This document shows positions 1-64,000 of a stretch of DNA of 64,000 nucleotides, in pieces. The notes under the pieces were generated by a model. It worked only from the letters and a program-made list of their open reading frames with translations. It made no database searches and was not told the DNA's origin. Position numbers and translations under genes: made by a program. This stretch comes from Eledone cirrhosa (lineage: Eukaryota): NCBI GenBank assembly GCA_964016885.1, contig OZ024764.1, positions 5,022,001 to 5,086,000 on the forward strand. The letters are read 5' to 3'. Each line of letters starts with the position of its first letter. Position 1 is the stretch's first letter.

Positions 1-400
1 TGGATGTGTAATAGTAATATACGCGAACTGCAAAGCATAAATGAATTGAGAGAGTGACTGAGCATAAGAGGAATGAAATGCTGTGTGCAGGAGAGGATGT
101 TGCATTGGACATGTGATGCGTATGAAGGATGACAGCTGTATAAAAAGGTGTAGAGCAGTAGAAGTCGATGGAAGCCGTGGAGTGGGGAGACCCAAGAAGA
201 GCTGGGATGAGGTGATAAAAGCCGGACTCACTGTAAATGAGGTTGGTGTTAGGAAGGGCATCCAGCTGTAGGAATCAAGCCAGAATCAGTTCCTGTATGA
301 GCAAGAAAAGGTCAGCTGAACAGACACTGCCCACAACAGGACAACCCGTCTAACCCATGCTTGCGTGGAAGAATGGACGTAAAACAGTGATGAAGATGAT
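1..400 (+). mobile_element. RTE-clade LINE 3' end fragment with tail
   Basis: Translation GHVMRMKDDSCIK...GRPKKSWDEVIK is typical of the RTE C-terminus. It ends in ...tggacgtaaaacagtgatgaagatgat. Confidence 0.8.
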
Positions 401-401
401 A

Positions 402-2336
402 TATCATATATGCCAGTGTACTATTTGACATTTGGAGCCTAAAAATATCTCTCCAAAACCAGGGGTCGACTTGTCTGCTGAATATAGTATGTTACCTTTA
501 CCACTGAGGGGTAAACAGTGAAACTGCCTGCCTAACACTTGTTGTACACCACTTACCATAACTCTAGCAACCCACCACATTTATTTCTACTGAATCTCAT
601 ATTTGTTAAGTTTAACGTAGAGATTATAGTAATATCAATGTCTTGCTGTAGCTTATAGGGTAGGTTACTGTTGGGTAGGTTACTGTAGCGTAGGTTACCA
701 TAGGGTAGGATAGTGTCTGGTAGGTTACCATAGGGTAGGTTACGATAGGGCAGGATACTGTAGGGTAAGTTACTGGAGGGTAGGTTACCATAGGGCAGGT
801 TACTGTAGGGTAGGATACTGTCTGGTAGGTTACCATAGGGTAGGTTACTGTAGGGTAGGTTACTGTAGTGTAGGTTACTGTAGGGTAGGTTACTATAGGG
901 TAGGTTACTGTAGGGTAGATTACTCTAGGCTAGGTTACCATAGGGTAGGTTACTGTAGTGTAGGTTACCATAGGGTAGGTTACCACAGAGTAGGTGACCA
1001 TAGGGTATGTTATTATAGGGTAGGTAACTGTAGGTTAGGTTACTGTAGGGTAGGTTACCTTATGGTAAGTTACTATAGGGTAGGTTACCATAGTGTAGGT
1101 TACCTTATGGTAAGTTACTATAGGGTAGGTTACCATAGGGTAGGTTACCTTATGGTAGGTTACTTTATGGTAAGTTACTATAGGGTAGGTTACCATAGGG
1201 TAGGTTACCTTATGGTAAGTTACTATAGGGTAGGTTACCATAGTGTAGGTTACCTTATGGTAAGTTACTATAGGGTAGGTTACCATAGGGTAGGTTACCT
1301 TAGTGTAGGTAAGAATAGGGTAGGTTACCATAGGTTAGGTTACTGTAGGGTAGGTTACCATAAGGTAGGTTACTGTAGGGTAGGTTACCATAGGGTAGGT
1401 TACTGTAGGGTAGGTTACCATAGGGTAGGTTACTGTAGGTAGGTTACCGTAGGTTAGGTTACTGTAGGGTAGGTTAACATAGGGTATGTTAGCATAGGGT
1501 TGGTTACCATAGGTTAAGTTCATATAGGTTGTTACCATATGGTAGGTTACTGTAGGGTAGGTTGCTATAGGGTAGGTTATCGTAGAGTAGGTTACCATAA
1601 GGTAGGTTACCGTAGGGTAGGTTACCTTAGGGTAGTTTACTATAAGATAGGTTACCATAGTGTAGCTTACCATAGGGTAGGTTGTTACCATAGGCAAGGT
1701 TACTATAGGGTGGGTTACCATAGGGTAGTTTATGATATGGTTGGTTACCATAGTGTAGGTTACTATAACATGTGTATAACAGGTTACCATAGTGTAGGAT
1801 ACCTTAGATTAGGTTACCACAGGATAGGTTACTGTAGGTTAGGTTACCATAGGTTAGGTTAGCAATGGGTAGGTTACTATAGGTTGTTACCATAAGGTAG
1901 GTTACTGTATGGTGGGTTACCATAGGGTAGGGTACCATAAAGTAGGTTATTATAGTGTAGGTTACCTTAGGATAGGTAACCATAGGGTAGGTTACTATGG
2001 GGTAAGTTACCATAGGGTAGGTTCCCATAGGGTAGGTTAACATAAGCTAGGTTACCTCAGGGTAGGTTACCATACCATAAAGTAGGTTACCATAGGTTTG
2101 TTAAGGTTAGGCTAGGCTGGTTTACTCGGTGAGTTAAAACTCACTTGTGACTGTAGTGTTTTAGAAGTGTCTCAATCTTTCATGCACCACTAAATTTTTT
2201 AACTATTTCCCCTGAAACTGCCTTATTTTTGGGGGTCATCTTATCAATCGAATAGCGTCCTAAATCTAAATTATACTTCAGAATTTTAGGGGCCGACTTA
2301 TGTACCGGATAGACTTGTACACCGGCATATATGGTA
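402..2336. mobile_element. Non-autonomous TIR element (MITE, Tc1/mariner-pogo-like ends) enclosing the 15-bp minisatellite
   Basis: Left end tatcatatatgccagtgtac and right end gtacaccggcatatatggta are imperfect inverted repeats, with TA at both termini and subterminal (g/c)tcgactt-like repeats. Other copies lie at about 11592-13650, 17640-19415, 31446-33484, 39359-41148 and 51575-52960. Confidence 0.6.
655..2115 (+). repeat. 15-bp minisatellite (GGTAGGTTACCATAG / GGTAGGTTACTGTAG variants)
   Basis: Directly visible tandem array, G-rich on the + strand. It generates the spurious VTYPM/VGYHR ORFs. Confidence 0.95.
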
Positions 2337-2353
2337 TATATATATATATGCAT

Positions 2354-2690
2354 GGAGGCACATGGCTTAGTGGTTAGAGCAATGGTCATGCAATCGAAAG
2401 GTTGTGAGTTCAATTCTCAGACCGGGTGATGTGTTGGTTCCTTGAGCAAGACACTTTATTTCACATTGCTCCAGTTTACTCAGCTGTAGAAATGAGATGA
2501 TAGGGACTGGGGTCCCTATCATTCCACTGCAAAGTGGTCGTGGAGGTGCCACGGCAAAAAAAGCACCCAGCACTCACTGTAAATGAGGTTGGTGACAGGA
2601 AGGGAATACAGCTGTAGAAATCAAGCCAGAATCAGTTCCCGTCCCGCCCTTGCAAGCAGGGAAAAGTGGACGTAAAATGAAATGATGAAA
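2354..2690 (+). mobile_element. tRNA-derived SINE with RTE-type 3' tail
   Basis: A box TGGCTTAGTGG, B box GAGTTCAATTC, a central ccttgagcaagacactt motif, and a tail shared with the RTE copies (cactgtaaatgaggttggtg..aggaaggg..cagctgtag). Copies lie at about 19433, 41166, 52978 and 54857. Confidence 0.75.
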
Positions 2691-2959
2691 GAGAGATAGA
2701 GAGAAAGAGAGGGAGTGAGAGAGATACATTAAAACAATAACAGAAGGTCTGACTGGAGAATTTACTTTAGAATTCCTTCACGGAAATGTCTTATTTATCT
2801 GTAACACAAACTTCAAAAAACAAGACAACCACTTAATAATCGATAGATCAAGTGAGCCCTCCAGCTAGATAGATTTCCTTGTTACCAGAAGATAGAGTGA
2901 CTGTTATAAACACAAAGTCCTTCCCTAGTGAAGAATGCACCTCCCAAAATACCTTAGAA

Positions 2960-3580
2960 TACAACCTGGAAGAAAAGAGTATAGATCAAAATCAAAAGGT
3001 CTTAAAGTCAATTTGGTAAAGACTAAAGTTCTAGTAAGTAGAAAGGAAAACTGGGCCCAGATCTCTTCAGGTAAACTGTCCTGCTCAGTGGGCAGAAAAG
3101 GAGTAGGTAGAAATTCCATCCTATGTCCCATATAGAAATGATGGGTACACAAAAGATGTTGTGGGATCTCAGGAAGGCTAACAAAGAACGTAGCTTCTAC
3201 ATGTGGCCAGTGAACAGGGGCAGGAAATATCAAGAGCTCTCGAGTTACAATCTCCTTCAAATGCCCAAATGTCTCTGCAGAGGTGGTAGATAGTTTCTGT
3301 TACTTAGGTGACTAAATCAGCAGTGGAGGAGGGTGGTCCAAAAACTCAGTAACAAGAGTGAGATTAGATTGGAGAAAGTGCAGGGATCTACTACTACTGC
3401 TAACTACAAAACATTTTTCCATCAAAATGAAGGGCAGACTGTATGATGCAGGTATACAAACAACAATGTTGCACAGCAGCGAGACCTGGGCACTGTGTGT
3501 AGAAGATCTGTAAAGATTGGAAAGAAATGAAGCCTCCATGCTTCAATGGATGTGCCATAGTAATATATGCAAATGGCAAA
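2960..3580 (+). mobile_element. Decayed RTE LINE fragment (post-RT, Cys-rich region)
   Basis: KGLKVNLVKTKVLVS...CSV..KGVGRNSILC and MKGRLYDA motifs with in-frame stops. Copies lie at about 20040, 41775, 53590 and 55465. Confidence 0.85.
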
Positions 3581-3582
3581 AC

Positions 3583-4010
3583 ATAGGTTACCATTGGGTA
3601 GGTTACTGTAGGGTAGGGTACCATAGGGTGGGTTACCATAGCGTAGGTTACTGAATGGTAGGTTACATTTCGTTAGGTTACTGTAGGGTCGGTTACCATA
3701 GGGTGGGTTACCATAGGGTAGGTTACTGTAGGGTAGGTTACCATAGGGTAGTTATGTAGGGTAGGTTACCATAGTGTAGGTTACTGTAGGGTAGGTTACC
3801 ATAGAGTAGGATACTGTAGGGTAGGTTACCATAGGTTAGGTCACTGTAGGGTAGGTTACCATAGGGTAGGTTATTATAGGGTAGGTTACCATAGGTTAGG
3901 TTACTATAGGGTTGGTTGCCATAGGGTATGTTACCATAGGGTAGGTTACTATAAGGTAGGTTACCATACCATAGGTTAGGTTACCATATGTTTGTTAAGG
4001 TTAGGCTAGG
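3583..4010 (+). repeat. 15-bp minisatellite array (short type)
   Basis: Same unit as 655-2115. Paralogues lie at about 20662-21178, 42394-42925, 54207-54620 and 56086-56498. Confidence 0.95.
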
Positions 4011-4159
4011 CTGGTTTACTCGGTGAGTTAAAACTCACTTGCGACTGTAGTGTTTTAGAAGAAGTGTCTTAATCTTTAGTGCGCCACTAAATTTTTTAAC
4101 TATTTCCCCTGAAACTGCCTTATATTTTGGGTGTCGTCTTATGAATCGAATAGTGTCGT

Positions 4160-5095
4160 ATAGGACTATCTGGCATGTTTTCTATGGCTAGATGCCCTTC
4201 CTAACACCAACCACGTTTACAGTGTGGGGACTGGGAGGTTTTTACCATGTTAACTACACGGCCAATTTACAGCGTGGACTGTGTGTTTTATTGTCATGAC
4301 ACCTACACAACCTCATTTATTTAGGACTGGATGTTGTGTGACCAACATAATTTTACAGAGATGGGGGTGGGAGTAGTGGGCTGGGGGCGTATATTTGGTT
4401 AAGAGGTGCCTACTGACTGTAGGTTTCGCTTTGTACTTAGGCAAGGGTGGTCTTCTGTATTACTGCGTAGCGCCAAAGATCTCGGTTCAGTGACATTGTT
4501 TTGGAGAGGTGTAAGTGTGTGAGATCGGAATTTATCAATTCGTCCCAGGGTTTTCTGGGTCTGCCTACTCCGTGGCTACCATCTATTTTGATCGCCCTGC
4601 ACTTTTTTATACAGCTGTCGTCTTTCATGCGCATCACGTGACCATACCAACGTAGTCTTCTCTCGAGTAAACAACATCTGATCCCTCTTATTCCTAATTT
4701 CTCACTTAGTTCATTTATGCTTTGCCGTTCACGTATATTACTATTACACATCCAGCGGAGCATGCAAACTTCATTCCTCTCCAGTCTGCGTATATCCTCT
4801 GCACACAATGCCCAAGTCTCACTGCCATGTAACATTGTTGTTCGTATGCAGGCATCATACAGCCTGCCTTTCATTTTTAGAGAGAACCCTTTAGCGGCCA
4901 ATCGTACAATGAAAAGAGCGTCTGTGATACTTTTACCTGACACAAACCCAAACTGCATTTCATCTAGATCAATTCTCTCTCTGATTAGTTGCGCTATTAC
5001 TTTTTCGGTGACCCTCATGAACTGGTCAATTAATTTAATGCCTCTATAGTTTCCCCTATCTAGGGCATCTCCTTTACCCTTGTAGCAGTTAATGA
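4160..5095 (-). mobile_element. Internally deleted RTE LINE, antisense
   Basis: ORF 4437-5150 reads CYKGKGDALDRGNYRGIKL...QFGF..GKSITDALFIVR, fused directly to LAAKGFSLKMKGRLY...RLRWYGHVMR. The RT core including YADD is deleted. Confidence 0.9.
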
Positions 5096-5228
5096 TGATG
5101 ATATATATATAAAAGAAATAGGATTTCGCTTCAAGCATATCTTTATACAATATGTATAAATATTTTGTATCTCCAAAGAAATACGGTTTTAGGAAGCCTT
5201 AGCTCTGCAAACCCTGGGGATCAAACGT

Positions 5229-5393
5229 CCTCTGGTGATGTCCAGCAGAAGCAAAGGGGACAACCGTCTATGCATTTCAGGCTTAACTGGCCATCGTCTG
5301 GACAGTCCCTCCCACTGCTTGCGACTGCTGGCCAGTTAAGCATGAAATGCATAGACGGTTGTCCCCCTTGCTTCTGCTGGACATCATCAGAGG
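5229..5393. repeat. Long inverted repeat (~65-bp arms, 35-bp spacer) upstream of class A exons
   Basis: cctctggtgatgtccagcagaagc...ttaactggcca pairs with tggccagttaa...gcttctgctggacatcatcagagg. Copies lie at about 22396, 44144, 46916, 57717 and 60535. Confidence 0.9.
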
Positions 5394-5509
5394 CCTTGAA
5401 ACCCTAAGTCCCTTTTGTTCTGTGTATGAACAGAAATAAATAATGTAATATATATATATGTATGTGTGTGTATCTATTTATATATTTAACTATATTTTTC
5501 TCATTACAG

Positions 5510-5539
5510 GAACACCACTAATTTCTCCGAAAAATTTCA
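5510..5539 (+). CDS. Putative symmetric micro-exon 1 (class A, 30 nt, phase 2-2; NTTNFSEKF)
   Basis: tttaac-tatatttttctcattacAG | gaacaccactaatttctccgaaaaatttca | GTAAGT. Length is 3n, phase 0 has a stop, and the flanks match the other class A copies while the exon differs. Confidence 0.75.
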
Positions 5540-5893
5540 GTAAGTGTTACCTTAACATACTGTCTAACCATTGTTTAATCTGCTCCTCCCTCTACCTCTC
5601 CCTTTATACACACACACACATATATACCCCTATATATATATGTATACACACACACACACAAATATATATACATATATATATACACACATATATATATAAT
5701 CACATATATATATACATATATACAAGCGAGACACGGCCTGCTGACCAATCTCGCCTTAAGTGGGACAAAACCGTCCAACCCATGCTAGCATGGAAGATAG
5801 ACTTTAAATGATGATGATATATACACACTGACACATATATATACATATATATATATACACATATATATACGCATATATCTATATATATATATA

Positions 5894-6005
5894 TGAGTTC
5901 AAGTCCGCCAAGGTTAACTTTGCCTTTCATCTTTACGAGGTCGATAAAATAAAGTACCAGTGGTGTACTGGGGTAATCGCTGGCCTTGTGCCAAAAGTAG
6001 AAACT
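5894..6005 (+). mobile_element. 5'-truncated SINE (Meta-domain-like), sense
   Basis: gagttcaagtccgcc...gcctttcatctttacgaggtcgataaaataaagtaccag. It is the reverse complement of the element at 15146-15330. Copies lie at about 23052, 44862, 47563, 58393 and 61181. Confidence 0.7.
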
Positions 6006-6115
6006 ATAATTATATATATATAACCAAAGATTAATATAGTTCGTTGATTACTCAACGAATACAGTTGTACAATAGATTAGAAGAACTCAACAGTGAAAGT
6101 TTTCCTGGACTTTTT

Positions 6116-6377
6116 AATATTAACAAATGAAAAATATTCTCATAATCAAAATATATACTTTATTATATACATTTCAAAGGTATATGACATACCTCTACGG
6201 TCTTGATTCTTCAATTCCAGTATTGCAGTCACCGCCAATACTGGAACTGAAGAATCAAGACCGTAGCGCTATGTCATAATCATATATTTTATCTGATGAG
6301 GACGTACTGAAAAAACAACAATATATATAATAAAGTATATATTTTGATTATGCGAATATTTTTCATTTGTTAACATT
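6116..6377. repeat. Nested inverted repeat (outer ~55-bp arms, inner ~30-40-bp arms)
   Basis: Outer arms aacaaatgaaaaatattctcataatcaaaatatatactttattata / tataataaagtatatattttgattatgcgaatatttttcatttgtt. Inner arms ctacggtcttgattcttcaattccagtattg / caatactggaactgaagaatcaagaccgtag. Full copies lie at about 45090 and 58615. Confidence 0.85.
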
Positions 6378-6419
6378 TTGAATAATATATATAAATATAT
6401 ATAAACATATATATATATA

Positions 6420-6458
<39 letters not shown>

Positions 6459-7639
6459 AGGTAAAATGAATAATGAAAGAGTTGCAAGCCGTTAAAACAT
6501 ATCTTTATAAAGCTCTTACATATGTTATATATATATCATCATCATCATTATATGTCCGCTTTTCCCTGCTTGCAAGGGTTGGGCTCTCACCACCACTGGC
6601 CATGTTTTTCGTGGTCTTCCTTTTACTGGGATTTTTTAGCACCTCTTTACCCAGCGGTCATCCTCGATGCGCATCACTTGTCCATACCATCTGTGTTCTC
6701 TCCTGCACACCACAACTCATCCCCAGTTTCTCTCTCAACTCATCTATGGTCTTGTCGTTCACGCACATTGACACACACACACACACACACATATATATAT
6801 TAATTCTATTGACTGATTAATAGCTCTTGTTAATTTTAAAACCATTCTGTTGAGAGCTTAATTCGTTTTGTGATATTTTGCAATAACACACATACTGAAT
6901 TCATCCGCCAAAACTAAGGGTTGCTCCCCCCCCCCCCCCTGTGAAGCCCCACGTGGGTTTTGATAACGGTCAGTCCTTGGCTTGGCACTGAACTAAAAGC
7001 CTGTTGCAAAAGTGACTTCCTTGTTCGATCATCATACAAAAAGCTTAACATTATTTGTCTAAGTAGACAGTACTTGATTTAGGAGTTGCAGAAACCCAAT
7101 ACTGGATATTACCAACCTTCCAGGGGTCCGGGTATAATTTTCCATCATATTTTATTTGTTTTACTCGAATTACTTGGTCGTGTCTATGGCTGTGCGGATA
7201 ATTGTTTAACCATCGTCTCAGTGCGTTTGGCCTTTTAACTTACGTTGTTGCTCTAGTTCACTAGCTTCTATGGAGCGTTTCCCACACATCTCGGAAGTTG
7301 TTTTTCGTTAACTTCCAATAGCAGAAATGCAATTCTCGCTAATTTATATATATATATATATATACACGTATAAGGGATAACAAAATATCGTTATAGGTAA
7401 TCCAGTTAGAGGTTGTGAATACTCTGTATTGTGGTTAGTCTTAGTCTACGGCGTTGTTTGACTCAACAAGAGGTTTCCGTAGGTGGCAAGTATTTGAGTT
7501 CTCTTGAATTCCTATGTAAGTTTTGTTGTACACCAGTTACCATAACTCTAGCAACCCACCACATTTATTTCTACTGAATCTCATATTTGTTAAGTTTAAC
7601 GTAGAGATTATAGTAATATCAATGTCTTGCTGTAGCTTA

Positions 7640-10045
7640 TAGGGTAGGTTACCATAGGGTAGGTTACTGTAGGGTAGGTTACCATAGGGTAGATAGTGTC
7701 TCGTAGGTTACAATAGGGTAAGTTACGATAGGGTAGGATAGTGTTTGGTAGGTTACCATAGGGTAGGTTACTGTAGGGTAGGTTACGATAGGGTAGGATA
7801 CTGTAGGGTAAGTTACTGGAGCGTAGGTTACCATAGGGTAGGTTACCATTGGGTAGGTTACCATTGGGTAGGTTATTATAGGGTAGGTTACCACAGGGTA
7901 GGTTACCATAGAATAGGTTACTGTAGGGTATTTTACCATAGGGTATGTTACCATAGGGTAGGTTACCTTAAGGTAGGTTACCATAGGTAGGTTACCTTAG
8001 GGTAGGTGACCATAGTGTAGGTTACCATAGATTAGGTTCTGTATGGTAGGTTAGGTTACTATAGGGTAGGTTACCATAGGGTAGGTTACGATAGGGTTGG
8101 TTGCCATAGGGTAGGTTACCATAGCGTAGGTTACTATTGGGTAGGTTACCATAGGGTAGGTTACTGTAGGTTAGGTTACGTAGGGTTGGTTACCATAGGG
8201 TAGGTTGCCATAGAGTAGGTTATTATAGGGTAGGTTACCATAAGGTAGATTACCTCAGGGTAGGTTACTGTAGGGTAGGTTACCATGGGGTAGGTTACCA
8301 TAGGGTAGGTTACCATAGTGTAGGTTACCTTAAATTAGGTTACCACAGGATAAGTTACCATATGGTAGGTTACTGTAGGTTAGGTTACCATAGGTCAGGT
8401 TACCATAGGGTAGGTTACTATAGGTTGCTACCATTGGGTAGGTTACTGTAGGGTAACATAGGTTACCATAGTGTAGGTTAATATAACATAGGTAACCATA
8501 GTGTAGGTTACTTTAGATTAGGTTACCATAGGGTAGGTTACCACAGGATAGGTTACCATAGGGTAGGTTACTATAGGTTGTTACCATAGGGTAGGTTACG
8601 ATATGGTTGGTTACCATAGTGTAGGTTACTATAACATTGGTTACCATAGTGTAGGTTACCTTAATTTAGGTTACCATAGGTTAGGTTACCGTATCGTAGG
8701 TTACTGTAGGTTAGGTTACCATAGGGTAGGTTACTATAGGGTAGGCTACCAATGATAGGTTACCATAGGGTAGGTTACCACAGGATATGTTACCATAGGG
8801 TAGGTTACTGTAGGGTAGGTTACTATAACATAGGTCACCATAGTGTAGGTTACTTTAGATTAGGTTACCATAGGGTAGGTTACCACAGGATAAGTTACCA
8901 TATGGTAGGTTACTGTAGGTTGTTACCATAGGCTAGGTTACTATAACATAGGTTACCAAAGTGTAGGTTTCTATAGGTTGTTACCATAGGGTAGGTTACT
9001 GTAGGGTAGGTTACCATAGGTTAGGTTACCATAGTGTAGGTTACTGTAGGGTAGGTTACTGTAGGGTAGGATACTGTAGGGTAGAATACTGTAGGGTAGG
9101 TTACCATAGGGTAGGATACTGTAGGGTAGGTTACTGTAGGGTAGGTTACTGTAGGGTAGGATACTGTAGGGTAGGTTACTGTAGGGTAGGATACTGTAGG
9201 CTAGGTTACCATAGGGTAGGATACTGTAGGGTAGGTTACCATAGGGTAGGATACTGTAGGGTAGGTTACCATAGGGTAGGATACTGTAGGGTAGGTTACT
9301 GTAGTGTAGGTTACTGTAGGGTAGGATACTGTAGGGTAGGTTACTTTAGGGTAGGATACTGTAGGGTAGGTTACCATAGGGTAGGATACTGTAGGGTAGG
9401 TTACCATAGGGTAGGATACTGTAGGGTAGGTTACTGTAGGGTAGGTTACTGTAGGGTAGGATACTGTAGGGTAGGTTACCATAGGGTAGGATACTGTAGG
9501 GTAGGTTACCATAGGGTAGGATACTGTAGGGTAGGTTACCATAGGGTAGGATACTGTAGGGTAGGATACTGTAGGGTAGGTTACTGTAGGGTAGGATACT
9601 GTAGGGTAGGTTACTGTAGGGTAGGTTACCATAGAGTAGGATATTGTAGGGTAGGTTACTATAGGGTAGGATACTGTAGGGTAGGTTACCGTAGGGTAGG
9701 TTACCATAGGGTAGGATACTGTAGGGTAGGTTACTGTAGGGTAGGATACTGTAGGGTAGGTTACTGTAGGGTAGGTTACTGTAGGGTAGGTTACTGTAGG
9801 GTAGGTTACTGTAGGGTAGGATACTGTAGGGTAGGTTACCATAGGGTAGGTTATTATAGTATAGGTTACCGTAGGGTAGGTTTCCATGAAGTAGGTTACC
9901 ACAGGGTAGGTTAACATAAATTAGGTTACCATAAGTTAGGTTACCATAGGGTAGGTTTCCACAAGGTATTAACATAAAGTAGGTTACCATAAGTTAGGTT
10001 ACCATAGGGTAGGTTACCATAAGTTAGGTTACCAGAGGGTAGGAA
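7640..10045 (+). repeat. 15-bp minisatellite, longest array, with a homogeneous expansion at ~9040-9840
   Basis: Directly visible tandem repeats. Confidence 0.95.
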
Positions 10046-10199
10046 CATGTCCTCACCCATTACCAACCCCAACAAACTCTGCCATTACTACTACTTCTAC
10101 TTTTCTTCTAGCCCTTACCAGCCCCAACAAACCCTGACATTATTACTACTATTGTCCTTCTAGCTATGGGCTGAGGATAAATGGGGCAACCCCAAATTA

Positions 10200-11590
10200 A
10201 TAAATGAATATGAATCCGTGAGTTACCAAGCACCCATGCAAAGCTTTAATTCAGAGACAGGAAGCATACACACCCCACTGCAAAAATTCACCCTTTCCCA
10301 CGAGTGGTGGCAAATGCCCAAAACTCCGAGTTGGAACCATCAATGTAAGCACAATGACAGGAAGAGCAGGAGAAATTGTAGAGATGCTAGAGCGAAAGAA
10401 AATTGATGTATGCTGTGTGCAAGAGACTAGATGGAGAGCAGAGTCCGCTGGAGTCCTTGCAGGCAGAAGTCAGTGCTACCAATTTGTCTGGGTAGCAAAT
10501 GACAACAGGATGGGAGGTGTAGCTATCCTATTAGCTGACAAATGGGTAGATAAGGTAATCTCAGTGAACAGGGTGAATGCAAGAATAATGAAACTTGGAC
10601 TAGTCCTGAATAAAACAATTGCCACAATAATATCAGCTTACGCACCCCAATTGGGGTTGCCAGCTGACTATAGCGGGGAATTTAGTTTAGAGGTCGGTGT
10701 CCACCAGGGCTCTGTTCTTAGCCCACTCCTGTTCGTTAAAGTATTGCAAGCAATAATGGAGGTGATTATGACCGGATGCCCATGGGAACTCCTATATGTG
10801 GATCATCTCACACTTATAGCCGAATCTATGGTGGAACTATACTTGCTCAGTATGTAGGAAAGGAGTAGGCTGGCTGCAAAAGGTTTTCTACTCAAAATGA
10901 AAAGCAGACTGTATGATGTGGGTATACGAATATCAATGTTACATAGTAGTGAAACCTGGGCACTGTCTGTGGAAGACTTGCATAGATTAGAAAGAAACGA
11001 AGCCTGCATGCTCCGATGGATTTGTAATAGTAATATACGCGAACGGCAAAGCATAAATGAATTGAGAGAGTGACTGAGCATAAGAGGAATGAAATGCTGT
11101 GTGCAGGAGAGGAGGTTGCATTGGACATGTGATGCGTATGAAGGATGACAGCTGTATAAAAAGGTCTAGAGCACTAGAAGTCGATGGAAGCCGTAGAGTG
11201 GGGAGACCCAAGAAGAGCTGGGATGAGGTGATAAAAGCCGACCTTACCCAGTTGCACCTCTCAAAGGCGATGACACAGGACCGTCACCTCTGGCATCAAG
11301 CAGTAATACAGAAGACCCGACTCCCCAGGGCTACACGCGGAAGCTGAAGCGTATGCTCCCACCCTCTCCGACTGTAAAGTGGACGTATAGGCGCCACAGA
11401 CAAAAAGCACCCAGGACTCACTGTAAATGAGGTTGGTGTTAGGAAGGGCATCCAGCTGTAGGAATCAAGCCAGCATCAGTTCCCGTATGAGCAAGACAAG
11501 GTCAGCTGAACAGACACTGCCCACAACAGGACAACCCGTCTAACCCATGCTAGCGTGGAAGAATGGACGTAAAACAGTGATGAAGATGAT
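10200..11590 (+). mobile_element. Internally deleted RTE LINE (APE endonuclease start + RT fragment + 3' end)
   Basis: LRVGTINV...DVCCVQETRW...GGVAILL...ISAYAPQ (APE) joined to GVHQGSVLSPLLF...LLYVDH (degenerate RT) and the C-terminal/3' tail. Confidence 0.9.
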
Positions 11591-11844
11591 ATATCATATA
11601 TGCCAGTGTACAAGTTGACATTTGGAGCCTAAAAATATCTCTCCAAAACCAGGGGTCGACTTGTCTGCTGAATATAGTATGTTACCTTTACCACTGAGGG
11701 GTATACAGTGAAACTGCCTGCCTAACACTTGTTGTACACCACTTACCATAACTCTAGCAACCCACCACATTTATTTCTACTGAATCTCATATTTGTTAAG
11801 TTTAACGTAGAGATTATAGTAATATCAATGTCTTGCTGTAGCTT

Positions 11845-13430
11845 ATAGGGTAGGTTACTGTAGCGTAGGTTACCATAGGGTAGGTTACTGTAGGGTAGGT
11901 TACGATAGGGCAGGATACTGTAGGGTAAGTTACTGGAGGGTAGGTTACCATAGGGTAGGTTACCGTAGGGTAGGTTACCATTGGGTAGGTTATTATAGGG
12001 TAGGTTACCACAGGGTAGGTGACCATAGAATAGGTTACTGTAGGGTATGTTACCATAGGGTATGTTACCTTAAGGTAGGTTACCATAGGGTAAGTTACCA
12101 TAGGGTAGGTTACCTTAGGGTAGGTGACCATAGTGTAGGCTACCATAGGTTAGGTTCTGTATGGTAGGTTAGGTTACTATAGGGTAGGTTACGATAGGGT
12201 TAGTTACCATAGGGTAGGTTACCATAGCGTAGGTTACTATTGGGTAGGTTACCATAGGGTAGGTTACTGTAGGTTAGGTTACGTAGGGTAGGTTACCATA
12301 GGGTAGGTTGCCATAGAGTAGGTTATTATAGGGTAGGTTACCATAAGGTAGATTACCTCAGGGTATGTTACCATAGGGTAGGTTACTGTAGGGTAGGTTA
12401 CCATAGTGTAGGATACCTTAAATTAGGTTACCACAGGAAAAGTTACCATATGGTAGGTTACTGTAGGTTAGGTTACCATAGGGTAGGTTATCATAGGTTA
12501 GGTTACCAAAGGGTAGGTTACTATAGGTTGTTACCATTGGGTAGGTTACTGTAGGGTAACATAGGTTACCATAGTGTAGGTTAATATAACATAGGTCACC
12601 ATAGTGTAGGTTACCTTAGATTAGGTTACCACAGGATAGGTTACCATATGGTAGGTTACTGTAGGTTAGGTCACCATAGGGTAGGTTACTATAGGGTAGG
12701 CTACTATAGGTTGTTACCATAGGGTAGGTTACTATAGGTTGTTACCATAGGGTAGGTTACTATAGGTTGTTACCATAGAGTAGGTTACAATATGGTTGGT
12801 TACCATAGTGTAGGTTACTATAACATTGGTTACCATAGTGTAGGTTACCTTAATTTAGGTTACCATAGGTTAGGTTACCGTATCATAGGTTACTGTAGGT
12901 TAGGTTACAATAGGGTAGGTTACTATAGGGTAGGCTACCAATGATAGGTTATGATGGGTTAGGTTCCATAGGGTAGGTTACCACAGTATATGTTACCATA
13001 TGGTAGGTTAGGTTACCATAGGGTAGGTCACCATAGTGTAGGTTACTTTAGATTAGGTTACCATAGGGGAGGTTACCACAGGATAAGTTACCATATGGTA
13101 GGTTACTATAACATAGGTTACCAAAGTGTAGGTTTCTATAGGTTGTTACCATAGGGTAGGTTACTGTAGGGTAGGTTACTGTAAGGTAGGTTACCATAGG
13201 GTAGGATACTGTAGGGTAGGTTATTATAGTATAGGTTACCGTAGGGTAGGTTTCCATGAAGTAGGTGACCATAGGGTAGGTTACTATAAGTTAGGTTACC
13301 ATAGGGTAGGTTTCCATGAAGTAGGTTACCACAGGGTAGGTTAACATAAATTAGGTTACCTTAGGGTAGGTTACCATAAGTTAGGTTACCATACGGTAGG
13401 TTACCATAGGTTTGTTAAGGTTAGGCTAGG
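11845..13430 (+). repeat. 15-bp minisatellite array
   Basis: Tandem array whose variant pattern matches 31698-33265. Confidence 0.95.
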
Positions 13431-13959
13431 CTGGTCTACACGGTGAGTTAAAACTCACTTGTGACTGTAGTGTTTTAGAAGAAGTGTCTTAATCTTTCGT
13501 GCACCACTAAATTTTTTAACTATTTCCCCTGAAACTGCCTTATTTTGGGGAGGTTATCTTATCAATCGAATAGCGTCCTAAATCTAAATTACACCTCAGA
13601 ATTTTAGGGGCCACGCTATGTACCGGATAGACTTGTACACCGGCATATATATATATGCAAAGAGAGCGAGAGAAACAGCGGGAGTGAGAGAGATACATTA
13701 AAACAATAACAGAGGTCTGACTGGAGAATTTACTTTAGAATTTTAAGAGAAAAGAGGAAGGTTTCAGACTTCTGGAATTCCTTCACGAAAATGTCCTATT
13801 TATCTGTAACACAAACTTCAAAAAATGAGACAACCACTTAATAACATATAGATCATGTGAGCCCACCAGCTAGATAGATTTCCTTGTTACCATAAGACAG
13901 AGTGACTGTTATAAACACAAAGTCCCTCCCTAGTGAAGAATGCACCTCCCAACATACCT

Positions 13960-14880
13960 TAGGAGACAAACTGGAAGAAAAGATTATAGATCAAAATCAA
14001 AAGGTCTTAAAGTCAATTTGGTAAAGACTAAAGTTCTAGTAAGTAGAAAGGAAAACAGGGCCCAGATCTCTTCAGGTAAACTGTCCTGCTCAGTGTGCAG
14101 AAAAGGAGTAGGTAGAAATTCCATCCTATGTCCCATATAGAAATGATGGGTACACAAAAGATGTCGTGGGATCTCAGGGAGGCTAACAAAGAACGTAGCT
14201 TCTACATGTGGCCAATGAACAGGAGATGGAAATATTAAGAGCTCTCGGGTTACAATCTCCTTCAAATACCCGAAAGTCTCTGTAGAGGTGGTAGATAGTT
14301 TCTGTTACCTAGGTGACTAAATCAGCAGTGGAGTAGGGTGGTCCCAAAACTCAGTAACAAGAGTGAGATTAGATTGGAGAAAGTGCAGGGATCTACTACT
14401 ACTGCTAACAACAAAAAGTTTTTCCCTCAAAATGAAGGGCAGACTGTATGATGCAGGTATACAAACAACAATGTTGCACAGCAGCGAGACCTGGGCACTG
14501 TGTGTAGAAGATCTGTAAAGATTGGAAAGAAATGAAGCCTCCATGCTTCAATGGATGTGCCATAGTAATATATGCAAATGGCAAAACATAAATGTACTGC
14601 GAGAGAAATTAGGCATAAGAGGGGTTACATGCAGTGTGCAGGAGAGGGATTGTTTTGGTATAGACATGTGATGTGTATGAAGGGTGACAGCTGTATAAAA
14701 AGGTGCCGAACAAACAAAGTTGACAGAAACCGTGGAGTGGGCAGGTCTAGGAAGACATGGGATGAGGTAAGGAAAGCTGACTTTGCACAATTACACCTCG
14801 CTAAGGCAATGACACAGGAGGGTGACCTCTGGCGCTATGCACAATTATAGAGGACCTGCCCTCATAAATCCACGAGCTGA
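13960..14880 (+). mobile_element. Decayed RTE LINE 3' half
   Basis: KGLKVNLVKTKVLVS...WYRHVMCMKGDSCIKRC...GRSRKTWDEV, with stops and frameshifts. Confidence 0.85.
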
Positions 14881-15145
14881 GGCATATATCTAGTATGTAA
14901 CACCTTCCCCACCATCATCCCTCCCAAACACCTTCACCCCTATAACTACATCCACAATCCACCAGACATTTTCCCTACCAACACCCCACACAAGTTCCCA
15001 AACCTCACCATAAAGTGGTCCTGCTGCAGCCATGACAAATGTGCCCAGTCCACACTGTACAGTGGTCTTGTAGGTGTCCTGCCAAAAATCAATATTGGGC
15101 CTTAAAACCTTGAGTCCCTTTTGTTCTGTGTATGAACATAAATAA

Positions 15146-15330
15146 TTGTTTCTACTTTTGGCACAAGGCCAGCAATTATCCAGTGCATTACTGGTACTTT
15201 ATTTTATCGACCCCGTAAGGATGAAAGGCAAAGTTAACCTTGGCGGGATTTGAACTCAGATCATACAGGGAGGTAACTATGCTTCAAAGCATGGTGTCCG
15301 ACTCTCTACCGATACTGCCAATCCACCGCC
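15146..15330 (-). mobile_element. tRNA-derived SINE (Meta-domain-like), antisense, just upstream of a class B exon
   Basis: The minus strand reads ggcggtggattggcagtatcggtag...gagttcaaatcccgcc (A/B boxes), then gcctttcatccttacggggtcgataaaataaagtaccag. It is inserted in an aataaataat tract. Confidence 0.75.
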
Positions 15331-15418
15331 TGAACATAAATAAATAATGTAATATATATATATATGTATGTGTGTGTGTATCTATTTATATATTTAACTA
15401 TATTTTTTGTAATCACAG

Positions 15419-15460
15419 GACTGTTCCACTGCAGAGTTCCGCTAGAGGAAACAGTGACGA
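15419..15460 (+). CDS. Putative symmetric micro-exon 2 (class B, 42 nt, phase 2-2; TVPLQSSARGNSD)
   Basis: tttaac-tatattttttgtaatcacAG | gactgttcc...agtgacga | GTAAGT. It has 11 substitutions versus exon 5, 10 of them at codon positions 1/2 in phase 2. Confidence 0.75.
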
Positions 15461-15666
15461 GTAAGTTTTAGTTTTACACACTATCTAACCATTATTCTAT
15501 CTGTTCCTTCCCGTCTCTCTCTCTCTTTATATATATATATTTATATATACTAAGGTGTATTATTGGTTGTGTAAAACGGTCCAATAAATTTTTGTTAGCA
15601 ATATTAAGTTCTCCACACTTTTGTATATCTCCAATTCCATTCAAGGGAACAGCTAGATGATGTAAA

Positions 15667-15753
15667 AAAATCCGAAGGCAAGGTAAAATTTCCAATCATT
15701 TTAATCATGTCGTGATTAAAATGATTGGAAATCTTACCTTCCCTTCGGATTTT
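15667..15753. repeat. Near-perfect palindrome ~200 nt downstream of class B exons
   Basis: aaaatccgaaggcaaggtaaaatttccaatcattttaatca-tgtcg-tgattaaaatgattggaaatcttaccttcccttcggatttt. Longer (~105 bp) copies lie at about 29124-29229, 37297, 49457 and 62885. Confidence 0.9.
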
Positions 15754-15761
15754 CATTTTGA

Positions 15762-15796
<35 letters not shown>

Positions 15797-15814
15797 GACT
15801 CTGTCTCTTATAAA

Positions 15815-16070
15815 CCACGTTGGCTATTATGACACTCTCTCCAACATAGAGAGCTATGTTGGCGATTATGACTCTCTCTCTCCCTCTCTATGTTGGCTAT
15901 TATGACGCTCTCTCTCTCTCTATGTTGGCTATTATGACTCTCTCTCTCTCTCTATGTTGGCTATTATGACTCTCTCTCTCTCTATGTTGGCTATAATGAC
16001 TCTCTCTCTCTCTCTATGTTGGCTATAATGACTCTCTCTCTATTTATGTTGGCTATTATGTCTCTCTCTG
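15815..16070 (+). repeat. ~30-bp minisatellite TATGTTGGCTATTATGA(CT)n
   Basis: Tandem units with a variable (CT)n tract. Paralogues with different unit counts lie at about 29290-29705, 37445-37790, 49648-50005 and 63040-63398. Confidence 0.95.
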
Positions 16071-16389
16071 TTCAAGCTTTATGAAGTTAGATGAACATCT
16101 TCAAAGTCCTCCCATATTCGCCTTGTCTAATATGCGTTCTTGTACCTGATTATTTCCCCCAAATCTCCTGGGAAGTTATAAACCATGATGGCTACCTATC
16201 TCACAATTTCTCTCCTGCCCACCCCCTCATACCACCATAGTCTATTCGACCAATCAAACCTCAGAAACATGTCCCCACCCATTACCAACCCCAACAAACT
16301 CTGCCATTACTACTACTTCTACTTTTCTTCTAACCCTTACCAGCCCCAACAAACCCTGACATTATTACTACTATTGTCCTTCTAGCCAT

Positions 16390-17640
16390 GGGCTGAGGAT
16401 AAATGGGGCTACCCCAAATTAATAAATGAATATGAATCCGCGAGTTACCAAGCACCCATGCAAAGCTTTAATTCAGAGACAGGAAGCATACACACCCCAC
16501 TGCAAAAATTCACCCTTTCCCACGAGTGGTGGCAAATGCCCAAAACTCCGAGTTGGAACCATCAATGTAAGCACGATGAAAGGAAGAGCAGGAGAAATTG
16601 TAGAGATGCTAGAGCGAAAGAAAATTGATGTATGCTGTGTGCAAGAGACTAGATGGAGAGCAGAGTCCGCTGGAGTCCTTGCAGGCAGAAGTCAGTGCTA
16701 CCAATTTGTCTGGGTAGCAAATGACAACAGGATGGGAGGTGTAGCTATCCTATTAGCTGACAAATGGGTAGATAAGGTAATCTCAGTGAACAGGGTGAAT
16801 GCAAGAATAATGAAACTTGGACTAGTCCTGAATAAAACAATTGCCACAATAATATCAGCTTACGCACCCCAATTGGGGTTGCCAGCTGACTATAGCGGGG
16901 AATTTAGTTTAGAGGTCGGTGTCCACCAGGGCTCTGTTCTTAGCCCACTCCTGTTCGTTAAAGTATTGCAAGCAATAATGGAGGTGATTATGACCGGATG
17001 CCCATGGGAACTCCTATATGCGGATCATCTCACACTTATAGCCGAATCTATGGTGGAACTATACTTGCTCAGTATGTAGGAAAGGAGTAGGCTGGCTGCA
17101 AAAGGTTTTCCCCTCAAAATAAAAAGCAGACTGTATGATGTGGGTATACAAATAGCAATGTTACATAGTAGTGAAACCTGGGCGCCGTCTGTGGAAGACT
17201 TGCATAGATTAGAAAGAAACGAAGCCTGCATGCTCCGATGGATGTGTAATAGTAATATACGCGAACGGCAAAGCATAAATGAATTGAGAGAGTGACTGAG
17301 CATAAGAGGAATGAAATGCTGTGTGCAGGAGAGGATGTTGCATTGGACATGTGATGCGTATGAAGGATGACAGCTGTATAAAAAGGTGTAGAGCAGTAGA
17401 AGTCGATGGAAGCCGTGGAGTGGGGAGACCCAAGAAGAGCTGGGATGAGGTGATAAAAGCCGGACTCACTGTAAATGAGGTTGGTGTTAGGAAGGGCATC
17501 CAGCTGTAGGAATCAAGCCAGAATCAGTTCCTGTATGAGCAAGACAAGGTCAGCTGAACAGACACTGCCCACAACAGGACAACCCGTCTAACCCATGCTT
17601 GCGTGGAAGAATGGACGTAAAACAGTGATGAAGATGATAT
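16390..17640 (+). mobile_element. Internally deleted RTE LINE (EN + RT fragment + 3' end)
   Basis: ORF 16426-17079 carries APE motifs and GVHQGSVLSPLLF/YADH, with the same deletion junctions as 10200-11590. Confidence 0.9.
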
Positions 17641-17892
17641 ATCATATATGCCAGTGCACTATTTGACATTTGGAGCCTAAAAATATCTCTCCAAAACCAG
17701 GGGTCGACTTGTCTGCTGAATATAGTATGTTACCTTTACCACTGAGGGGTAAACAGTGAAACTGCCTGCCTAACACTTGTTGTACACCACTTACCATAAC
17801 TCTAGCAACCCACCACATTTATTTCTACTGAATCTCATATTTGTTAAGTTTAACGTAGAGATTATAGTAATATCAATGTCTTGCTGTAGCTT

Positions 17893-19195
17893 ATAGGGTA
17901 GGTTACCATAGGGCAGGTTACTGTAGGGTAGGATACTGTCTGGTAGGTTACCATAGGGTAGGTTACTGTAGGGTAGGTTACTGTAGTGTAGGTTACTGTA
18001 GGGTAGGTTACTATAGGGTAGGTTACTGTAGGGTAGATTACTCTAGGCTAGGTTACCATAGGGTAGGTTACTGTAGTGTAGGTTACCATAGGGTAGGTTT
18101 CCACAGAGTAGGTGACCATAGGGTATGTTATTATAGGGTAGGTAACTGTAGGTTAGGTTACTGTAGGGTAGGTTACCTTATGGTAAGTTACTATAGGGTA
18201 GGTTACCATAGTGTAGGTTACCTTATGGTAAGTTACTATACGGTAGGTTACCATAGGGTAGGTTACCTTATGGTAGGTTACTTTATGGTAAGTTACTATA
18301 GGGTAGGTTACCATAGGGTAGGTTACCTTATGGTAAGTTACTATAGGGTAGGTTACCATAGTGTAGGTTACCTTATGGTAAGTTACTATAGGGTAGGTTA
18401 CCATAGGGTAGGTTACCTTAGTGTAGGTAAGAATAGGGTAGGTTACCATAGGTTAGGTTACTGTAGGGTAGGTTACCATAAGGTAGGTTACTGTAGGGTA
18501 GGTTACCATAGGGTAGGTTACTGTAGGGTAGGTTACTGTAGGTAGGTTACCGTAGGTTAGGTTACTGTAGGGTAGGTTAACATAGGGTATGTTAGCATAG
18601 GGTTGGTTACCATAGGTTAAGTTCATATAGGTTGTTACCATATGGTAGGTTACTGTAGAGTAGGTTGCTATAGGGTAGGTTATCGTAGAGTAGGTTACCA
18701 TAAGGTAGGTTACCGTAGGGTAGGTTACCTTAGGGTAGTTTACTATAAGATAGGTTACCATAGTGTAGCTTACCATAGGGTAGGTTGTTACCATAGGCAA
18801 GGTTACTATAGGGTGGGTTACCATAGGGTAGTTTATGATATGGTTGGTTACCATAGTGTAGGTTACTATAACATAGGTTACCATAGTGTAGGATACCTTA
18901 GATTAGGTTACTGTAGGTTAGGTTACCATAGGTTAGGTTAGCAATGGGTAGGTTACTATAGGTTGCTACCATAAGGTAGGTTACTGTATGGTGGGTTACC
19001 ATAGGGTAGGGTACCATAAAGTAGGTTATTATAGTGTAGGTTACCTTAGGATAGGTAACCATAGGGTAGGTTACTATGGGGTAAGTTACCTTAGGGTAGG
19101 TTCCCATAGGGTAGGTTAACATAAGCTAGGTTACCTCAGGGTAGGTTACCATACCATAAAGTAGGTTACCATAGGTTTGTTAAGGTTAGGCTAGG
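17893..19195 (+). repeat. 15-bp minisatellite array
   Basis: Variant order matches 655-2115. Confidence 0.95.
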
Positions 19196-21329
19196 CTGGT
19201 TTACTCGGTGAGTTAAAACTCACTTGTGACTGTAGTGTTTTAGAAGTGTCTCAATCTTTCATGCATCACTAAATTTTTTAACTATTTCCCCTGAAACTGC
19301 CTTATTTTTGGGGGTCATCTTATCAATCGAATAGCGTCCTAAATCTAAATTATACTTCAGAATTTTAGGGGCCGACTTATGTACCGGATAGACTTGTACA
19401 CCGGCATATATGGTATATATATATATATGCATGGAGGCACATGGCTTAGTGGTTAGAGCATTGGTCATGCAATCGAAAGGTTGTGAGTTCAATTCTCAGA
19501 CCGGGTGATGTGTTGGTTCCTTGAGCAAGACACTTTATTTCACATTGCTCCAGTTTACTCAGCTGTAGAAATGAGATGATAGGGACTGGGGTCCCTATCA
19601 TTCCACTGCAAAGTGGTCGTGGAGGTGCCACGGCAAAAAAAGCACCCAGCACTCACTGTAAATGAGGTTGGTGACAGGAAGGGAATACAGCTGTAGAAAT
19701 CAAGCCAGAATCAGTTCCCGTCCCGCCCTTGCAAGCAGGGAAAAGTGGACGTAAAATGAAATGATGAAAGAGAGATAGAGAGAAAGAGAGGGAGTGAGAG
19801 AGATACATTAAAACAATAACAGAAGGTCTGACTGGAGAATTTACTTTAGAATTCCTTCACGGAAATGTCTTATTTATCTGTAACACAAACTTCAAAAAAC
19901 AAGACAACCACTTAATAATCGATAGATCAAGTGAGCCCTCCAGCTAGATAGATTTCCTTGTTACCAGAAGATAGAGTGACTGTTATAAACACAAAGTCCT
20001 TCCCTAGTGAAGAATGCACCTCCCAACATACCTTAGAATACAACCTGGAAGAAAAGAGTATAGATCAAAATCAAAAGGTCTTAAAGTCAATTTGGTAAAG
20101 ACTAAAGTTCTAGTAAGTAGAAAGGAAAACTGGGCCCAGATCTCTTCAGGTAAACTGTCCTGCTCAGTGGGCAGAAAAGGAGTAGGTAGAAATTCCATCC
20201 TATGTCCCATATAGAAATGATGGGTAGACAAAAGATGTTGTGGGATCTCAGGAAGGCTAACAAAGAACGTAGCTTCTACATGTGGCCAGTGAACAGGGGC
20301 AGGAAATATCAAGAGCTCTCGAGTTACAATCTCCTTCAAATGCCCAGAAGTCTCTGCAGAGGTGGTAGATAGTTTCTGTTACCTAGGTGACTAAATCAGC
20401 AGTGGAGGAGGGTGGTCCAAAAACTCAGTAACAAGAGTGAGATTAGATTGGAGAAAGTGCAGGGATCTACTACTACTGCTAACTACAAAACATTTTTCCA
20501 TCAAAATGAAGGGCAGACTGTATGATGCAGGTATACAAACAACAATGTTGCACAGCAGCGAGACCTGGGCACTGTGTGTAGAAGATCTGTAAAGATTGGA
20601 AAGAAATGAAGCCTCCATGCTTCAATGGATGTGCCATAGTAATATATGCAAATGGCAAAACATAGGTTACCATTGGGTAGGTTACTGTAGGGTAGGGTAC
20701 CATAGGGTGGGTTACCATAGCGTAGGTTACTGAATGGTAGGTTACATTTTGTTAGGTTACTGTAGGGTAGGTTACCATAGGGTAGGTTACCATAGGGTGG
20801 GTTACCATAGGGTAGGTTACTGTAGGGTAGGTTACCATAGGGTAGTTATGTAGGGTAGGTTACTGTAGGGTAGGTTACCATAGAGTAGGATACTGTAGGG
20901 TAGATTACCATAGGGTAGTTATGTAGGGTAGGTTACCATAGTGTAGGTTACTGTAGGGTAGGTTACCATAGAGTAGGATACTGTAGGGTAGGTTACCATA
21001 GGTTAGGTCACTGTAGGGTAGGTTACCATAGGGTAGGTTATTATAGGGTAGGTTACCATAGGTTAGGTTACTTTAGGGTTGGTTGCCATAGGGTATGTTA
21101 CCATAGGGTAGGTTACTATAAGGTAGGTTACCATACCATAGGTTAGGTTACCATATGTTTGTTAAGGTTAGGCTAGGCTGGTTTACTCGGTGAGTTAAAA
21201 CTCACTTGCGACTGTAGTGTTTTAGAAGAAGTGTCTTAATCTTTAGTGCGCCACTAAATTTTTTAACTATTTCCCCTGAAACTGCCTTATTTTTTGGGTG
21301 TCGTCTTATGAATCGAATAGTGTCGTATA

Positions 21330-22260
21330 GGACTATCTGGCATGTTTTCTATGGCTGGATGCCCTTCCTAACACCAACCACGTTTACAGTGTGGGGACTG
21401 GGAGGTTTTTACCATGTTAACTACACGGCCAATTTACAGCGTGGACTGTGTGTTTTATTGTCATAACACCTACACAACCTCATTTATTTAGGACTGGATG
21501 TTGTGTGACCAACATAATTTTACAGAGATGGGGGTGGGAGTAGTGGGGTGGGGGCGTATATTTGGTTAAGAGGTGCCTACTGACTGTAGGTTTCGCTTTG
21601 TACTTAGGCAAGGGTGGTCTTCTGTATTACTGCGTAGCGCCAAAGATCTCGGTTCAGTGACATTGTCTTGGAGAGGTGTAAGTGTGTGAGATCGGAATTT
21701 ATCAATTCGTCCCAGGGTTTTCTGGGTCTGCCCACTCCGTGGCTACCATTTATTTTGATCGCCCTGCACTTTTTTATACAGCTGTCGTCTTTCTTGCGCA
21801 TCACGTGACCATACCAACGTAGTCTTCTCTCGAGTAAACAACATCTGATCCCTCTTATTCCTAATTTCTCACTTAGTTCATTTATGCTTTGCCGTTCACG
21901 TATATTACTATTACACATCCAGCGGAGCATGCAAACTTCATTCCTCTCCAGTCTGCGTATATCCTCTGCACACAATGCCCAAGTCTCACTGCCATGTAAC
22001 ATTGTTGTTCGTATGCAGGCATCATACAGCCTGCCTTTCATTTTTAGAGAGAACCCTTTAGCGGCCAATCGTACAATGAAAAGAGCGTCTGTGATACTTT
22101 TACCTGACACAAACCCAAACTGCATTTCATCTAGATCAATTCTCTCTCTGATTAGTTGCGCTATTACTTTTTCTGTGACCCTCATGAACTGGTCAATTAA
22201 TTTAATGCCTCTATAGTTTCCCCTATCTAGGGCATCTCCTTTACCCTTGTAGCAGTTAAT
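21330..22260 (-). mobile_element. Internally deleted RTE LINE, antisense (duplicate of 4160-5095)
   Basis: ORF 21604-22317 is nearly identical to 4437-5150. Confidence 0.9.
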
Positions 22261-22676
22261 GATGATGATATATATATAAAAGAAATAGGATTTCGCTTCA
22301 AGCATATCTTTATACAATATGTATAAATATTTTGTATCTCCAAAGAAATACGGTTTTAGGAAGCCTTAGCTCTGCAAACCCTGGGGGGCTAACGTCCTCT
22401 GGTGATGTCCAGCAGAAGCAAAGGGGACAACCGTCTATGCATTTCAGGCTTAACTGACCATCGTCTGGACAGTCCCTCCCACTGCTTGCGACTGCTGGCC
22501 AGTTAAGCGTGAAATGCATAGACGGTTGTCCCCCTTGCTTCTGCTGGACATCACCAGAGGCCTTGAAACCCTAAGTCCCTTTTGCTCTGTGTATGAACAG
22601 AAATAAATAATGTAATATATATATATGTATGTGTGTGTATCTATTTATATATTTAACTATTTTTTTCTCATTACAG

Positions 22677-22709
22677 CACCACAACTTTTACTCCTCTCAA
22701 GAATATTAT
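22677..22709 (+). CDS. Putative symmetric micro-exon 3 (class A, 33 nt, phase 2-2; TTTFTPLKNI)
   Basis: ttttttctcattacAG | caccacaacttttactcctctcaagaatattat | GTAAGT. Length is 3n and the flanks are conserved class A. Confidence 0.75.
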
Positions 22710-23762
22710 GTAAGTGTTACCTTAACAAACTGTCTAACCATTGTTTAATCTGCTCCTCCCTCTACCTCTCCCTTTATACACACACACACATATATACCCC
22801 TATATATATATATGTATACACACACACACACAAATATATACACATATATACATATATATATACACACATATATATACATATATACAAGCGAGACACGGCC
22901 TGCTGACCAATCTCGTCTTAAGTGGGACAAAACCGTCCAACCCATGCTAGCATGGAAGATGGACTTTAAATGATGATGATATATATACACTGACACATAT
23001 ATATACATATATATATACACATATATATACGCATATATTTATATATATATATGAGTTCAAGTCCGCCGAGGTTAACTTTGCCTTTCATCTTTACGAGGTC
23101 GATAAAATAAAGTACCAGTGGTGTACTGGGGTAATCGCTGGCCTTGTGCCAAAAGTAGAAACTATATTTATATATATATAACCAAAGATTAATATGGTTC
23201 GTTGATTACTCAACGAATACAGTTTTACAATAGATTAGAAGCACTCAACAGTGAAATTTTCCTGGAGTTTTTAATATTATTCAAAATATTAACAAATGAA
23301 AAATATTCTCATAATCAAAATATATACTTTATTATATATATTTCAAAGGTATATGACATACCTCTACGGTCTTGATTATTCAATTCCACTATTGGCAGTG
23401 ACTATATATTTATAGGCAAAATGAATAATGAAAGAGTTGCAAGCCGTTAAAACATATCTTTATAAAGCTCTTACATATGTTATATATATATATATCATCA
23501 TCATCATTATATGTCCGCTTTTCCCTGCTTGCAAGGGTAGGGCTCTCGCCACCACCGGCCATGTTTTTTGTGGTCTTCCTCTACTGCGTCTTCCTTCTAC
23601 TGGGATTTTTTAGCACCTCTTTACCCAGCGGTCATCCTCGATGCACATCACTTGTCTATACCATCTCAGTCTTCTCTCCTGCACATCACAACTTATCCCC
23701 AGTTTCTCTCTCAACTCATCTATGCTCTTGTCGTTCACGCACATTGACACACACACATACAC

Positions 23763-23793
<31 letters not shown>

Positions 23794-24125
23794 TATAAGG
23801 GATAACAAAATATCGTTATAGGTAATCCAGGTAGAGGTTGTGAATACTCTGTATTGTGATTAGTCTTAGTCTACGGCATTGTTTGACTCAACAAGAGGTT
23901 TCCGTAGGTGGCAAGTATTTGAGTTCTCTTGAATTCCTATGTAAGTTTATCTTGGAGTAATAATATTGAAAGCGTGAAGAATAACATGGTCAACAGTACA
24001 AAAAAAGGTTTTTATTTACAGTATTAACAATTGTTTCACTGATTAAGTTGTCTAAAAATTGCTGAACACTTGAAGCTGTGCCACTCAATTTTAAATATGT
24101 TGTTAGCTTAACCAGATCATCAGAA

Positions 24126-24157
<32 letters not shown>

Positions 24158-24511
24158 CTACAAATTATGTCCATAGAACCATTTGATAAGATATATACAC
24201 CATTTCCTCTCCCAATTAGCATAATCAACCACACAAAAAATCAATTAGACCAGGCTATAAGATTAAAAGGCACCTATGATAAAATAGTAGATAAATAAAC
24301 GACAGCATTTCAATAGCATGTGGAAATCAATTAAATATATCGTCAACCATACACAATTAGGTATAAAATTAAAGTTAGAAGAAAAAATGCATATACACAT
24401 ACCAGGATTACGTTTCTACGCTTTAGGGTTTCGTTCGCATTTGGAAATATACTATCAAGGATAAATTCGATATAAATTCTATAAATTTATCAAGGATAAA
24501 TTTATAGTATA

Positions 24512-25332
24512 CTAGCAGTAAAGCCCGGCGTTGCTCGGGGTCGCTCAGTAGCTGTGTTAAAGTTACAATGTTAAGTTTCTTTTTTGGCTTAAAAACTGTA
24601 GTGTCTACTGTGCAGACTTGCATGTGGTGTTTTTGATTAATATTCCCTCAACCAACAATATGCCTTATGAAGTAAAGAAAACATAACGATAACCCAAATG
24701 TTATAACAAAAGAGGATGCTGGGGATAAAAACTGCACTGGTTATTTATTAACAAAGATCGAAAATGTAAACACTGCAACGTAGAGAAAAACATTAGCGTA
24801 ACCAAATTATCAGTTATGTCTGTCTGCACGCCTATATCACCTCTCTGCACGACTGTCTGTCTGCACGCCTGAAATATTTGCTTGTTTTACGTAGTCTTTA
24901 AATAGACTTGTTTTCAAGTAAAAATATTGTTTTAAAATGCTTTTAAATGGAAATGAAACAAAACGGAAGCTTAGTGTTCGAACTGATGAATTTTGCAGGT
25001 CAATATTTTGCTGGCTCGACAACTGTTCGTGTATTGTATTGTGTTAATGTCATTTTAAACGCTGAGAAAGCCAGCGTAATTTTTTACGTAAGACGCTCAA
25101 TGTAAACAGAACAAAGGGAAATAACTGATAACTTACGCTCAAAAATCGATACATTATATTCGATTTCGTCACATAGGGTGGGTCAATTTGAAATTTTTTT
25201 TTTTCCCATGTCTTCGCTAGGGCTCAATGTACAAGTATAGCAATTTCGGTGCAATTCCGTGAGAGATTCTAAGAGGAGATGTGTGCCAAAAATCGATAGA
25301 CAGACAGACAACCACAGTTTTATATATATAGA
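24512..25332 (-). mobile_element. Non-autonomous Helitron
   Basis: The minus strand reads A|TCTATATATATAAAAC...(GTCT)n...CCCGAGCAACGCCGGG-ctttactg-CTAG|T, giving a 5' TC, a 3' GC-rich hairpin plus CTAG, and an A-T target without TSD. Confidence 0.8.
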
Positions 25333-25439
25333 TTGCTCTGATTATTTAATTTATTAATTCATCATTGAGCCACATCGTGAATGGTTGCCAAAAACATATA
25401 TATCTATGACTTTGTCTAGTTTGTGTATATGTAAATCTT

Positions 25440-25533
25440 TATATTGATTGTTCCTTATGTAGCACAGCCTTTCAGATTCCATCTTTGCGCACAAGTCTAC
25501 AGCAAGCTGGTTGAAGAGTACTCTTGCACGGTG
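25440..25533 (-). mobile_element. Fragment of Helitron Rep/helicase coding sequence
   Basis: Translation HRARVLFNQLAVDLCAKMESERLCYIRNNQ resembles the Helitron RepHel motif (LFQQ..VD.YAK.E..RL.YIR.NQ). Confidence 0.65.
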
Positions 25534-25534
25534 G

Positions 25535-27015
25535 AACAGCAACGTAGTAAGTAAGGCAATCAAAGATATGAAGATGGGGAAGGCAACCGGTCCATCGGGT
25601 ATAGCTGCCGAGATGCTGAAGGCATCTGGGTCTGTAGGTCACACTATAACCACACGTATTGTTAACCAGGTAATACTAGAAGGTGTCATACCAAAAGATT
25701 GGTGCAGTAGCATCATTGTCAACTGCTACAAAAGTAAAGGTGATGCACTAGATAGAGGAAACTATAGAGGTATAAAGCTGATGGACCAGGTCATGAAAGT
25801 AACAGAAAGAGTTATAGCACAGTTGAAGAGGCACCACTGATGCCCTCTTCCTTGTCAGGCAGTTACAGGAAAAGTACCTAGCTAAAAGTAAGCCACTCTA
25901 CCTGGCATTTGTCGACCTTGAGAAAGCCTTTGACAGAGTTCCACGTGCTGTAATCTGGTGGGCTCTTAGAAAACTAGGAGTAGATGAATAGCTTGTGAAA
26001 GTGGTACAAGCCATGTATAGGGGAGCAGTCAGCAAAGTTAGGATTAGCAATGAGTATAGTGAGGAATTTAGCGTACAGGTTGGGGTCCATCAGGGCTCTG
26101 TTCTTAGCCCCCTCCTGTTCATCATTGTCCTGCAGGCAATAACGGGTGACTTTAAGACCGGATGCCCATGGGAACTCCTGTATGCTGATGACATCGCACT
26201 TATAGCTGAATCTATGGTAGAACTAGAGAAGAAATTCCAAACTTGGAAGCAGGGACTAGAAAGAAAGGGTCTCAAAGTCAACATGACAAAGACTAAGGTC
26301 CTTGTAAGTAGACGAGAAAACAGAACCCAGATCCCCTCAGGGAAATGTCCTTGCTCAGTATGTAGGAAAGGTGTAGGTAGGAACTCCATTCTCTGCCCCA
26401 AATGCAAACAATGAGTACACAAGAGATGTAGCGGGATCTCAGGAAGCTTAATTAAGAATGTAGGCTTCACATGCAGCAGCTGTGCTTGGACAGCAAGCAG
26501 CAAACAGCCACAGGAAACAAGTACCACCAATCTCTGGGAGGGCTCTGGAGAAACAGTAGACAGCTTCTGCTACCTAGGTGACCGAATTAGCAGCGGAGGT
26601 GGGTGTTCAGAAAGTACAATAAATAGGGTAAGAATGGGATGGAAGAAGTTTAGGGAACTACTACCACTGCTAGCTGCAAAAGGCTTCTCCCTCAAAATGA
26701 AAGGCAGACTGTATGATGCGTGTATCCGAACAGCGATGTTGCATGATAGTGAGACCTGGGCGCTGAAGGTGGAAGACTTACGTAGATTAGAGAGAAACGA
26801 AGCCTGCATGATCTGATGGATGGGTAACAGTAATATACGCGAACGACAAAGCATAAATGAATTGAGAGACTGAGCATAAGAGGAATCAAATGCTGTGTGC
26901 AGGAGAGGCGGTTGCGCTGGTATGGACATGTGATGCGTATGAAGGATGACAGCTGCATAAAAAGGTGCAGAGCACTAGAAGTCGATGGAAACCGCGGAGT
27001 GGGGAGACCCAAGAT
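25535..27015 (+). mobile_element. RTE LINE, least-deleted copy (RT domain to C-terminus), pseudogenised
   Basis: KMGKATGPSGIAAEMLK...KGDALDRGNYRGIKL, AFVDLEKAFDRV, GVHQGSVLSPLLF, LLYADD and a CSVC/CPKC region. It contains stops and a deletion. Confidence 0.92.
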
Positions 27016-27354
27016 GAGGAGAGAAAGAGTGTGAGAGAGAGAGAGTGAGAGAAAGAGAGAAATAGAGGGATTGAGAGAGATACATTAAAACAATAACAGA
27101 AGGTCTGACTGGAGAATTTACTTTAGAATTTTAAGAGAAAAGAGGAAGCTTTCAGACTTCTGGAATTCCTTCACGAAAATGTCCTATATATCTGTAACAC
27201 AAACTTCAAAAAATGAGACAACCACTTAATAACCTATAGATCATGTGAGCCCACCAGCTAGATAGATTTCGTTGTTACCAGAAGACAGAGTGACTGTTAT
27301 AAACACAATGTCCCTCCCTAGTGAAGAATGCACCTCCCAAAATACCTTAGAAGA

Positions 27355-28240
27355 CAACCTGGAAGAAAAGAGTAGAGATCAAAATCAAAAGGTCTTAAAG
27401 TCAATTTGGTAAAGACTAAAGTTCTAGTAAGTAGAAAGGAAAACTGGGCCCAGATCTCTTCAGGTAAACTGTCCTGCTCAGTGTGCAGAAAAGGAGTAGG
27501 TAGAAATTCCCATCCTATGTCCCATATAGAAATGATGGGTACACAAAAGATGTTGTGGGATCTCAGGGAGGCTAACAAAGAACGTAGCTTCTATATGTGG
27601 CCAATGAACAGGAGCAGTAAATAACAAGAACTCTCAGGTTACAATCTCCTTCAAATACCCAGAAGTCTCTGTAGAGGTGGTAGATAGTTTCTGTTACCTA
27701 GGTGACTAAATCAGCAGTGGAGTAGGGTGGTCCAAAAATTCAGTAACCAGAGTGAGATTAGATTGGAGAAAGTGCAGGGATCTACTACTACTGCAAACTA
27801 CAAAACATTTTTCCCTCAAAATGAAGGGCAGACTGTATGATGCAGGTATACAAACAACAATGTTGTACAGCAGCGAGACCTGGGCACTGTGTGTAGAAGA
27901 TCTGTAAAGATTGGAAAGAAATGAGCCTCCATGCTTCAATGGATGTGCCATAGTAATATATGCAAATGGCAAAACATAAATGTACTGTGAGAGGATTTAG
28001 GCATAAGAGGGATTAGATGCAGTGTGCAGGAGTGGGATTGTTTTGGTATAGACATGTGATGTGTATGAAGGGTGACAGCTGTATAAAAAGGTGCCAAACG
28101 CACAAAGTTGACAGAGGCCGTGGAGTGGGCAGGTCTAGGAAGACTTGGGATGAGGTAAGGAAAGCTGACTTTGTACAATTACACCTAGCTAAGGCAATGA
28201 CACAGGATGGTGACCTCTGGCGCTATGCACAATTATAGAG
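27355..28240 (+). mobile_element. Decayed RTE LINE 3' half
   Basis: Paralogue of 13960-14880. Confidence 0.85.
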
Positions 28241-28442
28241 GACTACATCCACAATCCACCAGACATTTTCCCTACCAACACCCCACACAAGTTCCCAAAC
28301 CTCACCATAAAGTGGTCCCGCTGCAGCCATGACAAACGTGTCCAGTCCACACTGTACAGTGGTCTTGTAGGTGTCTTGCCAAAAATCAATATTGGGCCTT
28401 AAAACCTTGAGTCCCTTTTGTTCTGTGTATGAACATAAATAA

Positions 28443-28777
28443 TTGTTTCTACTTTTGGCACAAGGCCAGCAATTATCCAGTGCATTACTGGTACTTTATT
28501 TTATCGACCCCGTAAGGATGAAAGGCAAAGTTAACCTCGGCGGGATTTGAACTCAGATCATACAGGGAGGTAACTATGCTTCAAAGCATGGCGTCCGACC
28601 CTCTACCGATACTGCCAATCCACCGCCTGAACATAAATAAATAATTGTTTCTACTTTAGGCACAAGGCCAGCAATTACCTAGTACATTACTGGTACTTTA
28701 TTTTATCGACTCCGTAAGGATGAAAGGCAAAGTCAACCTCGGAGGGATTTGAACTCAGATCGGAAAGGGACGTAACT
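28443..28777 (-). mobile_element. Two tandem antisense Meta-like SINEs (one full, one truncated)
   Basis: Two diverged copies of the 15146-15330 element separated by aaataaataat. Confidence 0.75.
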
Positions 28778-28856
28778 AAATAAATAATGTAATATATATA
28801 TATGTATGTGTGTGTGTATCTATTTATATATTTAACTATATTTTTTGTAATCACAG

Positions 28857-28898
28857 GACTGATACAAAGGAGAGTACCGCTCTAGAAAAGAATGAGGA
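28857..28898 (+). CDS. Putative symmetric micro-exon 4 (class B, 42 nt, phase 2-2; TDTKESTALEKNE)
   Basis: gtaatcacAG | gactgatacaaagg...aatgagga | GTAAGT. Stops occur in phase 0 (TGA) and phase 1 (TAG), so only phase 2 is open. Confidence 0.75.
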
Positions 28899-28962
28899 GT
28901 AAGTTTTAGTTTTACATACTATCTAACCATTATTCTATCTGTTCCTTCCCGTCTCTCTCTCT

Positions 28963-28997
<35 letters not shown>

Positions 28998-29224
28998 AGA
29001 TGTATTATTGGTTGTGTAAAACGGTCCAATAAATTTTTGTTAGCAATATTAAGTCCTCCACGCTTTTGTATATCTCCAATTCCATTCAAGGGAACAGCTA
29101 GATGATGTAAAACGGAGTATTTGTATCAAAATGAAAATCCAAAGGCAAGGTAAAATTTCCAATCATTTTAATCACGTCGTGATTAAAATGATTGGAAATC
29201 TTACCTTCCTTCGGATTTTCATTT

Positions 29225-29272
<48 letters not shown>

Positions 29273-30019
29273 GACTCCTCTTATAAACCACGTTGGCTAT
29301 TATGACTCTCTCTTTCCCTCTCTATGTTGGCTATTATGACTCTCTCTCTCTCCCTCCCTCCCTCTCTATGTTGGCTATTATGACTCTCTCTCTCTCTCTA
29401 TGTTGGCTATAATGACTCTCTCTCTCTATGTTGGCTATAATGACTCTCTCTCTCTATCTATGTTGGCTATTATGTCTCTCTCTCTCTATCTATGTTGGCT
29501 ATTATGTCTCTCTCTCTCTATCTATGTTGGCTAATATGACTCTCTCTCTCTCTCTATGTTGGCTATTATGACTCTATCTCTCTCTATGTTGGCTATTATG
29601 TCTCTCTCTCTCTATCTATGTTGGCTATTATGACTCTCTCTCTCTATTTATGTTGGCTATTATGTCTCTCTCTCTCTATCTATGTTGGCTATTATGTCTC
29701 TCTCTGTTCAAGCTTTATGAAGTTAGTTGAACATCTTCAAAGTCCTCCCATATTCGCCTTGTCTAATATGCGTTCTTGTACCTGATTATTTCCCCCAAAT
29801 CTCCTGGGATGTTATAAACCATGATGGCTACCTATCTCACAATTTCTCTCCTGCCCACCCCCTCACACCACCATAGTCTATTCGACCAATCAAACCTCAG
29901 AAACATGTCCCCACCCATTACCAACCCCAACAAACTCTGCCATTACTACTACTTCTACTTTTCTTCTAGCCCTTACCAGCCCCAACAAACCCTGACATTA
30001 TTACTACTATTGTCCTAGC

Positions 30020-31445
30020 TATGGGCTGAGGATAAATGAGGCTACCCCAAATTAATAAATGAATATGAATCCGCGAGTTACCAAGCACCCATGCAAAGCT
30101 TTAATTCAGAGACAGGAAGCATACACACCCCACTGCAAAAATTCACCCTTTCCCACGAGTGGTGGCAAATGCCCAAAACTCCGAGTTGGAACCATCAATG
30201 TAAGCACAATGAAAGGAAGAGCAGGAGAAATTGTAGAGATGCTAGAGCGAAAGAAAATTGATGTATGCTGTGTGCAAGAGACTAGATGGAGAGCAGAGTC
30301 TGCTGGAGTCCTTGCAGGCAGAAGTCAGTGCTACCAATTTGTCTGGGTAGCAAATGACAACAGGATGGGAGGTGTAGCTATCCTATTAGCTGACAAATGG
30401 GTAGATAAGGTAATCTCAGTGAACAGGGTGAATGCAAGAATAATGAAACTTGGACAAGTCCTGAATAAAACAATTGCCACAATAATATCAGCTTACGCAC
30501 CCCAATTGGGGTTGCCAGCTGACTATAGCGGGGAATTTAGTTTAGAGGTCGGTGTCCACCAGGGCTCTGTTCTTAGCCCACTCCTGTTCGTTGAAGTATT
30601 GCAAGCAATAACGGAGGTGATTATGACCGGTGCCCATGGGAACTCCTATATGCGGATCATCTCACACTTATAGCCGAATCTATGGTGGAACTATACTTGC
30701 TCAGTATGTAGAAAAGGAGTAGGCTGGCTGCAAAAGGCTTTCTCCTCAAAATGAAAAGCAGACTGTATGATGTGGGTATACGAATAGCAATGTTACATAG
30801 TAGTGAAACCTTGGCGCCGTCTGTGGAAGACTTGCATAGATTAGAAAGAAACGAAGCCTGCATGCTCCGATGGATGTGTAATAGTAATATACGCGAACGG
30901 CAAAGCATAAATGAATTGAGAGAGTGACTGAGCATAAGAGGAATGAAATGCTGTGTGCAGGAGAGGAGGTTGCATTGGACATGTGATGCGTATGAAGGAT
31001 GACAGCTGTATAAAAAGGTATAGAGCAGTAGAAGTCGATGGAAGCCGTAGAGTGGGGAGACCCAAGAAGAGCTGGGATGAGGTGATAAAAGCCGACCTTA
31101 CCCAGTTGCACCTCTCAAAGGCGATGACACAGGACCGTCACCTCTGGCATCAAGCAGTAATACAGAAGACCTGACTCCCCAGGGCTACAAGCGGAAGCTG
31201 AAGCGTATGCTCCCACCCTCTCCGACTGTACAGTGGACATATAGGCGCCACAGACAAAAAGCACCCAGGACTCACTGTAAATGAGGTTGGTGTTAGGAAG
31301 GGCATCCAGCTGTAGGAATCAAGCCAGAATCAGTTCCTGTATGAGCAAGACAAGGTCAGCTGAACAGACACTGCCCACAACAGGACAACCCGTCTAACCC
31401 ATGCTAGCGTGGAAGAATGGACGTAAAACAGTGATGAAGATGATA
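30020..31445 (+). mobile_element. Internally deleted RTE LINE (EN + RT fragment + 3' end)
   Basis: ORF 30059-30673; paralogue of 10200-11590. Confidence 0.9.
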
Positions 31446-31697
31446 TATCATATATGCCAGTGTACAAGTTGACATTTGGAGCCTAAAAATATCTCTCCAA
31501 AACCAGGGGTCGACTTGTCTGCTGAATATAGTATGTTACCTTTACCACTGAGGGGTAAACAGTGAAACTGCCTGCCTAACACTTGTTGTACACCACTTAC
31601 CATAACTCTAGCAACCCACCACATTTATTTCTACTGAATCTCATATTTGTTAAGTTTAACGTAGAGATTATAGTAATATCAATGTCTTGCTGTAGCT

Positions 31698-33265
31698 TAT
31701 AGGGTAGGTTACCATAGGGTAGGGTACTGTAGTGTAGGTTACCATAGGGTAGGTTACCGTAGGGTAGGTTACCATTGGGTAGGTTATTATAGGGTAGGTT
31801 ACCACAGGGTAGGTGACCATAGAATAGGTTACTGTAGGGTATTTTACCATAGGGTATGTTACCATAGGGTAGGTTACCATAGGGTAAGTTACCATAGGGT
31901 AGGTTACCTTAGGGTAGGTGACCATAGTGTAGGCTACCATAGGTTAGGTTCTGTATGGTAGGTTAGGTTACTATAGGGTAGGTTACCATAGGGTAGGTTA
32001 CGATAGGGTTAGTTACCATAGGGTAGGTTACCATAGCGTAGGTTACTATTGGGTAGGTTACCATAGGGTAGGTTACTGTAGGTTAGGTTACGTAGGGTAG
32101 GTTACCATAGGGTAGGTTGCCATAGAGTAGGTTATTATAGGGTAGGTTACCATAAGGTAGATTACCTCAGGGTATGTTACCATATGGTAGGTTACCATAG
32201 GGTAGGTTACTGTAGGGTAGGTTACCATAGTGTAGGATACCTTAAATTAGGTTACCACAGGAAAAGTTACCATATGGTAGGTTACTGTAGGTTAGGTTAC
32301 CATAGGGTAGGTTATCATAGGTTAGGTTACCAAAGGGTAGGTTACTATAGGTTGTTACCATTGGGTAGGTTACTGTAGGGTAACATAGGTTACCATAGTG
32401 TAGGTTAATATAACATAGGTCACCATAGTGTAGGTTACCTTAGATTAGGTTACCACAGGATAGGTTACCATATGGTAGGTTACTGTAGGTTAGGTCACCA
32501 TAGGGTAGGTTACTATAGGGTAGGCTACTATAGGTTGTTACCATAGGGTAGGTTACTATAGGGTAGGCTACTATAGGTTGTTACCATAGGGTAGGTTACT
32601 ATAGGTTGTTACCATAGAGTAGGTTACAATATGGTTGGTTACCATAGTGTAGGTTACTATAACATTGGTTACCATAGTGTAGGTTACCTTAATTTAGGTT
32701 ACCATAGGTTAGGTTACCATATTGTAGGTTACTGTAGGTTACTATAGGGTAGGCTACCAATGATAGGTTATGATGGGTTAGGTTCCATAGGGTAGGTTAC
32801 CACAGTATATGTTACCATATGGTAGGTTAGGTTACCATAGGGTAGGTCACCATAGTGTAGGTTACTTTAGATTAGGTTACCATAGGGTAGGTTACCACAG
32901 GATAAGTTACCATATGGTAGGTTACTATAACATAGGTTACCAAAGTGTAGGTTTCTATAGGTTGTTACGATAGGGTAGGTTACTGTAGGGTAGGTTACTG
33001 TAAGGTAGGTTACCATAGGGTAGGATACTGTAGGGTAGGTTACCAGAGGGTAGGTTATTATAGTATAGGTTACCGTAGGGTAGGTTTCCATGAAGTAGGT
33101 GACCATAGGGTAGGTTACTATAAGTTAGGTTACCATAGGGTAGGTTTCCATGAAGTAGGTTACCACAGGGTAGGTTAACATAAATTAGGTTACCTTAGGG
33201 TAGGTTACCATAAGTTAGGTTACCATACGGTAGGTTACCATAGGTTTGTTAAGGTTAGGCTAGGC
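31698..33265 (+). repeat. 15-bp minisatellite array
   Basis: Tandem array. Confidence 0.95.
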
Positions 33266-33794
33266 TGGTCTACACGGTGAGTTAAAACTCACTTGTGACT
33301 GTAGTGTTTTAGAAGAAGTGTCTTAATCTTTCGTGCACCACTAAATTTTTTAACTATTTCCCCTGAAACTGCCTTATTTTGGGGAGGTTATCTTATCAAT
33401 CGAATAGCATCCTAAATCTAAATTACACCTCAGAATTTTAGGGGCCACGCTATGTACCGGATAGACTTGTACACCGGCATATATATATATGCAAAGAGAG
33501 CGAGAGAAACAGCGGGAGTGAGAGAGATACATTAAAACAATAACAGAGGTCTGACTGGAGAATTTACTTTAGAATTTTAAGAGAAAAGAGGAAGGTTTCA
33601 GACTTCTGGAATTCCTTCACGAAAATGTCCTATTTATCTGTAACACAAACTTCAAAAAATGAGACAACCACTTAATAACATATAGATCATGTGAGCCCAC
33701 CAGCTAGATAGATTTCCTTGTTACCATAAGACAGAGTGACTGTTATAAACACAAAGTCCCTCCCTAGTGAAGAATGCACCTCCCAACATACCTT

Positions 33795-34475
33795 AGGAGA
33801 CAAACTGGAAGAAAAGATTATAGATCAAAATCAAAAGGTCTTAAAGTCAATTTGGTAAAGACTAAAGTTCTAGTAAGTAGAAAGGAAAACAGGGCCCAGA
33901 TCTCTTCAGGTAAACTGTCCTGCTCAGTGTGCAGAAAAGGAGTAGGTAAAAATTCCATCCTATGTCCCATATAGAAATGATGGGTACACAAAAGATGTCG
34001 TGGGATCTCAGGGAGGCTAACAAAGAACGTAGCTTCTACATGTGGCCAATGAACAGGAGATGGAAATATCAAGAGCTCTCGGGTTACAATCTCCTTCAAA
34101 TACCCGAAAGTCTCTGTAGAGAGTGAGAGAGTGACTGAGCATAAGAGGAATGAAATGCTGTGTGCAGGAGAGGATGTTGCATTGGACATGTGATGCGTAT
34201 GAAGGATGACAGCTGTATAAAAAGGTGTAGAGCAGTAGAAGTCGATGGAAGCCGTGGAGTGGGGAGACCCAAGAAGAGCTGGGATGAGGTGATAAAAGCC
34301 GGACTCACTGTAAATGAGGTTGGTGTTAGGAAGGGCATCCAGCTGTAGGAATCAAGCCAGAATCAGTTCCTGTATGAGCAAGACAAGGTCAGCTGAACAG
34401 ACACTGCCCACAACAGGACAACCCGTCTAACCCATGCTAGCGTGGAAGAATGGACGTAAAACAGTGATGAAGATG
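33795..34475 (+). mobile_element. Chimeric RTE fragment
   Basis: The 13960-type fragment is joined at ~34120 (gtagagagtgagagagtgac) to the 3' end of the 16390-type copy. Confidence 0.8.
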
Positions 34476-34731
34476 ATATATCATATATGCTAGTGTACTA
34501 TTTGACATTTGGAGCCTAAAAATATCTCTCCAAAACCAGGGGTCGACTTGTCTGCTGAATATAGTATGTTACCTTTACCACTGAGGGGTAAAGAGTGAAA
34601 CTGCCTGCCTAACACTTGTTGTACACCAGTTACCATAACTCTAGCAACCCACCACATTTATTTCTACTGAATCTCATATTTGTTAAGTTTAACGTAGAGA
34701 TTATAGTAATATCAATGTCTTGCTGTAGCTT

Positions 34732-36127
34732 ATAGGGTAGGTTACTGTAGGGTAGGTTACCATAGGGCAGGTTACTGTAGGGTAGGATACTGTCTGGTAG
34801 GTTACCATAGGGTAGGTTACTGTAGGGTAGGTTACTATGGGGTAGGTTACTGTAGGTAGGTTACCATAGGGTAGGTTACTGTAGTGTAGGTTACTGTAGG
34901 GTAGGTTACTATAGGGAAGGTTACTGTAGGGTAGATTACTCTAGGCTAGGTTACCATAGGGTAGGTTACTGTAGTGTAGGTTACCATAGGGTAGGTTACC
35001 AGAGTAGGTGACCATAGGGTATGTTATTATAGGGTAGGTAACTGTAGGTTAGGTTACTATAGGGTAGGTTACCATAGTGTAGGTTACCTTATGGTAGGTT
35101 ACCTTATGGTAAGTTACTATAGGGTAGGTTACCATAGTGTAGGTTACCTTATGGTAGGTTACCTTATGGTAAGTTGCTATAGGGTAGGTTACCTTACGGT
35201 AGGTAAGAATAGGGTAGGTTACCATAGGTTAGGTTACTGTAGGGTAGGTTACCATAAGGTAGGTTACTGTAGGGTAGGTTAACATAGGGTAGGTTATGTA
35301 GGGTAGGTTACCGTAGGTTAGGTTACTGTAGGTAGGTTACCATAGGGTAGTTTACCGTAGGTTAGGTTACTGTAGGGTAGGTTAACATAGGGTATGTTAG
35401 CATAGGGTTGGTTACCATAGGTTAAGTTCCTATAGGTTGTTACCATATGGTAGGTTACTGTAGGGTAGGTTGCTATAGGGTAGGTTATCGTAGAGTAGGT
35501 TACCATAAGGTAGGTTACCGTAGGGTAGGGTATCATAGGATAGGTTACCATAAGGCAGGTTACCATAGAGTAGGTTACCTTAGGGTAGTTTACTATAAGA
35601 TAGGTTACCATAGTGTAGCTTACCATAGGGTAGGTTGTTACCATAGGCAAGGTTACTATAGGGTGGGTTACCATAGGGTAGTTTATAATATGGTTGGTTA
35701 ACATAGTGTAGGTTACTATAACATAGGTTACCATAGTGTAGGATACCTTAGATTAGGTTACCATAGGGTAGGTTACTACAGGATAGGTTACCATATGGTA
35801 GGTTACCACAGGATAGGTTACCATAGGTTAGGTTAGCAATGGGTAGGTTACTATAGGTTGTTACCACAAGGTAGGTTACTGTATGGTGGGTTACCATAGG
35901 GTAGGGTACCATAAAGTAGGTTATTATAGTGTAGGTTACAATAGGGTAGGTTTCCTTAGGATAGGTAACCATAGGGTAGGTTACTATGGGGTAAGTTACC
36001 ATGAAGTAGGTGAACAATAGGGTAAGTTAACATAAGCTAGGTTACCTCAGGGTATGTTACCATACCATAGGGTAGGTTACCATACCATAAAGTAGGTTAC
36101 CATAGGTTTGTTAAGGTTAGGCTAGGC
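34732..36127 (+). repeat. 15-bp minisatellite array
   Basis: Tandem array. Confidence 0.95.
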
Positions 36128-37047
36128 TGGTCTACTCGGTGAGTTAAAACTCACTTGTGACTGTAGTGTTTTAGAAAAAGTGTCTCAATCTATCAATCTA
36201 TCAGGTAAACTGTCCTGCTCAGTGATATATGCAAATGGCAATATATGTAAATGGCAAAACATAAATGTACTGGGAGAGAAATTAGGCATAAGAGGGATTA
36301 GATGCAGTGTGCAGGAGAGGGATTGTTTTGGTATAGAAATGTGATGTGTATGAAGGGTGACAGCTGTATAAAAAGGTGCCAAACGCACAAAGTTGACAGA
36401 GGCCGTGGAGTGGGCAGGTCTAGGAAGACTTGGGATGAGGTAAGGAAAGCTGACTTTGCACAATTACACCTAGCAAAGGCAATGACACAGGATGGTGACC
36501 TCTGGCGCTATGCACAATTATAGAGGACCTGCCCTCATAAATCCACGAGCTGAGGCATATATCTAGTATGTAACACCTTCCCCACCATCATCCCTCCCAA
36601 ACACCTTAATTGATGTTATCATCCCACCCCTATAACTACATCCACAATCCACCAGACATTTTCCCTACCAACACCCCACACAAGTTCCCAAACCTCACCA
36701 TAAAGTGGTCCCGCTGCAGCCATGACAAACGTGTCCAGTCCACACTGTACAGTGGTCTTGTAGGTGTCCTGCCAAAAATCAATATTGGGCCTTAAAACCT
36801 TGAGTCCCTTTTGTTCTGTGTATGAACATAAATAATTGTTTCTACTTTTGGCACAAGGCCAGCAATTATCCAGTGCATTACTGGTACTTTATTTTATCGA
36901 CCCCGTAAGGATGAAAGGCAAAGTTAACCTCGGCGGGATTTGAACTCAGATCGGAAAGGGACGTAACTAAATAAATAATGTAATATATATATATGTATTT
37001 GTGTGTGTATCTATTTATATATTTAACTATATTTTTTGTAATCACAG

Positions 37048-37089
37048 GACTGATACAAAGGAGAGTACCGCTCCAGAAAAGAATGACGA
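37048..37089 (+). CDS. Putative symmetric micro-exon 5 (class B, 42 nt, phase 2-2; TDTKESTAPEKND)
   Basis: gtaatcacAG | ... | GTAAGT. The two differences from exon 4 are both non-synonymous (L/P, E/D). Confidence 0.75.
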
Positions 37090-37153
37090 GTAAGTTTTAG
37101 TTTTACATACTATCTAACCATTATTCTATCTGTTCCTTCCCGTCTCTCTCTCT

Positions 37154-37189
<36 letters not shown>

Positions 37190-38104
37190 AGGTGTATTAT
37201 TGGTTGTGTAAAACGGTCCAATAAATTTTTGTTAGCTTTTGTATATCTCCAATTCCATTCAAGGGAACAGCTAGATCATGTAAAACGGAGTATTTGTATC
37301 AAAATGAAAATCCAAAGGCAAGGTAAAATTTCCAATCATTTTAATCTCGCCGTGATTAAAATGATTGCAAATCTTACCTTGCCTTTGGATTTTCATTTTG
37401 ATATATATATATATATGTATATATATGACTCTGTCTCTTATAAACCACGTTGGCTATTATGACACTCTCTCCAACATAGAGAGCTATGTTGGCTAATATG
37501 ACTATCTCTCTCTATGTTGGCTAATATGACTCTCTCTCTCCCTCTCTATGTTGGCTATTATGACTCTCTCTCTCTCCCACTCTATGTTGGCTATTATGAC
37601 GCTCTCTCTCTCTCTATGTTGGCTATTATGACTCTCTCTCTCTCTATGTTGGCTATTATGTCTCTCTCTCTCTCTATGTTGGCTATAATGACTCTCCCAC
37701 TCTATGTTGGCTATAATGACTCTCTCTCTCTCTATGTTGGCTATAATGACTCTCTCTCTCTCTATGTTGGCTATTATGTCTCTCTCTGTTCAAGCTTTAT
37801 GAAGTTAGTTGAACATCTTCAAAGTCCTCCCATATTCGCCTTGTCTAATATGCGTTCTTGTACCTGATTATTCCCCCCAAATCTCCTGGGATGTTATAAA
37901 CCATGATGGCTACCTATCTCACAATTTCTCTCCTGCCCACCCCCTCATACCACCATAGTCTATTCGACCAATCAAACCTCAGAAACATGTCCCTCACCCA
38001 TTACCAACCCCAACAAACTCTGCCATTATTACTACTTCTACTTTTCTTCTAGCCCTTACCAGCCCCAACAAACCCTGACATTATTACTACTATTGTCCTT
38101 CTAG

Positions 38105-39355
38105 CCATGGGCTGAGGATAAATGGGGCTACCCCAAATTAATAAATAAATATGAATCCGCGAGTTACCAAGCACCCATGCAAAGCTTTAATTCAGAGACA
38201 GGAAGCATACACACCCCACTGCAAAAATTCACCCTTTCCCACGAATGGTGGCAAATGCCCAAAACTCCGAGTTGGAACCATCAATGTAAGCACAATGAAA
38301 GGAAGAGCAGGAGAAATTGTAGAGATGCTAGAGCGAAAGAAAATTGATGTATGCTGTGTGCAAGAGACTAGATGGAGAGCAGAGTCCGCTGGAGTCCTTG
38401 CAGGCAGAAGTCAGTGCTACCAATTTGTCTGGGTAGCAAATGACAACAGGATGGGAGGTGTAGCTATCCTATTAGCTGACAAATGGGTAGATAAGGTAAT
38501 CTCAGTGAACAGGGTGAATGCAAGAATAATGAAACTTGGACTAGTCCTGAATAAAACAATTGCCACAATAATATCAGCTTACGCACCCCAATTGGGGTTG
38601 CCAGCTGACTATAGCGGGGAATTTAGTTTAGAGGTCGGTGTCCACCAGGGCTCTGTTCTTAGCCCACTCCTGTTCGTTAAAGTATTGCAAGCAATAATGG
38701 AGGTGATTATGACCGGATGCCCATGGGAACTCCTATATGCGGATCATCTCACACTTATAGCCGAATCTATGGTGGAACTATACTTGCTCAGTATGTAGGA
38801 AAGGAGTAGGCTGGCTGCAAAAGGTTTTCCCCTCAAAATGAAAAGCAGACTGTATGATGTGGGTATACGAATAGCAATGTTACATAGTAGTGAAACCTGG
38901 GCGCCGTCTGTGGAAGACTTGCATAGATTAGAAAGAAACGAAGCCTGCATGCTCCGATGGATGTGTAATAGTAATATACGCAAACGGCAAAGCATAAATG
39001 AATTGAGAGAGTGACTGAGCATAAGAGGAATGAAATGCTGTGTGCAGGAGAGGATGTTGCATTGGACATGTGATGCGTATGAAGGATGACAGCTGTATAA
39101 AAAGGTGTAGAGCAGTAGAAGTCGATGGAAGCCGTGGAGTGGGGAGACCCAAGAAGAGCTGGGATGAGGTGATAAAAGCCGGACTCACTGTAAATGAGGT
39201 TGGTGTTAGGAAGGGCATCCAGCTGTAGGAATCAAGCCAGAATCAGTTCCTGTATGAGCAAGACAAGGTCAGCTGAACAGACACTGCCCACAACAGGACA
39301 ACCCGTCTAACCCATGCTTGCGTGGAAGAATGGACGTAAAACAGTGATGAAGATG
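38105..39355 (+). mobile_element. Internally deleted RTE LINE (EN + RT fragment + 3' end)
   Basis: ORF 38151-38798 is nearly identical to 16426-17079. Confidence 0.9.
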
Positions 39356-39611
39356 ATATATCATATATGCTAGTGTACTATTTGACATTTGGAGCCTAAA
39401 AATATCTCTCCAAAACCAGGGGTCGACTTGTCTGCTGAATATAGTATGTTACCTTTACCACTGAGGGATAAACAGTGAAACTGCCTGCCTAACACTTGTT
39501 GTACACCACTTACCATAACTCTAGCAACCCACCACATTTATTTCTACTGAATCTCATATTTGTTAAGTTTAACGTAGAGATTATAGTAATATCAATGTCT
39601 TGCTGTAGCTT

Positions 39612-40928
39612 ATAGGGTAGGTTACCATACGGTAGGGTACTGTAGGGTAGGTTACCATAGGGCAGGTTACTGTAGGGTAGGATACTGTCTGGTAGGTTAC
39701 CATAGGGTAGGTTACTGTAGGGTAGGTTACCTTGGGTAGGTTACTGTAGTGTAGGTTACTGTAGGGTAGGTTACTATAGGGTAGGTTACTGTATGGTAGA
39801 TTACTCTAGGCTAGGTTACCATAGGGTAGGTTACTGTAGTGTAGGTTACCATAGGGTAGGTTACCACAGAGTAGGTTACCTTATGGTAGGTTACCTTATG
39901 GTAAGTTACTATAGGGTAGGTTACCATAGGGTAGGTTACCTTATGGTAAGTTACTATAGGGTAGGTTACCATAGTGTAGGTTACCTTATGGTAAGTTACT
40001 ATAGGGTAGGTTACCATAGGGTAGGTTACCTTAGTGTAGGTAAGAATAGGGTAGGTTACCATAGGTTAGGTTACTGTAGGGTAGGTTACCATAAGGTAGG
40101 TTACTGTAGGGTAGGTTACCATAGGGTAGGTTACTGTAGGGTAGGTTACCATAGGGTAGGTTACTGTAGGTAGGTTACCATAGGGTAGTTTACCGTAGGT
40201 TAGGTTACTGTAGGGTAGGTTAACATAGGGTATGTTAGCATAGGGTTGGTTACCATAGGTTAAGTTCATATAGGTTGTTACTATATGGTAGGTTACTGTA
40301 GGGTAGGTTGCTATAGGGTAGGTTATCGTAGAGTAGGTTACCATAAGGTAGGTTACCGTAGGGTAGGTTACTATAGGGTAGGGTATCATAGGATAGGTTA
40401 CCATAAGGCAGGTTACCATAGAGTAGGTTACCTTAGGGTAGTTTACTATAAGATAGGTTACCATAGTGTAGCTTACCATAGGGTAGGTTGTTACCATAGG
40501 CAAGGTTACTATAGGGTGGGTTACCATAGGGTAGTTTATGATATGGTTGGTTACCATAGTGTAGGTTACTATAACATAGGTTACCATAGTGTAGGATACC
40601 TTAGATTAGGTTACCACAGGATAGGTTACTGTAGGTTAGGTTACCATATGGTAGGTTACCATAGGTTAGGTTAGCAATGGGTAGGTTACTATAGGTTGTT
40701 ACCATAAGGTAGGTTACTGTATGGTGGGTTACCATAGGGTAGGGTACCATAAAGTAGGTTATTATAGTGTAGGTTACCTTAGGATAGGTAACCATAGGGT
40801 AGGTTACTATGGGGTAAGTTACCATAGGGTAGGTTCCCATAGGGTAGGTTAACATAAGCTAGGTTACCTCAGGGTAGGTTACCATACCATAAAGTAGGTT
40901 ACCATAGGTTTGTTAAGGTTAGGCTAGG
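39612..40928 (+). repeat. 15-bp minisatellite array
   Basis: Tandem array. Confidence 0.95.
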
Positions 40929-43079
40929 CTGGTTTACTCGGTGAGTTAAAACTCACTTGTGACTGTAGTGTTTTAGAAGTGTCTCAATCTTTCATGCACC
41001 ACTAAATTTTTTAACTATTTCCCCTGAAACTGCCTTATTTTTGGGGGTCATCTTATCAATCGAATAGCGTCCTAAATCTAAATTATACTTCAGAATTTTA
41101 GGGGCCGACTTATGTACCGGATAGACTTGTACACCGGCATATATGGTATATATATATATATGCATGGAGGCACATGGCTTAGTGGTTAGAGCATTGGTCA
41201 TGCAATCGAAAGGTTGTGAGTTCAATTCTCAGACCGGGTGATGTGTTGGTTCCTTGAGCAAGACACTTTATTTCACATTGCTCCAGTTTACTCAGCTGTA
41301 GAAATGAGATGATAGGGACTGGGGTCCCTATCATTCCACTGCAAAGTGGTCGTGGAGGTGCCACGGCAAAAAAAGCACCCAGCACTCACTGTAAATGAGG
41401 TTGGTGACAGGAAGGGAATACAGCTGTAGAAATCAAGCCAGAATCAGTTCCCGTCCCGCCCTTGCAAGCAGGGAAAAGTGGACGTAAAATGAAATGATGA
41501 AAGAGAGATAGAGAGAAAGAGAGGGAGTGAGAGAGATACATTAAAACAATAACAGAAGGTCTGACTGGAGAATTTACTTTAGAATTCCTTCACGGAAATG
41601 TCTTATTTATCTGTAACACAAACTTCAAAAAACAAGACAACCACTTAATAATCGATAGATCAAGTGAGCCCTCCAGCTAGATAGATTTCCTTGTTACCAG
41701 AAGATAGAGTGACTGTTATAAACACAAAGTCCTTCCCTAGTGAAGAATGCACCTCCCAACATACCTTAGAATACAACCTGGAAGAAAAGAGTATAGATCA
41801 AAATCAAAAGGTCTTAAAGTCAATTTGGTAAAGACTAAAGTTCTAGTAAGTAGAAAGGAAAACTGGGCCCAGATCTCTTCAGGTAAACTGTCCTGCTCAG
41901 TGTGCAGAAAAGGAGTAGGTAGAAATTCCATCCTATGTCCCATATAGAAATGATGGGTACACAAAAGATGTTGTGGGATCTCAGGAAGGCTAACAAAGAA
42001 CGTAGCTTCTACATGTGGCCAGTGAACAGGGGCAGGAAATATCAAGATCTCTCGAGTTACAATCTCCTTCAAATGCCCAGAAGTCTCTGCAGAGGTGGTA
42101 GATAGTTTCTGTTACCTAGGTGACTAAATCAGCAGTGGAGTAGGGTGGTCCAAAAACTCAGTAACAAGAGTGAGATTAGATTGGAGAAAGTGCAGGGATC
42201 TACTACTACTGCTAACTACAAAACATTTTTCCATCAAAATGAAGGGCAGACTGTATGATGCAGGTATACAAACAACAATGTTGCACAGCAGCGAGACCTG
42301 GGCACTGTGTGTAGAAGATCTGTAAAGATTGGAAAGAAATGAAGCCTCCATGCTTCAATGGATGTGCCATAGTAATATATGCAAATGGCAAAACATAGGT
42401 TACCATTGGGTAGGTTACTGTAGGGTAGGGTACCATAGGGTGGGTTACCATAGGGTAGGTTACTGTATGGTAGGTTACATTTCGTTAGGTTACTGGAGGG
42501 TAGGTTACCATAGGGTAGGTTACCATAGGGTGGGTTACCATAGGGTAGGTTACTGTAGGGTAGGTTACCATAGGGTAGTTATGTAGGGTAGGTTACCATA
42601 GTGTAGGTTACTGTAGGGTAGGTTACCATAGAGTAGGATACTGTAGGGTAGGTTACCATAGGGTAGTTATGTAGGGTAGGTTACCATAGTGTAGGTTACT
42701 GTAGGGTAGGTTACCATAGAGTAGGATACTGTAGGGTAGGTTACCATAGGTTAGGTCACTGTAGGGTAGGTTACCATAGGGTAGGTTATTATAGGGTAGG
42801 TTACCATAGGTTAGGTTACTATAGGGTTGGTTGCCATAGGGTATGTTACCATAGGGTAGGTTACTATAAGGTAGGTTACCATACCATAGGTTAGGTTACC
42901 ATATGTTTGTTAAGGTTAGGCTAGGCTGGTTTACTCGGTGAGTTAAAACTCACTTGCGACTGTAGTGTTTTAGAAGAAGTGTCTTAATCTTTAGTGCGCC
43001 ACTAAATTTTTTAACTATTTCCCCTGAAACTGCCTTATTTTTTGGGTGTCGTCTTATGAATCGAATAGTGTCGTATAGG

Positions 43080-44010
43080 ACTATCTGGCATGTTTTCTAT
43101 GGCTGGATGCCCTTCCTAACACCAACCACGTTTACAGTGTGGGGACTGGGAGGTTTTTACCATGTTAACTACACGGCCAATTTACAGCGTGGACTGTGTG
43201 TTTTATTGTCATGACACCTACACAACCTCATTTATTTAGGACTGGATGTTGTGTGACCAACATAATTTTACAGAGATGGGGGTGGGAGTAGTGGGGTGGG
43301 GGCGTATATTTGGTTAAGAGGTGCCTACTGACTGTAGGTTTCGCTTTGTACTTAGGCAAGGGTGGTCTTCTGTATTACTGCGTAGCGCCAAAGATCTCGG
43401 TCCAGTGACATTGTCTTGGAGAGGTGTAAGTGTGTGAGATCGGAATTTATCAATTCGTCCCAGGGTTTTCTGGGTCTGCCTACTCCGTGGCTACCATCTA
43501 TTTTGATCGCCCTGCACTTTTTTATACAGCTGTCGTCTTTCATGCGCATCACGTGACCATACCAACGTAGTCTTCTCTCGAGTAAACAACATCTGATCCC
43601 TCTTATTCCTAATTTCTCACTTAGTTCATTTATGCTTTGCCGTTCACGTATATTACTATTACACATCCAGCGGAGCATGCAAACTTCATTCCTCTCCAGT
43701 CTGCGTATATCCTCTGCACACAATGCCCAAGTCTCACTGCCATGTAACATTGTTGTTCGTATGCAGGCATCATACAGCCTGCCTTTCATTTTTAGAGAGA
43801 ACCCTTTAGCGGCCAATCGTACAATGAAAAGAGCGTCTGTGATACTTTTACCTGACACAAACCCAAACTGCATTTCATCTAGATCAATTCTCTCTCTGAT
43901 TAGTTGCGCTATTACTTTTTCTGTGACCCTCATGAACTGGTCAATTAATTTAATGCCTCTATAGTTTCCCCTATCTAGGGCATCTCCTTTACCCTTGTAG
44001 CAGTTAATGA
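43080..44010 (-). mobile_element. Internally deleted RTE LINE, antisense
   Basis: ORF 43352-44065; duplicate of 4437-5150. Confidence 0.9.
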
Positions 44011-44423
44011 TGATGATATATATATAAAAGAAATAGGATTTCGCTTCAAGCATATCTTTATACAATATGTATAAATATTTTGTATCTCCAAAGAAATACG
44101 GTTTTAGGAAGCCTTAGCTCTGCAAACCCTGGGGGCTAACGTCCTCTGGTGATGTCCAGCAGAAGCAAAGGGGACAACCGTCCATCCATTTCAGGCTTAA
44201 CTGGCCATCGTCAGGACAGTCCCTCCCACTGCTTGCGACTGCTGGCCAGTTAAGCATGAAATGCATAGACGGTTGTCCCCCTTGCTTCTGCTGGACATTA
44301 CCAGAGGCCTTGAAACCCTAAGTCCCTTTTGTTCTGTGTATGAACAGAAATAAATAATGTAATATATATATATGTATGTGTGTGTATCTATTTATATATT
44401 TAACTATATGTTTCTCATTACAG

Positions 44424-44501
44424 GAACACCACTAATTTCTCCGAAAAATTTATTACTTCTCTCCAATGCAACCTTCCCTCCAATGATTACAAGAAATTTA
44501 T
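44424..44501 (+). CDS. Putative symmetric exon 6 (class A, expanded, 78 nt, phase 2-2; NTTNFSEKFITSLQCNLPSNDYKKF)
   Basis: tttctcattacAG | 78 nt | GTAAGT. The first 28 nt are identical to exon 1, the last 18 nt are identical to the end of exon 7, and the length is still 3n. Confidence 0.72.
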
Positions 44502-45358
44502 GTAAGTGTTACCTTAACATACTGTCTAACCATTGTTTAATCTGCTCCTCCCTCTACCTCTCCCTTTATACACACACACACATATATACCCCTATATATA
44601 TATGTATACACACACACACACAAATATATACACATATATACATATATATATACACACATATATATATAATCACATATATATATACATATATACAAGCGAG
44701 ACACGGCCTGCTGACCAATCTCGCCTTAAGTGGGACAAAACCGTCCAACCCATGCTAGCATGGAAGATGGACTTTAAATGATGATGATATATACACACTG
44801 ACACATATATATATACATATATATATACACATATATATACGCATATATTTATATATATATATGAGTTCAAGTCCGCCGAGGTTAACTTTGCCTTTCATCT
44901 TTACGAGGTCGATAAAATAAAGTACCAGTGGTGTACTGGGGTAATCGCTGGCCTTGTGCCAAAAGTATAAACTATATTTATATATATATATATATAACCA
45001 AAGATTAATATGGTTTGTTGATTACTTAATGAATACAGTTTTGCAATAGATTAGAAGCACTCAACAGTGAAAGTTTTCCTGGACTTTTTAATATTAACAA
45101 ATGAAAAATATTCTCATAATCAAAATATATACTTTATTATATACATTTCAAAGGTATATGACATACCTCTACGGTCTTGATTCTTCAATTCCAGTATTGC
45201 AGTCACTGCCAATACTGGAATTGAAGAATCAAGACCGTAGCGCTATGTCATAATCATATATTTTGTCTGATGAGGACGTACTGAAAAAACAACAATATAT
45301 ATAATATAGTATATATTTTGATTATGCGAATATTTTTCATTTGTTAACATTTTGAATA

Positions 45359-45408
<50 letters not shown>

Positions 45409-45474
45409 AGGTAAAATGAATAATGAAAGAGTTGCAAGCCTTTAAAACATATCTTTATAAAGCTCTTACATATG

Positions 45475-45520
<46 letters not shown>

Positions 45521-46316
45521 CATCATTATCATTTTATGTCCGCTTCTCCCTGCTTGCAAGGGTTGGGCTCTCACCACCACTGGCCATGTTTTTCGTGGTC
45601 TTCCTTTTACTGGGATTTTTTAGCACCTCTTTACCCAGCGGTCATCCTCGATGCGCATCACTTGTCCATACCATCTCAGTCTTCTCTCCTGCACACCACA
45701 ACTCATCCCCAGTTTCTCTCTCAACTCATCTATGGTCTTGTTGTTCACGCACATTGACACACACACACATATATATATTAATTCTATTGACTGATTAATA
45801 GCTCTTGTTAATTTTAAAACCATTCTGTTGAGAGCTTAATTCGTTTTGTGATATTTTGCAATAACACACATACTGAATTCATCCGCCAAAACTAAGGGTT
45901 GCCCCCCCCCCCCCTGTGAAGCCCCACGTGGGTTTTGATAACGGTCAGTCCTTGGCTTGGCACTGAACTAAAAGCCTGTTGCAAAAGTGACTTCCTTGTT
46001 CGATCATCATACAAAAAGCTTAACATTATTTGTCTAAGTAGACAGTACTTGATTTAGGAGTTGCAGAAACCCAATACTGGATATTACCAACCTTCCAGGG
46101 GTCCGGGTATAATTTTCCATCATATTTTATTTGTTTTACTCGAATTACTTGGTCGTGTCTATGGCTGTGCGGATAATTGTTTAACCATCGTCTCAGTGTG
46201 TTTGGCCTTTTAACTTATGTTGTTGCTCTAGTTCACTAGCTTCTATGGAGCGCCTGCCACACATCTCGGAAGTTGTTTTTCGTTAATTTCCAATAGCAGA
46301 AATGCAATTCTCGCTA

Positions 46317-46350
<34 letters not shown>

Positions 46351-47194
46351 GTATAAGGGATAACAAAATATCGTTATAGGTAATCCAGGTAGAAGTTGTG
46401 AATACTCTGTATTGTGGTTAGTCTTAGTCTACGGCGTTGTTTGACTCAACAAGAGGTTTCCGTAGGTGGCAAGTATTTGAGTTCTCTTGAATTTCTATGT
46501 AAGTTTATCTTGGAGTAATAATATTGAAAGCGTGAAGAATAACATGGTCAACAGTACAAAAGAAGGTTTTTATTTACAGTATTAACAATTGTTTCACTGA
46601 TTAAGTTGTCTAAAAATCGCTGAAAACTTAAAGCTGTGCCACTCAATCTACTATATATATTGGAAGTGGTCGGACGTTGTATATTTAAGTAAATAAGTAG
46701 GTGTAGTCGGATAAACGTCGAAACGGCTTGGTAGAATGCAGCGAAAATTTACACAGTTATGCAGAATTGTAGCAGTTAATGATGATGATATATATGTAAA
46801 AGAAATAGGATTTCGCTTCAAGCATATCTTTATACAATATGTATAAATATTTTGTATCTCCAAAGAAATACGGTTTTAGGAAGCCTTAGCTCTGCAAACC
46901 CTGGGGAGCTAACGTCCTCTGGTGATGTCCAGCAGAAGCAAGGGGGACAACCGTCTATGCATTTCAGGCTTAACTGACCATCGTCTGGACAGTCCCTCCC
47001 ACTGCTTGCGACTGCTGGCCAGTTAAGCGTGAAATGCATAGACGGTTGTCCCCCTTGCTTCTGCTGGACATCACCAGAGGCCTTGAAACCCTAAGTCCCT
47101 TTTGCTCTGTGTATGAACAGAAATAAATAATGTAATATATATATATGTATGTGTGTATCTATTTATATATTTAACTATATTTTTCTCATTACAG

Positions 47195-47224
47195 TACATA
47201 TATTATTGATTACAAGAAATTTAT
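47195..47224 (+). CDS. Putative symmetric micro-exon 7 (class A, 30 nt, phase 2-2; TYIIDYKKF)
   Basis: tttttctcattacAG | tacatatattattgattacaagaaatttat | GTAAGT. Phase 0 has a TGA stop. Confidence 0.75.
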
Positions 47225-48579
47225 GTAAGTGTTACCTTAACAAACTGTCTAACCATTGTTTAATCTGCTCCTCCCTCTACCTCTCCCTTTATACACACAC
47301 ACACATATATACCCCTATATATATATGTATACACACACACACACAAATATATACACATATATACATATATATATACACACATATATATACATATATACAA
47401 GCGAGACACGGCCTGCTGACCAATCTCGTCTTAAGTGGGACAAAACCGTCCAACCCATGCTAGCATGGAAGATGGACTTTAAATGATGATGATATATATA
47501 CACTGACACATATATATACATATATACAAATATATATACGCATATATCTATATATATATATATGAGTTCAAGTCCGCCGAGGTTAACTTTGCCTTTCATC
47601 TTTACGAGGTCGATAAAATAAAGTACCAGTGGTGCACTGGGGTAATCGCTGGCCTTCTGCCAAAAGTAGAAACTATAATTATATATATATAACCAAAGAT
47701 TAATATGGTTCGTTGATTACTCAACGAATACAGTTTTACAATAGATTAGAAGCACTCAACAGTGAAAGTTTTCCTGAACTTTTTAATATTAACAAATGAA
47801 AAATATTCTCATAATCAAAATATATACTTTATTATATATATTTCAAAGGTATATGACATACCTCTACGGTCTTGATTATTCAATTCCAGTATTGGCAGTG
47901 ACTATATATTTATAGGCAAAATGAATAATGAAAGAGTTGCAAGCCGTTAAAACATATCTTTATAAAGCTCTTACATATGTTATATATATATATATCATCA
48001 TCATCAGCAGCGAGACCTGGGCACTGTGTGTAGAAGATCTGTAAAGATTGGAAAGAAATGAGCCTCCATGCTTCAATGGATGTGTCATAGTAATATATGC
48101 AAATGGCAAAACATAAATGTACTGTGAGAGGATTTAGGCATAAGAGGGATTAGATGCAGTGTGCAGGAGTGGGATTGTTTTGGTATAGACATGTGATGTG
48201 TATGAAGGGTGACAGCTGTATAAAAAGGTGCCAAACGCACAAAGTTGACAGAGGCCGTGGAGTGGGCAGGTCTAGGAAGACTTGGGATGAGGTAAGGAAA
48301 GCTGATTTTGTACAATTACACCTAGCTAAGGCAATGACACAGGATGGTGACCTCTGGCGCTATGCACAATTATAGAGGACTACATCCACAATCCACCAGA
48401 CATTTTCCCTACCAACACCCCACACAAGTTCCCAAACCTCACCATAAAGTGGTCCCGCTGCAGCCATGACAAACGTGTCCAGTCCACACTGTACAGTGGT
48501 CTTGTAGGTGTCTTGCCAAAAATCAATATTGGGCCTTAAAACCTTGAGTCCCTTTTGTTCTGTGTATGAACATAAATAA

Positions 48580-49112
48580 TTGTTTCTACTTTTGGCACAA
48601 GGCCAGCAATTATCCAGTGCATTACTGGTACTTTATTTTATCGACCCCGTAAGGATGAAAGGCAAAGTTAACCTCGGCGGGATTTGAACTCAGATCATAC
48701 AGGGAGGTAACTATGCTTCAAAGCATGGCGTCCGACTCTCTACCGATACTGCCAATCCACCGCCTGAACATAAATAAATAATTGGTTCTACTTTAGGCAC
48801 AAGGCCAGCAATTACCTAGTACATTACTGGTACTTTATTTTATCGACTCCGTAAGGATGAAAGGCAAAGTCAACCTCGGAGGGATTTGAACTCAGATCGG
48901 AAAGGGACGTAACTGAATAAATAATTGTTTCTACTATTGGCACAAGGCCAGAAAATTACCCAGTACATTACTGGTACTTTATTTTATCGACCCCGTAAGG
49001 ATGAAAGGCAAAGTTAACCTCGGCGGGATTTGAACTCAGAATGGCAAGGGCCGTAACTCTATGCGTCAAAGCATGGCGTCCGAACCTCTACCGATACTGC
49101 CAATCCACCGCC
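48580..49112 (-). mobile_element. Three tandem antisense Meta-like SINEs
   Basis: Three diverged copies starting at about 48580, 48782 and 48924, each separated by aataaataat. Confidence 0.75.
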
Positions 49113-49194
49113 ACTGAATAAATAATGTAGTATATATATATATATTTGTGTGTGTATCTATTTATATATTTAAGTATATTTTTTGTAATCACAG

Positions 49195-49236
49195 GGCTGA
49201 TACAGAGGAGGGTACCGCTCCAGAAAATAATGACGA
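49195..49236 (+). CDS. Putative symmetric micro-exon 8 (class B, 42 nt, phase 2-2; ADTEEGTAPENND)
   Basis: gtaatcacAG | ggctgatacagagg...aatgacga | GTAAGT. The upstream TTTAAC motif has changed to TTTAAG. Confidence 0.7.
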
Positions 49237-49294
49237 GTAAGTTTTACATACTATCTAACCATTATTCTATCTGTTCCTTCCCGTCTCTCTCTCT

Positions 49295-49331
<37 letters not shown>

Positions 49332-49557
49332 AGGTGTATTACTGGTTGTGTAAAACGGTCCAATAAATTTTTGTTAGCAATATTAAGTCTCCACGCTTTT
49401 GTATATCTCCAATTCCATTTAAGGGAACAGCTAGATGATGTAAAACGGAGTATTTCTATCAAAATGAAAATCCGAAGGCAAGGTAAAATTTCCAATCATT
49501 TTAATCACATCGTGATTAAAATGATTGGAAATCTTACCTTCCTTTGGATTTTCATTT

Positions 49558-49629
<72 letters not shown>

Positions 49630-50324
49630 CTGTCTCTTATAAACCACGTTGGCTATTATGACACTCTCTCCAACATAGAGAGCTATGTTGGCTAATATGA
49701 CTATCTCTCTCTATGTTGGCTATTATGACTCTCTCTCTCTCTCTCTATCCCTCCCTCTCTATGTTGGCTAATATGACTCTCTCTCTCCCTCTCTATGTTG
49801 GCTATTATGACTCTCTCTCTCTCTATGTTGGCTATTATGACTCTCTCTCTCTCTATGTTGGCTATTATGACTCTCTCTCTCTCTATGTTGGCTATTATGT
49901 CTCTCTCTCTCTATCTATGTTGGCTATTATGACTCTCTCTCTCTATTTATGTTGGCTATTATGTCTCTCTCTCTCTATCTATGTTGGCTATTATGTCTCT
50001 CTCTGTTCAAGCTTTATGAAGTTAGTTGAACATCTTCAAAGTCCTCCCATATTCGCCTTGTCTAATATGCGTTCTTGTACCTGATTATTTCCCCCAAATC
50101 TCCTGGGATGTTATAAACCATGATGGCTACCTATCTCACAATTTCTCTCCTGCCCACCCCCTCACACCACCATAGTCTATTCGACCAATCAAACCTCAGC
50201 AACATGTCCCCCACCCATTACCAACCCCAACAAACTCTGCCATTACTACTACTTCTACTTTTCTTCTAGCCCTTACCAGCCCCAACAAACCCTGACATTA
50301 TTACTACTATTGTCCTTCTAGCTA

Positions 50325-51575
50325 TGGGCTGAGGATAAATGGGGCTACCCCAAATTAATAAATGAATATGAATCCGCGAGTTACCAAGCACCCATGCAAA
50401 GCTTTAATTCAGAGACAGGAAGCATACACACCCCACTGCAAAAATTCACCCTTTCCCACGAGTGGTGGCAAATGCCCAAAACTCCGAGTTGGAACCATCA
50501 ATGTAAGCACAATGAAAGGAAGAGCAGGAGAAATTGTAGAGATGCTAGAGCGAAAGAAAATTGATGTATGCTGTGTGCAAGAGACTAGATGGAGAGCAGA
50601 GTCCGCTGGAGTCCTTGCAGGCAGAAGTCAGTGCTACCAATTTGTCTGGGTAGCAAATGACAACAGGATGGGAGGTGTAGCTATCCTATTAGCTGACAAA
50701 TGGGTAGATAAGGTAATCTCAGTGAACAGGGTGAATGCAAGAATAATGAAACTTGGACTAGTCCTGAATAAAACAATTGCCACAATAATATCAGCTTACG
50801 CACCCCAATTGGGGTTGCCAGCTGACTATAGCGGGGAATTTAGTTTAGAGGTCGGTGTCCACCAGGGCTCTGTTCTTAGCCCACTCCTGTTCGTTGAAGT
50901 ATTGCAAGCAATAACGGAGGTGATTATGACCGGTGCCCATGGGAACTCCTATATGCGGATCATCTCACACTTATAGCCGAATCTATGGTGGAACTATACT
51001 TGCTCAGTATGTAGGAAAGGAGTAGGCTGGCTGCAAAAGGTTTTCCCCTCAAAATGAAAAGCAGACTGTATGATGTGGGTATACGAATAGCAATGTTACA
51101 TAGTAGTGAAACCTGGGCGCCGTCTGTGGAAGACTTGCATAGATTAGAAAGAAACGAAGCCTGCATGCTCCGATGGATGTGTAATAGTAATATACGCAAA
51201 CGGCAAAGCATAAATGAATTGAGAGAGTGACTGAGCATAAGAGGAATGAAATGCTGTGTGCAGGAGAGGATGTTGCATTGGACATGTGATGCGTATGAAG
51301 GATGACAGCTGTATAAAAAGGTGTAGAGCAGTAGAAGTCGATGGAAGCCGTGGAGTGGGGAGACCCAAGAAGAGCTGGGATGAGGTGATAAAAGCCGGAC
51401 TCACTGTAAATGAGGTTGGTGTTAGGAAGGGCATCCAGCTGTAGGAATCAAGCCAGAATCAGTTCCTGTATGAGCAAGACAAGGTCAGCTGAACAGACAC
51501 TGCCCACAACAGGACAACCCGTCTAACCCATGCTTGCGTGGAAGAATGGACGTAAAACAGTGATGAAGATGATAT
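50325..51575 (+). mobile_element. Internally deleted RTE LINE (EN + RT fragment + 3' end)
   Basis: ORF 50362-50976. Confidence 0.9.
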
Positions 51576-51827
51576 ATCATATATGCCAGTGTACTATTTG
51601 ACATTTGGAGCCTAAAAATATCTCTCCAAAACCAGGGGTCGACTTGTCTGCTGAATATAGTATGTTACCTTTACCACTGAGGGGTAAACAGTGAAACTGC
51701 CTGCCTAACACTTGTTGTACACCACTTACCATAACTCTAGCAACCCACCACATTTATTTCTACTGAATCTCATATTTGTTAAGTTTAACGTAGAGATTAT
51801 AGTAATATCAATGTCTTGCTGTAGCTT

Positions 51828-52738
51828 ATAGGGTAGGTTACCATAGGGCAGGTTACTGTAGGGTAGGATACTGTCTGGTAGGTTACCATAGGGTAGGTTA
51901 CTGTAGGGTAGGTTACTGTAGTGTAGGTTACTGTAGGGTAGGTTACTATAGGGTAGGTTACTGTAGGGTAGATTACTCTAGGCTAGGTTACCATAGGGTA
52001 GGTTACTGTAGTGTAGGTTACCATAGGGTAGGTTACCACAGAGTAGGTGACCATAGGGTATGTTATTATAGGGTAGGTAACTGTAGGTTAGGTTACTGTA
52101 GGGTAGGTTACCTTATGGTAAGTTACTATAGGGTAGGTTACCATAGTGTAGGTTACCTTATGGTAAGTTACTATAGGGTAGGTTACCATAGGGTAGGTTA
52201 CCTTATGGTAGGTTACTTTATGGTAAGTTACTATAGGGTAGGTTACCATAGGGTAGGTTACCTTATGGTAAGTTACTATAGGGTAGGTTACCATAGTGTA
52301 GGTTACCTTATGGTAAGTTACTATAGGGTAGGTTACCATAGGGTAGGTTACCTTAGTGTAGGTAAGAATAGGGTAGGTTACTATAGGTTAGGTCACTGTA
52401 GGGTAGGTTAGCATAAGGTAGGTTACCATAGGGTAGGTTACTGTAGGTTAGGTTACCATATGGTAGGTTACCATAGGTTAGGTTAGCAATGGGTAGGTTA
52501 CTATAGGTTGTTACCATAAGGTAGGTTACTGTATGGTGGGTTACCATAGGGTAGGGTACCATAAAGTAGGTTATTATAGTGTAGGTTACCTTAGGATAGG
52601 TAACCATAGGGTAGGTTACTATGGGGTAAGTTACCATAGGGTAGGTTCCCATAGGGTAGGTTAACATAAGCTAGGTTACCTCAGGGTAGGTTACCATACC
52701 ATAAAGTAGGTTACCATAGGTTTGTTAAGGTTAGGCCA
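51828..52738 (+). repeat. 15-bp minisatellite array (internally shortened)
   Basis: Tandem array with the same start and end pattern as 17893-19195 but the middle missing. Confidence 0.95.

Positions 52739-64000: not shown

What the first reader, a model, noticed from the sequence alone, without database searches (positions are those of the whole stretch)
44424..44501. 78-nt composite exon that looks like fused micro-exons
Seen: between normal class A flanks lies a 30-nt exon-1-like unit (gaacaccactaatttctccgaaaaatttat), an 18-nt piece, and a 30-nt unit ending like exon 7 (...tgattacaagaaatttat). It includes an internal near-repeat cttctctccaatg/cttccctccaatg, and the frame is preserved. Inference: two class A exons joined head-to-tail without an intron are what recombination with a reverse-transcribed spliced mRNA would produce (RTE RT could act in trans). 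That would also explain why change is confined to exons. Intra-exon tandem duplication followed by divergence is the simpler alternative.
Basis: partly seen in the sequence, partly recalled or inferred. Interest (0 to 1): 0.7.

Follow-up and report, generated by a model that had tools for sequence, protein, structure and literature searches.

The report
Chimeric exon in hypervariable micro-exon array
One tiny exon in a tandem array of fast-evolving micro-exons has grown into a longer chimera of two sister exons plus a short copied filler, most likely through messy DNA break repair rather than the proposed copying-back of spliced RNA, and the array itself is the more interesting object.

Summary
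The 78-nt, in-frame, AG/GT-bounded exon at 44424-44501 (A3) is real, but its anatomy is 30+30+18, not 30+18+30. Nucleotides 1-28 are identical to exon A1 (5510) and 61-78 to the end of exon A4 (47195). Nucleotides 31-60 match no exon in the window and carry a 13-nt repeat of period 17.

Only the 30|31 boundary could be a splice junction, and none of the 10 other exons starts there. Both flanks are of the A1/A5 cassette type, so this is not intron loss between A3- and A4-type cassettes. Cassette introns are mosaic, so DNA-level exchange is active. Exon changes in the closest pairs are 0 synonymous, 23 non-synonymous, so selection can explain why change stays in exons.

Best reading (0.55): aborted conversion from a sister cassette, closed by templated end joining, with the frame kept by selection. 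Intra-exon duplication 0.2; cDNA fusion 0.13.

The context matters more: 11 symmetric phase-2 micro-exons, class A pairs only 47-73% identical between flanks 97-100% identical. This resembles schistosome micro-exon genes and Hessian-fly SSSGPs. No protein homologue was found; transcripts and DNA outside the window were unavailable.

The parts
44424..44501 (+). Exon A3, 78 nt, phase 2/2, 25 whole codons (NTTNFSEKFITSLQCNLPSNDYKKF); no internal GT
44424..44453 (+). Head: complete A1-type exon (first 28 nt identical to A1, then the usual class A ending AT)
44454..44483 (+). Orphan 30 nt with no match to any other exon in the window
44456..44468 (+). First copy of the 13-nt internal repeat
   Evidence: offset 17, 12 of 13
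44473..44485 (+). Second copy of the 13-nt repeat; overlaps the A4-identical block by 2 nt
44484..44501 (+). Tail: 18 nt identical to the 3' end of exon A4 (47207-47224)
44446..44453 (+). 8-nt direct repeat AAATTTAT, left copy (right copy 44494-44501); the class A 3' end, flanking the 48-nt excess
   Evidence: offset 48
44404..44423 (+). Class A acceptor; A3 alone has G in place of T at -14 (44410)
44502..44520 (+). Donor GTAAGT and first diagnostic intron site (+19, 44520), which groups A3 with A1 and A5, not with A4
5510..5539 (+). Exon A1, 30 nt; relative of the head
47195..47224 (+). Exon A4, 30 nt; next exon downstream (intron 2693 nt); relative of the tail
22677..22709 (+). Exon A2, 33 nt
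58000..58032 (+). Exon A5, 33 nt; sits in the duplicate of the A3 position
60813..60842 (+). Exon A6, 30 nt; duplicate of the A4 position
15419..15460 (+). Exon B1, 42 nt
28857..28898 (+). Exon B2, 42 nt
37048..37089 (+). Exon B3, 42 nt; exon upstream of A3 (intron 7334 nt)
49195..49236 (+). Exon B4, 42 nt
62624..62665 (+). Exon B5, 42 nt; donor reads GA instead of GT, probably not spliced here
30960..30979 (-). Antisense stretch of a non-LTR retroelement remnant matching A3 nt 39-58 at 18 of 20 (second copy 11106-11125; five more at 17 of 20); marginal candidate source of filler

Best explanation
A3 is a DNA-level chimera made inside a tandem array of near-identical exon cassettes. A break at or near the 3' end of an A1-type exon left that exon whole on one side. 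The other end invaded a sister cassette through the roughly 98% identical downstream intron and copied part of that cassette's exon, whose 3' end is shared with A4. It was released before reaching the acceptor. The ends were then joined by synthesis-dependent microhomology-mediated end joining, which left a locally templated repeat (13 nt, period 17) and an 8-nt direct repeat around the 48-nt excess. The product survived because +48 nt keeps phase 2 without a stop, in a gene where new amino-acid sequence is favoured. It works as one longer cassette exon (26 residues instead of 10-11) in a Thr/Asn/Lys/Glu-rich low-complexity protein. SHOWN: anatomy, flank type, intron mosaicism, non-synonymous bias. 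INFERRED: the break, the repair pathway, the direction of transfer between A3 and A4, splicing, and the protein's nature.
For: Head 28 nt = A1 and tail 18 nt = A4 (P about 2e-6). The nearest informative intron sites separating cassette types (-92, +19, +223) put A3 with A1 and A5, so the A4-like tract is under about 110 nt and ends before intron +19. Intron sites among the six class A cassettes are mosaic: 45 of 136 site pairs incompatible, at least 6 exchange events, after dropping 11 of 28 columns at microsatellite or indel edges (88 of 378 before). Spliced cDNA cannot move intron sequence, so DNA-level exchange is active here. A direct repeat next to the junction (1 of 2000 shuffles) is the signature described for loop-out SD-MMEJ (PMC2943611, passages). 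Diversifying selection: 0 of 23 single-base codon differences in six close pairs are synonymous, 22% expected, p=0.003; class B tree edges 0.5 synonymous versus 16.5 non-synonymous, p=0.018. The A3-A4 and A5-A6 introns differ at 14 of 1658 sites, while A4 and A6 differ at 10 of 30.
Against: The head ends within 2 nt of an exon end, which a DNA break would do only about one time in ten (my estimate) and cDNA does by construction. No donor for nt 31-60 exists in the window, so the copied exon is hypothetical beyond its last 18 nt. The 17-nt repeat is out of frame alone, so the event needs at least two junctions. The SD-MMEJ criterion is met by chance in 18-54% of simple junctions (PMC2943611). 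Over all 15 class A pairs, pathway-averaged pS (0.38) is about equal to pN (0.41) and far above flank divergence, so selection on amino acids may not be the whole story for class A. The 23 changes are not fully independent; one A6 change is counted twice. There is no rise in intron divergence next to exons (0 of 300 comparisons at 21-40 nt on each side), which conversion with selected exons would tend to leave.
Confidence: 0.55

Rival explanations
1. Intra-exon tandem duplication and slippage, then divergence. A single class A exon was duplicated in place between the 8-nt repeats and gained a 17-nt slip. The copies diverged under selection. A1 arose later by collapse between the repeats, and A4 took its 3' end from A3 by short conversion.
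For: 8-nt direct repeat at offset 48 and 13-nt repeat at offset 17. Exons change fast. 33-nt exons show that in-frame insertions occur. The direction of A3/A4 and A3/A1 transfer cannot be read from the window.
Against: The tail's last 30 nt match A1 at only 15 of 30, while a contiguous 18 nt equal A4. It needs at least three separate events. A1 and A3 flanks are not sisters (upstream 8 of 384 differences, like other pairs).
Confidence: 0.2
2. cDNA-mediated fusion. A spliced mRNA with an A1-like exon followed by a 48-nt class A exon was reverse-transcribed in trans by a LINE enzyme and copied into an A1-type cassette, using the exon and the shared 8-nt end as homology.
For: The head is a complete exon ending AT; 30|31 is the only in-frame internal boundary preceded by AT, and the next three bases equal the first three of A4. 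The foreign tract is compatible with being purely exonic. Potentially active RTE LINEs are reported in octopus (PMC9115989, passages). A>G is the commonest polarised change in class B, 4 of 13, which would fit edited RNA but is too few to count.
Against: No exon of the 10 others starts at nt 31 or 49, and none is 48 or 18 nt. The downstream flank is not A4-type. Homology arms would be only 30 and 8 nt. The 48-nt partner would itself need a templated insertion. No intact reverse transcriptase lies in the window: the longest stop-free frame is 315 aa against 1109 aa for the octopus RTE-2_OV protein.
Confidence: 0.13
3. Filler captured from a retroelement. Nt 39-58 were copied from the antisense strand of the non-LTR remnant in these introns (or from its cDNA) by template switching at 6-7 nt microhomologies. 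This can combine with the best explanation.
For: 18 of 20 match, 13 exact, at 30960-30979 and 11106-11125; reached by 3 of 300 shuffles.
Against: It was 1 of 9 queries tested this way, so about 0.09 after correction; the other 8 gave nothing above chance. The nearest 18-of-20 copy is 13 kb away. The local 17-nt repeat explains part of the same bases.
Confidence: 0.08
4. Assembly or consensus artefact: two haplotypes or cassettes were merged at this exon.
For: The region is highly repetitive; raw reads were not available.
Against: The orphan 30 nt exist nowhere else in the window and the length is a multiple of 3. A3 has private flank variants on both sides. Absence of a stop in nt 31-60 is weak evidence (4113 of 5000 shuffles are also stop-free).
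Confidence: 0.04

Closest known systems
Hessian fly SSSGP genes (PMC2955719; passages and section 7 read)
   Same: Tandem copies with conserved non-coding DNA, introns included, and highly diverged coding DNA; explained by positive selection plus concerted homogenisation. SSSGP-2 has about 950 coding nt split by 35 introns, several rearranged or deleted.
   Different: There whole small genes are repeated. Here the repeated unit is one micro-exon with 2-10 kb of satellite- and retroelement-filled intron, apparently inside one gene. No sequence relationship was tested or is expected.
Schistosome micro-exon genes, MEG (PMC4350168 and PMC10526429; passages)
   Same: Many very short symmetric exons in multiples of three (6-81 bp) between long introns, high dN/dS, enrichment for transposable elements, exon duplication linked to an element.
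   Different: MEGs are described as restricted to flatworms, with mostly 15-bp exons and a signal peptide. Here exons are 30-78 nt, fall in two homologous cassette classes, and the introns are near-identical copies.
Synthesis-dependent microhomology-mediated end joining (PMC2943611; passages)
   Same: Net insertion forming a direct repeat with sequence within about 20 bp of the junction.
   Different: The A3 insertion is longer (48 nt) and includes 18 nt shared with a paralogous exon 2.7 kb away, so a conversion step is also needed. The pathway was not tested.
cDNA-mediated intron loss (PMC3020277; passages)
   Same: Exon sequence abutting a complete exon end without an intron.
   Different: That route is precise and deletes the intron between the fused exons. 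Here there are 30 orphan nt and the downstream flank belongs to the head's cassette type.
Dscam tandem exon arrays expanded by staggered homologous recombination (search listing only; mechanism recalled)
   Same: Tandem duplicated cassette exons; recombination between copies.
   Different: Dscam exons are mutually exclusive Ig-domain pieces of conserved length with diverged introns (recalled). Here introns are conserved and exons are micro-exons of variable length.

Membership tests
cDNA-mediated intron loss / exon fusion | First part is a complete exon ending at its donor boundary | tested here: met
   nt 1-30: 28 identical to A1 plus the class A ending
cDNA-mediated intron loss / exon fusion | Second part starts at the first base of an existing exon, with no filler | tested here: not met
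   0 of 10 other exons match from nt 31 above chance; 1 of 12 from nt 49 against A4; window only
cDNA-mediated intron loss / exon fusion | Downstream flank is that of the second exon (intron deleted) | tested here: not met
   Sites +19, +223, +643, +682 group A3 with A1/A5, not A4
cDNA-mediated intron loss / exon fusion | The same junction exists in spliced transcripts; germline reverse transcriptase available | not testable with these tools
   No transcripts; only broken RT remnants in the window
SD-MMEJ / templated-insertion junction | Insertion forms a direct or inverted repeat of 4 bp or more within about 20 bp | tested here: met
   13-nt repeat at offset 17, 1 of 2000 shuffles; criterion
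SD-MMEJ / templated-insertion junction | Known pre-repair sequence and dependence on polymerase theta | not testable with these tools
   Ancestral allele not available
Inter-paralogue gene conversion | Short tract shared between cassettes whose flanks belong to different types | tested here: met
   18-nt A3/A4 identity bounded by sites -92 and +19; 45 of 136 intron site pairs incompatible
Schistosome-type micro-exon gene (MEG) | Many short symmetric exons, multiples of three, between long introns | tested here: met
   11 of 11 exons 30-78 nt, phase 2/2; introns 1781-9879 nt; 121 of 121 ordered junctions give sense codons
Schistosome-type micro-exon gene (MEG) | Elevated dN/dS | tested here: met
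   0 of 23 synonymous in six close pairs; inconclusive for distant class A pairs
Schistosome-type micro-exon gene (MEG) | Signal peptide, secretion, alternative splicing shown by transcripts | not testable with these tools
   First and last exons lie outside the window; no transcripts
Schistosome-type micro-exon gene (MEG) | Flatworm gene with MEG sequence motifs | tested here: inconclusive
   No homologue found; organism not fixed by tools; MEG sequences were not compared directly. It works like a MEG but is not filed as one.

The most novel reading that the evidence does not exclude
The array is diversified by an exon-confined, RNA-templated process. Spliced (possibly A-to-I edited) transcripts are reverse-transcribed by LINE enzyme in trans and pasted back over individual micro-exons, and A3 is a slip in which two spliced exons went into one cassette. 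That would be a eukaryotic functional analogue of a diversity-generating retroelement acting on a micro-exon gene. It would explain the knife-edge boundary of divergence at the splice sites, the missing divergence halo, and the high synonymous distance among class A exons.
Probability: 0.1. Interest if true: 0.9.

Novelty: new variant of a known kind. Interest (0 to 1): 0.42.

Why it matters
As a single event the composite exon is modest: it shows how a micro-exon array gains longer, chimeric exons. Its setting is the stronger result. An apparently undescribed gene is built from duplicated micro-exon cassettes whose kilobase introns are about 95-99% identical while the 30-nt exons differ at a third to a half of their bases, nearly always changing the amino acid in close pairs. 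That points to a protein in an arms race (recognition, immunity, fertilisation or secretion; inferred). It also offers a clean system for the open question raised for SSSGP genes of how non-coding DNA is homogenised right up to a hypervariable coding segment. Composite exons like A3 are the diagnostic events: their junction positions across a whole array separate DNA-templated from RNA-templated exchange.

Tried and rejected
Protein homologues: none useful. A profile from class B exon peptides gave 0 of 307 candidates at E<=10. The 33-residue A3 frame gave 1 hit among 1.84 billion representatives (E 6.7e-4), an unnamed singleton made of tandem repeats whose score comes from 5 repeated stretches; rejected as chance. 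The exon read in its other open frame with flanks found no candidate. Pfam gave 0 families for the two exon frames. The Atlas gave no answer. The exon peptides are too short for the word-based search on their own, so these negatives are weak.

Rfam: 0 matches in 64 kb.

Other hypervariable segments: a sliding scan of paralogous alignments showed the exons plus microsatellite and old retroelement segments only. A generic splice scan with a strict pyrimidine threshold found 5 of the 11 exons (A1, A2, A4, A5, A6), missed A3 and all class B, and found nothing on the minus strand.

Resemblance of the class A 3' end to the reverse complement of the class B acceptor (15 of 17): not above shuffles for A4 (176 of 300). 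Inverted repeats in A3 plus or minus 30 nt: none of 8 nt, one of 7 nt. DGR-like A-to-N or editing-like A-to-G bias: 13 class B and 15 class A polarised changes, too few and mixed. Phase 0 and phase 1 readings rejected: 17 and 6 stops.

Literature: no paper held both 'octopus' and 'microexon' in a relevant sense (3 listed; passages of one read). 0 papers for the cephalopod/tandem exon/hypervariable query. None of the 15 listed of 2688 contained 'micro-exon'. These searches miss most subscription papers, and no supplements were read.

Unchecked: metagenome and viral contig collections, the rest of the genome, and transcripts. The bacterial, phage and plasmid collections were not searched because the locus is a spliced animal-type gene.

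Full report
Setting. The window is a tandem array of repeated units made of a 15-nt satellite, microsatellites and broken non-LTR retroelements. Pfam finds reverse transcriptase in 3 of 5 remnant frames tested and an endonuclease in 1. The longest stop-free frame in the window is 315 aa and is satellite-derived, so no intact element is present. The label RTE is recalled, not tested. The organism is not fixed by tools: the two named relatives among 120 listed for an RT fragment are from Octopus bimaculoides (63%) and Hydractinia (62%). My reading as an octopod rests on recall of a SINE-like repeat.

The exon array. Splice motifs define 11 segments on the + strand: six class A (30, 33, 78, 30, 33, 30 nt) and five class B (42 nt). 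All are multiples of three. Only phase 2 is stop-free in 11 of 11; read in order, the frames have 0 stops in 147 codons against 17 and 6, and 1 of 5000 shuffles does as well. All 121 ordered junctions give sense codons. Class A and B flanks are homologous. Among class A, the 80 nt on each side are 97-100% identical, while exon pairs other than A1/A3 are 14-22 of 30 identical. The A3-A4 intron and its duplicate A5-A6 differ at 14 of 1658 sites; A4 and A6 differ at 10 of 30. Splicing is inferred, not shown.

The observation. A3 (44424-44501) is as long as described and in frame. Its first 28 nt equal A1 and its last 18 equal A4, whereas no other class A pair shares more than 2 nt of prefix or 9 nt of suffix. 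Drawing A4's 18 letters from a profile of A1, A2, A5 and A6 has P about 2e-6. The internal repeat is 12 of 13 nt at offset 17 (9 of 2000 shuffles for the exon, 1 of 2000 for the tail), and an 8-nt repeat, the common class A end, brackets the 48-nt excess. The proposed 30+18+30 partition fails: nt 49-60 match the start of A4 at 1 of 12, and the boundary follows AA, an ending no exon has. The supported anatomy is a 30-nt A1-type head, 30 orphan nt, and an 18-nt A4-type tail.

Test of cDNA fusion. In favour: the head is a whole exon, 30|31 is the only in-frame boundary after AT, and the next three bases equal A4's first three. Against: anchored at nt 31, the best of 10 exons matches 10 of 30, below the shuffle mean of 11.3. 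cDNA-mediated loss is described as precise and as deleting the intron (PMC3020277, passages). A3's downstream kilobase is of the A1/A5 type (sites +19, +223, +643, +682, an 18-nt microsatellite insert and a segment of about 230 nt), while A4's is of the A2/A6 type. A4 still follows 2693 nt later. The A4-like tract therefore lies between -92 and +19. A cDNA route survives only as a short conversion with 30- and 8-nt arms from a 48-nt exon not seen here. The window holds only part of the array, so this is not excluded.

DNA-level exchange is active. Of 28 informative intron columns among the six class A cassettes, 88 of 378 pairs fail the four-gamete test. After dropping 11 columns at microsatellite or indel edges, 45 of 136 fail, with at least 6 exchange events. 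Recurrent mutation could add a few, but at 1-6% divergence not this many (inference). Spliced cDNA cannot carry intron sequence.

Why change stays in exons. In six close pairs (four class B tree edges, A4-A6, A2-A6; 6 of 25 within-class pairs), codons differing by one base are 0 synonymous and 23 non-synonymous, with 22% synonymous expected, p=0.003. Five multi-hit codons were set aside and one change is counted twice. Nei-Gojobori counts on the class B edges give 0.5 versus 16.5, p=0.018. This is diversifying selection, and it removes the need for cDNA as the reason. Two results cut the other way. Over all 15 class A pairs, pS 0.38 is close to pN 0.41, though inflated by multi-hit codons and uncertain alignment. 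And intron divergence does not rise towards the exons: 13 and 9 of 300 comparisons differ within 20 nt, and 0 of 300 on each side at 21-40 nt. These keep an exon-targeted process open.

Mechanism. I favour (0.55) a break near the end of an A1-type exon, one-sided copying of a sister exon primed from the near-identical downstream intron, release before the acceptor, and closure by templated end joining. Loop-out SD-MMEJ leaves direct repeats next to the junction (PMC2943611, passages), though its criterion is often met by chance. Copying that ran on into the acceptor would simply replace the exon, so only stops within the exon appear as composites (inference). Selection keeps products of 3n nt. 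The rivals are intra-exon duplication with later collapse and conversion (0.2), cDNA fusion (0.13), filler from the antisense retroelement remnant (18 of 20, 3 of 300 shuffles, 1 of 9 queries; 0.08) and assembly error (0.04).

Product. The 137 whole codons are rich in Thr (26), Asn (15), Lys (15), Glu (13), Ser (10) and Asp (10), which suggests a disordered, probably glycosylated extracellular stretch (inference). A3 adds 16 residues, including one of only two cysteines in the array. No homologue was found; these searches are weak for such short peptides.

Comparison. The array works like schistosome micro-exon genes (symmetric short exons, high dN/dS, transposon-rich; PMC4350168 and PMC10526429, passages). 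It also works like Hessian fly SSSGP genes (conserved introns, super-diversified coding DNA, intron deletions in the 35-intron SSSGP-2; PMC2955719, passages and section 7). It is not filed as a member of either. Octopus has potentially active RTE LINEs (PMC9115989, passages), which keeps a trans-acting enzyme possible. My searches found no description of such an array in cephalopods, within a library lacking most subscription papers.

Verdict. Observation partly confirmed; the fused-exon idea is right in part; the cDNA mechanism is not supported within the window. New variant of a known kind. Interest 0.42, carried mostly by the hypervariable array. The RNA-templated reading has probability about 0.1 and would merit 0.9.

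Noticed in passing
window 5510-62665: The whole 11-exon hypervariable array, with exon divergence stopping sharply at the splice sites and no halo in the introns; probably more interesting than the composite exon itself.
   Followed up: partly
window 47195-47224 versus 60813-60842: A4 and A6 sit in duplicate positions with introns 99% identical, yet five consecutive codons differ only at the second base; 7 of the 10 differences fall on a C in A6.
   Followed up: partly
window 62666-62667: B5 has GA instead of GT at the donor; its exon differs from B4 by one base. Probably a recently silenced cassette; its frame reads on 7 codons into the intron before a stop.
   Followed up: partly
window 44410: A3 alone has a G in the polypyrimidine tract at -14, which may weaken its inclusion.
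   Followed up: no
window 20768-23506: The A2 cassette has the long upstream region of A1/A3/A5 but the downstream flank of A4/A6, as expected from an unequal crossover collapsing an A-A pair.
   Followed up: partly
window 42884-48925 and 56457-62555: A 6-kb block carrying two class A exons is duplicated at 96%.
   Followed up: partly
window 655-56456: Thirteen arrays of a G-rich 15-nt satellite, all on the same strand, up to 160 copies; could form G-rich structures or break-prone sites that drive the array's turnover.
   Followed up: no
window 24103-26668: The only long segment without a copy in the window; it holds a less degraded retroelement remnant (best RT match, E 1e-15) and about 1.3 kb of unassigned sequence.
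   Followed up: partly
window 45174-45240: By eye, a near-perfect inverted repeat of about 30-nt arms in the intron of A1/A3/A5-type cassettes, inside the segment that A2/A4/A6 lack; not tested with a tool.
   Followed up: no
window 15854-16069, 29354-29705, 37484-37787, 49751-50004, 63139-63396: A 30-32-nt minisatellite with a CT run follows every class B exon.
   Followed up: no
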